Source: Candidatus Woesebacteria bacterium UBA5941
Lineage (GTDB): Bacteria > Patescibacteriota > Microgenomatia > UBA8517
DNA: 64,000 nucleotides
Direction of reading: 5' to 3'
Assembly (NCBI GenBank): GCA_002430735.1
Contig: DJCV01000013.1
Coordinates: forward strand, 33,460-97,459
Shown here: positions 1-64,000 of the stretch, one piece after another
How positions within the stretch are numbered: position 1 is the stretch's first letter
How the letters are laid out: each line of letters starts with the position of its first letter
Notes under the pieces: generated by a model
Seen by the model: only the letters and a program-made list of their open reading frames with translations
Database searches by the model: none
What the model was told of the DNA's origin: nothing
Made by a program: the position numbers and the translations under genes

Positions 1-1
1 C

Positions 2-271
<270 letters not shown>

Positions 272-274
272 CGT

Positions 275-1987
275 ATGGCCTTCGAATTTTTATCCTCACT
301 TTTCCGTAAGAAGCCTCTCGTGCCTCGAAAGACTACTGCTCCGATGGTATTGGTCGTAATAGATGGTTGGGGGATTGCACCACCGTCTGGAGGTAATGCG
401 ATTTCGCAGGCCAAAACTCCAAACATGACTATGTTTCTATCTAAGTATCCAAACACATCTTTAATCGCATCTGGCGAATCAGTAGGGCTTCCTGCGAATG
501 TTGTCGGGAATTCAGAAGTTGGACATTTGACCTTGGGAGTGGGTCGAGTCATTGATGAAAGTTTGGTGCGGATAAATCGCAGCATTGAAAATGGCGACTT
601 CTTTGAGAATGATGCTTTATTAAAAGCTGCACAGCATGTTAGAGAAACGGGAGGTACGTTTCATATCGGCGGAATGGTGAGTAGTGGTAATGTGCACTCT
701 TCTATTAAACATTTATATGCACTTATTGATTTTGCAAAACGTCAGAAGTTGCCTCAGGTGAGGCTGCACTTGTTTACTGATGGGCGAGATGCGGCACCTA
801 TGGATGGTATTAATGTTATTAAACAAATAGAAGAAGCAATATCAGCTGTCCCTTCTATAAAAATAGCCTCAATTGCAGGTCGTTACTATGCTATGGATCG
901 TGATGCCCGTTGGGAGAGAACAAAACAAGTGTACGATGCCATGACGTTGGGGAAAGGTCCTCAGTTTGCAAGTGCCTCCGCTGCAATGACGTCTTACTAT
1001 GCGCAAGCTATTACTGATGAGTTTGTAACGCCAAGTATCATTACATCAGAAGGATCTCCACCAAGTATAGTGAAAGATAATGATAGTATCATTTTGTTCA
1101 ACTATCGAATAGATAGACCTAGACAGATATCGATGAGTTTTGTGTTGCCAGATTTTGAATATCTCAAAGGCTACGAATGGGGGTTTGACTTAGATCAAGG
1201 AAATACTAAATCGAAAACTTCCAAAGGACCAACATTTAAAAGAGAGAAGATTGTACAAAATTTATTCTTTGTAAGTATGACGGAATACCAACGTCAGTTA
1301 CCGGTTTCTGCTGTAGCATTTCCAAACCATATCGTAAACGACTCGCTATCTGAAGTTCTCTCCAAGCTCAGTTATTCCCAACTTCACCTCGCTGAAAGTG
1401 AGAAAGAGCGAATGGTCACATATTACTTTGATGGGCTCAGAACCGAGCGTTTTACCGGTGAAGAAGTGACAATAGTACGCTCACCACGGGTACCTACCTA
1501 CGACAAGAAGCCTGAAATGGCCGTGAGAGAGATTACAGCCAAGTTTAAAAGCGCTATTCTGAGTGATGCATACGACTTTATCGTCTTAAATATTGCTAAT
1601 CCTGATATGGTTGCGCATACTGGAAACTTGAAGGCCACGGTACAGGCCGTCGAAGAAGTTGATAAGGCGATTGGCATTATGCACGACCTAGTAATGTCAA
1701 AGGATGGCACTATGTGTATTACAGCTGATCATGGAAATGCAGAGGAGCTTTTAACATATAATCAATCAGGCTTCTTTTTTACATCAGAGACTGGTTCGAT
1801 GAATACAGAGCATTCGAATAACCCTGTACCATTTGTTATTATGAATAAGGCATTCGTTGGAGCAGGTCAGTCAGTCGAAATGCAAAAAGGAGCATTAAGT
1901 GATGTAGCACCCACGATATTAGCACTCATGAAAGTGCCAGTGCCAGAAAGTATGACAGGGAAGAACCTTTTTGTAATTAAAAAATAA
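275..1987 (+). CDS. gpmI: 2,3-bisphosphoglycerate-independent phosphoglycerate mutase (iPGM).
   Basis: N-terminal 'VLVVIDGWGI', 'GNSEVGHLTLGVGRV', 'HLFTDGRDAAP', 'GRYYAMDRDARWERT' and C-terminal 'NPDMVAHTGN...ITADHGNAEE' motifs are diagnostic of iPGM. At 570 aa it carries an insertion of about 50 aa. Confidence 0.9.
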   Translation: MAFEFLSSLFRKKPLVPRKTTAPMVLVVIDGWGIAPPSGGNAISQAKTPNMTMFLSKYPNTSLIASGESVGLPANVVGNSEVGHLTLGVGRVIDESLVRINRSIENGDFFENDALLKAAQHVRETGGTFHIGGMVSSGNVHSSIKHLYALIDFAKRQKLPQVRLHLFTDGRDAAPMDGINVIKQIEEAISAVPSIKIASIAGRYYAMDRDARWERTKQVYDAMTLGKGPQFASASAAMTSYYAQAITDEFVTPSIITSEGSPPSIVKDNDSIILFNYRIDRPRQISMSFVLPDFEYLKGYEWGFDLDQGNTKSKTSKGPTFKREKIVQNLFFVSMTEYQRQLPVSAVAFPNHIVNDSLSEVLSKLSYSQLHLAESEKERMVTYYFDGLRTERFTGEEVTIVRSPRVPTYDKKPEMAVREITAKFKSAILSDAYDFIVLNIANPDMVAHTGNLKATVQAVEEVDKAIGIMHDLVMSKDGTMCITADHGNAEELLTYNQSGFFFTSETGSMNTEHSNNPVPFVIMNKAFVGAGQSVEMQKGALSDVAPTILALMKVPVPESMTGKNLFVIKK

Positions 1988-1996
1988 CAGAAACAC

Positions 1997-2611
1997 ATGT
2001 ATATAGAACCATTCTTTTTGACGGGTATCGCGATAGTATCTATTTGTTTAGTGCTTCTAATTGTCGCGGTTACTATTCTTTATATTCGCGTAAATAGGGC
2101 GTTTTTATCGATGAGTACAGAGTTTACTCTATACAAAAAGGATCATGAAACCCAAGCGAAGCACGCGCTTGACGAAGCGCAAAAGAAAGCTCAAGAAATT
2201 ATTGCAAGCACCCAACTTTTTAGCTCTGATATGAAAAAATCAGTTGCAGATGCTATTAACAAATCGGTTGCGAATGGTACTTCAACATATGATCAGTTAA
2301 TTTCTGAAATGGGAGACAAAAGCGCCAAAGAATTATTAACCTACTCAGATTCATTAAAGAAAATGGTACAAGGCGAAGCAAGTTCTTTAACCAATTCTTT
2401 TAAAGATCAGTTACAAAATGAAGAACAGGCTTTCCATCAAACACTAGAACAAAGTCAAGCAGAAATACTTGAAGAGGTAAAAAAGAAAGCAAGTGCTTTG
2501 TTGTCAGACGTTGTAAAAGATGCAGTCAAAAAATCCATTACTGTTGAGGAGTCAGAAGAGTTAATTCTTTCAAGTCTTCAGAAGATAAAGAAACAACATG
2601 GATTTTCCTAA
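1997..2611 (+). CDS. atpF: ATP synthase Fo subunit b-like protein (N-terminal TM helix plus long charged coiled coil).
   Basis: One N-terminal TM helix is followed by a K/E/Q-rich helical region. The gene sits immediately before atpH/atpA and overlaps the atpH start. Confidence 0.5.
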   Translation: MYIEPFFLTGIAIVSICLVLLIVAVTILYIRVNRAFLSMSTEFTLYKKDHETQAKHALDEAQKKAQEIIASTQLFSSDMKKSVADAINKSVANGTSTYDQLISEMGDKSAKELLTYSDSLKKMVQGEASSLTNSFKDQLQNEEQAFHQTLEQSQAEILEEVKKKASALLSDVVKDAVKKSITVEESEELILSSLQKIKKQHGFS

Positions 2612-3002
2612 TATCAAACCCAAGACAAAAGACGAGCTTTTGTCATATATCGAAATACTTACTGAAACTGTTTCAAAAGAAGAAGCAGAAGAAAAGCTCC
2701 CTACTAGTCTAATGCAAGAATTAACCCGTACTATGGTTGAAAAGCAGCAATCATTTGATCAAGCATCTTCTAATATCAAAACATATCTTAATGCTATGAA
2801 AGGTATAAAAATATATCTTTCTGAAGAACCTTCTCAGCGATTGGTGAAAAAGATCCTCACACTATTCTCGGATATTCATCCACATAGATATATAGAATTC
2901 ATAATAGATTCATCTGTTATTGCTGGTGTTAAAGTTTCAATTGATGGGAGCTACTACGATGAAAGTATTGACGCGCTGATTGATAAAAAGCTTGTACACT
3001 AA
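2598..3002 (+). CDS. atpH: ATP synthase F1 subunit delta (OSCP), short form.
   Basis: The C-terminal 'VIAGVKVSIDGSYYDESIDALIDKKL' matches the delta-subunit C-terminal signature. The gene is 134 aa, so the N-terminal domain is reduced. It sits between atpF and atpA. Confidence 0.55.
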   Translation: MDFPNIKPKTKDELLSYIEILTETVSKEEAEEKLPTSLMQELTRTMVEKQQSFDQASSNIKTYLNAMKGIKIYLSEEPSQRLVKKILTLFSDIHPHRYIEFIIDSSVIAGVKVSIDGSYYDESIDALIDKKLVH

Positions 3003-3013
3003 ACCTACACATT

Positions 3014-4467
3014 ATGTCTGCCCAAGACCTCTTTACCGTTTCGCTCAAAAAAATAAATGAAGTTGGCTTTGTTGAAGAAGTTCATTCTAACCTGATTAGA
3101 ATATCAGGTCTACCTCGAGTGCACGCTTTAGAGGTGGTTGTATTTGAAAACGGGTCACGCGGTTATGTCTACTCAATTGATGAGCTATTAATCGATGTTG
3201 TCTTAATGACTGATAATTCGGTCTCAATTGGCGAACGTGTGGCTAGAACCGGTGAGTCGATTATGGTTCATATGTCACCTGATTTATTAGGTAAACATGT
3301 GAATGCATTGGGTGAGCCTGTTGGAGTGAACTCGTCTATTCTGAATTCGCCAATTAAATACCCTGTGTTTCGTCCAGCGCCTCCCATGGCGTCTCGAACC
3401 CCGATTCGCCGTGAATTTGAAACCGGTATTGCCGTCGTAGATATGACCGTCCCTCTCGGTCATGGTCAACGCGAACTCTTGCTTGGTGATAGAAAAACAG
3501 GTAAAACCCAATTCTTGCTCCAAATTTTGAGGAACCAAGTGCAGCAGAATACGGTTTGTATTTATTGTGCGATAGGAAAGAGGGAAACAGAAATTCATGA
3601 GATTATTGAGCTTTTTAAAGATCCAGCCTACAAGGGCGCTGTTACCGTAGTTGCGAGTAGCGGGCATGAAGGTGTTGGGCGTATCTTTTTGACTCCGTTT
3701 ACTGCAATGTCCATTGCTGAATACTTTAGAGATCTTGGTCGTGATGTTTTTCTTATTCTTGATGACCTTTCTTCTCACGCACAGTTTTATCGTGAGCTCG
3801 CCCTTCTTGCTAAGCGATTCCCGGGGCGGTCTTCCTATCCGGGAGATATTTTCCATGTTCATGCGGAATTACTTGAGCGAGCAGGGAGTTTCCACTTGTC
3901 TAACAATAAAGAGGGAACGATTACCTGTTTGCCGGTTGCGCAGTCGGTTCTTGGAGATATAACGGGCTACATTACCACAAATTTAATGTCTATGACCGAT
4001 GGCCACTTATATCTTGACACCGAAATCTTTGATGAAGGAAGAAGACCAGCGCTAAACCCATTTCTTTCTGTGACTCGTGTCGGTCACCAGACTCAAACTC
4101 CTTTGCTCCGTGACTTATCACGCGAAATTACTAGTTTCTTGACAAGCTATCGCCGGGCACAAGAATTCTCTCACTTTGGAAGTGAAGTCAGTGCAGAAGT
4201 TAAAGAAACGATTGCTCGCGGCAAACTCGTTGATTCCTTTTTTGATCAAAATGCCCTCGTTGTATTCCCTGCAAATTTCGCTGCATTCATCCTCGCCCAT
4301 ATTTGGGCGGGTACTGTTAAAAGTGAAACGCCAGAAACATTTAAAAAGAAAGTATCTGAGGCATTAGCTAAGTTTGCAAATGATGCGCAGTATCGAGCGA
4401 ATGTGGAATCCTTAGCAACGCTTAAAGACTTCAAATCATTAATTGGGAAGGTGCAATCTATTTCTCT

Positions 4468-4471
<4 letters not shown>
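3014..4471 (+). CDS. atpA: ATP synthase F1 subunit alpha.
   Basis: It has the Walker A 'GDRKTGKT', is 485 aa long, and is followed by the gamma and beta genes. Confidence 0.95.
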
Positions 4472-6948
<2,477 letters not shown>

Positions 6949-6958
6949 CCTCAATCAG

Positions 6959-7031
6959 TCGGGGTGCTGGGATTCGAACCCAGGGCCTCAGCTACCCGAA
7001 AGCTGCACGCTACCAACTGCGCCACACCCCG
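6959..7031 (-). tRNA. tRNA-Pro, anticodon CGG.
   Basis: The reverse complement folds as a cloverleaf. The acceptor is CGGGGTG/CACCCCG with discriminator A, the T-arm is GGGTTCGAATCCC, and the anticodon stem is CAGCT/AGCTG with loop TTCGGGT. CCA is not encoded. Confidence 0.8.
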
Positions 7032-7231
7032 TTTTCCTCCAATTTTAGCCATTAACATCACTGGAAACAAATTGTGCACTTTATCTACAGGTTATCCGCA
7101 AAGCCTGCATGGTATTTATTTAAACCCATAATAAAGCTTCTTCGATAAGTTATCCACAATTTTGGCATTACTTTCAACATAGCCTATATTTCTAGCCTAG
7201 AAAGCAACTTTCCACTAAGGTACAATCACTT

Positions 7232-7918
7232 ATGGCTAACTTTTATGTAGTTGCTACTCCAATTGGAAATTTGGGAGATATTTCGAGTCGTGCGCTAGAT
7301 GTTCTATCTCAGGTAGATGTTGTCTTAGCAGAGGACAGCCGTGAAGCTCATAAATTGCTCCAGTCTTTTAATATTGATAAGCAGATTTTTGTTTATAACC
7401 AGCATTCATTTCTTTCAAAAAGAGATGAAATTTTAGCAATGCTTCTTTCAGGTAAAAATATGGCTCTTATTACTGATGCTGGCACGCCTGGAATTTCTGA
7501 TCCTGGAAATGAGCTTGTTTCTTTCCTTTCTCCCTTTGAAAATCAAATAAAAATCATTCCAATTCCCGGAGCAAGTGCGGTGTCAGCTCTTTTATCAGTT
7601 TCAGGTTTTCCCTGTCAGAACTATTCTTTTTTTGGTTTTTTTCCCAGGAACAAACAGTTAAAGTTTTTAAAGGAAATTTCTAGCATGCATCATCCAATTG
7701 TTTTTTTTGAATCTCCTCATCGGATTTTAAAAACACTTGAAGCGATTGAAGCAAACGTCCCCGCTACAACCAAAATAGTGTTAGGTCGAGAATTAACTAA
7801 GCTTTACGAATCAATCTACAGAGGAAGTGCTTCTGAAGTGCGCAGTTTGCTCTCCCAATCACTACCTATAAAAGGCGAGATCGTGGCTGTTTTATACAAT
7901 CCAAAAGGCAATAAATAA
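7232..7918 (+). CDS. rsmI: 16S rRNA (cytidine1402-2'-O)-methyltransferase.
   Basis: It has the 'FYVVATPIGNLGDIS' N-terminal signature, the 'LITDAGTPGISDPG' SAM-MTase motif, and is 228 aa long. Confidence 0.85.
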   Translation: MANFYVVATPIGNLGDISSRALDVLSQVDVVLAEDSREAHKLLQSFNIDKQIFVYNQHSFLSKRDEILAMLLSGKNMALITDAGTPGISDPGNELVSFLSPFENQIKIIPIPGASAVSALLSVSGFPCQNYSFFGFFPRNKQLKFLKEISSMHHPIVFFESPHRILKTLEAIEANVPATTKIVLGRELTKLYESIYRGSASEVRSLLSQSLPIKGEIVAVLYNPKGNK

Positions 7919-8219
7919 TTCCCCACTTGACGGGCAGTTTTGTAATGATTTATATTTTTACTCAGAAGAGCTCTTGCTTAAATTTAAGTACTAGAAAGAG
8001 ATCTTTACTGCACTCTAGAGGCCTGGAGTAATAGTAAAAATCTTTTTGCACTTTGTCTGATGTCTGGTCTGTTGTTTGCGTTCGTTGAAATTGCGCGACA
8101 CGCCCTTTGTCTGCTTTGAGTTTGGTTAGTGGTGGAGTTCAGGAGGGCGTTGTCTGCGTTCTCATTTTCGAAACTTCGTATACAGTGAGGATGCTTCTTG
8201 TCCTTTTATGTTTGTCTTT

Positions 8220-8294
8220 TGGTGCCTTTGGAGGGAATTGAACCCCCATCGTACCCTTAGGACGGGTCCGCTCTATCCGTTGAGCTACAAAGGC
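8220..8294 (-). tRNA. tRNA-Arg, anticodon CCT, with encoded CCA.
   Basis: The reverse complement reads GCCTTTGTAGCTCAACGGATAGAGCGGACCCGTCCTAAGGGTACGATGGGGGTTCAATTCCCTCCAAAGGCACCA. The acceptor is GCCTTTG/CAAAGGC, the T-loop is TTCAATT, and the anticodon loop GTCCTAA gives CCT. One G-A mismatch sits at the top of the anticodon stem. Confidence 0.75.
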
Positions 8295-8372
8295 GAACGC
8301 TTTGCGTTCCTATTCTACCATTTCTACCGCAACAGTTGCGTCTATGCGCTACAATTAATGTTCACGCTAAGG

Positions 8373-9371
8373 ATGGCACGAAAACTACTGGTTACGGGCG
8401 GTTGCGGCTTCATTGGGAGTAACTTTATTTCATATTGGTTTTCCAGATACCCTAAAGATTCAATTACAAACCTTGATGCGTTAACATACGCAGGGCACCT
8501 GTCTTCAACGGCACATTTCGCAGATAACAAGAACTACCACTTTATTAAAGGAAGCATTCTGAATAAGCGTGTGGTTGAGCGTGCAATGAAGGATGTTGAT
8601 ATTGTTGTTCATTTTGCAGCTGAAAGCCATGTTGATAGATCTATTAAAAATCCGACTCTTTTTCTCGAGACGAATGTACTCGGAACACAAGTCCTTCTTG
8701 AATCAGCATTACGAAATAAGATTAAACGATTTCATCATATTTCAACGGATGAAGTATATGGTGCTTTGGAGTTTAATACCGGAGAGAAATTTTCTGAAGA
8801 GACAAGCTACCGACCAAGGAGTCCTTATGCTGCATCAAAGGCTGCCTCAGATCATTTAGTGCAGTCATACGCACATACCTTTGGACTTCCTACGACGATC
8901 ACAAACTGTAGTAATAACTTCGGGCCTTTTCAGGATCCAGAGAAATTTATTCCACGGCTTATTACAAACTGTATTGAGGATAGGAAAGTTATGCTGTACG
9001 GTGATGGGCTCAATGTTCGAGATTGGTTACATGTTGAGGACCATTGCCGGGCAATCGATCTCGTGATTACGAAAGGAAGTATTAACAATACCTATTGCAT
9101 TGGAGGGCAGGTAGATGAGGTGAGTAACCTTGAGGTTGCGACTCGCGTGTTGAATTATTTTAATAAGAGTACGGATCAGATTGCATTTGTAACAGATCGA
9201 TTAGGACACGACAGGCGATATGCCGTCAACTGGACTAAGATTCGAACAGAACTTGGGTGGAAACCTCGGTATCAATTTGATGAATGGCTAACAGCAACTA
9301 TTAAATGGTACGAAGAAAATACTGCTTGGTGGAGGCCATTGAAAGAACGTGCTGAGAAATTGTATCGCTAA
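8373..9371 (+). CDS. rfbB: dTDP-glucose 4,6-dehydratase.
   Basis: It has the Rossmann 'LLVTGGCGFIGSNF' motif, 'YAASKAASDHLV' (the YxxxK motif) and 'HISTDEVYG'. The ORF-track start at 8208 lies inside the tRNA-Arg gene, so the start was moved to the MARKLL methionine (333 aa). Confidence 0.85.
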   Translation: MARKLLVTGGCGFIGSNFISYWFSRYPKDSITNLDALTYAGHLSSTAHFADNKNYHFIKGSILNKRVVERAMKDVDIVVHFAAESHVDRSIKNPTLFLETNVLGTQVLLESALRNKIKRFHHISTDEVYGALEFNTGEKFSEETSYRPRSPYAASKAASDHLVQSYAHTFGLPTTITNCSNNFGPFQDPEKFIPRLITNCIEDRKVMLYGDGLNVRDWLHVEDHCRAIDLVITKGSINNTYCIGGQVDEVSNLEVATRVLNYFNKSTDQIAFVTDRLGHDRRYAVNWTKIRTELGWKPRYQFDEWLTATIKWYEENTAWWRPLKERAEKLYR

Positions 9372-9376
9372 CCTGT

Positions 9377-10558
9377 TTACTTCAAACTGAGCCAGTATAA
9401 GTTTGGAAGGGTGCCTGTTGCTCCGAACCCGGTCAATATAACCATTTTGCTCGTCGATGTTGTTGGGAATGCATAGGGAAAGATATAGCTACCGGTGTAT
9501 ACAGCCAAACGGTTAGTTCCGTCATAGTCTTGAATAATAATCTTGTCTTTCTCTGTTATTAAGATATTAAGCGAGTTAGGCAGCCAGTACACCGTATTTC
9601 CGTTTGATTCCACAAGAAAGTTGCGGTCCTCTTTAATGTCATACACGTACGTCTTTCCATTCGCAATAGTTCTCTCTTGTTTCTGAGAAGAGGATCCTGG
9701 GAGTTCTTTCACTAATCCTGTTGGGATAGTTGCACTTCCACTTGCTGTGTATAAAATCTTCGTTTCATCAGGAGAGAATTGGATATTCTTTGTTACAGAT
9801 TGAAACACTTTGTTTATGTTCTTTTCAACTTTTGCCAGTTGTGCAGTTGTCTTTTCGTTTTTGCTTAATTCCCATTCTGCTTTAATCTTTTGGACCTGAG
9901 GCGCAATATTTACAAGGTTGCGAGAGTCGGTAAAGCTTGCGACCGGTAACAAGTATGTTCCAGACTTTGATGCAACTAAGAGTTCTCGTCCATCAGGGGA
10001 CCATTCCCATGTGAATGTTGTGAGATCAGCGTTTGTTATTCGTTTTGGGTCCCTCCCAAAACCAAGGGGAAGGTTCGTTGTTTCATACAGCCAGAGTCCG
10101 CCCTTTTCATTTTCTTTGTCCTTAGCTGGCTCAAGAGGTACTGCGTATGCAATTTTGGTGAAATCACGGCTTACTTGTGGATTCACAACACCGGTAAAGC
10201 TTAACGCGGTAAGTGAAGGTGCCGAGGGAATTAAGTATGCATTAATTTGGGTAACAATCTCTTTTTGGATTTCAATTGTCTTTTCCCAGGTTACAAACCC
10301 TTCTTTTCGCACTGAAACTTTATGACTGCCAGGATCTAATGGGAGGGTATTATTGGTTGCAGTCTCTAATTTGTCATCGACAAACACTTGTGCCCCTGTG
10401 GGTTCTGAGTTCACAACAAGAAGTCCCTTCGCAGAGATCGTAAGGGCGTCTTCTCTGTTTTCGAGGCGAAACCCGCGTGCATACAAAATAGCTACCGTGG
10501 TGATTCCCCCAACAACCAGTAGTGTTGAGAGCAGAATAAGAATTCTAAATTTGACCAT
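9377..10558 (-). CDS. PEGA-domain protein with an N-terminal membrane anchor and a beta-propeller-like (TolB-like) C-terminal region.
   Basis: It has an N-terminal TM helix. The PEGA-type motif is 'VNSEPTGAQVFVDDKL...PLDPGSHKVSVRKEGF'. The remainder is rich in beta-strand repeats. Confidence 0.6.
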   Translation of the reverse strand: MVKFRILILLSTLLVVGGITTVAILYARGFRLENREDALTISAKGLLVVNSEPTGAQVFVDDKLETATNNTLPLDPGSHKVSVRKEGFVTWEKTIEIQKEIVTQINAYLIPSAPSLTALSFTGVVNPQVSRDFTKIAYAVPLEPAKDKENEKGGLWLYETTNLPLGFGRDPKRITNADLTTFTWEWSPDGRELLVASKSGTYLLPVASFTDSRNLVNIAPQVQKIKAEWELSKNEKTTAQLAKVEKNINKVFQSVTKNIQFSPDETKILYTASGSATIPTGLVKELPGSSSQKQERTIANGKTYVYDIKEDRNFLVESNGNTVYWLPNSLNILITEKDKIIIQDYDGTNRLAVYTGSYIFPYAFPTTSTSKMVILTGFGATGTLPNLYWLSLK

Positions 10559-10614
10559 ACTCTATATTATAACAAGAGCGGGCTTTAGAAGCTCGTATAT
10601 GATACAAATATCTC

Positions 10615-11616
10615 ATGCGAAGAAAAATTGCCGTTGATTTAGGCACAAATAATACGAGCATTTGGTCCAATGGGTCTGTTGCCTTTACTGAGCCGACTAT
10701 TGTAGTCCTGTCTGCAAGCGATGAACGCATTGTGGCTATTGGTAATGAAGCACACGAAATGCTTGGTAAAACTCCTGAAACAGTGATATCCATTCGTCCC
10801 ATCTCTGGAGGTGTCATATCAGACTTCTCAATTGCTAAAGCTTTCTTAAAGATTCAATTTTCAAAACTCTCGCAATCGTTTGAGTTGCTACGTCCAGATG
10901 TAATGATTGCAGTTCCGTCTGGCAGTACTTCAGTTGAGCGTCGAGCTGCCCTTGAAGTAGCTCTCGAGGCGGGGGCAGCGCATGCATATATCGTTGAGGC
11001 GACACTTGCTGCCGCAATAGGCGCTGGGGTTGCTGTGAGTTCACCTGCCGGGAATGTAATATTACATATGGGAGCAGATGTAACAGAAGCTGCTGTTATA
11101 TCTCTCGGCGGAGTCGTTGCATATGAAAGTAAACGTGTGGGAGGGAACACTATTAATCAGGCAATTAAGCAACACCTGAAAAATAAACATGGACTCATTA
11201 TTGGCGACGCGACAGCAGAAGAAATTAAGCAGAAAATTGCGACTGCAGTCGTCACAACTGATGATCGAGAGCTTGAAATCTCTGGGCGTGATCTAACATT
11301 TGGGATGCCACGAAATGTTGTTGTTAAAACAAAAGAGATTCACACAGCGATCAGCCCGATTCTTGAACTGTTGTCAGCTGTTGTTGAGAGTGCACTTGAA
11401 AAAACTCCGCCAGAGTTATCATCTGATGTTATTGATAAGGGTATTGTTTTAACAGGTGGAGGAGCACGCTTAAGTAAGTTTGATAAGTTCTTAACTTTAA
11501 CCACTGGTATTCCGAGTCACTTAGCCGAAGATCCAGAGCTCTGTGCAGTTCGGGGTGCTGCTGTTGTGCTTGAAAATCTGAATTTGTGGAAGAGAAGCAT
11601 TATAACCAAATCGTGA
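10615..11616 (+). CDS. mreB: Rod-shape-determining actin homologue MreB.
   Basis: 'IAVDLGTNNT' is the phosphate-1 motif. The gene has the actin-fold motifs 'VPSGSTSVERRA' and 'GIVLTGGGARL', and is 333 aa long. Confidence 0.85.
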   Translation: MRRKIAVDLGTNNTSIWSNGSVAFTEPTIVVLSASDERIVAIGNEAHEMLGKTPETVISIRPISGGVISDFSIAKAFLKIQFSKLSQSFELLRPDVMIAVPSGSTSVERRAALEVALEAGAAHAYIVEATLAAAIGAGVAVSSPAGNVILHMGADVTEAAVISLGGVVAYESKRVGGNTINQAIKQHLKNKHGLIIGDATAEEIKQKIATAVVTTDDRELEISGRDLTFGMPRNVVVKTKEIHTAISPILELLSAVVESALEKTPPELSSDVIDKGIVLTGGGARLSKFDKFLTLTTGIPSHLAEDPELCAVRGAAVVLENLNLWKRSIITKS

Positions 11617-12425
11617 AAAAGCCTTTTAACGCTCAAAAAGAGATAATTACCCAAAAGCTCGACCATATTTTGGGTGTCAAAATAAGTAGCAGTAGCCAGG
11701 ATGATTTGCTAAAAGCCATCGAAAAATGGCTCATAGAAAAACGACATTTTTTAATAGTAACCCCCAATCCAGAGATTGTTCTAATGTCTCAATCAAATGA
11801 ATTACTTCGTAATGCTCTTAATTCTGCGGATATTTCACTTCCTGATGGTATTGGTCTTGTTTTTGCCGCAAAATTCCTAAGAAATTCTCACATGCGCCGA
11901 ATTCAAGGCAGAAAATTTATGGTCTCACTTCTTGGGCAATTAAACAAAATGGGAGGAAAAGTGTATTTTGTTGGCAGCACAGACGCGGTAATTCAGTCCG
12001 TACTGGAACGGGTATCACAAGACTTCCCACATGTTCATGCAAAAGGGACATCTGGTCCATTGCTCTCGCGGAATGGAAAACCTATAGATAAAGTAAGCGA
12101 AAATCGTGAAACAGCTGCACTTAATGAGATTACCTCGTTTAAACCAAACATTGTCTTTGTTGGATTTGGTGCTCCGAAACAGGAACTATGGTCTGCCAAA
12201 CATCGGAACATCTTTAGTAAGTCAGGGGTTATGGTTGTAGGAGGCAGTCTAGATACATATAGTGGTCATGTTTCCCATCCACCTGTTCTTTTTGAGCAAT
12301 TGGGGATTGAATGGTTATGGAGATTTATTCATGAACCAAAACGACTGATACGAATCTTAAATGCCGTTTTTGTATTTCCGTTGTTTGTTGTAAAAGCAAA
12401 AATTGAAAGCGTTTTATATAGATAG
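11586..12425 (+). CDS. WecB/TagA/CpsF-family glycosyltransferase (N-acetylmannosaminyltransferase-like).
   Basis: It has 'IVTPNPEIV', 'PDGIGLVFAAKFL', 'VYFVGSTDAV' and 'FVGFGAPKQELW' motifs typical of TagA/WecG. The 5' end overlaps mreB by 31 nt, so the true start may lie further downstream. Confidence 0.7.
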   Translation: MEEKHYNQIVKKPFNAQKEIITQKLDHILGVKISSSSQDDLLKAIEKWLIEKRHFLIVTPNPEIVLMSQSNELLRNALNSADISLPDGIGLVFAAKFLRNSHMRRIQGRKFMVSLLGQLNKMGGKVYFVGSTDAVIQSVLERVSQDFPHVHAKGTSGPLLSRNGKPIDKVSENRETAALNEITSFKPNIVFVGFGAPKQELWSAKHRNIFSKSGVMVVGGSLDTYSGHVSHPPVLFEQLGIEWLWRFIHEPKRLIRILNAVFVFPLFVVKAKIESVLYR

Positions 12426-12446
12426 CAATAGATTGACTATGTATTA

Positions 12447-13784
12447 TTGACGACTGAAAAACGAGATAAAGAAAATAAAGAGTATGAACATAGACTTTTT
12501 GATATAATAACCAATATGTCTTCCCTAAAGATGGATCTTCCTGTGGGCACTAAAGTGCCTGATCATATTGCCATTATTCCAGATGGAAATAGACGATGGG
12601 CACGAGCACGAGGGGTTAATACACTTCAAGGACATAAAAAAGGATTTGAAAGAGCCGTTGAGCTTGGTCGTGCTGCTCGGAGAGCGGGTGTCCATACTGT
12701 TTCTCTGTGGGGGTTTTCCACTGAAAACTGGGATCGGTCACCAAGAGAAGTTGATTATTTAATGAAACTCTATGTGAAGCTGATAGATGATTATCTCAAA
12801 GAAGCTGATGAAGATGAAGTCCGTCTGATTCATTTGGGACGGAAGGATCGAATCCCAAAGTTTTTAATGAAGAAAATTACTGAAGCGGAAGAAAAAACTC
12901 GACATCACAAGCGGCACGTTGCTAATCTTGCAATAGACTACGGAGGGCATGATGATATTTTGCGAGCGGTTCGAGCAATGGTCAAAGATGGATTAACTCC
13001 TGAGGAAATAGATAAGTCTACTTTTGAAAATTATCTTGATACAAAGGATCAGCCGTATCCGTATGTTGATTTATTAATCAGAACCTCAGGTGAGCAGCGA
13101 ACAAGTGGGCTGCTTCTTTGGCAGATGGAATATGCAGAAATGTATTGGGAAGAAAGTCATTTTCCTGATTTTACGACAGATAAATTGCGTGAGGCTATTA
13201 TTGATTATTCTAGACGAAGGCGCCGATTCGGCGGAAATGATGCCCATGAACATTTCAAATTTAAACCGGCAGTAACGGCAAAACTTGAAGTAAAATGGTG
13301 GAGACTTGCAAACATCCCTCAAGGTACACGATTCACTGATTATGCGATCTCACATTTAAAGGAGCAGTGGGGATTATCAAAGCAGCTTGCCAAAGATGCA
13401 GCGCACTTAATGGTCACGGCATTTATCGATTGTGAGAAGGAAAAGTGGCAAGAGGCTCAGGAAAAGCTGAAACAGTGTTATGAATTAATTAAGAGTGAAG
13501 CAAAACTAGCATTTGAGCCTGCACTTGCCGCAAAACTGCAAATGAGTTTATGGCAAAAAGCACAGAACTCAGGATCAGTCAGTGAACTGGATGCGACAAG
13601 TCGAGAACTTGTTTCAGAAGTATATAGAATCTCAGACTTTCAGGCTGCTAAAGCTGCTCATTTGATGAGCCTTGCAACCGTCGAGCGGGAACTTGCCACT
13701 GGAGATGAAAACGATCCCCATTGGAAAAAGGCTGAAGATTATTTAGAGAAATACTACTTAGCGCTTAAAGAACGAGTGGCTTGA
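12447..13784 (+). CDS. uppS: Isoprenyl transferase (undecaprenyl-diphosphate synthase) carrying a C-terminal helical extension of about 190 aa.
   Basis: 'HIAIIPDGNRRWA' and the 'RTSGEQRTSGLLLWQ' cis-prenyltransferase motifs are present. Total length is 445 aa, against about 250 aa for a typical UppS. Confidence 0.8.
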   Translation: MTTEKRDKENKEYEHRLFDIITNMSSLKMDLPVGTKVPDHIAIIPDGNRRWARARGVNTLQGHKKGFERAVELGRAARRAGVHTVSLWGFSTENWDRSPREVDYLMKLYVKLIDDYLKEADEDEVRLIHLGRKDRIPKFLMKKITEAEEKTRHHKRHVANLAIDYGGHDDILRAVRAMVKDGLTPEEIDKSTFENYLDTKDQPYPYVDLLIRTSGEQRTSGLLLWQMEYAEMYWEESHFPDFTTDKLREAIIDYSRRRRRFGGNDAHEHFKFKPAVTAKLEVKWWRLANIPQGTRFTDYAISHLKEQWGLSKQLAKDAAHLMVTAFIDCEKEKWQEAQEKLKQCYELIKSEAKLAFEPALAAKLQMSLWQKAQNSGSVSELDATSRELVSEVYRISDFQAAKAAHLMSLATVERELATGDENDPHWKKAEDYLEKYYLALKERVA

Positions 13785-13938
13785 AGAACCACAAAATTAA
13801 TTTGCGTGCAAGTGCCTAACTCTAGTATTTTTTTGCCCAGAAAATCGGTTTTTCTCAATTGACAGTTTTCTTCCGTTTATGCTTCAATGAATGACTGAGT
13901 AGTGCCTATGCAAAAGCTACTCAATACCTACTTATTTC

Positions 13939-16900
13939 ATGCCTAACGACCTGCCCACCGAGCCTAAATACATCGCAATCCGCACAGCAGCCGAGTTTCT
14001 TGGAGTGTCAATTGATACATTACGTAGATGGGACAAGCAGGGCATTCTAAAGGCACAAAGACCGAACGGCAAAGATCGTGTTTTTCTGGTTAAAGACTTA
14101 GAGCGATTTAAGTACGCACATCCACTTCAGGTCTCCGAAGCTGCAGACCTTCTGGGCATGTCTATTTCGACATTAAGGCGTCTTGAGACACGAGGGAAGC
14201 TCGTTCCTAAGCGCGACAGTAATGGTAGGCGTATTTACAATTTTGCAGAGCTTGCACGATTCGCAAAAAATGTCCCTTCAGACAAAGTAGCTGTTACTCA
14301 ATCTGAGGTCAATATTTTAACCAAAGATGCGGTTGCGGCACGTATTGAGGTAGACACTATATTGCGCCGCGTACGACGAGTACGCAGTATTGTTGCTTCG
14401 CTAGCAATCTTTGTTGTAGTTTCTATTACAACCCTCACCGTACTCTTTTTGCTTTACCCATCAGAAACAGCAGATTTTTTTGAGCTCACTGAGCCAGAGT
14501 ATGTAAGCAATGGTGTTATTTTAAACAGGTCAGTGCTTGGGGTTGCCAATTCAAACGAAGCTTCTGGTATTACTCCTATTATTATTTCATTATTTAGGCC
14601 ACTTGCAAAGGTTTCTCTGAACCTTGTTGGTCAAATAGATGAAGAAAAGTATCAGATCGCCACGCGTTCACACATTATTGACGGAGATTCTCTGCTGCGG
14701 AGCATTAGCTCAATTGAGATAAGCGATTCATCAGACTTTATTATCACCGATACAAGTGTTATTCATAATTTGAATGCTGAGCTCCTTGACGGCCGACAGG
14801 TAGGATCTAACCCAGGTAACCTTGTCGTAATTGATGACAACGGAAAGATTAACCCTGATCTTATTGACTATTCGACAGTTGAGGTTGCATTCACAATTGA
14901 GGATAGAAGTATTGGTGGTGCTCAAATAGAACTCGATACGATCGAGAATGAAAATATCGCTAATAGTGCTATTACAAGCAATAAGATTGAAGATGGAACC
15001 GTGTCCTCAAGCGATCTTGCTGATAATGCAGTTATTACCGCAAAAATTGCGGATAATGCAATTACTGGCGCTAAAATTGATAATGGAACAATTACGACAT
15101 CCGACCTTTCAACAGGGCTTAGTTTTTCAAGTAGTACACTCATTGATTTGTCTGCCGTTACTCATACATCAACTACACCTCAAGGGTTAGTTCTCCCAAA
15201 TGCGTCCTCTGCAAATCCTTCTGGTCCTTCAACTGGGGAAGGGTATTTGGCCTGGGACACCTCTGGGAATCAGTTAATTGTTTATGATGGTGCCAGTTGG
15301 GGCACCCTCGCTGGAACAGGCGACATTACCGGAGTCACTGCCGGTTCAGGTGTAACCGGTGGTGGTGCAAGCGGTGGTGTAACAGTAAATGTTGGAGCAG
15401 GAAATGGAATTACAGTTAACGCGGATGATATTGCCATAAATTTGGCAACAAGTGGTACAACTGGGGGGTCTTCGAGTAACTCAGGTCTTGAAGTAGGTTC
15501 AGGAGGGCTCAGTTTGCTAAAAGGTTGTAGTGATAACCAGATATTAAAGTGGACTGACGCTGGAGGATGGGCATGTAGTAACGATACTGGCAGTGGCAGC
15601 ACTGTTTCTGTTGAAGAAGGCGATTCATCGGTGACAGCAACGCTTTCGACACTCGACTTTTTAGCAGCAGACTTTATTGTGCAAGAAAGTCCGTCTGGAG
15701 AAGCGAATATTAGTGTCGACTATGCAAATTCCGGTATTACTCGAGTCAATCAAGCGCAAGTTGTTACCGGGGGATGGACCTTTAATACTGCGGCAACAAC
15801 GTTTACCACCGATCTTATCGCCAATGGGGGTATTACGCTTGCAAGCGGTGAAACCATTTCAAACGGGAGCGATTCAACAATCACCTTAGGTCGAAATGAT
15901 GCTGGAACTGTTACATTAAATGCAAAAGATGATGATGCAACAGCAGCGTTAACCATTCTTCCAGGAGGAGCAGCTGCATTAACACTTGGAGGAAGCGCTA
16001 CCACCGGAATTACGCTCGTAACAGATTCAACGGGTGATAGTGAAGTGGTCTTGCCTGCCAGTTCAATTGGGAATAGTGAGTTGGTCAACTCAGGGCTGAC
16101 ATTTGCCGGAAACTCCGGAAGTGGAAGTGTTGCCTTGGGTGGAACATTTACTATTGTAGGGGCTGGCATTAATAATGCTGTATATTCTGGCGGCACAGTT
16201 ACCATTACTGGAACTGAAGCAGACACTTTGGCAAGTGTAACTGGTCGAGGAGCTACTTCATCGACAGCACTCACCTTATCTTCAACGAGCAATGCAATTA
16301 CTGTGGGAACACTCACTATCTCCGGTGATGCATTTACTGATTTAACAGGGACTGGACTTACTATTTCCGGTGGAGCGTTAAACACAACCCTCGGGGTTGC
16401 CATTGATAGTAGCGAGATTACCGATGCCACAATTGGAAATGGCGATATCGCAAATGACACAATTGATCTTGACAAAGTTTCAGACACATTAACACTCGAC
16501 GCTGCAACCTCAATTACCGCAAGCGGTGCGCTCGGCCTTACCATTGGAAACAATGTGACGCTTTCTGCAACAGGCACGGGAGCTATTGTTGCAACTGATC
16601 TCTCTTGTACCGACTGTATTACTTCAACAGAAATTAGTGAGCTCACATTAGGCACTGACACTGCTGGTAATTATGTGGCTACCGTAACTGGGGGGGCAGG
16701 ACTGACGGGTTCCGGGGCAAGCGAGGGATCCACTCCAACTCTGGCTGTTGGAGCTGGAAATGGTATTACGGCGAATGCAGATGACATTGCCGTTAACCTG
16801 ACATCAAGCGGAACAACGGGCTCGACTTCAAGTAACTCAGGCCTTGAAGTAGGAAGTGGAGGGCTCAGTTTATTAAAAGGCTGTAATGATAATGAAATTT

Positions 16901-19900
16901 TAAAGTGGACTGACGCAGGTGGGTGGGCGTGTGCAACTGACACCTCTGGGAGTGGATCAGCTGCCGTTCAAGAAGGAGACTCAGGGGTCGTCGCCTCACT
17001 TTCGACACTCGACTTTTTGGCAGCAGACTTTATCGTTAGCGAGAGTCCATCTGGTGAGGCAAATATTAGTCTTGATTATGCAAATTCAGGTGTCACCCGT
17101 GTCGGGCAAGCTGAAACAGTAACCGGTGGCTGGACGTTTAATACTGCGGCAACTACCTTCACTACAGCAATTGACGTAAACTCCGCATCAACGGTCGCAG
17201 GCTTAACGGTTGACGGAAACGGCAGCCTCTCTGTATCAAATGGTTCACTTGATGGGGCACTTTCTCTTTCAGGAACCACCAGCGATAATGGACTGCAAAT
17301 TGGTCTGACAAACGGAACAAGTGGAGGAACTCAAAACATTGCCTACTTTGATAATGCTGCATCGAGCGGTACTACTGAAAGCATTTTGGTTATTGATAAC
17401 AGTGATACTGACACCGCTGTTACGAATGCAATTGAATTTATAAATGCAGGTGGAGGTTTTACCAATCTGTTTAATGTCGCGGGGACAACTATTAGTTCTG
17501 GTGAGTTCACACTTCTCGATGGACGTGATACAGCACTTGTCGATACAACTGATGCTGTATCAACCGCTATTACTGGTACAGGCACATTAACTGCAGGGGC
17601 AACAGGAGCTGGATTTACCATTAACTTCGGAACATCAACTCTCTCGGGCAATATCACGGGAACTAATATCTCAGGTGTAGATATTTCAGATGATACTAAT
17701 CTTACGGTGACAAATGGCATTACTCTCACGGGCGATCAGTTGAGCCTTGCCTCAACTGCTGCCGGTGATGGATTGACCTACACAACAGGAGTACTCGCGA
17801 TTGGTTCAGGCGCGGGAATTACCGTTTCTGCTGATGCAATTGCGGCAACATTGGGCACTTCAATCGCGAATTCTGAAATCGACAACGATGCGATTGATTT
17901 TGATAAAGTGTCAGACACCTTAACGCTTGATGCTGCAACATCTATTACAGCGAGTGGTGCTTTGGGACTTACGATCGGTAACAATGTGACGCTTTCAGCA
18001 ACAGGTACAGGAGCCATTACTGCAACGGACCTTTCTTGTACTGACTGTATTGGTTCAGCTGAAGTCGGTGAGTTAACACTTGGCACAGACACCGCAGGAA
18101 ACTATGTAGCAACTGTTACAGGTGGAGCAGGACTCACCGGTTCAGGCTCAAGCGAAGGATCAACTCCAACCATCGCTGTTGGTGCAGGGAATGGAATTGC
18201 AGTTAACGCTGATGACATTGCCGTTAATCTCACATCAAGCGGCACAACTGGTTCTACTTCAAGCAATTCAGGGCTTGAAGTTGGAAGTGGAGGGTTAACC
18301 CTTCTTAAGGGGTGTAGTGATAATGAGCTCTTAAAGTGGACTGACGCAGGTGGGTGGGCGTGTGCCACTGATACTTCAGGAAGTGGTGCTGCTGCTGTTC
18401 AAGAAGGAGACTCAACCATTGTAGCCTCACTATCAACACTCGATTTCTTGGCAGCAGACTTTATTGTAGGAGAATCTCCATCAGGGGAAGGAAATATATC
18501 AATTGATTATGCAAATTCAGGAATTACCCGTGTGGGGCAAGCTGAGACAGTAACGGGTGGTTGGACGTTTAATACTGCATCCACAACATTCACTACTGCA
18601 ATTGATGTAAACACAGCTTCAACAATGGCTGGACTGACTGTTGATGGCAATGGTAACCTCTCTGTTTCAAATGGAACCATAGATGGAGCAATCTCACTCT
18701 CTTCTACAACCTCTGATAATGCGACTCAAATCACACTCACAAACGGCACGAGTAGCGGAACTCAAAATATTGCCTACTTTGATAATGCTGCTTCTACTGG
18801 AACAACCGAAAGCATTGTGGTTATTGATAACAGTGATAGTGATACGGCAGTGACGAATGCAATTGAATTTGTAAACGCTGGAGGCGGGTTCACCAATTTG
18901 TTTAATGTTGCAGGCACAACTATTTCAACCACAGAGTTTACGCTCCTTGATGGACGAGACACCGCTTTGGTTGATACAACTGATGCGGTTGCAACAGCAA
19001 TTACAGGAACTGGAACTTTAACTGCAGGTGCAACGGGAGCTGGGTTTACCATTAACTTCGGAACATCAACCCTTTCAGGCGACGTAACAAGCGCAAATAT
19101 TTCAGGGGTCGATATTAGTGCTGATACAAACCTTTCAGCCTCTAATGGAGTGACGTTAACAGGAGATGCATTAAGCTTGTCATCTGCAGCGGGTGGCGAT
19201 GGATTAACATACACAACAGGCGTACTTGCTGTTGGCGCAGGGACGGGTATTTCAGTTGCAGCTGATGCAATTTCTGCAACATTGGGCACTTCAATTGCCA
19301 ACGCTGAAATCGATGATGATGTCATTAATTTTGACAAAATTGCGAACGCGTTAACACTTGATGAAGGCACAACAATAACAGCGGGCGGTGCATTAGGGCT
19401 CACGATCGGTAACAACGTCACTTTGTCAGCTACCGGGACAGGAGCGATTACTGCAACAGACTTGTCATGTGCAGATTGTATTAACGGCACCGAAATTGGC
19501 GACTTAACATTAGGGACAGACACAGCTGGAAACTATGTTGCCACAATTACCGGTGGGGCAGGACTGACCGGTTCAGGTTCAAGTGAAGGTTCCACTCCAA
19601 CGCTCGCTGTTGGAGCAGGTAACGGAATTACAGTGAACGCAGATGACATTACGATTGCGTTAACCGGAAGCGGCACAACTGGTTCTACTTCAAGCAATTC
19701 AGGACTTGAAGTTGGTTCTGGTGGACTCAGTCTCTTAAAGGGTTGTACTGACACTGAAATATTAAAGTGGACCGATGCCGGAGGATGGGCCTGTGCTGCT
19801 GACGAAACAGGCGGGGGAGGTTTCACAAGCTTCACTGCTGCAGGAGACTCAGGTGGTGGTCAAACGATTTCTGACGGAAATTCGTTATCTATTTTAGGTG

Positions 19901-22422
19901 GAACAAATGGAATTGATACCGTTGATAGTGCAACTGATACCGTGACCTTAAACCTTGATACAACTGAAATTGGAACAACCACATTTGGATCAGGAAGCGG
20001 GATTACCTGGACGTTTAATGCAGGAGCAACGGACCCTGTAATTGCATTTGGATCAGATACCATCGACTTTACGGCAGGTACGACTACGCTCTCTGGGAAC
20101 CTCACCGTTTCAGGGGGAACAATTTTAGGTGTCGCGACCAGTAATTTGTTAAATTCAGTAACCACAACATTAAACTTTGCAGGAGCCGCTACAACGTTAA
20201 ACATTGCTGACGGTGCAACTACCAAAACGATTGATATCGGGGGCGTGACTGCTGATGGCACTGACACAATAAATATTGCAACAAATGCCACTTCTCCAGA
20301 TGTTATTTCAATTGGAAACGGGCATGGGGTATCAAGTATCGCGCTTACATCAGGTGACTCATGGGCAATTAGCGCGAATGGTGTAATGACTCTTTCTGCT
20401 GATTCATCACAAACCACGGCGATTGTTGCAACAGATACTGACTACACGAATTTTGCCTCAATTGGCGACAACAATATCATAGGGACAACTGCTGCAATTG
20501 ACCTTACAAACTTTGACGTTGCTTCAACCGGTGCGCTTACCTTGGTTGGCGGATTGTCTCCAGATATCACGACGCAGTCAAATAATAATTTGACTATTCA
20601 GCCAGGAGGGACTGGTGCAATTATATTTAATTCAAGTAATACTTCAGCGTCTGCAATCGACATTAATGCAACGGGTACCGTTGCCGGGAATGCGTTCACG
20701 CTTGATACTACCAACGGTGGTATTGCGCTCACTGCTGGTGGTGCTTCAAACGGGGATATTACGATTCTTTCAACTGATGACTTGAGTATAAATGGAACAG
20801 CAGGTTCTGTGGTCAATATTGGAACATCAGCGGTAGCTCAAACAATTGCAATTGGTGCTTCAAGTAACACTGACCTTGCACTTGCTGACGCACAATGGAG
20901 CATAACCGGTGCTGGGGTTGCAAGCTTTGTTTCAGGAACGGTACTCGGATCTCAAACATTTACAACAAATAACATCGTTGACAGCGGAGCTCTTACTATT
21001 AAATCAGCAACCGGAGCTAATGCCTTAACGCTTGATTCAGGGTCTACAGGAACGGTGAACCTTGGTACGAGCAACAATGCGAAAACTATTAATATTGGAA
21101 CGGGAACACAAGGGAATACTATTCTCATTGGAACAGACAATACCACCTCTGACACGATTACAATCGGTACTGCACTAGATAACGTTTCAATTGTGGGTGA
21201 CTCCTGGTCAATTACCGATGCGGGGGTTTTGACCGTAGCATCATGTAGTGGATGTGGAGGCGGTGGAGGAACGTTGCAACAGGCTTATAGCGGTGATGCT
21301 GACGGTAGTAATGCGATCATTTTAACTGACTCAACTGATGGATCTGTTATTATCCAAACCGTGGCTGGAACACAGTTCCAAGTTGCTGCAACTGCTGCTC
21401 CAACTGTTGACCTTGCTTCAATCACAAATGCTGGTCAAGGAGTCACAAGTACGAGTGGTGTTGACGGGTTATCAATAACCTATGTGCAAGCAACAGACGC
21501 AGGCGCCATCACCGGGAGTGGGCTCGATGTGACATTAACTCCTTCTGGAGACGCCTCAGACGTTATCCGTGGAATCACCCTTAACAACATAACCAGTGGA
21601 AGTTCAACAGAGACTGGTTTGTATGTGGGAACTGGGTATGATCGTGATATTGAATTTGCAGACAGTACCCCAACAATTAGATCAGCCGATGGTGCAGTAC
21701 TTTCATTCACCGATGGAACAAACACGATGGCTTCTATTAAAGACCAAGGGACTTATGCATTTTTAAACATCACTCCAAAAGGAACGGCATCCGATCCAGC
21801 GACTTGTGCTGTTGGTGATGTGTACGTAAATAGTAGTGACGCGACGATTAAAGCTTGTACCGGAACTGATACCTGGGAAGCACTCGATGGCGGTGGTGGA
21901 GGCGGAACTAAGGTTGTGACGTTACATCCAGAATTCCCAGGCGCAACCCTTACCGCCAACGGAAGTGCGACTATTAATGGAACCATGACCTCAGATGTTA
22001 CCGGAAGTGCTGATGGATGGAAGAATTTCTATGAATGGAATTCAAGTCAAACAAGTTTGCAAGACTATACCGTTGCTGTTCGGTTCAAACTTCCATCTGA
22101 CTTTTCATCGTGGGCTACTTCGAATGCCATTGTTGTTAATTATGTAACAGAATCAACAGCAAACACCAATAATAAAATTGATATCGATATTCGAAACGAA
22201 GACGATACCCCAGGAACGACCGTGACTACGTCTTCAGCAAATGTCTCAGGAGTTGCAGCAACATGGACATCCGTTGCCATTGATGACTCAGTAATTGACG
22301 ATGGTGCGGCACCGGACATTGACGCAGCGGGTGAGGACATCGTTTTGTTAATTAAGCTTTACTCAAAAGACTCAAATTACTCACGAGTTGGTGATATTGT
22401 CCTAACATATACTGCCCAATAA
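13939..22422 (+). CDS. Giant (2827-aa) membrane-tethered surface protein. It has two N-terminal cytoplasmic MerR/excisionase-type HTH domains, a single TM helix, tail-fibre-like motifs, 3.5 tandem repeats of about 475 aa, beta-helix-like G/T/S-rich repeats, and a C-terminal beta-rich domain.
   Basis: It is a single uninterrupted ORF. The HTH motifs are 'IRTAAEFLGVSIDTLRRWDKQGIL' and 'VSEAADLLGMSISTLRRLETRGKL'. The TM helix is 'IVASLAIFVVVSITTLTVLFLLY'. 'GYLAWDTSGNQLIVYDGASWGTL' resembles phage tail-fibre repeats. Repeating blocks include '...LKGC(S/N)DN(E/Q)ILKWTDAGGWAC...TLSTLDFLAADFIV.ESPSGE.NIS.DYANSG(I/V)TRV'. Confidence 0.85.
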   Translation: MPNDLPTEPKYIAIRTAAEFLGVSIDTLRRWDKQGILKAQRPNGKDRVFLVKDLERFKYAHPLQVSEAADLLGMSISTLRRLETRGKLVPKRDSNGRRIYNFAELARFAKNVPSDKVAVTQSEVNILTKDAVAARIEVDTILRRVRRVRSIVASLAIFVVVSITTLTVLFLLYPSETADFFELTEPEYVSNGVILNRSVLGVANSNEASGITPIIISLFRPLAKVSLNLVGQIDEEKYQIATRSHIIDGDSLLRSISSIEISDSSDFIITDTSVIHNLNAELLDGRQVGSNPGNLVVIDDNGKINPDLIDYSTVEVAFTIEDRSIGGAQIELDTIENENIANSAITSNKIEDGTVSSSDLADNAVITAKIADNAITGAKIDNGTITTSDLSTGLSFSSSTLIDLSAVTHTSTTPQGLVLPNASSANPSGPSTGEGYLAWDTSGNQLIVYDGASWGTLAGTGDITGVTAGSGVTGGGASGGVTVNVGAGNGITVNADDIAINLATSGTTGGSSSNSGLEVGSGGLSLLKGCSDNQILKWTDAGGWACSNDTGSGSTVSVEEGDSSVTATLSTLDFLAADFIVQESPSGEANISVDYANSGITRVNQAQVVTGGWTFNTAATTFTTDLIANGGITLASGETISNGSDSTITLGRNDAGTVTLNAKDDDATAALTILPGGAAALTLGGSATTGITLVTDSTGDSEVVLPASSIGNSELVNSGLTFAGNSGSGSVALGGTFTIVGAGINNAVYSGGTVTITGTEADTLASVTGRGATSSTALTLSSTSNAITVGTLTISGDAFTDLTGTGLTISGGALNTTLGVAIDSSEITDATIGNGDIANDTIDLDKVSDTLTLDAATSITASGALGLTIGNNVTLSATGTGAIVATDLSCTDCITSTEISELTLGTDTAGNYVATVTGGAGLTGSGASEGSTPTLAVGAGNGITANADDIAVNLTSSGTTGSTSSNSGLEVGSGGLSLLKGCNDNEILKWTDAGGWACATDTSGSGSAAVQEGDSGVVASLSTLDFLAADFIVSESPSGEANISLDYANSGVTRVGQAETVTGGWTFNTAATTFTTAIDVNSASTVAGLTVDGNGSLSVSNGSLDGALSLSGTTSDNGLQIGLTNGTSGGTQNIAYFDNAASSGTTESILVIDNSDTDTAVTNAIEFINAGGGFTNLFNVAGTTISSGEFTLLDGRDTALVDTTDAVSTAITGTGTLTAGATGAGFTINFGTSTLSGNITGTNISGVDISDDTNLTVTNGITLTGDQLSLASTAAGDGLTYTTGVLAIGSGAGITVSADAIAATLGTSIANSEIDNDAIDFDKVSDTLTLDAATSITASGALGLTIGNNVTLSATGTGAITATDLSCTDCIGSAEVGELTLGTDTAGNYVATVTGGAGLTGSGSSEGSTPTIAVGAGNGIAVNADDIAVNLTSSGTTGSTSSNSGLEVGSGGLTLLKGCSDNELLKWTDAGGWACATDTSGSGAAAVQEGDSTIVASLSTLDFLAADFIVGESPSGEGNISIDYANSGITRVGQAETVTGGWTFNTASTTFTTAIDVNTASTMAGLTVDGNGNLSVSNGTIDGAISLSSTTSDNATQITLTNGTSSGTQNIAYFDNAASTGTTESIVVIDNSDSDTAVTNAIEFVNAGGGFTNLFNVAGTTISTTEFTLLDGRDTALVDTTDAVATAITGTGTLTAGATGAGFTINFGTSTLSGDVTSANISGVDISADTNLSASNGVTLTGDALSLSSAAGGDGLTYTTGVLAVGAGTGISVAADAISATLGTSIANAEIDDDVINFDKIANALTLDEGTTITAGGALGLTIGNNVTLSATGTGAITATDLSCADCINGTEIGDLTLGTDTAGNYVATITGGAGLTGSGSSEGSTPTLAVGAGNGITVNADDITIALTGSGTTGSTSSNSGLEVGSGGLSLLKGCTDTEILKWTDAGGWACAADETGGGGFTSFTAAGDSGGGQTISDGNSLSILGGTNGIDTVDSATDTVTLNLDTTEIGTTTFGSGSGITWTFNAGATDPVIAFGSDTIDFTAGTTTLSGNLTVSGGTILGVATSNLLNSVTTTLNFAGAATTLNIADGATTKTIDIGGVTADGTDTINIATNATSPDVISIGNGHGVSSIALTSGDSWAISANGVMTLSADSSQTTAIVATDTDYTNFASIGDNNIIGTTAAIDLTNFDVASTGALTLVGGLSPDITTQSNNNLTIQPGGTGAIIFNSSNTSASAIDINATGTVAGNAFTLDTTNGGIALTAGGASNGDITILSTDDLSINGTAGSVVNIGTSAVAQTIAIGASSNTDLALADAQWSITGAGVASFVSGTVLGSQTFTTNNIVDSGALTIKSATGANALTLDSGSTGTVNLGTSNNAKTINIGTGTQGNTILIGTDNTTSDTITIGTALDNVSIVGDSWSITDAGVLTVASCSGCGGGGGTLQQAYSGDADGSNAIILTDSTDGSVIIQTVAGTQFQVAATAAPTVDLASITNAGQGVTSTSGVDGLSITYVQATDAGAITGSGLDVTLTPSGDASDVIRGITLNNITSGSSTETGLYVGTGYDRDIEFADSTPTIRSADGAVLSFTDGTNTMASIKDQGTYAFLNITPKGTASDPATCAVGDVYVNSSDATIKACTGTDTWEALDGGGGGGTKVVTLHPEFPGATLTANGSATINGTMTSDVTGSADGWKNFYEWNSSQTSLQDYTVAVRFKLPSDFSSWATSNAIVVNYVTESTANTNNKIDIDIRNEDDTPGTTVTTSSANVSGVAATWTSVAIDDSVIDDGAAPDIDAAGEDIVLLIKLYSKDSNYSRVGDIVLTYTAQ
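15300..19800 (+). repeat. Intragenic tandem direct repeats of about 1.35-1.43 kb, about 3.5 copies, inside the giant gene.
   Basis: The 'LKGC.DN.ILKWTDAGGWAC' block recurs at about nt 15525, 16870, 18305 and 19740. Copies 2 and 3 are about 85-90% identical at the protein level over about 475 aa. Confidence 0.8.
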
Positions 22423-22429
22423 ACGCCCC

Positions 22430-24184
22430 ATGAAGAAACTAATGAACATTATTTTTAAACAGGCAAAAAGAAGCTTTCGTTCCGTTCTTCAATGGTGGCG
22501 GCATCTTTCTAAACGAACGCAGTTGAGTTTGAGTCTCTTTGAACTTGCGATTGTGTTCTTCGTGCTGCCAAACATTCATGGTGGTTTGAAAATTTTGGGG
22601 TTTGTAGAGAAAGACTTTATCGTCTCAACATCTGGTGCACTGTATGAAACCAATAACAATCCTTATTTTCGTGCACTAATTGGTAGTAGTAGCGATACCA
22701 AACAGTCTATTCTGAAATTTGAAATACAAGGTAAAACAGTAACCATAGGACTTCTTGATGCTGCAGAAGAAGCACCGGTTGTGAAACTTGTTGATGTAAA
22801 TGAGACTCCTTCTAACCTTATTATCCCTGAATCGCTCATACATGCTGAGGCTGAACTTGCCTCAGCTGAAGCTGTGTTGCAAGAAATTGCGAATAAAACC
22901 TATGAGGTTAGCCAAGAGGTATCAGAGATTATTGGAGAAGCTGAGCAGACGTTTTTTGGCCCGCGCGAGCAGATTGTTTTAAGAGCAATTGAAAAAATAA
23001 ACAAAGTTACCTATTATCGGAAACAGAACGCTCTCATTGAGACGATAGAACTTGTAAACCCAGACATTGAAACACTTCACTTTGTAGTGAAATCTCCCGA
23101 CATTTCTGTTCGTAAAACTCGATTGCAAGATTGGAACTTAGTGAGTGAAGGGAATGGGCTCATGACCGTTAAAACGCACATGGTGGATGGTCGTGGTGCA
23201 GTCTCAGCGCTACCTGAGGTAGATAATGCATTTACTGAAAGCACTGATGACACTATTCACCATTTGCTTCTACCCGTTGAGTGGATGCAATCACCCTCTC
23301 GAGTGTTCCCTCTGAAAGTTGTCCGCACATTTGCTCCTCTTGAGCCAGTACATGACTCTCTCGAATCCAAGCTACAAAATATAGTTGGAGAACAGTTTGT
23401 AGAACTCTCACTATTTACGTCTCACAACCCGCGGTTCTTAACCCTTTTCAAGGGAGATGTTTTATATTGGGAAGCACTATCAGGCACTATTTCACTTATT
23501 CAAAATGGAAATACAATACCGCTTTTTACCGAGCCGTTACTGTCAGGGCTTTCATGCACTGATAATGGGTGTTTCGCAGCAAGGACAGATACCATTCAGT
23601 TTTTTAACCCAACAGACATACTAAATCGCTTGCCTGAATCAGATATCAACACATTTTTCGAAAGTTTAAAGGTTTCTGATACTCCACTTGGTGGAATCGC
23701 TGTTGGGAAAGGTACAATTCTTCGTACAAGCTATTCAAGTCCAACAGGAGCCGTATATGGATCAAGCACTTTTGGTGGTGTCGAAAATAAAGTATATGAA
23801 AATGTAAGTTTTCCGTCGTTTCCAGCGGTCAGTGAAGACGGGCAATATCGAAGTTTTTGGGCTGAAGGGAAGCTGTTTATAGGTGAGGCAAATAGCAACT
23901 GGCAAACCATTTCAATCCCATTTGAACCTGAGTCAGTTTCCATTGGAAATGACAACCGTGTTTATTTTATAGTTAAGTTTGATCCTTTGCAGACGGATAT
24001 GGTTGTGCGAGTGACACCAGGTTTGGGACTTGAGATTCTCTCACACGTTACCGGGGACTTTAGTTCACTTCATATCACGAATGACACTCTCTACCTTGGG
24101 TTGAATATAGATGAACGGAACGGAGCTGTTTTGAAATTGCCACAGAATATTTTGGCATGGAATCAATGGAATGAATATGAATAA
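22430..24184 (+). CDS. Hypothetical membrane-anchored protein (584 aa). It is in an operon with the giant protein, and its stop overlaps the next start.
   Basis: It is a long ORF. The N-terminal signal anchor is 'LSLSLFELAIVFFVLP'. It lies 8 nt downstream of the giant gene, and the stop/start overlap is atgaatatgaataa. Confidence 0.6.
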   Translation: MKKLMNIIFKQAKRSFRSVLQWWRHLSKRTQLSLSLFELAIVFFVLPNIHGGLKILGFVEKDFIVSTSGALYETNNNPYFRALIGSSSDTKQSILKFEIQGKTVTIGLLDAAEEAPVVKLVDVNETPSNLIIPESLIHAEAELASAEAVLQEIANKTYEVSQEVSEIIGEAEQTFFGPREQIVLRAIEKINKVTYYRKQNALIETIELVNPDIETLHFVVKSPDISVRKTRLQDWNLVSEGNGLMTVKTHMVDGRGAVSALPEVDNAFTESTDDTIHHLLLPVEWMQSPSRVFPLKVVRTFAPLEPVHDSLESKLQNIVGEQFVELSLFTSHNPRFLTLFKGDVLYWEALSGTISLIQNGNTIPLFTEPLLSGLSCTDNGCFAARTDTIQFFNPTDILNRLPESDINTFFESLKVSDTPLGGIAVGKGTILRTSYSSPTGAVYGSSTFGGVENKVYENVSFPSFPAVSEDGQYRSFWAEGKLFIGEANSNWQTISIPFEPESVSIGNDNRVYFIVKFDPLQTDMVVRVTPGLGLEILSHVTGDFSSLHITNDTLYLGLNIDERNGAVLKLPQNILAWNQWNEYE

Positions 24185-27100
24185 GAAAAAATCAGTGTTC
24201 GCAGTATTACTTGTCATAGTGTTTATGGTTTCCTCCATGGGATTGCCACAACTTGTGTTATTTCAATCCCTCCAGAAGCCACTCCCGAAAACTCTTGAAA
24301 GAGCTCCAGAAGCAAAAGCTGAAAATGCGTACATTTCAGCTACAGCGTCAGTTACTACTGGAATACAAACCAATCATCATTCCTATACTCAGATAGCAGA
24401 TACCTTTGACTGGAGAATACTCACGACCGCTTCAGGACTCGATGCAACGGTAACATTCTCAAATGTTGCGCTGAATAGTGCCAACGTATTGTATGTGAAC
24501 TACAACGGGTCAGCTTCATCCGCATCATTAACGTACGAAATTCAGATTCGTGATTTTACTGCAGGCACATGGAGAACCATTAACCCACATGCAACAACGC
24601 TGGCCAACGTAACCGACCAGGCCGCCGGGCTTTTGTATCAGCCGACTGCTGCGGTTGCTGGAATGGGGCAGATCGCAATTTATGATGGATACTTTAGTAA
24701 TGGAAGCAACTCACCAGTTTCAATCCCATTGTCTGACTTTGTAAATGATAGTAATGAAGTGCAAATTCGATTCCTATCAGCCACAGTGACACCGAATCTT
24801 GAAATGCGTATTGATTATTTGTCTGTTGAACCAGCAATAGAAAACATGAAATATGCATCTTCTATGACAACTGCAGCAGGCACCGTTTCCAATGAATATA
24901 ACGATACAACAACAGACGACAATACAACAAACTTATCTATTGCGGCGACCGCAAGTGGTATTGACACATATTTGTCGTTTACGAACATGCCAACCCCGTA
25001 CACCGGGGCGAACGTTATTTTGGTGGAATATTCAGGAAATGATGACGCGTCACTTTCTGATTACAGTATTCAAGTCCGTGATTTCACTAACGGCCAATGG
25101 GATACGTTAAACGGAACTGTTTTAAATAGCGCAACTGATACCACCCATTACTTTGCAACTTCAACAGCACAAGCTGTTACAGACTATATCTCAGGAAATG
25201 AAATTCGGATTCGGTTTGTTTCAACTGATACGTCGGGTACTTTAAATATTGATTTTGCTCGAGTGACTATTGGGTCAGTCATGACTAATACAGGATTTTA
25301 TATAGATGAAATTAGTAGGGGATCTGTTTCAAGTGGAAGTGAAACAAACATGCAAACCATTGATACAACGTCAGCTGCATCTAGCTGGGTTCTTTCAACA
25401 AGTGCTTCAGATGTCACCGCAACAACCCAGTATCCAGGTGACTGTAATGCGGCTACTAATAACTGTGTTGGGGTAAATTTACAGCTTCCAGTAACTGTTC
25501 CTTCAAACACGATGGTAACCGGTGTGCACACTATGTTTCGATACAACACTTCAAGCGCAAACATCGATATGGAGTTTGGGATACGGAATGTGATGAATGG
25601 AAATATGGCGGTGACAACTGCTGTTGCCGATGAAACATCTCTTCAGTCGATGCGAAGGGAGTTAAGCTATCCAATGCCTCCACAAGTTGGAACAGACCCT
25701 TTGGTAACAGTTCCTGTGTATGAGCCCGAGTATTATGTAAACACAATAAACGATGCAATTAATTTTTATGCTCGATCTGCAGCTTCGTCGGCAAGTGGAA
25801 CGCTCACTCTTGATTTTGTCTTTGTCTCAATACGATATTTAGGCCCTTATAAAAGTGTGAGTAACAGATGGGTGCCTACTGGTGCAACGATTACAAACGG
25901 AACAAACAACGCCTCAAACTTTAGGTATGCAAACAGGGATGACTCAAACTATTATTCAGTTACTCCTAGTGGTAGTGGTACTGATTATTACTTGTCTTTC
26001 TCGAACGTTGAGATACCAACAAATGCCAATAAAATTATTATTGACACCCGCGCCCGTTCAAGCGCAGCTTCTCAAACGTATGAAATATATCTTTACGACT
26101 TTGTGAATACGACGTGGAGGGAAGTTACTCCGCATAGTACGAATTACACTTCTGATGGTACGCTAAGCACCGAGGAGTTAGTTCAAGTGGAAGTGTACGA
26201 TGGGTATTTTAGTAACGCGAGCGATGCACCTGTTTCAACGCCAATTTCAAATTTTGTGAGTTCTTCACAAATGCGTGTGCGATACGTAATGGCAAGTACA
26301 ACTAATCGTTTAGAGATTGATTGGGTAAATGTAGAGATTGCAAATGACCCGGTTTATTTTGCTGCAGATTCAACGATTACCAACGGAACTATTACAAATG
26401 AATATAATGATACAACGACAGATGATGCAACAACGAGTTATACAATTACAAATTCAAGCGGAATTGATTTTTACCTATCATTTAAAAATGTGTTGACTCC
26501 GCCCACGGGAGCGGATACTGCGTATTTACATGTGTCATCGCATATGACTGCAGGCGCAGGAAGTTATACTATTTCACTTTACAACTTTAATACAACGAGT
26601 TGGGTCCCATTTAATGGAACGGTATTAACACACACTTCCGATCGAACTGATTACTACTTCCTCAACATTTCTAATTGGGCTCATTATATTAGCGGTAACG
26701 AAATGCGCGTAAGGTTCAACTCAGCTTCAGCAGGAGGGACTATTGTTGTCGATTATGCCAAGCTAGCTCTTGGGTCTGTAACAAATAGTACCGTGGGACA
26801 AACAATTGATCTTGGAGGAACATATGTAAACTCATATTCAGAAACTGCAACACTTGATACCAGTAACTTTGTAGCACTTGAAAATTCATGGGGTATTCGC
26901 AGTCATCCAAACACGCAGTCTGCAGAGGCACTAGAAGCTCCAGCCTCAATTGCATTGACAGTGAATTATCCACTCACCGTACCGACGAATGTGTATCCTT
27001 CAGGCATCATTTGGGCAATGAAAGGGTCTAGTAATGCGACAACTATTTCACCAACTGTGTCATTTACCAATACAAAAATCGGTACTCGAGTTGCGACAAA

Positions 27101-27335
27101 TGCGCGAGGGGTAACGCTTGCTCTCAATGCACTCCCGAACGCGGGTGATTTAGGAACGTTTGCTTCAACAACCGAAGTTATGAGAGAAGGGTGGTTTATC
27201 GAAAACACGGCGAATGCTCTTTTGAACGAACAAAATATGGTTCAAATGCGTATTAGAACAACTGCTTCTACGCTCTTAGGCCCTGCATATTTTATGATTG
27301 ATGCAGGGTTTGTAGCTTTAAGGTACGCTGAATAA
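24171..27335 (+). CDS. Large secreted repeat protein (1054 aa). It has a signal peptide and four beta-rich modules of about 160 aa of two alternating types.
   Basis: The signal peptide is 'KKKSVFAVLLVIVFMVSSMG'. Type-A modules carry 'YEIQIRDF..W' and 'YDGYFSNGS..PVS.P.S.FV'. Type-B modules carry 'NEYNDTTTDD.TT...SGID.YLSF.N' and 'YISGNE.R.RF'. It is dense in N-x-S/T sequons. Confidence 0.7.
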   Translation: MNMNKKKSVFAVLLVIVFMVSSMGLPQLVLFQSLQKPLPKTLERAPEAKAENAYISATASVTTGIQTNHHSYTQIADTFDWRILTTASGLDATVTFSNVALNSANVLYVNYNGSASSASLTYEIQIRDFTAGTWRTINPHATTLANVTDQAAGLLYQPTAAVAGMGQIAIYDGYFSNGSNSPVSIPLSDFVNDSNEVQIRFLSATVTPNLEMRIDYLSVEPAIENMKYASSMTTAAGTVSNEYNDTTTDDNTTNLSIAATASGIDTYLSFTNMPTPYTGANVILVEYSGNDDASLSDYSIQVRDFTNGQWDTLNGTVLNSATDTTHYFATSTAQAVTDYISGNEIRIRFVSTDTSGTLNIDFARVTIGSVMTNTGFYIDEISRGSVSSGSETNMQTIDTTSAASSWVLSTSASDVTATTQYPGDCNAATNNCVGVNLQLPVTVPSNTMVTGVHTMFRYNTSSANIDMEFGIRNVMNGNMAVTTAVADETSLQSMRRELSYPMPPQVGTDPLVTVPVYEPEYYVNTINDAINFYARSAASSASGTLTLDFVFVSIRYLGPYKSVSNRWVPTGATITNGTNNASNFRYANRDDSNYYSVTPSGSGTDYYLSFSNVEIPTNANKIIIDTRARSSAASQTYEIYLYDFVNTTWREVTPHSTNYTSDGTLSTEELVQVEVYDGYFSNASDAPVSTPISNFVSSSQMRVRYVMASTTNRLEIDWVNVEIANDPVYFAADSTITNGTITNEYNDTTTDDATTSYTITNSSGIDFYLSFKNVLTPPTGADTAYLHVSSHMTAGAGSYTISLYNFNTTSWVPFNGTVLTHTSDRTDYYFLNISNWAHYISGNEMRVRFNSASAGGTIVVDYAKLALGSVTNSTVGQTIDLGGTYVNSYSETATLDTSNFVALENSWGIRSHPNTQSAEALEAPASIALTVNYPLTVPTNVYPSGIIWAMKGSSNATTISPTVSFTNTKIGTRVATNARGVTLALNALPNAGDLGTFASTTEVMREGWFIENTANALLNEQNMVQMRIRTTASTLLGPAYFMIDAGFVALRYAE

Positions 27336-27345
27336 CCTGAAACAT

Positions 27346-30300
27346 ATGGCACTCAAAAAGAAAAAATTCATACTCTCAATTGTTTTAAGTTGTGCAATGA
27401 CTGCTCAATCGTGGCATTTACCGTATTTAATTTTAAACGAGGCACCACAGACACGGGAGCTTGCACAAAAATTACGTCCGAATGAAGTTTCAAGTGCAGA
27501 CGCTCGATTTCAGTTCCAGCCAACAACGACAACAGTGACTACAGCAAAAGGCACGACAGGGGATCATCTAGCGGTAGGTGCCGCTGATAATCTATATATG
27601 TATGCCACAAGCTCCGATTCAGGGCTCGACATCTCGTTTACTTTTAATAATGTTCGATTGTGGAGCGCGAACGCTATTCGTGTTTTCTATGATGGGTTTG
27701 CGAGCTCAGCATCACTTACATATGAGATTCAAATTCGGGATTATGTAAATAGTACCTGGCGAAATATTAATCCCCATGAGGCCACAAATACAAATACTGC
27801 TGACTCAACACTTGCAGGATCTCTTTCATCAGTTGCTGCAAATTTACCAGGTGGAGGAGTGATTGATATTTATGATGGTTACTTTAGTAATGGCAGTAAC
27901 ACTCCAGTTGCGACGCCGCTTTCTAATTTTGTAAACAGTGACAAGCAAATGCAAATTAGGTTTTATTATGCAGGTTCCACTGAGAACCTTCAGTTAGCAA
28001 TTGATAATATTACGATTCAACCATCTCAACTTCCATATTATTACCCATCAAGCTCAACAAAAAACAGTACTGGCGCACAGACAAATGAATATAATGATTT
28101 AACAACAGATGACGCGACAACAAGCATGACTTTTGCAGGAGCAGTTGGAGGGATTAGCAATGATTTTTACTTCACCAATGTGAGCCTCCCGTACTCTGAT
28201 GCAAATACATTCTTAATTGAGTACTCCGGCCATATTTCTACCTCTAACTACTCAATAGCAATATATGACTATAACGATGCAGAATATCAGACATTAAATG
28301 GAGCAGTGCTCACAAACACATCCGATGCTACCAATTACTTTGCTCTTGTGCCGGCTGCCAACAGCGACGCGATGGAAGACTTTATTGATGAGGCAAACAA
28401 TAATCGAATGAATATTAGGGTGACTTCCCCAACTACAAGCGGGACCCAAACAATCGATTTTTTAAAGCTTGTTATCGGTTCCACTCACACAAATACCGGT
28501 GACTATATAGCTGCGATTACTAGAGGAACAACTTCATCAGGAACTGAGGCAAATGTGAGGAATTTAGATACCTCAAATACGATTTCCCAATGGGTGTTGA
28601 ACGCGACGACATCAGAACAAGACACGGAGAGCTCTGGGGATTGTACAACTATCACTGGGTATTGTGTGGCAATGCAAGTAACAGTACCAGTTACAGTTTC
28701 TGCTCAAAATATTGTGCAATCGGTTATCCAATATGGTCGATTTAACACAAACAACGCAGACTCGGATCCACTCATGGCTGTGCGGGATGTTGCAGGGAGT
28801 TATGATGCAACTACCTCCTCAACAAACATGACGGCCGCGGCTATGGTTATTCGCGAAACCAACAACCCAATGCCTCAGCAAGTAGGATATGCAGCCCTTG
28901 CCGCTGTTCCTGCATTCACTCCAAACTCCTACGTTCGCAAAAGTTATAACTCTATGTCTATGCGTATTTATACCCCTGCTGCAGCTGCGGCACGAACCAT
29001 GAGTGTTGATTTCGCCTTTATGACGATTACACTGGTAACTCCACTTGAGCGTGAGGTGTACCGGAAAGTGCCATCAGGGGGTACTATTACTGCCGGCACT
29101 GAGACCAACTCGAATTATCGGTTTACCCAGGGAGATGATGCTGTAAACTGGGATTTAAACCCGAATGGTACAACTGGTACTGATGTCTATGTGTCTTTTA
29201 ACGACACGACAATTCCAACTGGTTCAAATAAGTTAATTATAACGAGTAACCATCGATGGGATGTTAATTCGGCAAGTTACGAAATGTATATTTATGATTT
29301 CGTTACAGACACATGGCGTGATATGTCGCCTCATGAGACGAATTTTACACACGACGCGACTGCTGCTAATTATGACTACATACAGCTTGAGATATTTGAC
29401 GGATATTTCAGTAATGGAAGTGGGACCCCTGTTTCAACACCATTATCAAACTTTGTTGAAAATGGGGAAGTGCGCGTCCGTATGTTATCTGCGTCAACTA
29501 CCGCGGATCTTGATTGGGATTTTGCCCAAATTCAATTCGTGATTGATCCATCGTATCTTCCTGCTGACATTGTAACAACCACAGGAACAGAGGCCAATGA
29601 ATATACTGATCTTTTTACTGATGACAACACAACGAACTTAACCTTAACCCCTTCTGGGAACGCGGTTGACTCATATTTGACGTTTGCGAATGTCGTGATG
29701 CCTCCTGAAGGCTTTAATGCGCTATTTGTAGAGTTTACTGGATGGAAGACAACCTCTGGCACAATCAACCTAAACTTACGCAATTTTACAACTGGCTCGT
29801 GGGAACCAATTAAGACAGGTGCCTCAATCGTTGCGCGTGCGACTCATTATTATGTCGTTGAGATAGGCGATTGGAGTAACTATATCGATTCGAATAACCA
29901 CATGCGGGTACAAATAACATCAGCAGCGAGTGCGACCGTTGTGAATCTTGATTTTATTCAAATCACTATGGGAATGGTTCCCAAGGCGGATACCCCCGTT
30001 ACGGCAAATTACGGGGCTATTATGAATGGAACCGCTGCAAGCTTGGGTAATATTGACACTATCTCAAGCACTGATGAATTGAACGGTGCTAATTACTTAA
30101 CTATTACTGAGTCAAACGCTACAACCGGGATTCCAGCCCATGACACCATGGGGGGAAAATCATTACAAGTTGATTTTCCTTTCCACGTTGACCCTGGAAC
30201 ATATCCAGTTGGGCTCATTTGGAATTATCGGGCTGCGTCACACACAACAGTTGTCGTAACACCTACTATTGAGACAGGTGGATTTAACTATCAATCACTT

Positions 30301-30624
30301 AACACAAGCTTTTTATATACGTTGCTTGCCGCGAATGCTATGGCTGCGACCTCTGACACTGCAGTTTTAACCTCGACAACACAAGCCTTTCGACAGGGTT
30401 GGTTCGTAGAACCACTAGCAAATTTATGGGATAGCGTTGATAACAGATTGAAATTTAGACTTGCGACTACAACAGGACTTGTGAATGCAGAGTGGGATTT
30501 GAGCGTGGACTTTGTGTTTTTGTCGTATCGATGGGTACCATTTGAGATAACTCCTAACCCCGAGCAACAAATGCGCGGAGGAACCTTTTTCTTTGGTGGT
30601 GATGAGCAGAAGAAGTCATTTTGA
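27346..30624 (+). CDS. Paralogue of the preceding secreted repeat protein (1092 aa) with the same A-B-spacer-A-B-C-terminus architecture.
   Basis: The signal peptide is 'KKKFILSIVLSCAMTAQS'. Conserved 'YEIQIRDYVNSTW', 'YDGYFSNGSNTPVATPLSNFV' and 'NEYNDLTTDDATTS' are present. The shared C-terminal motif is 'FRQGWF.E..AN'. Confidence 0.7.
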   Translation: MALKKKKFILSIVLSCAMTAQSWHLPYLILNEAPQTRELAQKLRPNEVSSADARFQFQPTTTTVTTAKGTTGDHLAVGAADNLYMYATSSDSGLDISFTFNNVRLWSANAIRVFYDGFASSASLTYEIQIRDYVNSTWRNINPHEATNTNTADSTLAGSLSSVAANLPGGGVIDIYDGYFSNGSNTPVATPLSNFVNSDKQMQIRFYYAGSTENLQLAIDNITIQPSQLPYYYPSSSTKNSTGAQTNEYNDLTTDDATTSMTFAGAVGGISNDFYFTNVSLPYSDANTFLIEYSGHISTSNYSIAIYDYNDAEYQTLNGAVLTNTSDATNYFALVPAANSDAMEDFIDEANNNRMNIRVTSPTTSGTQTIDFLKLVIGSTHTNTGDYIAAITRGTTSSGTEANVRNLDTSNTISQWVLNATTSEQDTESSGDCTTITGYCVAMQVTVPVTVSAQNIVQSVIQYGRFNTNNADSDPLMAVRDVAGSYDATTSSTNMTAAAMVIRETNNPMPQQVGYAALAAVPAFTPNSYVRKSYNSMSMRIYTPAAAAARTMSVDFAFMTITLVTPLEREVYRKVPSGGTITAGTETNSNYRFTQGDDAVNWDLNPNGTTGTDVYVSFNDTTIPTGSNKLIITSNHRWDVNSASYEMYIYDFVTDTWRDMSPHETNFTHDATAANYDYIQLEIFDGYFSNGSGTPVSTPLSNFVENGEVRVRMLSASTTADLDWDFAQIQFVIDPSYLPADIVTTTGTEANEYTDLFTDDNTTNLTLTPSGNAVDSYLTFANVVMPPEGFNALFVEFTGWKTTSGTINLNLRNFTTGSWEPIKTGASIVARATHYYVVEIGDWSNYIDSNNHMRVQITSAASATVVNLDFIQITMGMVPKADTPVTANYGAIMNGTAASLGNIDTISSTDELNGANYLTITESNATTGIPAHDTMGGKSLQVDFPFHVDPGTYPVGLIWNYRAASHTTVVVTPTIETGGFNYQSLNTSFLYTLLAANAMAATSDTAVLTSTTQAFRQGWFVEPLANLWDSVDNRLKFRLATTTGLVNAEWDLSVDFVFLSYRWVPFEITPNPEQQMRGGTFFFGGDEQKKSF

Positions 30625-30660
30625 GTTTGCAATGTCAGTGTGTTTTGGCTATGAATAAAC

Positions 30661-31662
30661 ATGGCGCAAAAAATTATCCCTACCGTTATTGCAATGGCGG
30701 GACTGTTTTTAATAGGCTTTTTTCTAGGAAAAAGTAACCCGGATTCATTGAACAGTGCTCTAAATACTATCCGAGGACAGCAAGTCAGACAAAGTGGATT
30801 CACATATATTAATCCGCTCCTTGAGTGTGAGATTGCAGAAGAACTGGATTTTGCGGAATTGACACCATTTAAGAAGGATGTTGAGAAGTATGTTGGTGAC
30901 CAAATTACGAGTGGGGATGCAACACATATTTCTATTTACTTTAGAGACCTCATGAACGGGCCGTGGATGGGAATAAATGAACGGGAGGAATTCTCCCCGA
31001 GTTCATTATTAAAAGTTCCCCTTATTATGTCTTTTTACTTACAAAGTGAAAAGGATCCCTCATTACTTGAACGAAAGTTTTTATATAACGGTACCTTTGA
31101 TATTGAGGATAATCAAAATATAACACCAGAGGAGACATTAGCAGTAGGTAACGAGTATTTCGGTGAAGAATTAATTGAGAGAACCATTCGTTTTTCTGAC
31201 AACAATGCGGCCAAGTTATTGTCTCAAAGCATGATGAGTGAGTATTTTTTTAAACCATATAAAGATCTTGGATTAAAGCTGCCAGTTATGTCAAACGGTG
31301 AGTATTACATTCGTGTTAAAGACTATGCATCATTTTTTCGAGTTCTCTACAATGCATCTTATTTGACTAAGACCAGTTCTGAAAAAGCACTTTCAATACT
31401 TGCACGCTCCACCTTCAATGAAGGGCTAAGGGGCGGCGTCCCGAGCACAATCCCAGTTGCCAGTAAATTTGGGGAACGAATCTGGGAAAATACAAACGAG
31501 CATCAAATGCATGATTGTGGGATTGTGTATTATCCAGGGCATCCTTATCTCTTATGTGTCATGACAAAAGGGAAGTCGTTTGAATCTCTCGAAAAAACAA
31601 TTTCTGGTGTGTCAAGGCTTATATATGAAAAGGCGAACGAGGCTTACTCGATTCGAGATTAA
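30661..31662 (+). CDS. Class A beta-lactamase-like serine hydrolase (penicillin-binding-fold), membrane-anchored.
   Basis: It has an N-terminal TM helix. An S-x-x-K-like 'SPSSLLKV' is present, along with the SDN loop 'RFSDNNAAKLL' and a KTG-like 'SKFG'. Confidence 0.55.
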   Translation: MAQKIIPTVIAMAGLFLIGFFLGKSNPDSLNSALNTIRGQQVRQSGFTYINPLLECEIAEELDFAELTPFKKDVEKYVGDQITSGDATHISIYFRDLMNGPWMGINEREEFSPSSLLKVPLIMSFYLQSEKDPSLLERKFLYNGTFDIEDNQNITPEETLAVGNEYFGEELIERTIRFSDNNAAKLLSQSMMSEYFFKPYKDLGLKLPVMSNGEYYIRVKDYASFFRVLYNASYLTKTSSEKALSILARSTFNEGLRGGVPSTIPVASKFGERIWENTNEHQMHDCGIVYYPGHPYLLCVMTKGKSFESLEKTISGVSRLIYEKANEAYSIRD

Positions 31663-31682
31663 TCTCTGATAGAATCTCATGT

Positions 31683-32417
31683 ATGGTATCCTTTAAGGTG
31701 AAAGTTTTGCATGTAAAGATTTTTTTCGGTCTCATTGCAGTGGTTGGAGTTACTGCAGTTGGTGTCATCACATTTCTTCGTCAAAACCCTTCGGTACTGG
31801 GATCTTCAAAAGTGACTACCGCAGGGGATCCACAGAAAGAATTGGACCAACTTGTGGCTGAAATTAAAAAAGTAATGATTCTACCTGGAGATGAAGTCCC
31901 TACGCTTGCTACAGTATCTGAAGCAGAAAAGCTTTCTTCTCAAACATTCTTTAAAAATGCACAAAATGGCGACAAAGTGCTCATTTACAAAAAAGTCAGA
32001 AAAGCGATTTTGTGGCGACCATCTGCACGCTTAATTATAGAAGTAGGAACAGTCACTTCGAATGAGAAACCTGTTTCACCAGACAGTTCTGCGAACAATG
32101 AGACAGATGCATCTGCGAAGATGGATGCGCCGAAACGAGTACTATTTGCCAATGGAACAACGCAACCTGGGTTGGCTTCGGCAATTGCAGATCAGGCAAA
32201 AACGATTCCAGGAGTCGTAGTTGTTGATCGAGTAATTGCAAAGCGAACTGACTACGAGAAAACTATTATTGTTGATTTAACAGGGAAACGGGAACTGGAA
32301 GCGCAGTTTTTATCCCAAGAAATTGGAGGTGAAGTAAGCACTCTTCCTGAGGGTGAAGTAAAGTCTGAGGGGGTGGATTTTATGGTGATCCTTGGAACTG
32401 ATCTAATTTCAGATTAA
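31683..32417 (+). CDS. LytR_C (LytR/CpsA/Psr C-terminal) domain-containing membrane protein.
   Basis: It has an N-terminal TM helix. The C-terminal 'VLFANGTTQPGLASAIADQAKTIPGVVVVDRVIAKRTDYEKTIIVDL' matches the LytR_C pattern. Confidence 0.55.
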   Translation: MVSFKVKVLHVKIFFGLIAVVGVTAVGVITFLRQNPSVLGSSKVTTAGDPQKELDQLVAEIKKVMILPGDEVPTLATVSEAEKLSSQTFFKNAQNGDKVLIYKKVRKAILWRPSARLIIEVGTVTSNEKPVSPDSSANNETDASAKMDAPKRVLFANGTTQPGLASAIADQAKTIPGVVVVDRVIAKRTDYEKTIIVDLTGKRELEAQFLSQEIGGEVSTLPEGEVKSEGVDFMVILGTDLISD

Positions 32418-32492
32418 ATCACGCTCCGTGCAGGGGACGACCACGCTTTTTGCTTTACATTCAGAAAAAACTCTCGTATAACAAAAGGTGTT

Positions 32493-33233
32493 ATGGATAC
32501 TGAAGTGAAAAGTGAAAAAAAGAAGCGGCGTGTTCCTCAATTTTTAATTACCAAGATTCTTCCACTGGTTCTTGTTGCGACGATTGGAGCTGCTGGAATG
32601 TACCTACTTGTAAGCAAGAACCCGTCTGTCATGGGAATTACTACTAATAGTGAAGCCGACAGTGCGAAAGAAGTGGAAGCGCTCGTAAATGAGGTTAATA
32701 AAATAATGACGCTGCCTACTGATGAATCGCCAACGATTGCGACCGTGAGTGACGCAGAAAAAATTAAGGCTCAATCATTTTTTAAAAACGCTCAGAATGG
32801 AGACAAGCTCTTGGTATATACCAAAGGACGAAAAGCAATTCTCTATAGACCAAGCGATAAACGTATTATTGATGTCGGTGTTATAAACATTAACCAACCA
32901 CAAGCAAACGCAACTACTTCTGGGTCACAACAAAATATCACCCCTGCCACTAAAACATATCGAATCGCTCTCTATAATGGCACGACAACCGTCGGAGCTA
33001 CAAAAGAGGTGGAAGGAGCAGTCAAAGCAGTATTTCAAGACGCACAGTTTGTAGAACGCTCTGTCGCAGCCCTTACAGATTATGCGGAAACAATTGTTGT
33101 TGACCTGAATGGAAACCGTGGAGATGACGCAAAGAAAATTGCAGAAGCATTAAGAGTTTCATTGAGTGCACTTCCAGATGGAGAAGAGAAACCTGAGAAT
33201 GCAGACTTTTTGATTATCGTTGGTGGGCAATAA
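32493..33233 (+). CDS. LytR_C domain-containing membrane protein (paralogue of 31683-32417).
   Basis: It is about 45% identical to the neighbouring gene, with 'TVSDAEKIKAQSFFKNAQNGDKLLVY' and 'IALYNGTTTVGATKEV...ETIVVDLNG'. Confidence 0.55.
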   Translation: MDTEVKSEKKKRRVPQFLITKILPLVLVATIGAAGMYLLVSKNPSVMGITTNSEADSAKEVEALVNEVNKIMTLPTDESPTIATVSDAEKIKAQSFFKNAQNGDKLLVYTKGRKAILYRPSDKRIIDVGVININQPQANATTSGSQQNITPATKTYRIALYNGTTTVGATKEVEGAVKAVFQDAQFVERSVAALTDYAETIVVDLNGNRGDDAKKIAEALRVSLSALPDGEEKPENADFLIIVGGQ

Positions 33234-33260
33234 AAAAAGGCCGTTTAGGTAAACGGCCCC
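33232..33260 (-). terminator. Intrinsic terminator (9-bp perfect stem, GG loop) with the U-tract on the minus strand.
   Basis: On the + strand the sequence is ggccgttta-gg-taaacggcc, preceded by aaaaaaa. Read on the minus strand this gives a hairpin followed by TTTTTTT, directly downstream of the minus-strand ORF 33275-33592. Confidence 0.65.
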
Positions 33261-33274
33261 TTGTCGAAATGAGG

Positions 33275-33592
33275 TTATGTATTCGCTGTGTCTGTGGTTT
33301 TTTTGCGCCGAAAAAGCTCTTGTGGCAGCGCTGCCATTTTTTCTTCTGCTTTCGGTGTAAAGAATGCTGCGGCCTCCGCGCTCACATATGCCTTCACAAT
33401 AATTGCAATCCAGCTTAAGAGTGAAACACCAAAGAGCGACGCAATCAGCGTTGCCGGGTTTAATGTTACAACCAGTGGTGCTCCATTAATGAGAATTGCT
33501 GGAGTGCTAAGCACCCAGATTGGCTCAACTTGCAGGATTGCAGTGTCGTTAAGAGCTGCGGCACAGACGAGTACAAGTATTACGAAAACCAT
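33275..33592 (-). CDS. Hypothetical small membrane protein.
   Basis: The 105-aa ORF has hydrophobic segments and is followed by the intrinsic terminator oriented for this strand. The overlapping + ORF 33288-33617 is judged less likely. Confidence 0.4.
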   Translation of the reverse strand: MVFVILVLVCAAALNDTAILQVEPIWVLSTPAILINGAPLVVTLNPATLIASLFGVSLLSWIAIIVKAYVSAEAAAFFTPKAEEKMAALPQELFRRKKTTDTANT

Positions 33593-33678
33593 GATCTGCT
33601 CCTCTCAATTTCGATAGCCTATAATAGCATCATTCGCACTCACTGTCAAAACGGCAGCCTTGACGGGGTAGACCCAGT

Positions 33679-33906
33679 TTGATACAGTGCCTACACATGG
33701 CTGAGAAGAAAGCGCTTGATTTAAAAAATTTACCAGACCTACTCACAGTGAGGGAGGTTGCAGAAGTACTTCGTGTATCACCGCTCACGATCAAAAGATG
33801 GGGAAAGAAGGGTATTTTGCCTCCAATTCGTATTAATTCACGGGGAGATAGACGATATAAAAAGGAAGCTGTCCTTTGGAAATTAGGTATTACTTCTGAA
33901 AGTTAA
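33679..33906 (+). CDS. Small MerR/excisionase-type (HTH_17-like) DNA-binding protein.
   Basis: 'LLTVREVAEVLRVSPLTIKRWGKKGIL...GDRRY' matches the HTH family found twice at the N-terminus of the giant protein. The likely true start is the internal MAEKK methionine. Confidence 0.65.
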   Translation: MIQCLHMAEKKALDLKNLPDLLTVREVAEVLRVSPLTIKRWGKKGILPPIRINSRGDRRYKKEAVLWKLGITSES

Positions 33907-33982
33907 TTCGTTTCTCGCTAAAAATGTGCTTCCGCTCTTGTTTTTGACGTTTTTGTAGTATAATACGCTCAACTTCTCTTCT

Positions 33983-34903
33983 ATGAAGAAATCCCTTATT
34001 ACTGTCACTACTGTGCTGTCACTTGTACTGAGCGTGCATGATATTCACGCTCAAACAGTCGTTCCTACTGCACGTCCGCGGGTCACAAGAACCGCGACTC
34101 CTACCGTGAGTCCAACTCCCTCTGAAACACCCGTTCCTACAGTCGAACCGGTTCCTACACAAAGGCCTGATATTACCCAAAGAACTGAAGAATCAGTCGG
34201 TCCGCTTGAAAAGATTTTGAAAGAAGAATCTTTAGGAGCAGTATGGAAGGCTCCACTTAAGCATGTTATCGCTCGAGCAGTTAAAAACGGAGTACCAGCA
34301 AATACTGTTGTACTGCTTCTCTTGTTGCCTGTGGTAGCTGCCTTCGTCGCAGGTGCAAGACATTTATTAGGACTTCAAGGGTTCGGGATCTTACTGCCTG
34401 CAGCGCTTGCTATTTCATTCTTAGCACTTGGCCCAATTGTTGGAATCGGCATGTTTTTAGTGATCATTGGAAGTTCAACACTTGGACGTATGTTCTTGCG
34501 TAAGATTAAGCTAAGACTACACTATTTACCTCGAATGTCCTTGCTCCTTGCATTTACAGTGCTCTGTATTTTAGGCGTGCTATTACTTGGCTCAACGATT
34601 AATGTCTCAGGTATTACCAACGTCTCAATTTTCCCCGTACTCTTTTTAGTTCTTCTCTCTGAAGACTTTATTCGTGTGCAATTAGGGAAGAGCTTCCATA
34701 CTGCCGTCAATATTACCGCTCAAACACTCTTGCTCGCGCTTGTTTCATACTTCTTCCTAACACTTTCTGAAATTCAGATGTTTGCTATTAAATATCCAGA
34801 AATCTTAATTGGGGGAGTACTTGTCATTAACATCGTATTAGGAAAGTTTTCCGGGCTCAGACTTCTTGAGTACTACCGTTTTAGAAAGTTAATTAAAAAG
34901 TAA
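33983..34903 (+). CDS. Membrane protein with a signal peptide, a Pro/Thr-rich linker and 6-7 TM helices (a '7TM' receptor-like module of the kind linked to RimK-type ligase systems).
   Basis: The signal peptide plus 'PTARPRVTRTATPTVSPTPSETPVPTVEPVPT' linker is followed by at least 6 hydrophobic helices. It lies immediately upstream of the ATP-grasp/protease/RimK genes. Confidence 0.55.
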   Translation: MKKSLITVTTVLSLVLSVHDIHAQTVVPTARPRVTRTATPTVSPTPSETPVPTVEPVPTQRPDITQRTEESVGPLEKILKEESLGAVWKAPLKHVIARAVKNGVPANTVVLLLLLPVVAAFVAGARHLLGLQGFGILLPAALAISFLALGPIVGIGMFLVIIGSSTLGRMFLRKIKLRLHYLPRMSLLLAFTVLCILGVLLLGSTINVSGITNVSIFPVLFLVLLSEDFIRVQLGKSFHTAVNITAQTLLLALVSYFFLTLSEIQMFAIKYPEILIGGVLVINIVLGKFSGLRLLEYYRFRKLIKK

Positions 34904-34913
34904 CCTTACCACT

Positions 34914-36227
34914 ATGAAACTGAATCACATCCTAGGGCTGAACGCTCGAAGCCAGCATTTTACGTTCCAAAGTAACACCCGCGAGGGGAAGCGTATTGCA
35001 AAGTCTAAAATCCTCACAGCAAAACATCTCAAAAAACTCGGAATCCCTACACCGCGCATCTATAAAAAGTTTTTTAAGCCAGAACATATCATGGATTTTG
35101 ACTGGAAGCAGCTGCCTTCAAGCTTTGCATTAAAACCAAGCAAAGGATTGGGTGGTGGGGGAATTATTGTGATCAAAAGAAAGAGTAAAGACGGAAAATT
35201 CTGGACTACAACCAATAAAGAGAAGCTCACCATAGACGATATGAAGCTCCATGTACTCGACATTTTAGAAGGAGCGTTTAGTATTGGCAGTGTTCCAGAC
35301 TCAGCTTTTATTCAAGAATATGTAGGTCGTCACAAGGCATTTACGCGATACGCGTACCGTGGAACTCCCGATATTCGCGTTATCGTGTTTAACAAAGTTC
35401 CGGTTATGGCAATGTTGCGACTTCCCACTAAAGAAAGTGGAGGAAGGGCAAATCTTCACCAAGGCGCTGTTGGAGTGGGTATCGATATCGCAACAGGGGT
35501 CACGACAAAGGCAATATGGCATGGGGAACCGATTAAATATAAGCCTGATTCAGACCGTAAGCTCACTGGAGTCAAGATTCCACAGTGGACTAAGATTCTT
35601 GAAACGGCCGCAAAATCGGCCGAAATTCCAGGACTTGGGTATATGGGCGTAGATATTGTGCTGCATCCAGAACGAGGACCAATGGTACTTGAAGTTAATA
35701 GCCAACCAGGTCTCCAGATTCAGCTTGCAAACTTAAGCGGCCTTAAAAAGCGTCTTGAGCGTGTGGATGATCTCGATGTTCAAGGGTTCGAACAAGGCGT
35801 TCGTATTGCCAAAGCGCTGTTTGCTGATAAGGAAGTGGTTGTCAGCATGAAGGCAGAAGAGGGAATTCAGACGGTAACTGCAGTACAAGAAATCACTCTC
35901 CGAGGCGAAAATAAAAAGAAAATGCAGGTTATGGCAAAACTAGATACAGGGGCATGGCGAACTTCTATTAGTCGTGATATCGCTGAAGACTTAGGATTGT
36001 TAAAGCCAGGTAACATTTTGTGGGAAAAGCGTGTGCAAAGCAGCTTAGGACTTGAACGCAGACCAATTATTCTTTTGACCTTTGTCCTTGCAGGGCGCAA
36101 AATAACCACAGATGCATCTGTGGCTCAACGAGCGTCGCTCAAATACCCAATGATTGTCGGTCGAAAGAATTTGAAAGGTTTTCTTATAGACCCAGGAATC
36201 AGGTATAATAAAAAGAATAGAGTATGA
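34914..36227 (+). CDS. Fusion of an ATP-grasp protein (alpha-L-glutamate-ligase-related, rimK_rel_E_lig-like) and a retropepsin-like clan-AA aspartic protease.
   Basis: N-terminal ATP-grasp motifs are 'FALKPSKGLGGGGIIVI', 'DIRVIVFNKVPVMAMLRLP' and 'ANLHQGAVGVGIDIATG'. The C-terminal 'KLDTGAWRTSIS' (DTGA active-site motif) and 'MIVGRKNLKGFLIDP' are typical of retropepsin-like proteases found next to RimK-related ligases. Confidence 0.7.
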   Translation: MKLNHILGLNARSQHFTFQSNTREGKRIAKSKILTAKHLKKLGIPTPRIYKKFFKPEHIMDFDWKQLPSSFALKPSKGLGGGGIIVIKRKSKDGKFWTTTNKEKLTIDDMKLHVLDILEGAFSIGSVPDSAFIQEYVGRHKAFTRYAYRGTPDIRVIVFNKVPVMAMLRLPTKESGGRANLHQGAVGVGIDIATGVTTKAIWHGEPIKYKPDSDRKLTGVKIPQWTKILETAAKSAEIPGLGYMGVDIVLHPERGPMVLEVNSQPGLQIQLANLSGLKKRLERVDDLDVQGFEQGVRIAKALFADKEVVVSMKAEEGIQTVTAVQEITLRGENKKKMQVMAKLDTGAWRTSISRDIAEDLGLLKPGNILWEKRVQSSLGLERRPIILLTFVLAGRKITTDASVAQRASLKYPMIVGRKNLKGFLIDPGIRYNKKNRV

Positions 36228-37102
36228 AAATTACCCTCCTAACAACACTCCCTAGTTTAATTGAAAACCGCCGTATTAAAGAAGAAGTTGAGGCAAGAGG
36301 AGATACCTTTGCACTTGTGGATATGAAGGAATTCTCTTATAAGGTCATAAACGATACTCTTTCAGTACCTCAAATGGATGTATTACTTGCAAGCGATGTT
36401 GTTATTGTAAGAGGAATCTTTAATGCAGTGAAATCAATTGCTTCCCTTGTTGCCTATTTAAGAGCGAAAGGTGTTCGCGTGTTCGACAATAATTTGAGCT
36501 CACACCCGTATTCTATTGATAAAGTAGTTGATGTTTTTAAGCTCGCTTTAGCTCACATCCCAACTCCAAACACTGTGTACGCAAGGTCATTTGATGAATA
36601 CCCACAGCTACTGGAACAAGTAGGGTACCCCGCTATTATCAAATCAACACGGATGGGGAAGGGAGTGGGGGTAAATAAATATGACACAAAAGAGGAGGCC
36701 GCGCAGTACATTAATGAGCTCAAATCAAACGATGCGAATGCGAAAAGTTACCTTATTCAATCATACATTCCATATGAACACGACCTTCGTGTACTTGTTA
36801 TTGGTCGCACAATGTATGCGATGAAAAGAATACCTCAATCTGGTGAATTTAGGGCGAATTTTTCGCTTGGAGGCAGTGTCGAGCCCTTCCCTTTGACGCC
36901 TGAAATTGAAGAGCTTTCGTTGAGAGCAATTACTGCCGTTGGATTAGAAATTGCAGGAGTAGATATTTTAATTGAACCGAATGGAAAAAAGTACATTCTG
37001 GAGGTAAACCACACTCCTGGATTTGAAGGTATGGAAAAAGCGCTTAACAGTAATATTGGCAGTAAGTTTTTAGAATACGTTCTAGACGCCGCTCATATAT
37101 AA
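36224..37102 (+). CDS. RimK-family ATP-grasp alpha-L-glutamate ligase.
   Basis: It has 'GYPAIIKSTRMGKGVGV', 'YLIQSYIPYEHDLRVLVIG', 'GEFRANFSLGGS', 'AGVDILIEPNGKKYILEVNHTPGF', and an ATGA overlap with the upstream gene. Confidence 0.8.
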   Translation: MKITLLTTLPSLIENRRIKEEVEARGDTFALVDMKEFSYKVINDTLSVPQMDVLLASDVVIVRGIFNAVKSIASLVAYLRAKGVRVFDNNLSSHPYSIDKVVDVFKLALAHIPTPNTVYARSFDEYPQLLEQVGYPAIIKSTRMGKGVGVNKYDTKEEAAQYINELKSNDANAKSYLIQSYIPYEHDLRVLVIGRTMYAMKRIPQSGEFRANFSLGGSVEPFPLTPEIEELSLRAITAVGLEIAGVDILIEPNGKKYILEVNHTPGFEGMEKALNSNIGSKFLEYVLDAAHI

Positions 37103-37109
37103 TACCCAT

Positions 37110-38003
37110 ATGAAAATCCTTATTGTCGGCTTAAAAACGAATCCACAGCTTTATCGCTTGCAAGATGAGGCTGTTAAAAGAGGCCATCAGATTCACGGGT
37201 GTCTGACATCGGATCTTTCAATTGAGGCCTCTCAAAACGCATTTAAACCAGCCCTTTTGGAAGAAGACATTACCAGTTTTGACGTTATTTATTTATGGGC
37301 ACTTGGGAAACGACGATGGGAATGGTGCACTGCATGTTTATGGTTACAAGAACATTATGGAACTGTTATCGTAAATCAAAAATTAATTGATCCGACATAC
37401 AATTATTTTTTAAGTCCTGCAATTGATTATTTGCGACAAAAAGAAAACAAATTATTATTTCCAAAATCTGCAATTTTATTTTCATTAAAAACTTTAAACA
37501 AAGTTATCAAAAATTTTGAATTTCCATTAGTTGTTAAACCAAGCAATGGTCGCCAAGGCCGCGGCGTTTCTAAGGTACATACATTAGCAGAACTCTATAA
37601 ATCAATTGATGCGTTAAATGAAGACGAATCCCCAGCCTTTGTGTTACGTGAATTTATCCCGAATGATGGGGATATTCGTGTGTTTACGGTGGGATATAAG
37701 GCTATTGGGGCAATGAAAAGAACCCCTAAAAAAGGTGATTTTCGCAGTAACATTAGCCAAGGTGGCAGCGGAAAAAGTTTTAGTTTAGCCAAAAACCCTG
37801 AAGTGAAGAAAATTGCAGAAAAATTAAGCAAAATCACCCGAACTGAGATTGCGGGGGTAGACATAATGATCCACAAGAAGACTAAAAAGCCATATATTTT
37901 AGAAATCAACCCCGGTCCCCAATTCACAGGATTTGAGAAGTTTACTAAAATGAATGCTGCAAAAGAGATTATCCTCTACTTTGAGAAAATCGCGAAGAAA
38001 TAA
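37110..38003 (+). CDS. RimK-family ATP-grasp ligase (second paralogue).
   Basis: It has 'FPLVVKPSNGRQGRGV', 'VLREFIPNDGDIRVFTVG', 'GDFRSNISQGGS' and 'AGVDIMIHKKTKKPYILEINPGPQF'. Confidence 0.75.
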   Translation: MKILIVGLKTNPQLYRLQDEAVKRGHQIHGCLTSDLSIEASQNAFKPALLEEDITSFDVIYLWALGKRRWEWCTACLWLQEHYGTVIVNQKLIDPTYNYFLSPAIDYLRQKENKLLFPKSAILFSLKTLNKVIKNFEFPLVVKPSNGRQGRGVSKVHTLAELYKSIDALNEDESPAFVLREFIPNDGDIRVFTVGYKAIGAMKRTPKKGDFRSNISQGGSGKSFSLAKNPEVKKIAEKLSKITRTEIAGVDIMIHKKTKKPYILEINPGPQFTGFEKFTKMNAAKEIILYFEKIAKK

Positions 38004-38005
38004 AA

Positions 38006-38030
38006 ACGTCCACACGATGTGTGTGGACGT
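38006..38030 (-). terminator. Intrinsic terminator (10-bp perfect stem) oriented for the minus-strand gene 38056-38466.
   Basis: The + strand reads acgtccacac-gatgt-gtgtggacgt, preceded by an A-run. This gives the U-tract on the minus strand. Confidence 0.6.
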
Positions 38031-38055
38031 ATCCCCAATTTGAGCGATATCTATA

Positions 38056-38466
38056 TTATTCAGGCATTGTGAACTGGATGTCGGTTATGTTCAGGGAAAT
38101 TTCATGACTACCATTTGCATCGGTGATGTTTACGATGAACTGGTTGTCATCGCCTTCCCCGTATACATGTATCGTTACATTCACTCCAGCACAAGTGAAT
38201 GATTCACGCAGCCGCTCAAATGCGTCACTCAAATTAAACTGCATTTCGGTGTCAGGAACTGGGATTGCTGATAAACCAAAGGGTATTTTCAGGATGTGTA
38301 CCTTCTGTTTGCTGTCCGTAACATGGACTTCAAACTGATCTTCGTCGTTCTCCCCTAAAACTTCAATGGATATACCCGCGTTAAGAATACCTGTGACTTC
38401 ACGCAGTTGTTCAAATGCCGCACTGAGTGTATCCGTTACAGCCAACTGCTCATTATGAGTTAACAT
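38056..38466 (-). CDS. Hypothetical acidic protein built from two internally duplicated halves of about 60 aa.
   Basis: 'LSAAFEQLREVTGILNAGISIEVLGENDEDQFEVHVTD' and 'LSDAFERLRESFTCAGVNVTIHVYGEGDDNQFIVNITD' are an internal repeat. A terminator lies downstream. Confidence 0.5.
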   Translation of the reverse strand: MLTHNEQLAVTDTLSAAFEQLREVTGILNAGISIEVLGENDEDQFEVHVTDSKQKVHILKIPFGLSAIPVPDTEMQFNLSDAFERLRESFTCAGVNVTIHVYGEGDDNQFIVNITDANGSHEISLNITDIQFTMPE

Positions 38467-38553
38467 TATTGTCTCCTTAAACTCAAATCGGTAACCGATA
38501 GTGTACTACTCAAGCCATCGTAAGTCAAAAAAGTAGCCTATATTGTATAAAAA

Positions 38554-38589
38554 TGGTATAATGCCCTATCGTTTTTCTGCATGAGGAGG
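38554..38589 (+). promoter_or_regulatory. Extended -10 sigma70-type promoter (TGgTATAAT) plus a strong Shine-Dalgarno (GAGGAGG) for ORF 38595-39161.
   Basis: tggtataat lies at about 38554-38562. gaggagg lies 6 nt before the ATG at 38595. Confidence 0.5.
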
Positions 38590-38594
38590 CTGTT

Positions 38595-39161
38595 ATGTCT
38601 GCATACGAAAAGCTCGTTAAAAACCTCGATCCCGGCATCGAAGCATTCAAGGAAGGAACACTGCCCCAACGTCTGGGTGACTATGCCCAATTTCGCGTGA
38701 TGCTCAGGGCGTTGTTGATAGGAGCGGAAATTGACTTCACCGGGCATGAAGCCTGGTCTGAAGCACAATTTCGTCGTCTGGATCAAGGTCGCGGGCCGGC
38801 GGTGGTTGCAGCGCTTGGACGTGAACGTGCAGAACAAATGGTGCATGATGCCGTTGCATATGCCGAATGGTATATGGGCGAGCAGTATTCCAGCGTGGTG
38901 CTGGAAGCAGGTATGCGGCAGGTGTTGGCCGATGTTTTGGCGGTAGCCATCCTGGACGGTGAGCGTTCACAGAAAGCGTTCAACTCGCTCCAAAAGCGTG
39001 TTTTGGCTGGATATCGCCGGTTGGCCGAAAAGAAGAATGCATTGAAACAATACGTGCCAGCCATTGATGCCCTGTTTCAGGGTGACCTGCCTGACAGCGG
39101 TTTTGGCGCTACGCCTGTGGGCGGCCTGACTTTCGTCATGCACATGTTCGACTCTGAATAA
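38595..39161 (+). CDS. Hypothetical protein encoded by a compositionally foreign gene (about 54% GC, CTG-dominated leucine codons).
   Basis: The 188-aa ORF carries a canonical promoter/RBS upstream and a strong terminator downstream. Its GC content and codon usage differ sharply from flanking genes, and several spurious antisense ORFs appear because of the high GC. Confidence 0.6.
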   Translation: MSAYEKLVKNLDPGIEAFKEGTLPQRLGDYAQFRVMLRALLIGAEIDFTGHEAWSEAQFRRLDQGRGPAVVAALGRERAEQMVHDAVAYAEWYMGEQYSSVVLEAGMRQVLADVLAVAILDGERSQKAFNSLQKRVLAGYRRLAEKKNALKQYVPAIDALFQGDLPDSGFGATPVGGLTFVMHMFDSE

Positions 39162-39175
39162 GGGTTGAGCAGACC

Positions 39176-39212
39176 AGCTGGGGTGGATTCACATCTGCCC
39201 CAGCTTTTTTAT
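39176..39212 (+). terminator. Rho-independent terminator.
   Basis: The stem agctgggg/ccccagct has a 14-nt loop and is followed by tttttt. It lies immediately after the stop at 39161. Confidence 0.75.
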
Positions 39213-39228
39213 TTGATAAAATACCTAT

Positions 39229-39603
39229 ATGAACTATTTTCTTGCGAAAACAGAAGCTGAAGAGTATTCCATTGATGACCTGAAACGTGATGGAAAGATT
39301 CCGTGGACTGGAGTTAATAACCCGCAGGCTAAAAACTTTTTAAAGTCTATGGTGAAGGGAGACTTGGTATATATTTATCATACCGGTAATGTTAAGGCGA
39401 TTGTTGGATTAGCTGAAGTCATAGAAGAAGGTGAAGTACCAGTGTTTTCGTACAAAAAGACATTTACTCCTCCACTTGCAACACTCCATGAAATAAAATC
39501 ATATGAGGAGTTTTCAGATTTAAAGTTAGTCAGACAATCACGACTTTCAGTTATGGATGTTCCACCAAAACTTCTTTCATTTCTTCAAAAAAAGGCACAA
39601 TAA
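39229..39603 (+). CDS. EVE (PUA-like) domain protein.
   Basis: 'MNYFLAKTEAEEYSIDDLKRDGKIPWTGVNNPQAKNFLKSMVKGDLVYIYHTG..IVGLAEV' matches the EVE domain consensus (M.YWL.K.EP..FSI.DL...G...W.GVRN.QARN.L..M..GD..F.YHS). Confidence 0.7.
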   Translation: MNYFLAKTEAEEYSIDDLKRDGKIPWTGVNNPQAKNFLKSMVKGDLVYIYHTGNVKAIVGLAEVIEEGEVPVFSYKKTFTPPLATLHEIKSYEEFSDLKLVRQSRLSVMDVPPKLLSFLQKKAQ

Positions 39604-39642
39604 AAGCCGAAGATAGTTCCTCGGCTTTATTACGCATTGATC

Positions 39643-40242
39643 CTAAAAAGGTGCATAGAGATAAATGCGATGCGGCGCATTTGCTCGATCTCGAATTTCA
39701 ATGAAACCGTGCTTTGCCTCATAAAACGGTTCACCTTCATTTTGCATCAGTTTAAAAAGCGTTGTGAGCGCAAGCAAAATGTGTTCCTTGGCGGTGGTAA
39801 TCTCAGGCGGTGTCGCTAAACACATCCCAACGTTTGGAAATACCTTTACTTCAAGGTTCATGTGATCCAATTCTTCACCTATCAGGGTAAATGCATTGGT
39901 CACCCTGATCTCGGGCGTTCGATACGGGTTGATGGGATTTTCTACTGTCACAATCAAATGCGGATATGATGCCAAGTCACTGGTTATGTAAATGCCCTTT
40001 GGTGCATATCGTGGTTCTACTGTTGTGTATTGCTTGAGTAACCACATGATCACGTGGGTTAAATATTCCCCAGTGATATCTTTATCCCACGGATTTGATA
40101 AAAGCATTCCAGATTGCCGACTAACCATATTGGGTCGAATTCCCCAACGTGCTAATAACCTCGCCGCTTGACCTAAGACATTCTTTCCCTCTGACATGAG
40201 AACCTCCAAAATGTACACCTGTAATGTGGGCAAGTATATCAT
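39643..40242 (-). CDS. Hypothetical protein, with possible remote T-fold/GTP-cyclohydrolase-I-like similarity.
   Basis: The ORF is 199 aa, and the likely start is MSEGKNV (an internal Met about 15 codons in). Weak resemblance in 'KEHILLALTTLF...GFIEIRDRA' to the FolE C-terminal helix/'IRD' region is speculative. Confidence 0.4.
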   Translation of the reverse strand: MIYLPTLQVYILEVLMSEGKNVLGQAARLLARWGIRPNMVSRQSGMLLSNPWDKDITGEYLTHVIMWLLKQYTTVEPRYAPKGIYITSDLASYPHLIVTVENPINPYRTPEIRVTNAFTLIGEELDHMNLEVKVFPNVGMCLATPPEITTAKEHILLALTTLFKLMQNEGEPFYEAKHGFIEIRDRANAPHRIYLYAPF

Positions 40243-40269
40243 TTTACCCGTAAATATGCGAAAAAAATG

Positions 40270-41097
40270 TTAGCGAGATGAAGTAAAGCTATCTTCTAAA
40301 ACGGAGAGGAGTCCAGCCGTAACCGCTGATTGCTCTCCCTGAATCACCACCCGAGACCCACGTTGCATCTCGTGGTTATTAAATCCATCCGGGGCGTCAT
40401 TATGTATTTCAACAATGTACCCACCGGTATCTGGTCTGTTTTGTTCGTCAATCATGTTGAAATATGTTTGACGTCTCCTGAGCGCGAGTACATCTTGATC
40501 CTCTGCTTTTAGTAATTCAAGTACTCGGAATCTATTTATTTTACTCGAATCGGGTTCAAGTGATGCATCTAACATATATTTAGTAAGGTCTTGATTTTGA
40601 GGTGATTCAAATGGCTCTGAAAGATATCGAATAGCAATGTAGTTTGCATCGGCAATTGCTGCTGAAAACTCTTCAATTGTTGCAAGAGTTATGCGGTCTC
40701 CATTTGAGGAGTCATATGAGGAACTGTGAGCGCTAACCGTTTCGCTATTTTTGGTCAGCTCAACAATACGTCCGTCGTGTGTTTTGCACTCCACGTCTAT
40801 GCGTGCAATTCCTTTCGGCATTGCTGCTTCAGTAAATGGCTCCACCACCCCTGCCACTTGGTTTTCATAGTAGCTCCAATGCACATTTGTGCTCTCATCA
40901 ATTTTATTGATGATGTCGAGCAATATTTCTCCTTCAGGTAAGCCTTCACTCGTTCTTCTCTCTGGATGAAGTGTCATGCCTTGGTGTGCGAGACCTGTAC
41001 CGATAACAGTTCCAGCAAGAGCAAATTTTCCAACGTTCTTTAAAAATTCTCGCTTTGAGGGGTCTTTTAGACCTTCGTTTTCGTGATCAGTATCCAC
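40270..41097 (-). CDS. Hypothetical secreted protein with a Tat-like signal peptide (GTG start).
   Basis: 'SKREFLKNVGKFALAGTVIGTGLAHQG' resembles a twin-arginine-type signal with a KR variant. The ORF is 275 aa. Confidence 0.45.
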   Translation of the reverse strand: MDTDHENEGLKDPSKREFLKNVGKFALAGTVIGTGLAHQGMTLHPERRTSEGLPEGEILLDIINKIDESTNVHWSYYENQVAGVVEPFTEAAMPKGIARIDVECKTHDGRIVELTKNSETVSAHSSSYDSSNGDRITLATIEEFSAAIADANYIAIRYLSEPFESPQNQDLTKYMLDASLEPDSSKINRFRVLELLKAEDQDVLALRRRQTYFNMIDEQNRPDTGGYIVEIHNDAPDGFNNHEMQRGSRVVIQGEQSAVTAGLLSVLEDSFTSSR

Positions 41098-41151
41098 TTA
41101 TTGACTGTAGTAAAGGGTGGAAGGAATGTAAACGAGCAGATTTTCCTCCAC

Positions 41152-41179
41152 TAAAAAATCCGCTGTTAAGCGGATTTTC
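41152..41179 (-). terminator. Intrinsic terminator downstream of rplL.
   Basis: aatccgc-tgtta-gcggatt is flanked by A6 on one side and T4 on the other. On the minus strand the hairpin is followed by TTTTTT. Confidence 0.6.
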
Positions 41180-41200
41180 TAGGAATAAAATAATAAACTA

Positions 41201-41608
41201 TTACTTTAATTCAACAGTAGCTCCTGCTGCTTTAAGCTTTTCAGCTGCTGATTTAGCATCTTCAGCTTTAGCATTTTCAAGAACTGTTGCTGGAACAGCT
41301 TCTGTTAAGTCTTTTGCTTCTTTAAGTCCTAAGTTTTGATTAATCTCACGAAGGGCCTTAATAACAGAAATTTTGTTAGCTCCAGTATCAGTCATAACAA
41401 CTGTTTGAGTTGAGCTTTCGCCTGCGGCTGCGGCTCCGGCTTCAGCTGGTGCTGCTGCAGCAGGGGCTGCTGCTGCGACCGGCATGGCGGAGACACCAAA
41501 CTTCTCTTGCAAAGCGGAAACCATATCAGCAAGTTCTAATACTGAAAGATTAGAAATTTCTTCAATGAGTTTTTCGACTTTTGCGGTTAGTTTCTTTTCG
41601 TCTGCCAT
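41201..41608 (-). CDS. rplL: 50S ribosomal protein L7/L12.
   Basis: It has the Ala-rich hinge and the C-terminal 'ISVIKALREINQNLGLKEAKDLTEA...AAGATVELK'. Confidence 0.9.
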   Translation of the reverse strand: MADEKKLTAKVEKLIEEISNLSVLELADMVSALQEKFGVSAMPVAAAAPAAAAPAEAGAAAAGESSTQTVVMTDTGANKISVIKALREINQNLGLKEAKDLTEAVPATVLENAKAEDAKSAAEKLKAAGATVELK

Positions 41609-41625
41609 AGTTAGCTCACCTCCTC

Positions 41626-42168
41626 TTATGCATTCATACTCTTTTGTCGTGCATGAAGCACGTACACGAGTTTTTGAATGTTTCCATTTAAAGTGGACAT
41701 CAGTCCGTATAGTGGGGATGAAATTCCACCAACTACTTGCGCAATTAATTGATCTTTACCAGGAAGTTTTGAAATACGTCCAATTCCTGCTGCATCTTGA
41801 AAAATTCCTTCAACAACAGCTGCTTTCCATTTTGTTTTTTCAGTATCAGCCATGAACTTACCTAAAATTTGAATAGGAGCAACAGGATCTTTTTCAGCAA
41901 CTACAACAGCAGTTTGACCTGACAAAATAGTATCAGAGAATGCTTCTTCCGGGAGATTTGCGTTCTTCGCAGCAATTTTAATGAGGGTATTTTTTGCAAC
42001 AAGCATTTTTCCATTTCCTTCTTTAAGCTTCTTTTTAAGTGCTTGTCCCTCTTTCATGGTGAGTGTTGTGTAATCAACAAACATGACAGAAGACGCATTT
42101 TTAAGCGCCTCTGAAAGAGCGGAAACTTCGTTTAATTTTGTGTCTTTAATTTGTTTTGAATGTTTCAT
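41626..42168 (-). CDS. rplJ: 50S ribosomal protein L10.
   Basis: The 180-aa gene lies upstream of rplL and has an L10 N-terminal 'K..LNEVSAL...L...SS.MFVDY.TLT' pattern. Confidence 0.85.
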   Translation of the reverse strand: MKHSKQIKDTKLNEVSALSEALKNASSVMFVDYTTLTMKEGQALKKKLKEGNGKMLVAKNTLIKIAAKNANLPEEAFSDTILSGQTAVVVAEKDPVAPIQILGKFMADTEKTKWKAAVVEGIFQDAAGIGRISKLPGKDQLIAQVVGGISSPLYGLMSTLNGNIQKLVYVLHARQKSMNA

Positions 42169-42312
42169 GGTATAAAAAAATCCTCAACCAGTGAGGACAT
42201 AGAAATTGCTATTTGTATGAGCCTCGGCACATTATAACCACTATGGGTTGCGTGCTGTCTTTGGTTAGAAGTATAATACCACAGTTAACCGTGAATAACA
42301 AGGGAGTACGTC

Positions 42313-42747
42313 ATGTTTTTGATACGGAGGAGTGTGTGGGGTGAACGGCTTCAGAAAGTACTTTTGGTTTGTGGAATAGTTTTGATTTGCAGCGTGTGTG
42401 CAGCACTTTCAGTGATAACATACCAGCTTTCACAGCCGCTGTCTGTGGTGGAATGCGACGACTTTGTAGCTAAAGTCGTTGAAATTGTGACAGAACATGG
42501 GCCGCAACGTGAGCTTGTAGTCGAAGTCCAAAAGTACGTTTCCCCCAACGTGTTTGAAACAAATCAGTATCCAGGACTTATCGGCTTCCCTCACAAATCA
42601 GTTGGGAAGCTGATTGGAGAATGCAAGGGAAATAAGGTTACCTTTGCAGCAGAAAATATTGATGGTTCCTGGGACAGCTACCAGGTTTGTTTAGGACAAC
42701 GGTGTTCGGATGAGGAGAGAAAACCAGTTCGAATAAACATTGGGTAA
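42313..42747 (+). CDS. Hypothetical membrane-anchored protein.
   Basis: The 144-aa ORF has an N-terminal TM helix and lies upstream of the PA14 protein on the same strand. Confidence 0.4.
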   Translation: MFLIRRSVWGERLQKVLLVCGIVLICSVCAALSVITYQLSQPLSVVECDDFVAKVVEIVTEHGPQRELVVEVQKYVSPNVFETNQYPGLIGFPHKSVGKLIGECKGNKVTFAAENIDGSWDSYQVCLGQRCSDEERKPVRINIG

Positions 42748-42833
42748 TACACCTCGAAATATAGGCGGATAGTCTCCGCCTTTTTTGTTGAAGACTTTCT
42801 TGACACGTTACCTCAACACTGCTTTCATGAGTA

Positions 42834-45800
42834 ATGGAGTTTGATATGAATCGAGATCCGATTCAATTCGATAGTGAGAATAAAGCCTTCACTTTAAAAG
42901 AGAAAATGAGGGCATTTAAAATGTCTCTGAGACATTCTGCTTCTCCCTCCAAAAAACCTATTGTCAGCGGCATTTTAGTAATAGCCCTTGCAATTAGTAC
43001 TGTGTTTTTAACACAGCGCGTGCAGACTCCGGTACCAGTTGCTGAGAATTCACAAGCGGCGGTTCCCGTTCCCTGGACGTATCCTCGGAAGTTAAAAGTT
43101 ATCATTCTTCGTTATTTTAACCCGTCATCCCCTGAAGCATTTCGAAGCCCTGCTAATGCACAAATTCTGACGGATAATATGCAGGGTATTCTTTTTCAAT
43201 CTTCAAAATTCAAAGGAAATCCGATTGCTACGTCCTCTGTTCAGGTTGAGGTAGCTGGTACATATGACTTCAATGGCCTTCCGCCAAACCCTACAGGTGA
43301 ATGGGAGGATGGATATCGGCAGATGGTTGAACAAATCTTGCCAGGTGAGAATAGAACTGTCTGTGATCGCATTAATGCTGAGGGAATTGACCAAGTGTGG
43401 TTTATGGGTGACCCTTCTCAACCTGGCTTTATCAAGGGTCCTGAGTTTGCAATATCAAGCAAATACATTCGTCCTGAAACACTGGCGCTTAATTATGAGT
43501 ATCAGATTTTGCCAAAGACGCTGTTTTGTGGTGGCCAGAAGAGTTTTATGGTTTTCTATTTTGATTTAAGCCGTGTCGAAGTAAGTTCACATGCAATGGG
43601 TCATTATATGGAATCTCTTTTAGGTGCGGCACAGGGATTTGAACTTTTTACTAAAGGGTACATGGGAGTTTCATATTATGGTAATGGTGTTGATGGTGAG
43701 GCGATTCCTGGAGTGAACCTGTCTGACAAGTGCGGGAGTATTCACGTCCCTCCAAATGTATCAACGATCCTGAGTACTAATCCAAACCGATATAAAGGAT
43801 ATGAGTACGGTGATCCTACTGAAGTTCAATCCAGTTGTGACAACTGGAAGCCTGATGGCTCAGGTGCGAAGTCTGCCGTGAGTGCGGCAACTTGGACGAA
43901 TAGCAACAACCTTATTGGTAGCCAGGAATTGCGATATCACACATGGTGGATGCGGAATTTGCCAAATATGAATAATGGGCTCACCTATAACCAGATTCCA
44001 CTTCCGAATTGGTGGGATTTTATGGTTGATACTGATGAAACAATCGCATTTTATCTCAACAATACGTATTATATGAATCCAGATCTCTTCTTTGCAGTTA
44101 ACACTTCAGCGTGTGCTTCTACGACAAATGATACGTATATTACGTGTTCCTTTAATCCATCTGGGGTGTTGGGAGCAGCGACTGAATCTACTGAGAAAGA
44201 TTCTGAATTGTCACCTGCAGTATTGCAATCATCTGCTGCAGAATATGGAAAAATGATCTTAGTGACTGTTGGGTATTCTCCAAGCGCGGCAAACGCTTCT
44301 GCTGCCGTAGAGGTTGCCAGTTATTGCGGTCTTCCGCTCACTAAAGTGAATGCCACCCCATCGAGTGGTGGTGGCATGAAAACAGAGATGTTTTACATTA
44401 TCAATCCCGTAGGTACAAATTGTCAGGCGTATTTACAGTTTACGAGAGCTCCTGGAGAACGAATCGTGTCAGTCAGTGAATTTAATAATGTTGCCACAAC
44501 CGGAACCGTTTCAACTGGAACGACAATAACCGGTTCAACAAGTACTACCTATACTATTAACCCGACCTTCGTATCACTTAACTTAACAAGCACAAAAGAT
44601 ACCTTACCATTGTGTACCTACGCTCAGTATTCAGAACAGACAACTCCTCCAAATACAAATGCGGTAACTACAACAGGAAAAACACGCCAATTATGGAAAT
44701 ATGAACATACTCGAGTGTTAGGCCCTAATGGAGAGCCGAATCCAAATGGACCAATTGCCAATGTGTGGGGCGGTTTGGTTGGTGGCACTCAGAGAACTGC
44801 TGATGGGATGCAAACCGTGACATGGACGTTTGGGAAAACAATGCCGTGGTCAGCGACATGCGCAAACTTTAAAGTAAAGCCGTTTACTACGCCACCAACT
44901 ACCCCTCCTGTCACCCCTCCACCGCCAACGCCTGCTCCGATTCCGTCAGTTACCTTAAAGGTAAACGGCGCAGATAATGTAACAATTCCATATAACAAAT
45001 CTGTGTCACTTTCGTGGACTTCATCAAATGTCACCAGTTGTACTGCGAGTAACGGTTGGACGGGAACAAAAGCAGTGTCTGGTTTTGAGACAACAGCATT
45101 ACTTACTGCTAATAAGACTTATACGATCAATTGCACCGGTTCATTTGGTAGTGTGAGTGATACTGTGAACGTCACTGTAACGAGAGTGCCTGTTGTTGAT
45201 TTGAAAATTAATGGAAGTGATACCTCCGTAACACTTGAAAAAGGAATTGCACCGACTCTTGCATGGACTCAAACAGGAGCAACGAGCTGTACTGCAAGTG
45301 GTGGATGGACTGGGACAAAAGCGGTTGCTGGCGGTTATGAAAAGGGGGCCGTTCTTGGAAATAATGCAACCTATACCTTAACGTGTACAAATGCGTCGGG
45401 AAGTGCGAGTGATACAGTGTCCGTGGTTGCAGCAGCAACAACTGCAAAAACGGGTTATTTAGCTCAATATTTCAGTGACACTAATTTCCAAAAGCTGGGT
45501 TCACAGAGTGTTATCAGTTCTATTAATTTTGATTGGGGAACGACTGGTTTACCATATCCTGGTGGACCGTCAAACTACTATTCATCGCGATATACAGCAC
45601 AAATTACTCCATCTGTAACTGGAACATATACCTTTATTACGACTTCTGATGATGGGGTACGTCTGTACGTAGACGACGTACCTGTTATTTATGATTGGAT
45701 TTATCATGGAAGAGCTATATCGACAGGCACGATTGCATTAACGGCAGGGAAGCAATACGATTTCGTACTCGAACATGCTGAATCAACAGGTGGTGCCACC

Positions 45801-47159
45801 ATGATTTTCCAAGCAGGAATTGGCACTTCACCAGCGGCATTGAACCCAAAAGCCGTCGCATTAAATTTGGGCAATAATGGGGGAGGCTTAACAGCTGAAT
45901 ATTTCGGAACTGATTCATTCACGAATGTAATTGCAACCACTCGAGAACCGCTTCTTGATTCACTGTGGACCACTGTTCCGACGTCCCAGTTGCCACGGAC
46001 ATATAACTCTGCTCGATATTCTGGAACTATTACTCCAAAGGTCAGTGCGACCTATACGTTTGCTATCCCTCAAGGGGTGAGAATGTGGATTAACAACGTT
46101 GAAAAGACAGCATCTCCGACTCAGGCGATGACAGCAAACACTGCATATAACATTCGGTTTGAGACGAAACTGGGTGAATATATGTACTTTTACGCCCGTT
46201 GGAAGTATGGAACTCAGCCATACACGGCTCTTGATTTTCGATTCTTACGACCACTCGTGACAACCCAGACACAGCAACCGTCACCTCCTGTGTCTGCTCC
46301 TTCAAGACAAGGGATAACGGGAACATATTTTGATAAAAGAGATTTCACTGGGAATTCAGTGTCCCGAATCGACCCGTATATCCAGTTTTATTGGTCAGGT
46401 GCCGTGCCAATTGAGACAATTCCAACGAAAGACTTTTCGGTGCGATGGACTGGGTCACTTGTTGTTCCAACTGCCGGCGCGTATACCTTCTACACAGAGG
46501 CTGACGATGGGATAAGAGTGTTTGTAGATGGGCAAAAAGTAATTGATAAATGGACATGGGAATCACACTCTGGGAACGAGCAATCTTCCAATGCTATAAA
46601 CCTGTCCGCCGGAGACCATTCCTTGGTGGTTGAGTACAATCAAGGCAGTGGAGGTTCAAAGGCCATTCTTCGATGGAGTGGTCCAAATATTACAAAGCGG
46701 GTTATTCAAACTGAAAATCTAAAAGCCGAAAACGCGCTTGTTTCAGGTGTGCGAGCAAGTTACTTTAACAACGAATCATTCTCAGGAACGAGTATCGATA
46801 AGACAGACCCCTCCATTAACTTTACTTGGAATACTGACGCTCCTACTACAGGTGTAAACGCAAATAATTTTTCTGTTCGATGGACTGGTGTTGTGAATGT
46901 TACAGATCAAGGTAGTTATACCTTTTACACAGAGGCTGACGATGGGATGAAAATATGGATCGACGACCAGCTCGTTCTGGACTACTGGTGGTGGCAGAGC
47001 CATTATGGCGCTGAGAAGGCTTCAAACGCGATCACTTTGAGTCCTGGCACCCATACGGTAAAGGTTGAAGCGCATGATGCCAGTGGAGGTTCAAAGGCGA
47101 TTCTTCGATGGAGCGGTCCAAATATCCCAAAGCAAGTCGTTCCACTGTATTTGAATTGA
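42834..47159 (+). CDS. Large secreted protein (1441 aa). It has an N-terminal domain of unknown function, a Pro/Thr linker, two Ig-like domains and four C-terminal PA14 domains.
   Basis: It has a signal/TM 'IVSGILVIALAISTVFL' and the linker 'PPTTPPVTPPPPTPAPIP'. The two Ig-like modules of about 80 aa carry 'SCTAS.GWTGTKAV'. The PA14 signatures 'GITGTYFDKRDFTG...FSVRWTG...YTFYTEADDG(I/M)(R/K)(V/I)(F/W)(V/I)D' occur four times. Confidence 0.8.
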   Translation: MEFDMNRDPIQFDSENKAFTLKEKMRAFKMSLRHSASPSKKPIVSGILVIALAISTVFLTQRVQTPVPVAENSQAAVPVPWTYPRKLKVIILRYFNPSSPEAFRSPANAQILTDNMQGILFQSSKFKGNPIATSSVQVEVAGTYDFNGLPPNPTGEWEDGYRQMVEQILPGENRTVCDRINAEGIDQVWFMGDPSQPGFIKGPEFAISSKYIRPETLALNYEYQILPKTLFCGGQKSFMVFYFDLSRVEVSSHAMGHYMESLLGAAQGFELFTKGYMGVSYYGNGVDGEAIPGVNLSDKCGSIHVPPNVSTILSTNPNRYKGYEYGDPTEVQSSCDNWKPDGSGAKSAVSAATWTNSNNLIGSQELRYHTWWMRNLPNMNNGLTYNQIPLPNWWDFMVDTDETIAFYLNNTYYMNPDLFFAVNTSACASTTNDTYITCSFNPSGVLGAATESTEKDSELSPAVLQSSAAEYGKMILVTVGYSPSAANASAAVEVASYCGLPLTKVNATPSSGGGMKTEMFYIINPVGTNCQAYLQFTRAPGERIVSVSEFNNVATTGTVSTGTTITGSTSTTYTINPTFVSLNLTSTKDTLPLCTYAQYSEQTTPPNTNAVTTTGKTRQLWKYEHTRVLGPNGEPNPNGPIANVWGGLVGGTQRTADGMQTVTWTFGKTMPWSATCANFKVKPFTTPPTTPPVTPPPPTPAPIPSVTLKVNGADNVTIPYNKSVSLSWTSSNVTSCTASNGWTGTKAVSGFETTALLTANKTYTINCTGSFGSVSDTVNVTVTRVPVVDLKINGSDTSVTLEKGIAPTLAWTQTGATSCTASGGWTGTKAVAGGYEKGAVLGNNATYTLTCTNASGSASDTVSVVAAATTAKTGYLAQYFSDTNFQKLGSQSVISSINFDWGTTGLPYPGGPSNYYSSRYTAQITPSVTGTYTFITTSDDGVRLYVDDVPVIYDWIYHGRAISTGTIALTAGKQYDFVLEHAESTGGATMIFQAGIGTSPAALNPKAVALNLGNNGGGLTAEYFGTDSFTNVIATTREPLLDSLWTTVPTSQLPRTYNSARYSGTITPKVSATYTFAIPQGVRMWINNVEKTASPTQAMTANTAYNIRFETKLGEYMYFYARWKYGTQPYTALDFRFLRPLVTTQTQQPSPPVSAPSRQGITGTYFDKRDFTGNSVSRIDPYIQFYWSGAVPIETIPTKDFSVRWTGSLVVPTAGAYTFYTEADDGIRVFVDGQKVIDKWTWESHSGNEQSSNAINLSAGDHSLVVEYNQGSGGSKAILRWSGPNITKRVIQTENLKAENALVSGVRASYFNNESFSGTSIDKTDPSINFTWNTDAPTTGVNANNFSVRWTGVVNVTDQGSYTFYTEADDGMKIWIDDQLVLDYWWWQSHYGAEKASNAITLSPGTHTVKVEAHDASGGSKAILRWSGPNIPKQVVPLYLN

Positions 47160-47177
47160 TTGTGTAAACCTGTGAAG

Positions 47178-47873
47178 TTATGCGACAGCCACTTTGACTG
47201 AAGGACCCATGGTGGAGCTTAAGTACATGGTTACAATTTGTCGGGCTGAAACTCCAGCGATAACAGCATTAATGTTTTCTGTTAAATCTTTGTCAGTCAT
47301 GCTGATCTTACCAACTGCTAAGTGAATAAGTGGTGCACTTTTTTCTGTTTTTACTGTTACATTGTTTGTTGAAAACTTTTCAACAGCAGCTTCATTTTTA
47401 ACGAGTGTTCCATTCTTAGGATTTGGCATCATTCCACGAGGTCCTAAGAGTTTTGCAAACCGGACTAATTTAGGCATCATGTCTGCAGTTGCCAGTAAAA
47501 TATCAAATTCAATCTTTCCTTGAGTAAGTTTTTCAATTGTGGCGTCTGTTGCAAACTCTACCTTCTTTTGACGACCTGCGCCATGTGGGAGGGTCAATTG
47601 TACTGAGAGATTATCTTTTCGAACTTGAGCATGTAATTCAACAGTAGCATCAAATTTTACAAATGAAGTCTCTTTAATAAGAGTTAATGCTTCAGCGAGT
47701 GAGTACGTTCTATTGTCATCAACCTTAGCTCGTGATGAAAGAATATTTTTTCCGTGCTTTGGCTTCTTGAACGCCGTTTTGGCTGCTAAGTCTTCAATTT
47801 TCTTTGCAGCGTATTTATCCACTTTTGTTGAAGTGTTCTCAGCGCCTACAGTAACGTTTTTTGTTTTTCCCAT
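47178..47873 (-). CDS. rplA: 50S ribosomal protein L1.
   Basis: The 231-aa gene has 'KFDATVELHAQV' and 'LPHGAGRQKKV' L1 motifs. Confidence 0.9.
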   Translation of the reverse strand: MGKTKNVTVGAENTSTKVDKYAAKKIEDLAAKTAFKKPKHGKNILSSRAKVDDNRTYSLAEALTLIKETSFVKFDATVELHAQVRKDNLSVQLTLPHGAGRQKKVEFATDATIEKLTQGKIEFDILLATADMMPKLVRFAKLLGPRGMMPNPKNGTLVKNEAAVEKFSTNNVTVKTEKSAPLIHLAVGKISMTDKDLTENINAVIAGVSARQIVTMYLSSTMGPSVKVAVA

Positions 47874-47877
47874 ATAA

Positions 47878-48306
47878 TTAAGCTTCTACTTTAACTCCCA
47901 TTGATCGGGCAGTTCCTGCAACAACTTTCATTGCAGCTTCAACGTTTTCAGTATTCAAATCATTCATTTTTTCTTTTGCGATTTCTTCAAGTTGTACTTT
48001 AGAGAGCGTTCCTGCGATGGTTCGAGGCGTTGTGCCGCTTCCTTTTTCAATTCCAAGCTTTTTCTTGATCATTGCTGATACTGGAGCTAATCGAAGTTCA
48101 AAATCAAAAGATCGATCTTCATAGATAGTGATAACAGCAGGAACAACGTTTCCGCGCATAGAAGCTGTTCTATCGTTATATTGCTTCACAAAGTCCATGA
48201 TATTTAACCCGTGTTGACCTAAAATAGGTCCCAAAGGAGGGGCTGGGGTTGCAGCACCTGCTTGTAGGTTAACTTTAACGGTTGTTTTGATTTTTTTGCC
48301 TGCCAT
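47878..48306 (-). CDS. rplK: 50S ribosomal protein L11.
   Basis: 'KVNLQAGAATPAPPLGPILGQHGLNIMDFVKQYN' is the L11 signature. Confidence 0.9.
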   Translation of the reverse strand: MAGKKIKTTVKVNLQAGAATPAPPLGPILGQHGLNIMDFVKQYNDRTASMRGNVVPAVITIYEDRSFDFELRLAPVSAMIKKKLGIEKGSGTTPRTIAGTLSKVQLEEIAKEKMNDLNTENVEAAMKVVAGTARSMGVKVEA

Positions 48307-48525
48307 GGTTATAAATTAAAATCTCATTTGAAGATACTAAAAAGAGTCGAAGCGCCACCTAAAAAGGAAGTTTTTCGATACTTTGTGAGTATCTTCCTCG
48401 ATAGAATCTATCGAAGTACACGTAGTATATCGAGGTTTACGTGTGAATTCAAGTTTTGGGTGTTTTTATTCTATATTCACAACAGCTATCGTGTATGAAA
48501 TAATACATGTATATCAAATAATAAT

Positions 48526-48927
48526 ATGTCAGAACATGAAGGATCGGGTTCAGTAGATCTGGATGCGTTCACACCACCTGAATTACCAAACATTGGTACT
48601 CCTAACCCAGAAGGACATCTCCCCATTGAGAAAGACCCTGGGTATTTAAAATTATCTCCGGAAGATCGGATACGTGTACAGCAAAACACTCGCATTGCAG
48701 TGGCCGAGGGAGAAGATACAAGGTCTGGAATAGATGACCTTGTGAAGACTGGAAGTCTTCGTAAAATTGATAGTGAGGGTGACGAAACCCGTTACAGAGA
48801 TGTTTCAGGACAACGTGAATATGTACACAACTCACAAACTGGCCGTCTTACTCTCATTAAGGATGAAGATGGTGTCGATTATCGCAAAGAAGAGCAAGAT
48901 AGTAGCCGTGAAGACGAAGAGGAATAA
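48526..48927 (+). CDS. Hypothetical highly acidic protein.
   Basis: The 133-aa ORF is D/E-rich with no recognisable domain. It is weakly supported. Confidence 0.3.
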   Translation: MSEHEGSGSVDLDAFTPPELPNIGTPNPEGHLPIEKDPGYLKLSPEDRIRVQQNTRIAVAEGEDTRSGIDDLVKTGSLRKIDSEGDETRYRDVSGQREYVHNSQTGRLTLIKDEDGVDYRKEEQDSSREDEEE

Positions 48928-49010
48928 TCAAAACTTCAGGAAGAGCGACTGAACAACTCCCGTTTGCACCCATACCCCATATTCTTTATAATAACGCCAT
49001 CAATCGGTTT

Positions 49011-49586
49011 GTGATGGAGGTTTCCGCAATGCTCACACGGATGAAATGGGGAGACATCGTCAACAGCCCCCTGATGCAAGTTCTCATGTACGATAACAAA
49101 CGGTACATGGCAAGAAATTTATCAGGCGGGCATCTACCGAAAGGTCTGTTTTGCCAGCCAGAGTACACCACTGTGAAGGCGAAACGTATTGAGATCGGTG
49201 GGGTAACATTCATTGATGATTACAATGCCCAGGTGTATGAACCAGGGGACTACCGCCTCTGGGACGGAAACACACCTGATGATCAGTTGCATATACACCG
49301 GAGTTGGACAGCAAAAAAAATGTCATTTGAAGCCACGTATACGGTGTTAAGAGAAAGGGCAGAGTTCGTTGTAGCCCATAAAACGGGCTATTTACAAGCA
49401 GCGCTCATACCTGTGCCGTTTTTCGTGTGGACTCTGGACAATAAAAACAAGCCGTTCTACTATCCGGCCGGGAGCATTATGGTTCGTCAGGTGACACCTG
49501 ATGGCCAAGTGTTATCCGATGAATATGCAATGCCTGCACATCGGTTCAGTCGGTATCAGCCAGTGAAAGCAGCACGGGTTGCATAA
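49011..49586 (+). CDS. Hypothetical protein with elevated GC (about 49%) and foreign-looking codon usage.
   Basis: The 191-aa ORF is followed by a strong intrinsic terminator. It is inserted between rplK and nusG. Confidence 0.5.
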   Translation: MMEVSAMLTRMKWGDIVNSPLMQVLMYDNKRYMARNLSGGHLPKGLFCQPEYTTVKAKRIEIGGVTFIDDYNAQVYEPGDYRLWDGNTPDDQLHIHRSWTAKKMSFEATYTVLRERAEFVVAHKTGYLQAALIPVPFFVWTLDNKNKPFYYPAGSIMVRQVTPDGQVLSDEYAMPAHRFSRYQPVKAARVA

Positions 49587-49601
49587 CAGCAACCACTAAG
49601 T

Positions 49602-49633
49602 CCCTTAGGTGTACTGAGGGGCTTATTTTTTTT
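49602..49633 (+). terminator. Rho-independent terminator.
   Basis: The stem cccttag/ctgaggg is 7 bp with one G-U pair and a 5-nt loop. It is followed by cttatttttttt. Confidence 0.65.
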
Positions 49634-49677
49634 GCAGAAAAAAGAGGGAAAGGCGAAAAAAGCATTAACGAAAGGTG

Positions 49678-50310
49678 TTAAACCTTGGTTACTTGAAGGA
49701 AGTCGAGTTCGACTGGAGTTTCTCGACCGAAAATAGATACTAACACTTTTACTTTTCCTCGAGCTTCATCAACTTCATGAACAGTACCCAAAAAGTCAGT
49801 AAATGGTCCATCAGAAATTTTAACAGCTTCTCCAACACTGAGCTTTGTCTTAAACCGTGGAGCAGGGGAACTCGTAAACTTCATGATGTTGTTTACTTCA
49901 ACTTCAGAAAGAGGAGTTGGTTGGTCTCCAATACCAACGAAACCAGTGATTCCTGGGGTTGTTCGGACTGCGAGCCATGTGTTGTCATCCAAAATCATCT
50001 TAACGAGGATATATCCTGGGAAAATTTTCTCTTTAACGGTAGCTTTTTTACCGCCACGAACAACTACTTTATCTTGAGTAGGAACGAGAATTTCAAATAC
50101 GCGATCAACCATACCCATAGATTCAATACGTTGCTTTAATGTTTGAGAAACACGAACTTCGTGTCCTGAATTACTGTGGACTACATACCACTTTGCATCC
50201 TTGGAGTCATCTGAGTTCACGATAATGTGACCAGCAATCTTCTTTTTGCCGATACCACGCTCATCAATGATTGCGTCAGTTGTTGTTGGTGTTGTTTGTG
50301 AATCGCTCAT
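49678..50310 (-). CDS. nusG: Transcription termination/antitermination factor NusG.
   Basis: 'KWYVVHSNSGHEVRV' (NGN domain) and the C-terminal KOW 'GEAVKISDGPFTDFLGTVHEVD' are present. The ORF track extends to 50436, but the start is more likely MSDSQT, overlapping the secE stop. Confidence 0.85.
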   Translation of the reverse strand: MSDSQTTPTTTDAIIDERGIGKKKIAGHIIVNSDDSKDAKWYVVHSNSGHEVRVSQTLKQRIESMGMVDRVFEILVPTQDKVVVRGGKKATVKEKIFPGYILVKMILDDNTWLAVRTTPGITGFVGIGDQPTPLSEVEVNNIMKFTSSPAPRFKTKLSVGEAVKISDGPFTDFLGTVHEVDEARGKVKVLVSIFGRETPVELDFLQVTKV

Positions 50311-50489
50311 CTTGTAATAAGAATTTCTAATGTTTTGGCGAATAAAATGTCGAGAGAACCGAGGTACACTCCGACAATCGCCGATAGTATTATAACAGTT
50401 GCTGTGAGTTTTACAACATCCTGTCTTTTCGGCCATACTACCTTCAATAATTCAGCACGGACTTCTTTAATGTAGGTAATAGGATTCAT
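50307..50489 (-). CDS. secE: Preprotein translocase subunit SecE.
   Basis: The 60-aa gene has 'IKEVRAELLKVVWPKRQDV' plus one TM helix. It lies immediately upstream of nusG and overlaps it. Confidence 0.7.
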   Translation of the reverse strand: MNPITYIKEVRAELLKVVWPKRQDVVKLTATVIILSAIVGVYLGSLDILFAKTLEILITR

Positions 50490-50502
50490 GCGGTGTATCT
50501 TA

Positions 50503-50808
50503 TCATTTTGGGTCAGTACTACTCAAGTCTAGTTGAAACGCGTGAAGTTTTGAATCCTCATTTATAAAAACCAAATGTGAATCGGCATGGAAAAATTCAA
50601 CCTCTGTGCAAGTAAATCTCACCATACTGTCATGGCCTTCGCTTCCAACATTCACTTCGACAATAATTTTATCTTTTTCACCAATCTCAAATGAGGTGTT
50701 ATTCTCAAAGCCCATCCAGAGATATCGTTTTTCAGGAATAAGTGTAATTAAATTTGAAAGTGATTCTAGTTCTACGTTGCGGTGGTTCGGTATCAGACGC
50801 TCAGGCAT
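50503..50808 (-). CDS. Hypothetical protein.
   Basis: The 101-aa ORF ends 14 nt upstream of secE. Confidence 0.35.
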   Translation of the reverse strand: MPERLIPNHRNVELESLSNLITLIPEKRYLWMGFENNTSFEIGEKDKIIVEVNVGSEGHDSMVRFTCTEVEFFHADSHLVFINEDSKLHAFQLDLSSTDPK

Positions 50809-50837
50809 TGCTCATTTTAACATGATAAAATTTTGGC

Positions 50838-51848
50838 ATGGATTCAAATACCGAATATTCATTAAAAGGGAGGACTGAAACGCTGGAGGCTGAAACAACC
50901 CAGCAACTTGAACTTACAAAAATTTCTCCAGAGGCCCAAGAGAAGCTCTCTGAATTCGGCCTGTCTGAGCAGTCGGTACAAGAATTGCGTGATATTACTG
51001 CTTCATTTCGATACGATTTAGTTCCCAAACGTGCTGAAGAAATTTTCTCACAGAACGACGTCTTTATTGCAATGGATAATAATGGTGAAAAATGTGCTGT
51101 TATACCTAATTTTTACGATCCAAAAGGATCTCTTGAAGGTAATTGCGATCAGCTTGGGTTCCAGTTTATTACGAATATGCGAATGCAATCGTGGCTTGAA
51201 GATTGCAATGATGAAATTGCACAAAACGGGGGAAAACCAGTAGAAGCAGTACTTTGTATTGGTAAATCTGACGAGTTTTTTGTAAAGGAAGGCCAGAATC
51301 ACGTATGGGTTGCGTTACGCCAGCAAGGGAGCAGGATAAAGGAAGATATGGTAGACATTGATCCGGCACTCCAAAAAATTGGTACTCCGGTAGAGGACAA
51401 TTATGAGCACAAACGTGTATTTAAGGATACCGGTGAATTCGCGCTGTCTTTAACGGAAAAAGTGCGAATTGGTGCACTGACTGCTTCTGAAGACGGGGGA
51501 ATGAATTATGAGGCCACTGATTCAATTGTGTTAGGAGTTTCTCCCGATAGAACAGTTGCATATGCATTAGGCTATGTTGAGAATGGCGATGGTGGTGAAA
51601 TCCTGCCAATCGTGAAAGTATTGGACACCGCAGGTGAAATAGTAACAACACATTTGGTGGAGCCCCAAACAGGAAATATTTTTGACGGGGGGAATATCGA
51701 CAGTCTGAGTGAATCTTCCAGAAGTGATATCGATAATTTGCTTGGCGCGCTGGCAAAAACTCAATTTAACAGTGATATCGGTCAATTCCCGTATGCAATT
51801 GACCAATCCACTCTCGAAGACGAAGGATACTTTATAAATGTTAAATGA
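50838..51848 (+). CDS. Hypothetical protein.
   Basis: The 336-aa ORF has no recognised motif. Confidence 0.5.
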   Translation: MDSNTEYSLKGRTETLEAETTQQLELTKISPEAQEKLSEFGLSEQSVQELRDITASFRYDLVPKRAEEIFSQNDVFIAMDNNGEKCAVIPNFYDPKGSLEGNCDQLGFQFITNMRMQSWLEDCNDEIAQNGGKPVEAVLCIGKSDEFFVKEGQNHVWVALRQQGSRIKEDMVDIDPALQKIGTPVEDNYEHKRVFKDTGEFALSLTEKVRIGALTASEDGGMNYEATDSIVLGVSPDRTVAYALGYVENGDGGEILPIVKVLDTAGEIVTTHLVEPQTGNIFDGGNIDSLSESSRSDIDNLLGALAKTQFNSDIGQFPYAIDQSTLEDEGYFINVK

Positions 51849-52447
51849 TAGTCGGTCTTGACGAAGTTGGTCGAGGAGCATGGGCTGGTCCAGTAGTGGC
51901 TGGGGCAGTTTGCTTTGATACTCCCTACAAAATAAAGGACCGTAGGTTGCCCGTTTTTATTGATGACTCAAAACGCTTAAGTGAGCAACAACGCATAGAA
52001 TCAGCACAGTGGATATATGAAAACGCTTTATTTTGGGGAATTGGAAAGGGGACTGTCTCGACTATAAATAGGAGGGGCATTGTTCCTGCCGCCAATTATG
52101 CATTTAGACGAGCTTTTAAACCCATTCGCACAAGCGTGCCAAATCCTATCACTTCTGTTCTTCTCGATGCGTTTTATATTCCTCGGTTAGGTGTACACAA
52201 GAAATACCAGACACCTGTTATAAAAGGTGATCAAAAAGAGTTTGCAATTGCTGCCGCCTCAATTATTGCCAAAGTATGGAGAGATGACTACATGGCGCGC
52301 CTCGGGAATAAGTCATATAAACCATACCTTTGGGAACAGAACAAAGGATACGGAACAAAAGCCCATCAAATGGCCATAAGAACACATGGCATTACAAAAC
52401 ACCATAGAACTTTGTATTTACGGAAACTATTAAATGAAGAACGTTAA
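51845..52447 (+). CDS. rnhB: Ribonuclease HII.
   Basis: It has 'IVGLDEVGRGAWAGPVVAGAV' and 'DDSKRLS'. Confidence 0.85.
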   Translation: MIVGLDEVGRGAWAGPVVAGAVCFDTPYKIKDRRLPVFIDDSKRLSEQQRIESAQWIYENALFWGIGKGTVSTINRRGIVPAANYAFRRAFKPIRTSVPNPITSVLLDAFYIPRLGVHKKYQTPVIKGDQKEFAIAAASIIAKVWRDDYMARLGNKSYKPYLWEQNKGYGTKAHQMAIRTHGITKHHRTLYLRKLLNEER

Positions 52448-52638
52448 GCGTTTCGCTTCTTTTCAAGTTCGATTTGAAAATTCATGCGATATTTTTTCTC
52501 TTTTCGTTTTTCAGCTTCCTTTTTAAACCGCTCACGATCACGATATTCGAGCAAAAGTCCTGAGGACAGAACCTTTTTTCTAAATCGAGCAATGAGCTTG
52601 TCGTCGCTTTCGCCTTTTTGTTTTTTTACTACTACCAT
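52444..52638 (-). CDS. rpsU: 30S ribosomal protein S21.
   Basis: The 64-aa basic protein has 'LIARFRKKVLSSGLLLEYRDRERFKK'. Confidence 0.7.
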   Translation of the reverse strand: MVVVKKQKGESDDKLIARFRKKVLSSGLLLEYRDRERFKKEAEKRKEKKYRMNFQIELEKKRNA

Positions 52639-52745
52639 AATAAAAGTCGCCTCCTTTCACACGAATTCTTGGAGCAAGCAGTCAAGAAATAAACCTAGAA
52701 GTCGTGAAGATCTACGGCAAATATATCAGAATCTTCAAAAGATTG

Positions 52746-54005
52746 CTAGAACCCATAACTTTCAAGACTCTCATTTTGCACACGAACGCGAGGGAGTGTG
52801 AGTGCCTGTTTTTTGCATAGTACTCGTCCTTGTTGGGTCGTAAATGCAATCGTGTAGTCTCGTTTTTTCAGCTCAGTCTCTGAATACTTGCCAACGGTAC
52901 CGTAGGGGTACGCAAAAATTTTTGGATTCCCGAGATTTCGTTCGCGAAGCTCGCGATCAGCCGTTTCAATTTCCATTGTTACTTCAGTGTTACTCGCAAA
53001 CATACTTTTGTGGCTCCAGGTATGGTTGGCAAAGAGCATTGTCCCAGAGTCATTCATTTCCGCAATCTGCTCCCAAGTGAGGTACCCGTCATTTCCAATA
53101 AGTCCTGTTGGGGTAAAGACTGTTCCTTTCATTCCAAAAGCTCGCAAAAGTGGATATGCGTTCTCGTATATGTCTTGATACGCATCGTCAAAGGTTATGA
53201 GTACAGATTTCGCTGGAATTGGCGTACCGTTATCAAAAAATGCTTTTAAGTCTTTCATCTCAATTGTTTTATATTGATTGTCAGCAAGGTATGCTAAATG
53301 CCTCGTAAACGCTTCAGGGCTTACCGATAGTCCTAATCTGTTATTCTTCTTGGCAATCGAAAGATCTTCAACATGGTGATAGACGAGCGTAGGAAGGGTG
53401 ACACACGGTCCATACTTTTCATCCATCTGCGTAAAGCTCAAAGGTTTAGGAGTTGGGCTTGTTGTCGGGGTTTGGAGATATTTTGAAATATCAATGACTG
53501 ACGATTGAGCCGTAGGCGTTGGGGTGCTCTCTACAAATGGAGCATAAATTTTTTCATATGCTGGCTTTAAAAATCGCGCTGGGGTGAGTGTTGTGAGAAA
53601 CCCTGTCGCGAAACCAAGTATCCCATCAATTGCAAAAATAATGACAATTGGAAGAATGTAATTATTTGGGAAATGTTTCTTCACCTTTACTTTTTGTTCT
53701 AATTTATGACCAGCATAAATTTGAGCAAGCGCAAACAAGATGACAAACCCCACAGCACTCGGATGCACATATGATGGAATGTGGATGCTTAACGCCTCAT
53801 ATATTGCGTTTAATCGCGGAATTGCGATTACCGATTGTGTTATAAAAATAACGCCAAAAATAATGCCGTTAATCCATAGGAGTTTAGGGAACCAGGTATG
53901 GTATTTTTTATCTCTCCACATTAAAAACCACGCAAGTGGCGCAAATGCCCACAATAAGAACACAATGAATGTGTGTTTAGTCGATGGTTTGAGTTGTACC
54001 TTCAC
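52746..54005 (-). CDS. Polysaccharide deacetylase (NodB homology domain) with an N-terminal multi-TM region.
   Basis: It has 'VLITFDDAYQDIYENAYPLLRAFGMKGTVF' and 'HTWSH' motifs. Confidence 0.75.
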   Translation of the reverse strand: MKVQLKPSTKHTFIVFLLWAFAPLAWFLMWRDKKYHTWFPKLLWINGIIFGVIFITQSVIAIPRLNAIYEALSIHIPSYVHPSAVGFVILFALAQIYAGHKLEQKVKVKKHFPNNYILPIVIIFAIDGILGFATGFLTTLTPARFLKPAYEKIYAPFVESTPTPTAQSSVIDISKYLQTPTTSPTPKPLSFTQMDEKYGPCVTLPTLVYHHVEDLSIAKKNNRLGLSVSPEAFTRHLAYLADNQYKTIEMKDLKAFFDNGTPIPAKSVLITFDDAYQDIYENAYPLLRAFGMKGTVFTPTGLIGNDGYLTWEQIAEMNDSGTMLFANHTWSHKSMFASNTEVTMEIETADRELRERNLGNPKIFAYPYGTVGKYSETELKKRDYTIAFTTQQGRVLCKKQALTLPRVRVQNESLESYGF

Positions 54006-54028
54006 GAAATTCAGTATATCGCATTACA

Positions 54029-55720
54029 ATGAGTGGTATGCACCTCTTTTTGCAGATCGGAACTATCTTTGTAATAGCCACAATACTAGCATTTCTCATG
54101 AAAGTATTCAGACAGCCATTTGTCGTTGGATATATTTTGGCGGGTATTGTTGCGGGCCCACATGTTCTAAATGTCATCTACTCAGCTGAAACTGTTGAAC
54201 TGCTTTCAAAGATCGGAATTGTATCTCTCCTTTTCATTGTTGGGGTGAGCTTAAACCCTCATGTTATTCGTGAAGTAGGGAAAGTATCTCTGGTAACTGG
54301 AGTTGGACAGGTAGTGCTAACCAGTATTGGTGGATATTTCCTTGCGCGCTTACTTGGGATAGAGGCGGTGAATTCCGTGTATATCGGGATAGCACTCACC
54401 TTTAGCAGCACCATTATTATTTTAAAGCTACTCGCAGACAAATCAGATTTGAATAAGCTGTACGGGAAAATTGCGATTGGGTTTTTACTCGTGCAAGACA
54501 TAATTGCAACCGTTATTTTGGTCGCAATCGCCACACTTTCACACACGGGGAGTGAGAGTATTGGAACTGTTGCAGTAGTGCTATTCCTCAAAGCCGTTTC
54601 ACTGAGCGCAATTTTATATATTTGTGCACGCTATATTCTGCCCCAACTCTCAAAGTTATTTGCTTCGTCGCAAGAGTTGTTGTTTCTATTCTCAGTTACG
54701 TGGGGAATAAGTGTCGCAGGAGTCTTTTATGTGCTCGGATTTTCGGCTGAGATAGGAGCCTTAGTCGCTGGAGTAACACTGTCAGTTTCGCCTTTTGCAT
54801 ACGAAATAAGTTCTCGAATGAAACCGCTTCGTGATTTTTTTATAGTACTTTTTTTCGTCTTCCTGGGCTCGCAAATTTCATTCGATCATATTATTTCACT
54901 TGCAGTTCCAGCAGTTATTTTTTCTCTCTTTGTCCTGATTGGAAACCCGCTCATTATGTATGTGTTAGTAAACTTATTAGGATATAGGCGAAGAACAGCC
55001 TTTGAAGTATCTTTGACTGTTGCACAAATTAGTGAATTTTCCTTAATTGTTGTGACTTTGGGATTTCAATTGGGGCAAGTCACACAAGAGACATTGTCTT
55101 TGGTGACTTTGGTTGGGTTAATCACTATTTCAGCATCTTCTTACTTAATTCTGAATTCCGACCGGATATACCCACGAGTAATGCATTTATTGCGCTTTCT
55201 AGAATTGCGAAAAACGGGGGTAATTGCTCGTTCGGAACAAACTTCACCTGAAAAATCAGTAGAAATGTTGCTGTTTGGGTATGATCGTGTGGGAGAACAT
55301 TTTGTATCAGCATTCGAACATATAGGAAAAGAGTATATGGTTGTGGATTTTAACCCTAAATCAATTGAGCGAATGAAACGAAAGGAAATTAGACACCGTT
55401 TCGGAGACGCCGAAGATATTGAATTTCTGGATGAACTACCATTAAGCAAAGTGAAGTTAATTGTTTCAACTATTCCTGAGTTTCAAGTCAATCGAGTGTT
55501 GACTGAATATTTTCACAAAAGACATCCTGAAGCTATTATTATGGTGATATCGCACAATATTGAAGATACAAAAGAGCTGTATCACGCGGGAGCAAGTTAT
55601 GTGATTGTGCCTCACTACTTAGGGGCATCCTTCGCAGCTGGCTTGATAAAAAAACATGGTATACGATTAAGCAAATTTATTGCCGAGCGTGAAAAACAGT
55701 CTCAAATCTTGTATACTTGA
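54029..55720 (+). CDS. CPA2-family monovalent cation:proton antiporter with a C-terminal RCK/TrkA-N domain.
   Basis: It has about 12 TM helices starting 'QIGTIFVIATILAFLMKVFRQPFVVGYILAGIV'. The C-terminal 'LLFGYDRVGEHF' is a Rossmann RCK domain. Confidence 0.8.
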   Translation: MSGMHLFLQIGTIFVIATILAFLMKVFRQPFVVGYILAGIVAGPHVLNVIYSAETVELLSKIGIVSLLFIVGVSLNPHVIREVGKVSLVTGVGQVVLTSIGGYFLARLLGIEAVNSVYIGIALTFSSTIIILKLLADKSDLNKLYGKIAIGFLLVQDIIATVILVAIATLSHTGSESIGTVAVVLFLKAVSLSAILYICARYILPQLSKLFASSQELLFLFSVTWGISVAGVFYVLGFSAEIGALVAGVTLSVSPFAYEISSRMKPLRDFFIVLFFVFLGSQISFDHIISLAVPAVIFSLFVLIGNPLIMYVLVNLLGYRRRTAFEVSLTVAQISEFSLIVVTLGFQLGQVTQETLSLVTLVGLITISASSYLILNSDRIYPRVMHLLRFLELRKTGVIARSEQTSPEKSVEMLLFGYDRVGEHFVSAFEHIGKEYMVVDFNPKSIERMKRKEIRHRFGDAEDIEFLDELPLSKVKLIVSTIPEFQVNRVLTEYFHKRHPEAIIMVISHNIEDTKELYHAGASYVIVPHYLGASFAAGLIKKHGIRLSKFIAEREKQSQILYT

Positions 55721-55738
55721 TTCTGTTCAGCAACAAAT

Positions 55739-56059
55739 ATGCTAAAAAAAGAACTACAAGGATTTATCGATTTCATTCAAGAAAAAGGGATTATTAGTCT
55801 TGCGATCGGTTTTATTATCGGTGGCGCTGTCACAAAGGTAGTAACTGCACTTGTTCAGGACATTTTAAATCCATTAATAGGACTTCTTTTAGGTGCTGCT
55901 GGTAACTTAAGCGAACAATATATGATGGTAGGGAAAGCGAAAGTTCACTGGGGAAATTTTGTAGGAACCACGATCGACTTCTTAATTATTGCGGCAGTTG
56001 TATATTACGGCGTCAAACTCTTAGGCATCGAAACACCTTCTAAATCTAAAAAGAAATAA
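55739..56059 (+). CDS. mscL: Large-conductance mechanosensitive channel.
   Basis: 'FIDFIQEKGIISLAIGFIIGGAVTKVVTALVQDILNPLIG' matches MscL TM1. Confidence 0.8.
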   Translation: MLKKELQGFIDFIQEKGIISLAIGFIIGGAVTKVVTALVQDILNPLIGLLLGAAGNLSEQYMMVGKAKVHWGNFVGTTIDFLIIAAVVYYGVKLLGIETPSKSKKK

Positions 56060-56086
56060 GCTATACAAAGCTGGTATTATGAAACC

Positions 56087-56455
56087 ATGAATCTTCTTTT
56101 GATTGCGCACATCGGTGGAGCAATTGCCATTTCATTTGCGATATTCGTGTCTCTCTGGTCATTACCTAAGAGTAAACAGACATTGCATAAGCAGTTATTT
56201 GTATCGCTAGGAATTGGGTCAATGATACAAACAATAACGGGATCATTACTTGCTGTGTCGAGCGAGGGCACAATTGCGAGTTATTGTGCAAAGATGGGGC
56301 TGTATCTTTCTGCAATTTTTGTAACTGAGCTACTCCTTCTGCGAAAACTGCAAGACAGCTCTTCCCTCGAATCTACAAAACGTTTGTTTGTGTATATCAC
56401 CATAAATACCGTTTTAGTATTCGTAACAGTGGTATCCCTTACCTACTACGCATGA
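56087..56455 (+). CDS. Hypothetical membrane protein.
   Basis: The 122-aa ORF has 4 predicted TM helices. Confidence 0.4.
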   Translation: MNLLLIAHIGGAIAISFAIFVSLWSLPKSKQTLHKQLFVSLGIGSMIQTITGSLLAVSSEGTIASYCAKMGLYLSAIFVTELLLLRKLQDSSSLESTKRLFVYITINTVLVFVTVVSLTYYA

Positions 56456-56991
56456 ATCAACCTATTGAAGTAGCTACATTTGCGGGTGGATGTTTCTGGT
56501 GCACTGAGGCTATTTTTGAGCGACTAAAGGGCGTTAAGTCAGTACTTCCAGGATATTCTGGTGGAACGGTTAGTAATCCAACATATGAAGCTGTTTGCAC
56601 CGGCACCACAGGTCATGCTGAAGCAATACAGGTGGTTTTTGATCCAACGCTCATATCGTATGAACGGCTTTTATATGTTTTCTTTAAAACACACGACCCG
56701 ACAACTCTTAATCAGCAAGGTGCTGACCATGGCACTCAATACCGCAGTGCTATTTTTTATCACTCCGAGGAACAAAAAAAACTCGCTGAGAATCTTGTGG
56801 AGAAATTAACAAAAGAGAAGATTTATACAAATAGGATCGTGACTGAAATTGTTCCATTTGAGAAGTTTTTTGAAGCAGAGGATTATCACAAGCATTTTTA
56901 TGAACGAAATAAAAACAATGGATATTGCCAACTTGTCATTAACCCGAAGCTTCAGAAGCTAGCGCACGAGTTTATTGATGAACTAAAGTAA
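56452..56991 (+). CDS. msrA: Peptide methionine sulfoxide reductase MsrA.
   Basis: The active-site motif is 'ATFAGGCFWCTEA', followed by 'GHAEAIQVVFDP'. Confidence 0.9.
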   Translation: MNQPIEVATFAGGCFWCTEAIFERLKGVKSVLPGYSGGTVSNPTYEAVCTGTTGHAEAIQVVFDPTLISYERLLYVFFKTHDPTTLNQQGADHGTQYRSAIFYHSEEQKKLAENLVEKLTKEKIYTNRIVTEIVPFEKFFEAEDYHKHFYERNKNNGYCQLVINPKLQKLAHEFIDELK

Positions 56992-56996
56992 TCTGC

Positions 56997-57500
56997 ATGA
57001 GAACGATTCGAGTTACCGACAAAATGCAAGTTGGTTATGAGTACAATTGCACTGAGCCAATTGGTAAGAATTTCGATCCGTTGTTTAAACCTCAATTGAC
57101 TCCTAAAGAAATGCTTTCCCTGGGAGTTTTCGGCGGAAAGTATATGACTGATTGCAGAGATGAATTTCCTCAGGATTGGTTTACTAATGCAAAGCTCTCT
57201 CCTGAAAAAAAAGACAAAAACATTAATTACTTTAAAGTACATGCGAGCCAACCACTTTCTGTGTGGAGGAAAAAGGGCTGGATTTATCCTGATGATCCTC
57301 GCGGATGGTTTCAGTGGTATTGTCGATATTACATGGGAAGACGAATCCCGACTGAAGATACCAGACAAATTGCACGGTGGATTGCTATGAAGCGTCATAT
57401 CATGCAGCTCACGAATCATTGTAAAAAAGGTGATGTGACATGCCAACCACGCAGACGCCAGGCGCTATTACATTGGGCATACGATTCGCGAGTCATGTAA
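56997..57500 (+). CDS. Hypothetical protein, Trp/Tyr-rich ('WFQWYCRYYMGRR').
   Basis: The 167-aa ORF is coupled downstream of msrA. No confident family assignment was made. Confidence 0.45.
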   Translation: MRTIRVTDKMQVGYEYNCTEPIGKNFDPLFKPQLTPKEMLSLGVFGGKYMTDCRDEFPQDWFTNAKLSPEKKDKNINYFKVHASQPLSVWRKKGWIYPDDPRGWFQWYCRYYMGRRIPTEDTRQIARWIAMKRHIMQLTNHCKKGDVTCQPRRRQALLHWAYDSRVM

Positions 57501-57555
57501 TCGACAAATCTGGACTTGCGTTGAGAGTTTTCACTTGGTTTACTGAGTACTACTC

Positions 57556-58944
57556 ATGAAACAGAATTTGTCTCCTTGGATCGACCAATTAAATCGCACT
57601 CGCGATGTTCATTTGCTTTCTGATAACCGCGAAACTGATGTCGCAATTATCGGCGCTGGAATTGCAGGCATTAGTACTGCGTACTTCGCACTGACCACAA
57701 CGCCCTATAAAGTATTTTTGATTGAAGGGGATAAGGTTGCCCATGGTGCAACGGGGCACAATGCAGGTCAAATTGTGAGTTACTTCGAACGTCAAATATC
57801 GGATCTTGTAAAAGAATTTGGAATAACTCAGACAAGTGAAGCACAAGCTGCGGTCGATTCCGCATGGGATTTACTTGAGGAGATATATAAAAAGGTAAAG
57901 TTGCGGACTCCATTTGCACAGTTTACGGGATATGCAGGCTGTCAGGATTTAGCTGAAGTGATTGTGCACCTTGAAAACAACATGTATGCCCGCGAAACAC
58001 ATATCAATATGGAGCCTTTGATGGTTGCAGAAGAGTCGGGAATCACAGAACAAATCCCAAAAACATACGATGGTCTGTATTCAATAGTTCCACAAAAAGA
58101 TATCCTATCCCTCCTTGAAACCGAAGACCCTCGCTATATCGCAGCGCTTTCATCTCGAAAGGGTGTGATGAATAGCGCTTTGTTTTGCGAAGAATTACTT
58201 GATTACTTATTTCGAGAGTATGCTGATCGATTTACGCTTTTTGAAGAAAGTCATGTGAGTGATGTTGTGTTAAGTGATTCTCACGCGAAATTAAAAATTC
58301 GAGACAAGGAGATTACTGCGAAGAAAGTTGTTTTATGTACAAATGGATTTGAGAAATTCACAATTACCAATACAAATGGTGCTGACATTAATACGCAGTT
58401 TCACCATTTAGTGAATGGGTCAGTAGGGTATATGGCGGCGTACCTTGAGGACCATACAAAGTCTCCTACTGCCGTGAGCTACTTGCCAGCTGCACAAAAA
58501 ACAGGAGACCCTGTTATGGATGCGATTCCATACTTTTATTTGACCCGCAGAACGTTTGAGTCAGAAGCGAATCAACTTCACAGCTTAATTTGTGTGGGTG
58601 GTCCCGAAGTTCGGATGGATGACACTGATAACTACACCCACGAGCACCCATATCCTGAAGAGGCTCAATCAGTCATTGATCAGTTTCTCCATAAAACATA
58701 TAAACATGCACCAACAGGGGAGATTACCTACAAGTATAAATGGCATGGACTCATGGGATATACGCCAAATGGGGTTCGCTGTATTGGTCCAGAACCCATT
58801 AATCCGGTGCTTTTGTATAACTTGGGATGTAATGGGATTGGGATCTTACCGTCAATTTATGGCGGGAAGAAGATTTCGCAATTCTTAAACAATGAACAGC
58901 TCGCACCTTCTATTTTTGATCCAAAAGATAGTCGGTTACAGTAA
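57556..58944 (+). CDS. FAD-dependent oxidoreductase (DAO family).
   Basis: It has the 'DVAIIGAGIAGISTAY' dinucleotide-binding motif and is 462 aa long. Confidence 0.75.
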   Translation: MKQNLSPWIDQLNRTRDVHLLSDNRETDVAIIGAGIAGISTAYFALTTTPYKVFLIEGDKVAHGATGHNAGQIVSYFERQISDLVKEFGITQTSEAQAAVDSAWDLLEEIYKKVKLRTPFAQFTGYAGCQDLAEVIVHLENNMYARETHINMEPLMVAEESGITEQIPKTYDGLYSIVPQKDILSLLETEDPRYIAALSSRKGVMNSALFCEELLDYLFREYADRFTLFEESHVSDVVLSDSHAKLKIRDKEITAKKVVLCTNGFEKFTITNTNGADINTQFHHLVNGSVGYMAAYLEDHTKSPTAVSYLPAAQKTGDPVMDAIPYFYLTRRTFESEANQLHSLICVGGPEVRMDDTDNYTHEHPYPEEAQSVIDQFLHKTYKHAPTGEITYKYKWHGLMGYTPNGVRCIGPEPINPVLLYNLGCNGIGILPSIYGGKKISQFLNNEQLAPSIFDPKDSRLQ

Positions 58945-59721
58945 TTCCTTTGAAGTAAGATACTTAATAATCCCGTTTGCAAGCCCTTTTGCAGAAACTT
59001 CTGGTCTATTCACAATAATTTTTCGATCATTTGCATTCGTCAAAAATCCGGTTTCTAAAATAACAGAGGCAGTTTTTGGATGTACTGCATGTTCATATCT
59101 CCACCAGGCGAATGCGTAGTATCCAGTCATGTTGCGACTGATATTGTCATCAAATAGTAGTTTAGTCTCGGCGCCGTATGTTTCAGTTATAAACTCCACA
59201 AGATCAATTGCATTACCACTAAAGTCTCGTCTCGGTGCAGCTATCTTAAATCCAGACGCACTTCTGTCAGTTGAGCCGTCGGCATGAATTGCGACAAAAA
59301 CGTCCGCCCAATATCGCGGGGGAACCGTGGACGGCAAAATATCAACGATGATGTTTTTCTCAGCCAGGATGTTTTTCGTTTCTTCTGCGATTGCATAATT
59401 AACTTCCCATTCAGATTTGCCTGCAGCACTTGCTCCGGTATTTCCTCGCAATCGTTCGAGTTCTTCAGGTAGCTCATTGTTCTTCCAGTGTCCTACTTGC
59501 AATCCCACACGAGCGGGGCCTTCAGGTCGGGTCCAAGTATTCAGCCATTCAAAGGGATCAGGGTCAGGAGGTGTTAAGTCTTCAATGACATATGGAGGAG
59601 CACCAGTATCAGTTGGGGCGAAATAATTTTTACCAACTAAAAAACCTCCAACAAACAGCGGAAGTATGAGGAGAAAAAATATGATTTTTTTGAACACAGG
59701 AATTAGCAGTGTACTATCCAT
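58936..59721 (-). CDS. N-acetylmuramoyl-L-alanine amidase (Amidase_3-like), membrane-anchored.
   Basis: It has 'DVFVAIHADGS' and 'FLTNANDRKII' motifs and an N-terminal TM helix. Confidence 0.6.
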   Translation of the reverse strand: MDSTLLIPVFKKIIFFLLILPLFVGGFLVGKNYFAPTDTGAPPYVIEDLTPPDPDPFEWLNTWTRPEGPARVGLQVGHWKNNELPEELERLRGNTGASAAGKSEWEVNYAIAEETKNILAEKNIIVDILPSTVPPRYWADVFVAIHADGSTDRSASGFKIAAPRRDFSGNAIDLVEFITETYGAETKLLFDDNISRNMTGYYAFAWWRYEHAVHPKTASVILETGFLTNANDRKIIVNRPEVSAKGLANGIIKYLTSKELL

Positions 59722-59739
59722 TCCTTAGAAAGTGCTGAG

Positions 59740-60846
59740 TTATTGAGCTACTGCCGTCTGTGCTGCTTTTAAGTTCTTGTTGTAGAACAATGCTTTGTCA
59801 TATTCAGCTTGTGCGGCTCCCATATCTCCGCGTGTACTGAAAATGTTTCCTCGAATTAAGTAGAGTTCAGAAAATGCCCTGTTTTGGTTATTTAAAATCC
59901 TTTCAGTCATTTGTAAGACTCGGTCATACTGTTCTAATTCATAATATGCCTCTATTGGCTCGATTTGATACCACAGGGTGCGGAACGGAAGACGTGTTTC
60001 AACCTTCTCAAATTCAGAAACTGCGTTAGCATAATTTCCGGTGTGGAAAAGTGCCACAGAATAATTAAATCGCGCATAAATATCATTTGGATTTTCTGTG
60101 AGCAATCGCTCCGCTCGGTTCGCCGCAAGTTCCCAGGATGATTGTTCATCAAAATTTTCCATTAATATCCCTTCTGCAAGATGTTCTTTCTCACTAGGGA
60201 TGAGTAGCAAAAATTCGTAATTAAATTTCTCCCAAATTTCATCAAAATCCTCATATGAATACACGAGGTTTTTCCCTTGCAGAGAGTCATCTTGAATGAG
60301 TGTTCTTGTCGTGTCGTCAAACCCTTTTATGACTCGGTAATGGCCGATATCTTCGCTCGCCGTAAGCCATGTTCTGGTTATCACCGGAAATCCTGCACTA
60401 ATCGCGCGTTTTATAAGTTCTCGGTTCCCATTCGGTCTGTGGTAGGAAACGAGATTGTAGTCCTTTGCTTTTTCGCCCAATTCTGGGAGTGTCACTGATT
60501 TATCATCGTTATCACCTTGTGAGTTTTGGTATGGTCTCAGCGCTTGTCCTAACACTTGCTGTGATTCATTTATTCCGTAGTAATACAGGGCCATTGAAAG
60601 AGCTGCTGGGCCGCAGTTGTTGAACGTTTGGAACACATGATATGTGCTACTGAGTGTGCGCGCTGATTGAGTGGGATACGCGGTTGGGGTTGGTTTGGGT
60701 GATGGTGACTGTCTGGTTAATAGTGGAGTGACACGGGAATTGGTAATTGGTGTCGTGTTTTGAAAGAACTGTAGAGCGAAAGAAGGATAGAGAATGAGGG
60801 CGACGCCCGCAATGAATATAAGAAGAATGAGGATTAGTTTATGCAC
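59740..60846 (-). CDS. Peptidase C39-like domain protein with C-terminal TPR repeats.
   Basis: 'QTFNNCGPAALSMALYYYG' is a C39-like Cys motif. It is followed by TPR-like repeats ('GNYANAVSEFEK', 'MGAAQAEYDKALFYN'). Confidence 0.6.
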   Translation of the reverse strand: MHKLILILLIFIAGVALILYPSFALQFFQNTTPITNSRVTPLLTRQSPSPKPTPTAYPTQSARTLSSTYHVFQTFNNCGPAALSMALYYYGINESQQVLGQALRPYQNSQGDNDDKSVTLPELGEKAKDYNLVSYHRPNGNRELIKRAISAGFPVITRTWLTASEDIGHYRVIKGFDDTTRTLIQDDSLQGKNLVYSYEDFDEIWEKFNYEFLLLIPSEKEHLAEGILMENFDEQSSWELAANRAERLLTENPNDIYARFNYSVALFHTGNYANAVSEFEKVETRLPFRTLWYQIEPIEAYYELEQYDRVLQMTERILNNQNRAFSELYLIRGNIFSTRGDMGAAQAEYDKALFYNKNLKAAQTAVAQ

Positions 60847-60874
60847 TTATATATAGTAGCAGCTACGAACGGTT

Positions 60875-61501
60875 TTATTTAAGGAACTGCAACGTTTGAA
60901 AAATAGCATCCACTTCTTTTTGATACCCAACTTCTTCTGGATCAGCTACAAGGCGACTAATACTGACTGCATACGGAGAATTTGAATCCTTTTGTAAAAC
61001 GGTATAGGTCGATTCTCCTAATGATCGAATTGTATACTCATATCCGCTGTGTGCTCCGACAGTAATTGGCGTTTTGTCCTTTACCAGTTCACTCGTTCCG
61101 CTCACTTTAATTTCAGCGATGCGAGCGTCGATTACTTGTGCTAAAGGCATTCCCTTCAATTCAATCGGTTCAAAAACCATAATGACGCCATCGTACATTT
61201 CCGTTTGTCCTCGTTGTGTCGCACCTTTTTTGGTAATACGTATATACTGACCGTTGCCCTGCAGGTCGAGTACATAGTCGTTTGGGTATAACATGCTAAA
61301 AATACCTTTTGAATCACTGTAGCTGCTGCCACCTTGCTGCAATTTCTTGACGAGTTCATTTTCAGGTTCCGTTGAAAGAGGAGATGAAACAGGGGACGGG
61401 GCGAAGGTTACCATTGGGTCGTGCGCGACTGACGCGCGATTAATTCCATATGCCGCGATAGAGATAAGAATAATTGCTGAACCAACAAATGCGAGTTTCA
61501 T
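60875..61501 (-). CDS. Hypothetical secreted protein.
   Basis: The 208-aa ORF has a signal peptide 'MKLAFVGSAIILISIAAYG'. Confidence 0.4.
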   Translation of the reverse strand: MKLAFVGSAIILISIAAYGINRASVAHDPMVTFAPSPVSSPLSTEPENELVKKLQQGGSSYSDSKGIFSMLYPNDYVLDLQGNGQYIRITKKGATQRGQTEMYDGVIMVFEPIELKGMPLAQVIDARIAEIKVSGTSELVKDKTPITVGAHSGYEYTIRSLGESTYTVLQKDSNSPYAVSISRLVADPEEVGYQKEVDAIFQTLQFLK

Positions 61502-61561
61502 AAAAGTAGTATAGATAGCTTACACGATAAGTTTGTAAGAATCAGGTGAGAATTGTGTGAA

Positions 61562-63160
61562 TTATTTCTTCGCTTTCTTTGAAGCACTGCCAATCGCTTC
61601 CGTAATCGTTCTGAAGCCGTTCTTCTTAAGTAGATCAGGGAGTTCTGTATTAATATTCGCAACAAGCTGTGGGCCTTCAAAAATCATTCCTGTTATGAGT
61701 TGTACCAAACTTGCGCCACGGGTAATTTTTTCATATGCATCGTGTGCATTAAAAACCCCTCCACACCCAATGATCGTAAGACGCTTCTTGTAATGCTTGT
61801 AAGTTAAGGAAATTAATTCATTCGAGCGATCAAATGTTGGCTTGCCGCTAAAATTTCCTTTCGGGAATTTTGAAACTTCTGATTGATTCAGCGCGGGGTG
61901 ACTCCGATCCTTTTGCAAGTTTCCAAAAATGACTCCTGTCACTGAATGTTTGCTAATTACCTCTAGCATGGACAGCACCTCTTTATTTGATTTCTCGATA
62001 GGCATTTTTATAAAAATAGGTCGAGTAATGTGTAGACTGTCAATTGCGGTTAAGAGTCGATTAAGATTTTGTGGCGGATAAAAACTCACATTTGTAAGTA
62101 AGTTTGGACAACTAATATTTAATTCATAATACGAGTGGTTGCCATTTGATCGCTCAAAAAGGATAAATGCGCGAACAATGTCATCAATACTTTTTTTAAC
62201 CGTATTAACACTCGGTGTATTTGTTTTTCCAATCGAAATCCCGACCGGAATTGGAAACACGAGGCCTTTTAATCGATCTATTGTTTTTGTCGCTCCAAGG
62301 TTTTTAAACCCTTTATTCACCATTAATGACTTTGATTTTGGAAGTCTGCCAAGCATTGGTGAGGGGTTTCCTTTATATGGTCGGTTGGTAATAGTTCCAA
62401 CGGTTTGAAATCCAAAGCCAATACCATCAAGTGTCTGCGTGAGTCGTGCCTCATAGTCAAACCCAGCAGCAAGTCCGATTGGGTTTTTAAAGTACACACC
62501 TGCAATCGATTGAGAAAGCGATTTGTCTTCTCTGACAAATAAGAAATGGGCAAGTTTTTTGAAGAGCCAGAGGCTGCCCACGCGTTCTCCAAAGTGGACC
62601 ATATTCGTGTGTACTCTCTCGGGGGGTAGTAAAAAGAGTATTTGTTTAAGTACATATACATAGAGAATGCGAATAATGAATTGTGTGAGCTGTTTCCGCT
62701 CTTTGGCAAAGTAAAACAGGATACCGAGAAAAAGAAGCGTGCTTGTTGCAGCTGACACCATGCAATACACACATAACGCATGAATAACAAAAAGCTGTAG
62801 GTATACAAAATAAAGCGAACTCACAAATCCAATACAGGACATTACAATCGCTAGAAACACGAAGGATCGTTTGTGGAGGAGAATAACTGTTAAAAGCACA
62901 AAGGAAAGTATCGTATAGTGTACAAATCCAATGAGTGCAAGGGGAATACCAATGACTACTGAGTAACTACTTCTCAAAACGGTCCCACAATCTCCCAGTA
63001 AGGAATTGGCGCTGCATGGCGGTATTGTTTTTTGAAAGTGTTCGTATGCTAAATACCCTGAGTCAAATAACCCAAGGAGCGCACACAGGAGTAGCAGTAC
63101 TGGCCAGTACTTTTTCATTACTTTTTCGTTTTGCAACAATCGCAGTTGCAGCCACAACAA
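61562..63160 (-). CDS. Fusion protein: an N-terminal VKOR (vitamin K epoxide reductase-like) membrane domain joined to a C-terminal dihydroorotate dehydrogenase.
   Basis: The VKOR loop Cys pair 'PPCSANSLLGDCG' and TM CXXC 'CVYC' are present. The DHODH motifs are 'FKNPIGLAAGFD', 'GFGFQTVGTIT', 'GKTNTP' and 'LNISCPN'. Confidence 0.75.
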   Translation of the reverse strand: MLWLQLRLLQNEKVMKKYWPVLLLLCALLGLFDSGYLAYEHFQKTIPPCSANSLLGDCGTVLRSSYSVVIGIPLALIGFVHYTILSFVLLTVILLHKRSFVFLAIVMSCIGFVSSLYFVYLQLFVIHALCVYCMVSAATSTLLFLGILFYFAKERKQLTQFIIRILYVYVLKQILFLLPPERVHTNMVHFGERVGSLWLFKKLAHFLFVREDKSLSQSIAGVYFKNPIGLAAGFDYEARLTQTLDGIGFGFQTVGTITNRPYKGNPSPMLGRLPKSKSLMVNKGFKNLGATKTIDRLKGLVFPIPVGISIGKTNTPSVNTVKKSIDDIVRAFILFERSNGNHSYYELNISCPNLLTNVSFYPPQNLNRLLTAIDSLHITRPIFIKMPIEKSNKEVLSMLEVISKHSVTGVIFGNLQKDRSHPALNQSEVSKFPKGNFSGKPTFDRSNELISLTYKHYKKRLTIIGCGGVFNAHDAYEKITRGASLVQLITGMIFEGPQLVANINTELPDLLKKNGFRTITEAIGSASKKAKK

Positions 63161-63231
63161 TTATTATTCATTGAAATTCACCACCTTTATTGAAGAATAC
63201 CCAATGAGAGGTGTCGTGTATGTGACGAATA

Positions 63232-63855
63232 TCACTTCGCGATCTCTTTCTGCAAATCTGAGAGTTTGAGTATTGTCACTCTATTGTTTTGCGTTGTAAG
63301 AAGACCTGCTTTCTTTAACGTTTGTAAGTTACGGCTTACCGTTTCTCTCTGTAATCCAAGCCATGAGGCAATCTGTTCTTGGGAAGTTGTGATTGCAACC
63401 GTATCTTCTCCCGTATTTTCTTTTTCTGCGAAATATACCAGTAAACGCACAATTTTTTGATATGCATCGCTAAAAAGTATTGTTTCTATCCGAGTTGTAA
63501 GTCCCATCATTGCTTTTGAGAAACTGACTGCTAAGTTAAATAAAACGTCTGGTTGCTCGTGAAGAAACAAAAGGACATCAGAAAGAGGAGCTTTAAAGGC
63601 TGTTACTTCTTCTTGTGTCTGAAAGTAGTACGTGTTTTGCCTTTCGCTCAGCGGAATCATGAGCGGAAAGTATGCACCAGCTTTGAAGATGGTCAGTGTT
63701 ACTTCCTCACCCTCAGGTGAGAGCGCATACATTCTGACTAGACCTCTTTCTATGTAGTAAATATCTTCAATCGAGGTACTGGGTTGTATGATAATTTGTC
63801 CCTTTTTGAACGTACAAGGGGTGTGTTTTGAAAAAAAAGTGGCTGGGGTGCTCAT
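63232..63855 (-). CDS. Crp/Fnr-family transcriptional regulator.
   Basis: It has an N-terminal cNMP-binding beta-barrel and a C-terminal HTH 'QEQIASWLGLQRETVSRNLQTLKKAGLL'. Confidence 0.8.
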   Translation of the reverse strand: MSTPATFFSKHTPCTFKKGQIIIQPSTSIEDIYYIERGLVRMYALSPEGEEVTLTIFKAGAYFPLMIPLSERQNTYYFQTQEEVTAFKAPLSDVLLFLHEQPDVLFNLAVSFSKAMMGLTTRIETILFSDAYQKIVRLLVYFAEKENTGEDTVAITTSQEQIASWLGLQRETVSRNLQTLKKAGLLTTQNNRVTILKLSDLQKEIAK

Positions 63856-64000
63856 AGTGAGGAGTATATCAAGAAATCTAAGGGTAGACGATCTCCTTAA
63901 ATACGTTAACTGCGTTGTGGAAGCAGTCTCTTTTGTGTCTCACCGACTACAAATACGACAAGCGAAGCAAGAGCGATCAATGTAAATTCGACAGGAGTAA

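Follow-up and report, generated by a model that had tools for sequence, protein, structure and literature searches.

The stretch of DNA analysed here, referred to as the window, comprises 64,000 nucleotides of contig DJCV01000013.1 (assembly GCA_002430735.1, positions 33,460-97,459, forward strand) from Candidatus Woesebacteria bacterium UBA5941. It contains an ORF that begins with ATG, has no internal stops and encodes a single-pass membrane protein of 2,827 aa, in which two tandem HTH domains are followed by a transmembrane (TM) helix and a giant fibre (Table 1). That this ORF starts with two HTH domains had been claimed in the original prediction, and both motifs quoted there were located in the translation. 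No frameshift separates the HTH domains from the TM helix and the ectodomain: the ORF is uninterrupted, and the identical product has been called on at least nine independent contigs from several sources, including two of about 942 kb, which argues that the protein is not a fusion artefact.

Table 1. Features of the fibre-protein locus and its surroundings (positions in the window).
Feature	Position	Strand	Basis or remark
Promoter-like TTGACA (13859-13864), 18-nt spacer, TG-preceded TTCAAT (13883-13888)	13859..13888	+	Read from sequence and scan
28-bp operator-like dyad, window copy CCTATGCAAAAGCTACTCAATACCTACT; left half canonical, right half degenerate	13905..13932	+	Weight matrix
CDS of the fibre protein (2,827 aa; HTH pair, one membrane span, giant ectodomain)	13939..22422	+	ORF and Pfam; identical product on at least nine contigs
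HTH1, minimal MerR/excisionase-type winged HTH, aa 11-60, recognition helix region LGVSIDTLRRWD	13969..14118	+	Pfam, NCBIfam, AlphaFold2, Foldseek
HTH2, second winged HTH, aa 62-111, recognition helix region LGMSISTLRRLE	14122..14271	+	Pfam, AlphaFold2, Foldseek
Basic juxtamembrane stretch RRVRRVR, aa 143-149, cytoplasmic side	14365..14385	+	Sequence
Single TM helix, aa 151-173, type II signal anchor, N-terminus inside	14389..14457	+	Hydropathy; AlphaFold2
Acidic ectodomain, aa 174-2827; G/S/T/A make up 52%; Cys in nine pairs	14458..22419	+	Composition
Ecto-side motif V199-L200-G201, conserved	14533..14541	+	Alignment A1: L200 and G201 invariant
Tail-fibre-like segment, aa ~302-422, including NLNAELLDG	14842..15204	+	PHROGs
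Three tightly packed ORFs (584, 1,054 and 1,092 aa), N-terminal signal/anchor segments	22430..30624	+	Gaps or overlaps of at most 8 nt between some
Free-standing small MerR/BldC-like HTH ORF	33679..33906	+	Pfam, NCBIfam, phmmer

Judging by their arrangement, the three ORFs that follow the fibre gene probably form one surface-protein operon with it. They have hydrophobic N-termini, their only family match is a weak one to GH114_assoc, and no homologues of them adjoin the related genes at the other loci examined. The fibre gene has envelope genes as neighbours (mreB, WecG and UppS), mreB lying about 2.3 kb upstream. Further downstream, the free-standing HTH ORF, which likely starts at ATG 33697, had been proposed to be a paralogue of the same HTH. 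It does encode an HTH of the MerR type, passing MerR_1, HTH_17 and MerR in Pfam, but is only a distant relative, with a phmmer E-value of 6.8e-6 to HTH1 and no match to HTH2. BldC is the nearer match, although its 40 bits fall short of the 77-bit cut-off in NCBIfam, and a 77%-identical homologue of the ORF is present in another locus of the collection (L003).

Profile searches of aa 1-200 recovered both N-terminal domains. In Pfam, MerR (PF00376) matched in two stretches with an E-value of 3.6e-23 (81.5 bits against a cut-off of 28.2), as did MerR_1 (1.6e-18) and HTH_17 (PF12728; 4.8e-16, 59.2 bits against 27), and the HTH pair also passed the NCBIfam model TIGR01764 'excise' (38.3 bits, cut-off 28.8). 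AlphaFold2, run on aa 1-330 with a seven-sequence alignment, likewise yielded two beta-alpha-alpha-beta-beta-alpha winged HTH units at a pLDDT of ~75-85; the model is reliable for these units and for the TM helix alone, with low confidence in the linker between HTH2 and that helix, in the juxtamembrane domain and in the way the two HTH units are oriented to each other. The closest structures in Foldseek were those of BldC (TM-score 0.80-0.85, rmsd 1.2-2.0 A), with the DNA-binding domain of RacA among the top matches (E 1.3e-3) and Pukovnik Xis (0.76), MtaN, BmrR, CueR and NmlR also represented. The two units are not copies of each other, as HTH1 carries the signature RRWD and HTH2 the signature TLRRLE, both conserved but different. 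Within each unit the recognition-helix motif is nearly invariant over 75 loci, across lineages and even between two paralogues of a single MAG.

A basic stretch followed by one TM helix had also been predicted, and the analysis bears this out: aa 151-173, next to RRVRRVR, is the sole segment of the protein with a Kyte-Doolittle value above 1.6 (2.56, the next-best segment reaching 1.55), and it falls inside a helix modelled by AlphaFold2 over residues 121-172. Directly C-terminal of it lies the acidic segment PSETADFFELTEPE. The N-terminal side of the helix contains 20% K+R and no Cys, whereas the 2,651 residues on the C-terminal side contain 1.8% K+R, 10% D+E and 18 Cys, all of them in nine close pairs. 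This asymmetry of charge, Cys and composition agrees with the claim that more than 2600 residues are extracellular. Among the related proteins described below, the N-side has 0.098 Cys per 100 aa and the C-side 0.551, and the charge bias across the helix is weak (+1.37 before, +0.76 after), so the N-inside topology is indicated mainly by the charges of the window protein, by the uneven distribution of Cys and by the kinds of ectodomain.

The ectodomain would be a disulfide-looped fibre that in part resembles tail fibres, and is presumably an adhesin. A Cys-loop motif, LLKGC.D..ILKWTDAGGWAC, recurs at aa 526, 978, 1455 and 1932, with a period of ~477 aa. Searches of Pfam, NCBIfam and the PDB gave no sequence match to this part of the protein, and its sole match is a segment of ~120 aa similar to the tail fiber proteins of PHROGs (phrog_28766, E 1.6e-8; phrog_892, E 2.9e-6). 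Close to the membrane, the VLG motif is replaced by VLS or VLA in other subfamilies, and the juxtamembrane pattern [SAE]VL[GSA] is conserved in all of them, whatever the ectodomain. The motif is possibly a processing site.

The window protein belongs to a large, undescribed family of single-pass, N-inside membrane proteins that is specific to Patescibacteria. The search for homologous architectures that had been suggested found HTH-HTH-TM-ectodomain proteins at hundreds of loci: at least 456 genome loci, all in Patescibacteria MAGs, and, in an exhaustive profile search, 209 cluster representatives at E<=1e-30 with lengths of up to 5,145 aa. In a set of 153 proteins (the 150 best profile matches plus three earlier matches), 144 have exactly two HTH domains and 124 exactly one TM helix after them. 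Eighty loci were retained for closer comparison; nearly all of their ORFs have two HTH domains and a single TM helix, placed at aa 140-260, and the complete ORFs range from 284 to 3,497 aa. The linker between the HTH pair and the TM helix spans 30-100 aa across the family, and the ectodomain varies from ~100 aa (SH3b) to more than 5,000 aa, with SH3_3 and collagen-like ectodomains found on the same HTH-HTH-TM module. Since the module also carries ectodomains of other kinds, small SH3b ones included, the fibre is one interchangeable passenger. We found no description of the family, or of the DNA element introduced below, in full-text searches of the published literature and in a search by terms of the Southlakia Tn-seq paper.

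The breadth of the family also bears on whether the fusion could be artefactual, either a small HTH gene that a frameshift or mis-assembly has joined to the gene of a surface protein, or a prophage excisionase combined with a tail fibre. The excisionase type of the HTH and the tail-fibre matches of part of the ectodomain are what such an origin would predict. However, more than 120 distinct representatives share this fusion, which together with the nine or more contigs rules out an error of assembly, and the family is nearly absent from viruses (only four weak matches, HTH-only, in a collection of 2.9 million viral contigs), which together with its cellular neighbours rules out a phage or prophage source. 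We therefore regard an artefact as extremely improbable.

In the leaders of the family genes we found a conserved 28-bp dyad, CCTATGCATTGGTTAAtCAATGCATAGG. The window copy ends 6 nt before the ATG at 13939 and is the best weight-matrix match in the 64 kb on both strands (16.1 bits), whereas a 0.5-Mb shuffle gave no match of 12 bits or more; the same scan found no copy upstream of the free-standing HTH ORF. The pattern CCTATGCAN9CAATNCNTA is likewise unique in the window, with 0.03 occurrences expected by chance. Upstream of the element, the promoter-like boxes have 10 of 12 matching positions in our own scan, and 16 nt separate the end of the -10 box from the element; a stricter promoter scan did not call this pair. 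Across the family, 45 of 47 loci have a TTGACA-like -35 box no more than 80 nt upstream of the element, and the element starts 15-44 nt downstream of a -10-like box.

The association between element and family gene holds in both directions. Starting from the genes, 46 weight-matrix sites were found upstream of family genes in 44 of the 80 loci, mostly 5-6 nt before the ATG, and 32 of the 43 strict matches in 1.14 Mb precede a family gene by no more than 150 nt. Starting from the DNA, a metagenome scan by the motif alone returned 46 loci; of the 44 that could be assessed, 34 have a tandem-HTH ORF starting just downstream, a proportion in which the cases are not independent because many of these matches are near-identical and come from related samples. 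The columns of the element show 79% identity and 1.24 bits each, against 42-45% and 0.2 bits in the flanks.

These observations point to the fibre protein as a membrane-tethered autoregulator, whose HTH pair binds the candidate dyad in its own leader, a reading that we consider moderately probable. According to this model, two non-identical fused HTH domains would reside in the cytoplasm and be connected, through the linker and the TM helix, to the conserved juxtamembrane segment and an interchangeable ectodomain. The HTH pair would bind the half-sites of the dyad, CCTATGCA and TrCmTAGG, in the transcribed leader between promoter and start codon, so that a surface protein still residing in the membrane would feed back on the transcription of its own gene. 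Since hardly any variation is seen in the recognition helices or in the operator, the protein would be expected to act on the genes of its paralogues as well; the same invariance renders covariation between protein and site uninformative. The location of the site downstream of the -10 box suggests that the effect is probably repression.

Several observations count against this autoregulator. The site is mostly an inverted repeat, whereas the two fused, non-identical HTH domains are set head-to-tail, although in two loci (L051 and L073) TGCATAGG is repeated directly at a distance of 21 nt. Moreover, the window copy is degenerate, scoring 16 of a possible 45 bits, and 34 of the 80 loci lack a full element; upstream half-sites are still enriched 22-fold in the loci without one. 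It could also be that another DNA-binding protein binds the element, the BldC-like ORF at 33679-33906 being an example.

Furthermore, the element is part of the transcript, where the right arm, which ends in TAGG, probably doubles as a Shine-Dalgarno sequence. This raises the alternative that the palindrome acts as RNA, with a 5'-UTR hairpin hiding the AGG and controlling translation without the HTH domains, as its place between the promoter-like boxes and a nearby ATG would also allow. However, over 43 distinct sites the pairing of the element (72.3%) does not exceed that of column-preserving shuffles (71.4%) and there is no covariation (113 and 43 of 500 shuffles reach the observed values), a result that speaks for an operator bound by protein rather than a hairpin in RNA. 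The sites of the SH3b subfamily keep their sequence despite poor pairing, and the leader in the window does not fold significantly better than its shuffles (z -1.7). The distance from element to start codon grows to 60-143 nt in Saccharibacteria-type loci and some intergenic regions hold additional copies far upstream, at intervals of 350-630 bp; this spacing and these copies, like the direct-repeat arrangements, fit a DNA site better than a hairpin. Regulation by the RNA itself is thus very unlikely.

A further possibility is that the HTH pair does not act in transcription, but either anchors DNA or the nucleoid at the envelope, as RacA does, or binds a cytoplasmic protein such as MreB, as RodZ does, the leader palindrome being read by another factor. 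The RacA match in Foldseek, the mreB gene upstream, the HTH-TM-ectodomain layout shared with RodZ and the invariant recognition helices, which would suit a universal ligand, are in keeping with such a role. Against it, the RacA equivalog NF009648 reaches 16.4 bits for a cut-off of 170, neither HTH_25 nor DUF4115 of RodZ was found by Pfam in the 2,827-aa protein, and PEGA-mreB-WecG synteny is seen in just five of the 80 loci. The tight two-way link between element and family gene would also be left unexplained, and we judge this role decidedly unlikely.

If the autoregulator reading is adopted, it could be extended to one in which the fibre is a sensor of contact or load, and binding to a host either changes how the HTH pair clusters or sets off cleavage, for instance near VLG and then by intramembrane proteolysis, thereby altering or releasing the HTH pair with a logic like that of ToxR/CadC, RsgI or Notch. 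The layout of an N-inside DNA-binding domain, a single TM helix and a variable ectodomain is that of a transmembrane regulator, the ectodomains are adhesin-like (SH3b, collagen-like, tail-fibre-like), and the juxtamembrane motif persists in every subfamily. Nevertheless, neither a protease gene nor signs of cleavage were found, paralogues with different ectodomains have near-identical recognition helices, unlike sensor arrays with their own targets, and the sole strong site in the 64 kb is in the gene's own leader. Any dependence on a signal is therefore possible but unlikely. No more than tentatively, and with similarly low expectation, we also envisage a shared circuit, where the tandem-HTH stub of each exported fibre or adhesin, still attached or left after cleavage near VLG, would bind one 28-bp operator before every family gene, so that the cell counts its fibres or, on host contact, senses their load or clustering and re-programmes expression.

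The ultra-small CPR/Patescibacteria represent a large share of bacterial diversity, live attached to host cells and have tiny genomes with few recognisable regulators. The family provides a physical link between giant surface fibres and DNA-binding domains, together with a defined candidate operator, and thus a circuit that can be tested cheaply, in which surface proteins, while in the membrane, may regulate the genes that encode them. In practical terms, the HTH-HTH-TM module is an N-terminal signature for finding CPR surface proteins and the 28-bp motif a marker for their genes. Were signal dependence true, it would be a new bacterial coupling of adhesion to transcription, and the shared stub-operator circuit would be a bacterial analogue, in obligate epibionts, of Notch-type adhesion-to-transcription signalling.

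Among known systems, transmembrane transcription regulators (TTRs) such as ToxR, TcpP and CadC bind DNA while anchored in the membrane, and they share with the window protein the N-terminal cytoplasmic DNA-binding domain, the one TM helix and the extracytoplasmic C-terminal part. The original prediction of a membrane-tethered regulator in the ToxR/CadC style holds as far as this layout is concerned, and the conserved operator-like dyad lends it indirect support, but the protein is not of ToxR/CadC descent: Pfam gave no match to Trans_reg_C at E<=0.01, leaving it outside the ToxR-like receptors. It carries a fused pair of minimal MerR/Xis-like winged HTH domains instead of that OmpR-type domain, and a fibre of up to more than 5,000 aa, or an SH3b domain, instead of a compact periplasmic sensor; its putative operator lies in the leader of its own gene, and its family is restricted to Patescibacteria. 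With an HTH pair and a TM helix, it falls within the operational class of TTRs, which takes in any protein that combines a predicted DNA-binding domain with one or more TM segments (PMC10269533). The census of that class already includes 386, 350 and 151 TM proteins with MerR, MerR_1 and HTH_17, respectively, out of 50,302 (PMC10269533), so that the architecture, for which no characterised precedent had been claimed, is not without counterparts, even though we found no characterised member.

Classical MerR regulators have the same type of winged HTH, present here twice (PF00376). Contrary to them, the window protein has no C-terminal coiled-coil dimerisation helix, HTH2 following directly after HTH1, and no effector domain in Pfam or NCBIfam; their operator occupies a 19-20-bp spacer between -35 and -10, whereas the candidate element here is downstream of the -10. 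BldC and Xis are closer, being units of ~50 aa with the same fold and neither coiled coil nor effector domain, but here two different units form one membrane-tethered chain, and the HTH pair does not reach the BldC model NF033787 (19.4 bits against 77). BldC binds AT-rich direct repeats head-to-tail (PMC5859096), in contrast to the 28-bp inverted repeat proposed here. The excisionase domain model is passed, but with envelope genes as neighbours and hardly any viral relatives the association of excisionases with integrases and mobile elements is not seen.

The 'fused homodimer type' of HspR (NF047377) also places two MerR-type HTH domains in one polypeptide as a covalent pseudo-dimer; it is, however, a soluble heat-shock repressor without TM helix or ectodomain, and its model is far from reached (37 against a cut-off of 300). 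RodZ combines a cytoplasmic HTH, a basic juxtamembrane stretch, a single TM helix and an extracellular domain, and mreB is nearby here, but its HTH is of the Xre type (HTH_25), is accompanied by DUF4115 and binds MreB, not DNA. RacA, the chromosome anchor of B. subtilis, links DNA to the cell envelope through a MerR-like winged HTH, and differs in being peripheral, in relying on a coiled coil and DivIVA, and in binding GC-rich palindromes as a symmetric dimer (PMC5859096). Finally, phage tail fibres and giant bacterial adhesins resemble the ectodomain in composition, in repeats and, over aa ~302-422, in the PHROG matches; contrary to tail fibres, the fibre described here is chromosomal and cellular, and its N-terminal signal-anchor carries DNA-binding domains.

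The giant gene of the window encodes, in one uninterrupted frame, a 2,827-aa protein with two HTH domains (HTH1 and HTH2), a TM helix and a fibre ectodomain; its start is the first start codon past an in-frame stop at around 13903. Within residues 1-200, the Pfam models MerR (E 3.6e-23), MerR_1 and HTH_17 each match twice, at separate places and better than their cut-offs; the NCBIfam cut-off for TIGR01764, the excisionase-type DNA-binding domain, is exceeded too. An AlphaFold2 model, built on a 7-sequence alignment, folds aa 11-60 and aa 62-111 (pLDDT about 75-85) each as a beta-alpha-alpha-beta-beta-alpha winged HTH. For these units Foldseek retrieves from the PDB MerR-type winged HTHs only; a single unit superposes best on BldC (TM-score 0.80-0.85, rmsd 1.2-2.0 A), on the DNA-binding domain of RacA and on a mycobacteriophage Xis. 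The sole strongly hydrophobic segment, aa 151-173, is preceded by RRVRRVR and followed by an acidic stretch; its N-side has 20% K+R and no Cys, and the 2,651 aa on its C-side have 1.8% K+R, 52% G/S/T/A and all 18 Cys, arranged as nine close pairs. This single segment, together with the asymmetry of charge, Cys and composition around it, indicates a type II orientation, with the HTHs predicted in the cytoplasm and the fibre outside the cell. The ectodomain comprises a tail-fibre-like stretch of about 120 aa and a repeat and Cys-loop pattern. The architecture of the original prediction, namely two tandem MerR/excisionase-type HTHs, a single TM helix and more than 2600 extracellular residues, is therefore borne out, including by the profile search that it had proposed as a check. 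That these parts share one frame is also confirmed by the identical product, which is called on at least nine contigs of JGI, ENA and NCBI origin, in two cases with a length of about 942 kb, probably a whole genome; an artefact was accordingly rejected and retains practically no probability.

Relatives are encoded at no fewer than 456 loci in a scan of one genome per species, all in Patescibacteria MAGs according to the deposited labels (Daviesbacteria, Levyibacteria, Woesebacteria, WWE3, Saccharibacteria and Andersenbacteria); 2.9 million viral contigs contain practically no members. Many small MAGs with a family gene (at loci L002, L003, L014, L017 and others) bear the title 'uncultured Gammaproteobacteria bacterium', the 915-kb chromosome OZ246414.1 among them; the taxonomic label of these records is probably wrong. 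At the 80 retained loci (L001-L080), nearly every ORF has a pair of HTHs and, behind them at aa 140-260, one TM helix; complete ORFs span 284-3,497 aa, and many others extend past the locus edge beyond 3,400 aa. When 1.84 billion representatives were searched exhaustively with a profile, 209 proteins passed E<=1e-30 and 654 passed E<=1e-10, with lengths reaching 5,145 aa. Among 153 proteins (the best 150 profile matches plus three from an earlier search), 144 contain precisely two HTHs, and in 124 precisely one TM helix follows the HTHs; the HTH-count outliers have 3, 8 (four HTH1-HTH2 pairs) or 14 units. The four pairs lie ahead of the TM helix in the 623-aa P0008, and the 14 units belong to the 1,015-aa P0105, which has no TM helix; copy number also varies at P0004 and L076/L105, and the most perfect palindromes precede the three-HTH members L076 and L105.

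Recognition-helix regions are at least 80% conserved across 206 sequences (LGVSIDTxRRWD in HTH1, SxxTLRRLE in HTH2), and two paralogues of one MAG have HTH signatures in common; the conserved unit is therefore HTH1-HTH2, the linker, the TM helix and a short ectodomain motif. Taken over the whole family, charge is only weakly biased between the two sides of the TM helix. All subfamilies, regardless of the ectodomain, retain the short motif, [SAE]VL[GSA], at 20-45 aa from the TM helix on its outer side, and it may be a processing or sorting signal; NPSVLG or NPSVMG directly follows the TM helix in two unrelated TM-anchored proteins of the window, the LytR_C-like pair of the table. In short members the ectodomain has a Pro/Ser/Thr linker together with a bacterial SH3 domain (SH3_3, E 9.5e-12); one member has collagen-like repeats, and others have fibres related to that of the window. 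The ectodomain itself is interchangeable, and the fibre is a passenger of the HTH-TM module.

Inspection of upstream regions revealed that family genes are preceded by a 28-bp near-palindrome, consensus CCTATGCATTGGTTAAtCAATGCATAGG. A strict pattern (at most two mismatches over 16 outer positions) gave 43 matches in 1.14 Mb of loci, 32 of them within 150 nt 5' of a family gene; a weight matrix found 46 sites within that distance, in 44 of the 80 loci, and no match of 12 bits or more in a shuffled 0.5-Mb control. Mean column identity is 79% (1.24 bits per column), against 42-45% (0.2 bits) in the flanks (40 nt 5' and 20 nt 3'). In Microgenomates-type loci the element mostly ends 5-6 nt ahead of the ATG, for SH3b-type and giant members alike, and in WWE3 and Saccharibacteria it lies 25-143 nt upstream. 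At 34 loci without a full element, half-sites are 22-fold enriched 5' of the gene (2.51 vs 0.11 per kb), in two cases as direct repeats 21 nt apart. The window copy, with a canonical left and a degenerate right half, is the only pattern match in the window (0.03 expected). The second-best matrix match lies inside an ORF of 167 aa (56997-57500) with no family match, 388 nt 5' of the next gene, and could be a chance match or a second site.

The association also holds in the opposite direction. A metagenome collection scanned with the DNA pattern alone yielded 46 loci, 44 of them assessable, and at 34 of these a tandem-HTH ORF lies just 3' of the element, mostly 5-7 nt away; since several loci are near-identical, the 34 are not independent events. 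3' of the remaining sites there is either a different protein, usually a membrane or secreted one, or no ORF. Family HTH-TM proteins and the leader dyad predict each other. At L099, one of these remaining sites, a perfect element (6635-6662) is followed 6 nt on by a 195-aa membrane protein without HTH domains, whose N-terminus, MPKSLPKHK, resembles that of the family; the gene resembles a family member stripped of its DNA-binding module but with its operator retained. Family genes often begin with ATGCCTA (Met-Pro), as at 13939-13945, and because this resembles an additional half-site, TGCCTA, 6 nt past the element, the conserved Met-Pro may partly be a DNA-level constraint.

A TTGACA-like -35 box lies within 80 nt 5' of the element in 45 of 47 loci, and the element starts 15-44 nt (16 nt in the window) past a -10-like box, which places it within the transcribed leader. 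It could then act as RNA, as a Shine-Dalgarno-occluding hairpin, the more so as its right arm (TAGG) is probably the ribosome-binding site too; we nevertheless regard this as improbable. Over 43 distinct sites, the 12-bp hairpin is paired at 72.3%, against 71.4% in shuffles that preserve the columns, of which 113 in 500 reach the observed level; covariation lacks significance (43 of 500). About half of the sequences leave the variable positions unpaired, and SH3b-subfamily sites keep the sequence and pair poorly. Additional copies 350-630 bp apart, a variable distance to the start codon in Saccharibacteria and a window leader whose folding is not significantly better than that of shuffles favour instead a dyad-symmetric protein-binding site. 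Two or three such copies precede the family gene at L016 (3134/3688/4321), L021 (8500/8858/9385, interleaved with tRNA-Arg and tRNA-Pro genes on the opposite strand) and L096 (two, 445 nt apart).

We lean, if only slightly, towards a membrane-tethered HTH pair that would bind the leader dyad, so that the surface protein would regulate its own gene from the membrane. Since recognition helices and operator are invariant, paralogue genes would be regulated as well, and an element located past the -10 box points to repression. As the HTHs emerge first in the nascent chain and the operator lies some 40 bp from the start codon, action in cis during coupled transcription and translation is physically plausible, if speculative. 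A signal-dependent version, or release of the HTHs by proteolysis, seems unlikely. It is quite doubtful that the pair is a non-transcriptional tether or partner binder like RacA or RodZ, with another factor on the dyad. The giant protein lacks RodZ domains in profile searches, and its HTHs score below the cut-offs that NCBIfam sets for BldC, RacA and HspR.

Features of the window around the giant gene
Feature	Position	Strand	Remarks
28-bp element	13905-13932		Ends 6 nt before ATG; top weight-matrix score in 64 kb, 16.1 bits
Giant gene	13939-22422	+	2,827 aa
[SAE]VL[GSA] motif	14533-14541		aa 199-201 of giant protein; other instances: loci L020-L035, L034, L072, protein P0008
Three large, tightly packed ORFs	22430-30624		584, 1,054, 1,092 aa; directly 3' of giant gene; signal/anchor N-termini
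Two tandem paralogues	31683-32417, 32493-33233		244 and 246 aa; N-terminal TM helix; weak LytR_C match
Free-standing HTH ORF	33679-33906		MerR/HTH_17-type (Pfam)
306-aa protein	33983-34903		Directly after small HTH gene; signal peptide, Pro/Thr-rich linker, 7TM_transglut (E 2.8e-21)
1,441-aa protein	42834-47159		N-terminally anchored; four PA14 domains (E 2.2e-81), GLEYA-like match
Second-best matrix match	57168-57195	+	CCTCAGGATTGGTTTACTAATGCAAAGC; 14.0 bits; inside ORF

5' of the giant gene lie genes of the cell envelope, encoding a PEGA protein, MreB, a glycosyltransferase (WecG/TagA) and UppS. The three ORFs 3' of it match no Pfam, NCBIfam or PHROG family apart from a weak GH114_assoc match, have no homologues in the 80 related loci, and look like a lineage-specific surface operon. 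The free-standing HTH, described originally as a paralogue of the same HTH, is of MerR/HTH_17 type but only a distant relative, nearer to BldC than to HTH1 or HTH2. Relatives of the tandem paralogues occur near the HTH-TM gene in about 20 of the 80 loci; they may be co-regulated partners, since at L014 (17769) a full element lies 50 nt 5' of such a gene. The PA14 protein is a second large putative adhesin, without the HTH module.

Full-text searches of the literature, and a term search within a Saccharibacteria Tn-seq paper, brought up no description of the family or the element; the family is large and previously undescribed, and the operator-like element is new here. The claim that the architecture lacks a characterised precedent stands to that extent, but TM proteins with the same domains were already present in a census of 50,302 transmembrane transcription regulators, which counts 386 MerR, 350 MerR_1 and 151 HTH_17 domains and in the supplement text examined does not mention Patescibacteria (PMC10269533). 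The suggested ToxR/CadC style is apt insofar as the family functionally fits, by its predicted architecture, the operational class of such regulators; it does not extend to ToxR-family membership, as the giant protein has no Trans_reg_C domain. Nor is it a classical MerR regulator, since both the coiled coil and the effector domain are missing and the element lies outside the promoter spacer. On direct repeats BldC assembles head-to-tail, at about one unit per helical turn, and the palindromes of RacA, TnrA/GlnR and classical MerR proteins are bound by symmetric dimers (PMC5859096). In contrast to BldC, this family combines two fused, non-identical HTH units with a candidate 28-bp dyad.

Follow-up and report, generated by a model that had tools for sequence, protein, structure and literature searches.

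The window analyzed here is a stretch of 64,000 nucleotides from a contig of Candidatus Woesebacteria bacterium UBA5941, an ultra-small CPR (Patescibacteria) organism, and it contains a giant ORF (positions 13,939–22,422) encoding a protein of 2,827 amino acids with 18 cysteines, in which Thr, Gly, Ala, and Ser account for 1,432 of the residues. The ORF and the features described within it lie on the forward strand. The gene is chromosomal and is located among cell-envelope genes (MreB, WecG, UppS) and genes encoding other secreted proteins, and the exact 2,827-aa protein is present on at least nine public contigs, including contigs of ~942 kb. Three tightly packed genes downstream on the same strand (22,430–30,624), encoding a 584-aa transmembrane (TM) protein and paralogous secreted repeat proteins of 1054 and 1092 aa, are probably co-transcribed with the giant gene, judging from a 7-nt gap, a 14-nt overlap, and a 10-nt gap. 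In the strain variant L018, the giant-gene homolog is likewise followed by the 584-aa gene, and in L017 a 564-aa gene occupies this position. ATP synthase genes are found at 3014–6686.

Two tandem MerR-type helix-turn-helix (HTH) domains (13,978–14,262; aa 14–108) were identified with Pfam and NCBIfam. Pfam MerR scored 72.7 bits (cutoff 28.2) over two stretches, MerR_1 and HTH_17 matched as well, and NCBIfam returned weak HspR/excisionase matches. A single TM helix (14,386–14,457; aa 150–173), identified from the sequence and a hydropathy scan, is preceded by the Arg-rich stretch LRRVRRVR, which by the positive-inside rule predicts a signal-anchor topology with the N-terminus inside and the C-terminus outside. 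As the HTH domains and the Arg-rich stretch both lie N-terminal of the only TM helix, the HTH domains are predicted to be cytoplasmic and the remainder of the protein to be outside the cell, in agreement with the extracellular context proposed in an earlier note on this DNA.

The predicted ectodomain comprises ~2650 aa rich in Thr, Gly, Ala, and Ser. No Pfam or NCBIfam domain, including Peptidase_S74 and collagen, was found in it, and the giant protein had no match to Ig, cadherin, or FN3 profiles. It also contains decapeptide repeats of the ADNAITxAKI type (14,887–15,120; aa 317–394), for which Tandem Repeats Finder (TRF) reported a period of 30 nt at 15,017–15,079. The protein ends in a C-terminal domain, presumed to be the distal tip (21,871–22,419; aa 2645–2827), which is shared with the family members P0088 (67% over 384 aa), P0146, P0046, and P0090 and for which no relative was found in the PDB.

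The ORF contains a direct repeat of long period, whose units start 1356, 1431, and 1431 nt apart. Self-comparison of the protein gave offsets of 452 and 477 aa, and an HMM built on units 2 and 3 found three full copies (aa 466–914, 915–1391, and 1392–1868; E-values from 1e-107 to 1e-292) together with a partial fourth. The tandem repeat described in the earlier note is therefore real, but its 3.5 copies come down to three units and ~0.2 of another: unit 1 (15,325–16,680; aa 463–914, 452 aa), unit 2 (16,681–18,111; aa 915–1391, 477 aa), unit 3 (18,112–19,542; aa 1392–1868, 477 aa), and a partial unit 4 (19,543–19,860; aa 1869–1974, 106 aa). The array escaped TRF solely because the program covers no period above 500.

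A full unit consists, in order, of a Gly-rich strand block, a ~40-aa Cys-pair hairpin module, a small four-stranded sheet domain (LDFLAADFIV...SPSGEANISxDY), a variable middle cassette, and a CxxC block; TLDFLAADFIV occurs three times in the protein, and the partial unit 4 has the leading Gly-rich and hairpin blocks only. Unit 1 has the flanking blocks of units 2 and 3 around a different middle: a type-A cassette (15,886–16,392; aa ~650–818), where units 2 and 3 carry type B (17,242–17,823, aa ~1102–1295, and 18,673–19,254, aa ~1579–1772). BLASTP found no similarity between the middles of units 1 and 2 (E 9.7). The former shares 70% identity with a P0107 cassette, and the type-B middles are ~71% identical to one in P0047. 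Because the unit-1 middle is non-homologous, the first spacing is 1356 rather than 1431 nt. Unit 1 is not a diverged copy, since its middle is unrelated to that of unit 2 and matches the P0107 cassette.

The protein belongs to a family of mostly giant Patescibacteria proteins in which the same cassettes are shuffled; at least 440 cluster representatives matched at E ≤ 1e-3, and 51 did so at E ≤ 1e-30. Many representatives are 2000–5800 aa long, and as many as 22 stretches were matched in one protein. Of the 49 members of at least 1800 aa, 37 have long-period repeats, with periods of 119–968 aa; some are 100% identical, and P0063 carries a 318-aa unit ~10 times. The giant protein is ordinary for its family, and the family itself is uncharacterized. 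Copy-number variation, which had been predicted for this site, is apparent at the family level, where periods differ among relatives, but none was seen in the giant gene itself.

Near-identity of copies 2–4, as claimed earlier, holds for short protein blocks only. Between units 2 and 3, identity is 85% at the protein level and 76% in DNA, half of all third codon positions differ, and pS is 0.63, dN 0.10, dN/dS 0.078, and dS 1.34, a value near saturation that gives a lower bound only for the age of the duplication. Even within the hairpin blocks, identical residues share identical codons at only 15–23 of 32–34 positions, i.e., about half of the codons match. These observations point to an old duplication followed by strong purifying selection, contrary to the recent expansion or concerted evolution inferred before. 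The longest exact in-register run shared by units 2 and 3 is 35 nt, and every 90-nt window is at most 87% identical.

The repeats were duplicated long ago, and the array is thus not an assembly hazard; the same protein or gene length recurs on four contigs that were assembled separately, with different assemblers and from different samples, which speaks against the short-read collapse that had been feared. A recently expanded or concertedly evolving array, a copy-number hot spot likely mis-assembled from short reads, might be suspected from the near-invariant protein blocks, from relatives such as P0063 with 95–100% identical long-period repeats, and from the location of the sole differences between assemblies, 7 nt in L018, all inside the array. 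As these differences do not correspond to paralogous unit copies, and given the divergence of the units and the identical gene length across assemblies, we consider such an array extremely improbable.

All blocks quoted in the earlier note were recovered, including the two that contain cysteines. The hairpin block, GLEVGSGGL(S/T)LLKGC.D..(I/L)LKWTDAGGWAC, occurs four times (aa 516, 968, 1445, and 1922) within modules at 15,469–15,594 (C530...C546), 16,825–16,950 (C982...C998), 18,256–18,381 (C1459...C1475), and 19,687–19,812 (C1936...C1952). LSC(T/A)DCI occurs three times (aa 888, 1365, and 1842), as LSCTDCI at 16,600–16,620, where the conserved block continues into LTLGTDTAGNYVA, and at 18,031–18,051, and as LSCADCI at 19,462–19,482. 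Each unit thereby has four cysteines, as first described, one pair in the C-x15-C hairpin and the other in CxxC. Two more Cys pairs lie outside the array (21,244–21,858), one in SCSGCGGGGG (aa 2436/2439) and one formed by C2623 and C2640; motifs resembling these were seen in relatives too.

A comparison of 351 hairpin modules, drawn from 138 proteins of the family, showed the two hairpin cysteines to be conserved at 100% and 99% (346 C/C and 5 truncated), with 14–16 residues between them. The CxxC pair is present as C..C in 28 instances and replaced at both positions (V..G) in seven, and a single loss was never seen. Since the hairpin cysteines are invariant with or without CxxC, these are two independent Cys pairs. 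The Cys count is even in 49 of 58 giant relatives. In the window, a VKOR domain fused to dihydroorotate dehydrogenase is encoded on the reverse strand (61,562–63,160; Pfam VKOR 88.6 bits, cutoff 27.5; DHO_dh 163.6 bits), and this predicted disulfide-bond oxidase offers a context for extracytoplasmic disulfide formation. A DsbA-like gene was observed near the giant-gene homolog in L017.

Disulfide stabilization of the modules, suggested before, appears to be the best reading of these patterns. The four cysteines of a unit could instead form one zinc-ribbon-like metal site, or the CxxC motifs of three chains could bind an axial metal, with no disulfides. CxxC is a classic metal-binding knuckle, and phage fibers often carry metal ions on the three-fold axis. 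However, the two pairs are ~90 residues apart and independent, the hairpin pair being invariant in all modules, including those of proteins and units lacking CxxC, and with the extracellular location and the encoded VKOR, a metal site seems quite improbable.

Several lines of evidence connect the modules to phage tail fibers and tailspikes with Peptidase_S74, a C-terminal intramolecular chaperone, such as endosialidases and long tail fibers, which have long Thr/Gly/Ser-rich beta shafts and shuffled cassettes. The relatives P0055 and P0065, which share the hairpin module, have Peptidase_S74 at 44–50 bits (cutoff 22), and collagen repeats score 20–27.5 bits in P0055, P0048, and P0049, exceeding the Pfam cutoff of 27.2 only in P0048. 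PHROG 9729 “tail fiber protein” was matched by 13 of 42 hairpin+sheet modules, about one third, whereas none of the giant protein's own copies reached E 0.01, and Thr/Gly/Ser/Ala bias and short periodic motifs may inflate such weak similarities. The decapeptide region matched (BLASTP E 1e-7 to 1e-13) proteins that, according to precomputed Pfam annotation, contain Peptidase_S74, T7 tail fiber, Mtd_N, Phage_fiber_2, or collagen domains. The module was also found on seven IMG/VR contigs, one adjoining a virion structural protein gene. Unlike the phage proteins, the giant protein lacks S74 and collagen, is encoded on the chromosome, and has an N-terminal TM anchor behind two HTH domains, and this anchoring implies that it is not a virion component.

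Fold searches gave no significant match, with a best E of 3.1 in the PDB and of 0.055 (TM-score 0.33) in BFVD. AF2 yielded an unusable model of the whole unit (pLDDT 51) and eight strands for the 125-aa hairpin+sheet module (18,244–18,618; pLDDT 76.7, pTM 0.43). The absence of significant tail-fiber folds and of S74 or collagen in the giant protein would fit a monomeric beta-solenoid or beta-helix adhesin or an S-layer-like coat without trimeric tail-fiber kinship, in which repeats add surface area; beta-rich adhesins typically have such a composition, and the NCBI name of one relative is “beta strand repeat-containing protein”. We regard this as unlikely, because single-chain AF2 is usually confident on solenoids, yet failed on the whole unit, and because domains specific to trimers occur in same-module relatives (S74, along with collagen repeats that score near the Pfam cutoff), and because the PHROG tail-fiber matches recur among the modules. 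The reading we favor, as fairly probable, is that the giant protein is a membrane-anchored, probably trimeric, tail-fiber-like surface filament whose shaft is lengthened by the old repeat units.

The HTH domains raise the alternative of a primarily membrane-tethered transcription regulator with the ectodomain as sensor. In such a protein, the repeats would adjust how far a contact sensor reaches, or its mechanics, instead of serving adhesion as such. In ToxR/CadC regulators, too, one polypeptide has a cytoplasmic DNA-binding domain at its N-terminus, a single TM helix, and a C-terminal domain outside the cytoplasm (PMC5430869), but they have an OmpR-type winged helix in place of the tandem MerR-type HTH, and a small sensor domain where the giant protein has its fiber-module ectodomain. 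Both HTH domains are bona fide MerR-type and predicted cytoplasmic, and an N-terminal HTH is common to 28 of 85 relatives of at least 1000 aa, followed by a TM helix in 27; full-length N-terminal matches come from Daviesbacteria and other relatives. In 37 of the 85, however, the same ectodomain modules follow a plain N-terminal TM helix without HTH, which means that the filament functions in the absence of any DNA-binding domain, and the region upstream of the giant gene showed no operator-like inverted repeat. A primarily regulatory protein is therefore improbable, and DNA binding or regulation by the HTH domains remains putative.

Giant membrane proteins of CPR bacteria are thought to form a fibrous, host-binding surface, and those of Vampirococcus lugosii are 1392–4163 aa long (PMC8080830). 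By description, they resemble the protein studied here as giant, predicted membrane-located products of a small CPR genome, but their domains include WD40, PKD, integrin, fibronectin, and DUF11, of which it has none, with no Pfam domain beyond HTH. In Bap, RTX, SiiE, and Ebh adhesins, tandem duplication of a structural unit likewise sets length and reach, and copy number differs among relatives; their unit is a ~100-aa Ig-like domain, in contrast to a 452–477-aa mosaic of at least five sub-blocks, and they have a C-terminal sortase motif or T1SS signal instead of an N-terminal TM helix. Pam pili (PamA/PamB) are also CPR-specific extracellular filaments, with paired pilin cysteines proposed as disulfides, and the gene for a “tail fibre-like protein” and ATP synthase genes co-localize, in genomes of CPR bacteria, with the pam operon (10.64898/2026.03.03.709456, section 9). 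The window similarly holds ATP synthase genes and a tail-fiber-like giant gene; no pam-like operon was recognizable within it. Pam pili are polymers of 39–55-kDa signal-peptide pilins joined by donor-strand exchange, whereas here one 2827-aa chain would be the filament.

For the favored membrane-anchored filament, the TM helix would insert the protein N-in/C-out, with both HTH domains remaining in the cytoplasm and a string of shuffled cassettes outside. An old duplication within the lineage would have given rise to units 2 and 3, and cassette exchange would have made unit 1 a mosaic. Each unit would lengthen a rigid, probably homotrimeric fiber resembling phage tail fibers, and the two Cys pairs may form independent intramodule disulfides through the VKOR-type oxidase, stabilizing the extracellular modules. 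As the distal binding tip of an adhesive filament, the C-terminal domain would contact another cell or a surface.

The 2,827-aa membrane-anchored surface protein encoded at 13939-22422 (+) contains a tandem intragenic repeat array. Direct-repeat analysis of 13500-23000 gave families of 200-300-nt segments, present in 2-4 copies each at 69-79% DNA identity, with start-to-start spacings in the gene of 1356, 1431, and 1431 nt. Self-comparison of the protein showed a sharp maximum at an offset of 477 aa (aa 819-1497 against 1296-1974) and a second one at 452 aa (aa 463-649 against 915-1101). The array, all on the + strand, comprises U1 (aa 463-914, nt 15325-16680), U2 (aa 915-1391, nt 16681-18111), U3 (aa 1392-1868, nt 18112-19542), and a partial fourth unit, U4 (aa 1869-1974, nt 19543-19860). 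An HMM built from U2 and U3 recovers exactly these four (E values from 1e-107 to 1e-292 for the three full copies), so that the copies lie head to tail and resemble one another well beyond chance. The hairpin block 'GLEVGSGGL..LLKGC...LKWTDAGGWAC' occurs four times in the protein, while the CxxC block 'LSC(T/A)DCI' and the block 'TLDFLAADFIV' occur three times each; C-x15-C, C-x16-C, or CxxC pairs of the array-block types account for 16 of the 18 cysteines. Every block quoted in the earlier note was thus found and the self-comparison is periodic, so its core observation was right. Tandem Repeats Finder returned only a 30-nt and a 21-nt repeat and missed the array, because its longest period is 500.

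The evolutionary interpretation offered with that observation was largely wrong. A near-identity of copies 2-4 had been taken to imply recent expansion or concerted evolution, yet U2 and U3, which share 407 of 477 residues (85% protein identity), are 76% identical in DNA. They differ at 15% of first, 6% of second, and 50% of third codon positions, corresponding in a Nei-Gojobori analysis to a pS of 0.63, a dS of 1.34, a dN of 0.10, and a dN/dS of 0.078; the shared blocks in U1 and U4 behave similarly (dN/dS 0.07-0.13, dS at least 1). Copies of the 36-residue hairpin block are identical at 32-34 of 36 residues in protein, with the same codon at only 15-23 of the identical residues. U2 and U3 share no exact in-register run longer than 35 nt, and their best 90-nt window reaches 87% identity, with none above. 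Comparisons of synonymous divergence, identical runs, and 90-nt windows gave no sign of gene conversion between units. The low DNA identity, the dS of 1.34, and the short longest run show that the U2/U3 duplication is old and that the copies have been kept by purifying selection on the protein; they also mean that reads of 100-150 nt can be placed uniquely.

The latter point bears on the predicted collapse of the repeats in short-read assembly, which did not hold up, as the same 2,827-aa length was found in four assemblies. The exact protein is present on at least nine public contigs, including two JGI contigs of ~942 kb and a 27-kb SPAdes contig at 378x coverage, which are 100% identical to the window over 12.5 kb. 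The fourth assembly, a 120-kb contig (L018, JGI 3300013289), encodes a 2,827-aa variant. Over 10.5 kb it has only seven differences from the window, all of them substitutions inside the array (16942-16943 and 18107-18123) and clustered at the U2/U3 junction. Gene conversion was considered as their source and rejected, as the bases match no paralogous copy; they look like local errors or micro-variation, with consensus errors the more probable. The array copy number is reproducible across assemblies, and both recent expansion and mis-assembly of the array are contradicted by these data.

The shorter spacing of 1356 nt has a different origin. BLASTP found no similarity between the middle of U1 (aa ~650-818) and that of U2 (E 9.7), but a cassette of the relative P0107 matches the U1 middle at 70% identity across 169 aa, which rules out U1 as a diverged copy and indicates a cassette swap rather than an indel. 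Another relative, P0047, contains a cassette with about 71% identity to the middles of U2 and U3. As a practical warning, near-identity of repeats at the protein level implies neither recent expansion nor assembly risk, and such questions need to be addressed through synonymous-site divergence.

When one repeat unit was searched against 1.84 billion cluster representatives, E ≤ 1e-3 was reached by 440 proteins and E ≤ 1e-30 by 51. Many of them measure 2,000-5,800 aa and contain as many as 22 matched stretches. The relatives come from Microgenomates, Woesebacteria, Amesbacteria, Daviesbacteria, Roizmanbacteria, and others; together with the ~942-kb contigs, this taxonomy points to a Patescibacteria/CPR organism, probably of the Microgenomatia. 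The sequences of 27 among the best matches were fetched and inspected, and a census was made of 186 retrieved members. In the census, the hairpin module of ~40 aa occurs 351 times in 138 proteins; with the 'LDFL..DF.V..SP.GEANI.IDY' segment that follows it, it makes up a composite module of ~120 aa, of which 67 nearly full-length instances were found in 55 proteins. Tandem duplication is a common way for giant surface proteins to grow. A long-period internal repeat of their own (at least 60% identity over the best 150 aa) was detected in 37 of 49 members of at least 1,800 aa, with periods of 119-968 aa and some copies 100% identical. Tandem amplification of multi-cassette units is therefore a habit of the family, and the array described here is an old example of it. 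As a repeat array, old and stable, it is ordinary.

In the 3,881-aa relative P0063, the best self-offset is 318 aa at 100% identity over ~10 periods, which contrasts with the old copies in the window. Such perfectly identical long units, in P0063 and other relatives, represent either very recent amplification or an assembly artefact. Two long-read-style contigs, L016 (ENA ERZ25072999, 8471-20627) and L017 (ENA ERZ25039603, 10001-18418), carry giant homologues that apparent frameshifts have broken up into several ORFs. The L016 homologue shows alternating hairpin and CxxC motifs at a ~3-kb period. The motif scan of L017 detected one unit only, with DFLAADF and GGWTF matched once each; its hairpin reads 'MLRGC', which lies outside the hairpin search pattern.

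Conservation of the cysteines across the family is strictly pairwise. Among the 351 hairpin modules, Cys20 (100%), Cys36 (99%), Trp34 (99%), and Leu26 (96%) are the conserved positions, with 14-16 residues between the two cysteines, and both cysteines are present in 346, the rest being truncated. The CxxC pair is intact in 28 instances and replaced at both positions (V..G) in seven, never singly, and an even cysteine count is seen in 49 of the 58 members longer than 1,500 aa. Since the hairpin pair does not vary whether the CxxC pair is present or not, the two are independent, which favours two putative disulfides per unit over one metal site formed by four cysteines; the latter was rejected as the main reading and is unlikely. 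A VKOR-domain protein is encoded in the window, VKOR being a DsbB-like oxidase family, and a DsbA-like gene lies 5 kb from the giant homologue in L017. The proposal of disulfide-stabilised modules thus gains support from the paired conservation and from the VKOR gene. The paired cysteines would act as disulfide staples within the modules, which would suit exposure at the cell exterior; CPR bacteria are not known to have an outer membrane.

At its N-terminus, the protein has two MerR-type HTH domains (Pfam; aa 17-57 and 65-108), as MerR-family regulators do. PF00376 (MerR) scored 72.7 bits over two stretches, against a cutoff of 28.2, and PF13411 scored 57.8 bits. The coiled-coil dimerisation helix and C-terminal effector-binding domain that would directly follow one HTH were not found, and NCBIfam models of full MerR-type regulators scored far under their cutoffs. 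After the HTH pair come an Arg-rich stretch, one hydrophobic helix (aa 150-173), and the ectodomain, an order that suggests a signal-anchor topology with the HTH domains inside the cell and about 2,650 residues outside. Among 85 family members of at least 1,000 aa, 28 begin with a MerR-type HTH, in 27 cases followed by a TM helix, while 37 start with a plain N-terminal TM helix. The HTH-TM layout, which recurs in 27 of the 85, resembles that of ToxR/CadC-like regulators in its cytoplasmic N-terminal HTH, single TM helix, and extracytoplasmic domain; however, those regulators have an OmpR-type winged HTH, and the HTH found here is MerR-type.

The ectodomain is rich in Thr, Gly, Ala, and Ser (together 51%) and gave nothing above threshold in Pfam, NCBIfam, or PDB sequences. 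The sole PDB match of the whole protein was a MerR HTH (E 0.036), and PDB searches with profiles of the hairpin module and of the C-terminal domain gave chance matches only. Pfam and NCBIfam returned no consistent family on 42 module instances. No curated family covers either the HTH-TM-fibre architecture or the ectodomain modules. An AF2 monomer model of the whole 477-aa unit (19-sequence alignment) was unusable (pLDDT 51); a 125-aa hairpin and sheet module reached a pLDDT of 76.7 and was predicted to form two beta-hairpins and a four-stranded sheet. Fold searches found nothing significant (best BFVD match E 0.055), with tail fibres predominating in the list of weak BFVD matches. The C-terminal domain of ~185 aa is shared with four relatives, P0088 (67%), P0146, P0046, and P0090, and has no PDB relative.

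Other observations also point to tail fibres. Decapeptide repeats at aa 317-394 (Tandem Repeats Finder period 30 nt) match proteins with precomputed Pfam annotations of Peptidase_S74, T7 tail fibre, Mtd_N, Phage_fiber_2, or collagen. Trimeric tail fibres and endosialidases have Peptidase_S74 as their intramolecular chaperone, and the relatives P0055 and P0065 carry this domain well above the Pfam cutoff; collagen-repeat scores in P0055, P0048, and P0049 are near the cutoff (20-27.5 bits against 27.2). The whole giant protein matched phrog_446 'tail protein' at E 3e-4, with no single stretch passing alone, and PHROG 9729 'tail fiber protein' was matched by 13 of 42 hairpin and sheet modules (best E 3e-5), the window copy not being among them. 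The hairpin module is found on seven of 2.9 million IMG/VR contigs. One of these, L020, encodes a two-hairpin 382-aa protein (7773-8921) 5 kb from a PHROG 'virion structural protein'; another, L021, encodes a 1,641-aa protein with hairpin and CxxC blocks (5613-10538), whose neighbours gave no phage matches. These similarities suggest that CPR cells and their phages may have exchanged fibre cassettes.

Taken with the failed monomer model and the weak BFVD list, the S74 and collagen relatives and the PHROG and IMG/VR matches make a tail-fibre-like and probably trimeric protein the best-supported, though unproven, reading. The same evidence leaves a monomeric solenoid adhesin unlikely, if worth keeping in mind. 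The protein also differs from the established fibre and adhesin classes. Unlike S74 tail fibres and tailspikes, it has no C-terminal Peptidase_S74 domain (no Pfam match and no 'SDxRxK' motif); it lacks the Gly-X-Y repeats and a PF01391 match of collagen-like trimeric fibres; and neither the protein nor the 42 module instances gave a Pfam or NCBIfam match to the Ig-like, cadherin, or FN3 domains of other adhesins. A prophage tail-fibre gene was rejected on account of the housekeeping neighbours and the HTH-TM anchor.

The setting is chromosomal (GC content 42%), with ATP synthase, MreB, WecG, and UppS genes upstream and, downstream, three tightly packed genes and further on ribosomal proteins and NusG, rather than a cluster of virion structural genes. 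PHROG scans of the three downstream genes were empty. A preprint on CPR Pam pili describes a 'tail fibre-like protein' and ATP synthase genes as consistently adjoining the pam operon (2026; 10.64898/2026.03.03.709456, section 9). The window also has genes of both kinds, and no gene set matching the pam pilus operon in size or topology was found within it. Scans for promoters, terminators, and inverted repeats around the giant gene gave no more sites than shuffled sequence, no operator-like palindrome was found there, and Rfam identified two tRNAs only.

The three genes at 22430-30624 (+) follow the giant gene directly, the successive junctions from its end onward being a 7-nt gap, a 14-nt overlap, and a 10-nt gap. 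Their products are a 584-aa TM protein and a pair of secreted paralogues (1054 and 1092 aa) with repeated 'LTYEIQIRD(F/Y)..TWR.I.PH ... IYDGYFSNGS..PV..PLS.FV' domains, which gave a weak GH114_assoc match only and nothing in PHROG and NCBIfam. The strain variant L018 likewise has the 584-aa gene downstream of its giant gene; in L017, the equivalent place after the fragmented homologue is taken by a 564-aa gene. Adjacent paralogues of 244 and 246 aa with an N-terminal anchor (31683-32417 and 32493-33233 (+)) share the motif 'PSV(L/M)G ... (V/I)MxLP.DE.PT(L/I)ATVS(E/D)AEK...Q(T/S)FFKNAQNGDK' and had no family match. The region 33983-38003 (+) encodes a 7TM_transglut membrane protein, a sugar-transfer-associated ATP-grasp protein with a Zn_protease tail, and two RimK-like ATP-grasp ligases, which suggests a cassette for peptide ligation or modification. 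A 1,441-aa protein with four PA14 domains (42834-47159 (+)) is encoded between the L10 (41626-42168 (-)) and L1 (47178-47873 (-)) genes, on the strand opposite to these ribosomal genes, and interrupts the normally contiguous nusG-rplK-rplA-rplJ cluster. The VKOR domain (aa 22-145, 88.6 bits) belongs to a 532-aa protein (61562-63160 (-)) in which it is fused to a dihydroorotate dehydrogenase (aa 215-511, 163.6 bits). This joins a disulfide-oxidase/quinone-reductase module to a quinone-dependent enzyme of pyrimidine synthesis, an unusual fusion, above all in a small CPR-type genome. The listed start of a GDP-mannose dehydratase/epimerase ORF (8208-9371 (+)) overlaps tRNA-Arg(CCT) (8220-8294 (-)); the true start codon is probably downstream, since the Pfam domain begins at aa 61.

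We propose that the giant protein would form a membrane-anchored extracellular filament, with the repeat units as shaft extenders and the C-terminal domain as a distal binding tip. T4 long tail fibres span about 0.05 nm per residue, and by rough analogy the ectodomain could span roughly 130 nm, each unit adding about 25 nm. CPR giant membrane proteins have been proposed to form a fibrous, host-binding surface, and a fibre-filled gap of ~100 nm has been described between epibiont and host (PMC8080830); in Saccharibacteria, several adhesins are needed for epibiotic growth (PMC10633639). A bolder suggestion, to which we give little credence, is that this tail-fibre-like filament of >100 nm, wired via one TM helix to a cytoplasmic MerR tandem, serves as a contact or force sensor. 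When a host cell bound or pulled on it, the signal would pass to the episymbiont's chromosome, either in a ToxR-like manner with the protein staying membrane-bound or in a Notch-like manner after proteolytic release, and the repeat units would set reach and mechanical compliance. Such a regulatory role for the HTH-TM-fibre architecture would fit its conservation in at least 27 large relatives, but many relatives have no HTH.

It is the family that deserves attention. It is uncharacterised and unusual in architecture: its members, hundreds of giant proteins from Patescibacteria, are made of shuffled cassettes with no curated description, they resemble tail fibres, and about one in three of the large ones has its filament joined to a preceding cytoplasmic MerR tandem for DNA binding. 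Since CPR bacteria spend their lives attached to other cells, and their means of host recognition are poorly understood, a filament of this chromosomal, membrane-anchored, tail-fibre-like kind offers a concrete candidate for the role and a tractable structural target.

Follow-up and report, generated by a model that had tools for sequence, protein, structure and literature searches.

Paired six-domain jelly-roll proteins in a conserved Microgenomates gene cassette: candidate core of a wall-associated surface complex

Gene content of the cassette

The window analysed here is a stretch of 64,000 nucleotides from Candidatus Woesebacteria bacterium UBA5941 (contig DJCV01000013.1), an uncultured CPR bacterium of ultra-small cell size. 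It contains a set of closely spaced genes for exported proteins, which we refer to as the cassette. The following features were annotated:

13939-22422, ORF of a giant protein (2827 aa), directly upstream of the gene for the 584-aa protein
21259..22422, + strand, conserved C-terminal ~390 aa of the 2827-aa giant protein
22430..24184, + strand, ORF for a 584-aa single-pass membrane protein with a predicted six-bladed beta-propeller
24171..27335, + strand, ORF for the A-type paralogue (1054 aa) with signal sequence and six predicted jelly-roll domains
27346..30624, + strand, ORF for the B-type paralogue (1092 aa) with signal sequence, six predicted jelly-roll domains and a C-terminal tail
30541-30621, + strand, basic and aromatic conserved C-terminal tail of the B-type paralogue (aa 1066-1092)
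30661..31662, + strand, 333-aa membrane-anchored protein, predicted serine hydrolase resembling class-A beta-lactamases and PBP-A (PF13354)
31683-32417, + strand, ~245-aa single-pass membrane protein, LytR_C-like
32493-33233, + strand, second ~245-aa single-pass membrane protein, LytR_C-like

The original prediction for this region had proposed that the membrane protein and the two large secreted proteins are encoded by three tightly coupled genes. The open reading frames agree with this: the giant gene and the gene for the 584-aa protein are separated by a gap of 7 nt, the latter overlaps the A-type gene by 14 nt, and a gap of 10 nt separates the A-type from the B-type gene. Export was correctly foreseen as well, as each cassette protein has a single N-terminal hydrophobic segment and as several A-type orthologues carry a canonical signal-peptidase site, with cleavage between AxA and EYAY. 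Promoter and terminator scans of positions 13700-33690 found sites no more frequently than in shuffled sequence and thus gave no basis for placing operon boundaries. From spacing and synteny only, we infer that the cassette is an operon. Base composition is uniform across the region, which is flanked by housekeeping and wall genes. Tandem Repeats Finder detected no DNA-level tandem repeats in 13900-30700.

Domain architecture of the paired paralogues

An alignment over the full length of the A-type and B-type proteins gives 38% identity (E = 0) and confirms them as paralogues. Each of them is internally duplicated, with residues 33-565 matching residues 562-1071 (E = 6e-43). The internal repeats were demonstrated with split queries because a BLAST self-comparison masks them. 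Two module types, A and B, had been distinguished before, but these are homologous to each other (blastp 1e-12 to 1e-13; hhalign probability 98-99%). The segments previously taken for a spacer (C1) and for a conserved C-terminus (C2) are also homologous to each other (hhalign 98.5%). Both are predicted as beta-sandwiches in the structure model, and there is weak homology between module C and module A (A1 versus C2, hhalign 93%). One signature spans the end-to-end alignment of all 12 modules, and a single-domain HMM delimits six contiguous copies per protein, hits which follow by construction as the HMM was built from the same modules. Because modules A and B are homologous, and because spacer and C-terminus represent a third, diverged copy, each paralogue is at the sequence level an (A-B-C)x2 protein with six domains of one family. 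The repeated domain has ~150-170 aa, the C copy being the more diverged. Domain boundaries are as follows:

A-type, domains A1, B1 and C1: aa 56-223, 228-370 and 374-556
A-type, domains A2, B2 and C2: aa 568-725, 729-870 and 876-1052
B-type, domains 1-3: aa 59-227, 232-380 and 384-564
B-type, domains 4-6: aa 576-733, 738-879 and 883-1065

Of the originally proposed layout, signal peptide and internal duplication are retained while distinct A and B modules, the spacer and the conserved C-terminus are replaced by homologous domains. There are not four copies of each module but only two A and two B copies per protein. The motifs which had been described as always present do exist but vary in some copies. 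YEIQIRD is replaced by YEIYLYD or YEMYIYD in second A copies, and neither B module of the second paralogue contains YISGNE, its place being taken by FIDEANNN and YIDSNN.

An invariant cysteine pair occurs in module C1. The A-type protein stops directly past its last strand. The tail of the B-type protein has the motif QMR[GH]G[KT][WF][WF], which is present in every B-type orthologue and in no other sequence examined. A role of this tail as a general sorting signal was considered but rejected, as it is confined to B-type orthologues.

Fold and sequence family of the modules

The AlphaFold2 model of the six-domain chain has a pLDDT of 80.3 and a pTM of 0.77. In the model, the modules adopt a beta-jelly-roll fold that can be superposed on solved type-B carbohydrate-binding modules of CAZy (CBM29, CBM22, CBM16, CBM4 and CBM15, galactose-binding-domain-like superfamily). 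While the jelly-roll is common to both, sequence identity to the solved type-B CBMs is just 8-13%. In addition, there is no glycoside hydrolase to which the modules are attached; they form six-domain arrays in non-enzymatic proteins. No CBM family from Pfam or NCBIfam matches them, and a PDB sequence profile search returned nothing at E <= 1.

The sole sequence family detected is PF14741 (GH114_assoc), an uncharacterised N-terminal glycosyl-hydrolase-114-associated domain. It matches aa 247-362 of the A-type protein (module B1) with 31.5 bits, above the gathering score of 22, while the B-type paralogue reaches only 17.4 bits, below that score. It is matched by 13 of 25 family members at E <= 0.01, and most modules are below threshold. 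By sequence, the modules are distant, superfamily-level relatives of PF14741 and not clean members. No GH114 domain (PF03537) is found in the paralogues, the cassette or the scanned flanking genes. A full-text literature search returned no paper naming PF14741, and thus membership in this family conveys no function. The modules had been called novel, and it is true that they join no characterised family. They do, however, form one domain family that has a standard CBM fold and is related to PF14741. Matches to known domains are thus found at the level of the fold, not by membership in a characterised family.

The same fold occurs in Reelin, in ephrin receptors and in Cry protoxin domains, and so the fold is no proof of sugar binding.

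Other fold matches obtained with Foldseek include Cry1Ac, the Cry8 protoxin, Vip3 and phage baseplate or fibre proteins, and PHROG tail families give weak matches to the giant protein. We thus considered whether the paralogues might be mobile or phage-derived receptor-binding proteins, or toxin-like proteins related to Cry protoxin and Vip3. This is extremely unlikely and a phage or mobile origin was rejected, as neither the paralogues nor the 584-aa protein match a PHROG family and as tblastn against 50,697 phage records returned nothing. Pfam does not reveal a pore-forming or catalytic domain, and the housekeeping and wall-gene flanks, the uniform composition and a chromosomal synteny that is stable across genomes also argue against this origin.

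The PF14741 match, with its GH114 association, could hint at a scaffold for a polymer, either secreted or capsular and perhaps rich in galactosamine, which the modules would bind and guide or retain at the surface in the way that BcsB handles cellulose with its carbohydrate-binding domains. BcsB is among the Foldseek matches (E ~1e-6) and glycosyltransferase genes occur in some cassette neighbourhoods. However, with a TM of ~0.1 the likeness to BcsB is restricted to the shared jelly roll, and the genes that recur with the cassette include neither a GH114 catalytic domain nor a synthase or exporter. As such a scaffold would also leave the conserved fibre C-terminus (see below) unexplained, we regard it as very unlikely.

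The membrane propeller protein

The 584-aa protein has a basic N-terminus followed by a transmembrane helix at ~aa 28-48. Its N-terminal half is modelled poorly, the middle being a low-confidence region of helices and beta-strands. Residues ~320-580 (nt 23387-24169) are modelled as a six-bladed beta-propeller with an AlphaFold2 pLDDT of ~90. When searched against the PDB with Foldseek, matches were NHL, Drp35/SGL, strictosidine synthase, xylonolactonase and YVTN S-layer propellers, with target-normalised TM-scores of 0.5-0.6. According to the model it is a bitopic membrane protein with an extracellular six-bladed propeller. Identity to syntenic orthologues is just 23-30%, and the protein has no family in Pfam, NCBIfam or PHROG. 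A word-index homologue search with this protein alone returned only the self match. The same was the case when an alignment of propeller and fibre C-terminus from six genomes was used, where low-complexity G/T/S words likely filled the list of 8000 candidates.

The giant protein and its conserved C-terminus

Conservation of the giant protein between genomes is limited to its last ~320-390 aa while the fibre body is variable. This C-terminus is 55-69% identical to that of a 1219-aa, a 1412-aa and other upstream proteins, and it always directly precedes the propeller gene (loci L001, L002, L003, L005 and L007 in both cases). The giant partner thus has a modular build in which the body varies and the C-terminal domain is conserved. 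A co-occurrence of the cassette with a giant protein carrying helix-turn-helix (HTH) domains had been envisaged, but the HTH is not part of the conserved segment of the upstream partner. An N-terminal HTH_17 domain is joined to the same modules in three other members of the domain family (P0032, P0040 and P0123).

The giant C-terminus had also been thought to resemble the modules. We rejected such a relationship, as hhalign gives a probability below 1% against every module and as the domain HMM of the modules does not match the giant protein even at E <= 10. There is no Pfam family for the C-terminal ~390 aa, and the sole match in a PDB sequence search is a weak one to a propeller-blade-like stretch of a designed protein.

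Synteny and distribution

The order giant C-terminus, propeller, A-type, B-type, hydrolase (not at all loci) and LytR_C-like recurs at loci L001, L002/L006, L003/L004, L005, L007 and L008. The cassette order was found in at least six other Microgenomates/Woesebacteria genomes, so that gene order is conserved in relatives and the original prediction is not refuted on this point. The 12 A-type and 13 B-type sequences always reside on shared contigs. By sequence comparison, the A- and B-type proteins are anciently duplicated and always-paired secreted proteins. They are 45-59% identical to orthologues of their own type, compared to 42-58% for the enzyme and 55-69% for the giant C-terminus. Conservation of the paralogues is even along their length and includes 71 invariant columns. 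A conserved set of giant C-terminus, A-type and B-type proteins, combined with a variable fibre body, fits a docking base that carries a variable exposed part.

The cassette occurs in ~12 genomes and in only 4 of 185,579 GTDB species representatives. The domain family as such has 129 clusters among 1.84 billion proteins, and all traceable ones are from CPR bacteria. In one protein of this family, the domain is fused to a peptidoglycan peptidase (M23).

Obligatory A/B pairing would also be expected if the two paralogues were the subunits of an S-layer-like lattice, with the propeller protein as membrane stalk in analogy to the logic of archaeal SlaA/SlaB. The paralogues are large all-beta proteins with a high content of Thr, Ser, Asn and Ala and little Cys or Lys, and the pTM of the six-domain chain suggests that its domains form a rigid body and are not loosely strung together. 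The fold search with the membrane protein also returned an archaeal S-layer YVTN propeller, a PEGA-domain protein is encoded near the cassette, and periodic surface layers have been anticipated for CPR cells (PMC6851277). We nevertheless consider a lattice improbable. Anchoring or lattice domains such as SLH and CWB2 have no match in the cassette (Pfam, NCBIfam), sequence conservation is above that typical of S-layer proteins, and a cassette which is so rare cannot be a general Microgenomates envelope. Literature searches on Microgenomates S-layers and on HTH-giant surface proteins returned nothing specific.

Downstream enzymes and the wall-gene neighbourhood

The 333-aa protein matches PF13354 (1.2e-29). 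Its SLLK, SDN and KFG motifs align with SVFK, SDN and KTG of 6v4w, the third motif having F for T. The SxxK, SDN and K-x-G motifs of class-A beta-lactamases and of PBP-A (PDB chain named Tll2115) are thus represented, and we classify it as a predicted PBP-A/class-A-beta-lactamase-like serine hydrolase. The match to these proteins is distant (E 1e-4 to 6e-8), and the protein has an N-terminal membrane anchor. Its gene is syntenic in L001, L002/L006, L005 and L007 and is missing at two core loci (L003/L004 and L008). A homologue adjoins distant family members in L009 and L011. The hydrolase gene neighbours family members even in Gracilibacteria and Doudnabacteria, and a PF13354 gene is also found on the P0032 contig.

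The two ~245-aa proteins score 20.0 and 19.0 bits against PF13399 (LytR_C), below the gathering score of 22.2, and are thus termed LytR_C-like only. Orthologues are present in all core loci. Genes for MreB, a WecG/TagA transferase and UppS are located directly upstream of the cassette region, and an LCP gene adjoins P0040. Wall-anchoring domains (SLH, LysM, WxL, LPXTG, CWB) were not detected in the cassette proteins with Pfam and NCBIfam. A separate protein with four PA14 domains is encoded in the same window.

These neighbours have to be weighed against the possibility that the paralogues are lectins for attachment to a host or prey, where six CBM-like domains bind glycans on the host surface and the cassette is the adhesion apparatus of a presumed episymbiont. 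Giant surface proteins of CPR bacteria are thought to mediate host recognition and attachment (PMC8080830, PMC6851277). The modules are CBM-like in fold and multivalent, the M23-fused relative could target a foreign wall, and the four-PA14-domain protein would be compatible with adhesion. However, the paralogues are about as conserved as the neighbouring enzyme and have many invariant columns, which is unusual for host-range determinants. The variable element of the cassette is the fibre body and not the paralogues, and the conserved neighbours all point to the wall of the producer. We thus consider attachment lectins to be a possible but rather doubtful reading. Attachment is a plausible function, but the gene neighbourhoods favour a role at the bacterium's own wall at least as much.

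A proposed wall-associated complex

Our preferred, though tentative, interpretation is that in a small Microgenomates/Woesebacteria clade, the region codes for the conserved core of a surface complex which is associated with the wall, binds glycans and provides the docking site for a variable fibre. It is the conserved companions (propeller, fibre tail and wall enzymes) which point to an uncharacterised wall-associated surface complex rather than to a new fold. The A- and B-type proteins may form a hetero-oligomeric, multivalent glycan-binding platform that would sit on the producer's own peptidoglycan or wall glycopolymer, although a glycan on the host surface is just as possible a ligand. 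The membrane propeller protein would hold this platform at the membrane. The platform may in turn dock the conserved fibre C-terminus, so that the variable fibre repeats would be exposed outside, while the serine hydrolase and the LytR_C-like proteins might remodel the wall locally or link the complex to it.

A more far-reaching picture, speculative and improbable as it stands, is that of an envelope organelle so far unseen in Microgenomates. In this case the six-CBM pair would form a heteromeric ring or lattice on the wall, seated on the membrane propeller and acting as a socket for interchangeable fibres that plug in via their C-terminus. The fibre of this lineage would also be a membrane-tethered tandem-HTH DNA-binding protein, wiring surface contact to the chromosome through a polypeptide of 2827 aa.

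Multi-gene clusters for surface proteins are known from monoderm bacteria, such as the WxL/Csc clusters of lactobacilli and enterococci and the cohesin-dockerin systems. The common logic is an operon of secreted or membrane-anchored non-enzymatic proteins which are presumed to assemble at the wall. WxL, DUF916, LPXTG, cohesin and dockerin are, however, all absent from the cassette according to Pfam and NCBIfam; weak matches to WxLIP_PGBD (L015), cohesin and dockerin are restricted to neighbours of distant family members.

The giant membrane proteins of Vampirococcus lugosii, which have WD40, TPR and PKD-type domains, are assumed to give the cell a fibrous surface and to function in host recognition (PMC8080830). 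They are similar to the cassette in phylogenetic setting and inferred surface location, but this domain family, the paired six-domain proteins and the cassette are not described in that study.

Much of bacterial diversity belongs to the CPR bacteria (Patescibacteria), which presumably live attached to other cells, but their surface machinery has hardly been assigned to genes so far. If the proteins described here simply bind the wall of the producer, they would extend the list of known CBM-like surface proteins only modestly. The cassette offers conserved and tractable candidates (two soluble six-domain lectin-like proteins, a propeller, a fibre "plug" and a PBP-like enzyme) and provides a first biological context for the Pfam domain PF14741.

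Organization of the gene cassette

The two large paralogues, termed A-type and B-type, belong to a run of co-directional genes, referred to as the cassette:

13939-22422, + strand, giant protein, 2827 aa
22430-24184, + strand, propeller protein, 584 aa
24171-27335, + strand, A-type protein, 1054 aa
27346-30624, + strand, B-type protein, 1092 aa
30541-30621, + strand, C-terminal tail of the B-type protein
30661-31662, + strand, beta-lactamase-like protein, 333 aa
31683-32417, + strand, first LytR_C-like protein, about 245 aa
32493-33233, + strand, second LytR_C-like protein, about 245 aa

The first three junctions are a 7-nt gap, a 14-nt overlap and a 10-nt gap, and the beta-lactamase-like gene is separated by 36 nt from the B-type gene and by 20 nt from the first LytR_C-like gene. 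GC content is even throughout the region. Thr, Ser, Asn and Ala are abundant in the encoded proteins, Cys and Lys scarce. Each has one hydrophobic segment, which is N-terminal, and in several A-type orthologues a signal-peptidase site between AxA and EYAY follows directly behind it. Past the last LytR_C-like gene, 2 nt from its stop codon, lies a GC-rich hairpin with a 12-bp stem (33235-33262). Scored on the minus strand by the terminator scan, it likely marks where the transcription unit ends or acts as a terminator in both directions.

Domain architecture of the paralogues

A-type and B-type proteins share 38% identity over their full length. The original prediction described them as an alternation of two distinct modules, A and B, with a spacer and a conserved C-terminus lying outside the modules. 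This division had to be abandoned. Modules A and B are homologues (blastp 1e-12 to 1e-13; hhalign probability 98-99%), and so are the spacer and the C-terminus (98.5%), which form a further copy, module C, with weak homology to module A (93% for A1 versus C2). The layout is therefore signal-(A-B-C)x2. Each paralogue contains an internal duplication, with residues 33-565 matching residues 562-1071 (E = 6e-43). A single ancestral domain was triplicated and then doubled, followed by gene duplication.

An end-to-end alignment of all 12 modules has the common signature t-G-t-x-t-N..y..t.t-d-D ... f-x-n-V..P ... y-x-i..r-d-f..g-x-w ... g-Y-f ... m-r-i-R ... l-x-D-f, and one domain HMM of about 170 positions, built from these same modules, delimits six contiguous copies per paralogue. 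It has no further match in the window outside the two paralogues. The motifs that had been said to be always present are real, but the second A copies carry degenerate forms of YEIQIRD, and the B-type protein lacks YISGNE.

Module C1 carries a Cys-x6-Cys pair (GDCNAATNNC; window 25443-25466, A-type aa 425-432) which is invariant in 25 of 25 family members and represents the sole two cysteines of the A-type protein. It likely forms an extracellular disulphide loop. Every B-type protein ends in a basic and aromatic tail of about 27-38 aa (...SYRWVP..QMR[GH]G[KT][WF][WF]...), the last residue being F, Y or H. Counterparts of the tail from the window occur in L001-L008, loci from other genomes, and the motif was not found in A-type proteins or in any other ORF of the window and the loci. 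It could serve as a docking peptide or as a wall-binding tail.

Fold and sequence family of the modules

An AlphaFold2 model of the A-type protein, computed from a 25-sequence alignment, is all beta and resolves six sandwich domains (mean pLDDT 80.3, pTM 0.77). Foldseek comparison with the PDB retrieved arrays of galactose-binding-domain-like jelly rolls, among them the reelin N-terminal region (2e-17), with further matches to Cry1Ac/Cry8 protoxin, EngBF, neuropilin b1b2, tandem CBM22 and BcsB. At the level of the modelled fold, the modules were thus correctly foreseen as lectin-like beta-sandwiches, and the fold is of a known kind, a CBM-like jelly roll. Searches of the paralogue sequences against Pfam, NCBIfam and PDB gave no match to a CBM family and none to a PDB sequence. 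The sole sequence family detected is PF14741 ('GH114_assoc'), an uncharacterised domain, which is reached by module B1 with 31.5 bits (gathering score 22) and by 13 of the 25 family members at E <= 0.01. No paper naming PF14741 was found by full-text literature search. The modules had been called novel, which holds in that no characterised family claims them, but not for their CBM-like fold, and by sequence they touch on this existing DUF-type entry.

The paralogues are exported, paired proteins with six CBM-like domains each. Since the CBM fold does not tell whose glycan is bound, attachment to a host, in line with the original reading of a cell-surface attachment system, stays a serious rival, even if we would rate it as rather unlikely.

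The propeller protein and the giant protein

The 584-aa protein has a basic N-terminus and a single TM helix (about aa 28-48) which, by the positive-inside rule, would place the N-terminus in the cytoplasm. Its orthologues are highly diverged (23-30% identity); they had been missed by word-index search and were collected by synteny. In an AF2 model from seven sequences (overall pLDDT 66.9), residues 320-580 reach about 90 and form a six-bladed beta-propeller, with matches to NHL, Drp35/SGL, strictosidine synthase, xylonolactonase and an archaeal S-layer YVTN propeller (target-normalised TM-scores 0.5-0.6). The membrane-proximal half, modelled at low confidence, consists of a small beta unit, a long helix (134-167) and a beta-sandwich. 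The 584-aa protein is thus a membrane-anchored propeller protein.

At its N-terminus the giant protein has a tandem of MerR/HTH_17-type DNA-binding domains (aa ~11-57 and 65-108), followed by a single TM segment (about aa 150-185) and some 2640 residues that are read as extracellular. Such a layout is that of a DNA-binding protein tethered to the membrane, with a huge ectodomain. Repeats of about 477 aa occur in the ectodomain; identity among them is 58-80%, with 69-80% for the closest copies, and each one contains the motif LKWTDAGGWAC, of which there are four copies. The C-terminus had been considered to be of the same flavour as the modules, a likeness that did not survive comparison: hhalign probability is below 1% against every module, and the domain HMM does not match the giant protein even at E <= 10. 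This C-terminus has no Pfam family, and the PDB sequences offer nothing beyond weak similarity to a single blade of a designed propeller. In three representatives of the wider domain family (P0032, P0040, P0123), an N-terminal HTH_17 and A-B-C modules occur in one giant polypeptide. The HTH-TM-giant design recurs in all three, including P0040, and the HTH is a tandem in P0032 and P0123, as in the giant protein of the window.

Distribution and synteny

The full-length paralogue family comprises only 24 clusters among 5.8 billion proteins, with lengths of 1024-1110 aa, and splits into 12 A-type and 13 B-type sequences on common contigs. When 1.84 billion representatives were searched exhaustively with the HMM, 129 clusters passed E <= 1e-3, of which 87 reached E <= 1e-30. 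These are 70-3581 aa long, and the longer ones contain one to several A-B-C units. The named genomes belong to Woesebacteria, the 'Microgenomates group', Gracilibacteria, Saccharibacteria and Doudnabacteria. Two MAG contigs labelled 'uncultured Pseudomonadales' (L007, CAYMVN010000018.1) and 'uncultured Gammaproteobacteria' (L008, CAYTIP010000001.1) carry the CPR cassette, with A-type proteins 51% and 38% identical to that of the window. Because the same CPR cassette is present, these labels are probably binning or annotation errors.

Comparison of the window proteins with eleven loci by tblastn revealed that gene order, whose loss in relatives would have refuted the original prediction, is kept. 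In L001, L002/L006, L003/L004, L005, L007 and L008 a large protein is followed by the propeller, A-type, B-type, PF13354 beta-lactamase-like and LytR_C-like genes, the beta-lactamase-like gene being absent from L003/L004 and L008. The upstream large proteins share 55-69% identity with the giant C-terminus over their final 320-390 aa. Their body is not conserved; that of L001 and L007 opens with a plain signal peptide, and in L002 a separate HTH_17+dCache protein precedes the large protein. The proposed partnership with an HTH-containing giant protein is therefore upheld for the C-terminal domain but not for the HTH-giant as such. In the giant protein, or fibre, a variable body is joined to a C-terminal domain that is conserved.

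The enzyme and the cell-wall neighbourhood

In alignments with class-A enzymes and with the PDB chain named Tll2115, the PBP-A DD-peptidase of Thermosynechococcus, the beta-lactamase-like protein shows SxxK (SLLK), SDN and K-F-G at the catalytic positions. The two LytR_C-like proteins have sub-threshold LytR_C matches only. A PF13354 gene also adjoins A-B-C-module proteins in Gracilibacteria (L009, 9010-10005) and Doudnabacteria (L011, 8592-9695), so that the linkage of enzyme and modules predates the Microgenomates cassette. On the P0032 contig, a PF13354 gene lies beside a small MerR gene. The PBP-like enzyme is thus tied to the domain family across CPR phyla.

The representative P0039 (L012, 118-6429; 2103 aa) combines Peptidase_M23, a peptidoglycan endopeptidase family, with A-B-C units and is followed by a second large ORF (1331 aa). 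An LCP (LytR_cpsA_psr) gene lies upstream in L013, the neighbourhood of P0040. Downstream of the distant giant members P0040 and P0062 (L013 and L015), small genes that lack annotation and look secreted follow one another, 5-8 in a row. Weak matches to Big_6, dockerin, cohesin or WxLIP_PGBD occur in some of them, and these rows may be further surface-complex cassettes.

In the window, the cassette is preceded by:

9377-10558, - strand (opposite to the cassette), PEGA-domain protein
10615-13784, + strand, MreB, WecG/TagA-family glycosyltransferase and 445-aa UppS-domain protein, immediately 5' of the giant gene

The cassette thus resides within a wall-biogenesis neighbourhood. Right behind it (33983-38003, + strand) are genes for a 7TM_transglut membrane protein and three ATP-grasp (RimK / sugar-transfer-associated) ligases, one of the three with a Zn_protease-like C-terminus; this is a putative peptide-ligase cluster. 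Another lectin-type surface protein, a separate 1441-aa protein with four PA14 domains (E = 2e-81), is encoded at 42834-47159 (+ strand). A phage or toxin origin of the cassette is the weakest reading and hardly credible, as the propeller protein and the paralogues match no PHROG family, tblastn against 50,697 phage records gave no match and the flanks are housekeeping genes.

Proposed function and significance

Conservation between genomes varies along the cassette. Identity of the fibre C-terminus is 55-69%, and the fibre body cannot be aligned. Between orthologues of the same type, A-type and B-type proteins share 45-59% identity, spread evenly along their length and with 71 invariant columns; values are 42-58% for the enzyme and 23-30% for the propeller protein. 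This pattern is expected of a conserved docking base made up of the paired proteins together with the C-terminus of the fibre. Such a base would recognise conserved partners or a conserved polymer, and the fibre body would be exposed to the outside. For this reason we favour, tentatively and at somewhat short of even probability, a wall-associated platform which binds glycans and on which the fibre is mounted. An S-layer-like lattice would agree with how the proteins are composed and paired and with the rigid model but not with the rarity and conservation of the proteins, and is improbable. A role in the handling of exopolysaccharide is a weaker reading still, and quite improbable.

Multi-gene surface-protein clusters follow a logic that is familiar in monoderm bacteria. 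New features are the specific (A-B-C)x2 architecture, found in two proteins that occur as an obligatory A/B pair, the conserved cassette which unites them with a membrane propeller, a PBP-like enzyme and a fibre 'plug' domain (the conserved C-terminus), and the restriction of this cassette to CPR bacteria. Literature searches found nothing on this cassette. With a function that we infer, it provides a concrete lead into the surface biology of CPR bacteria.
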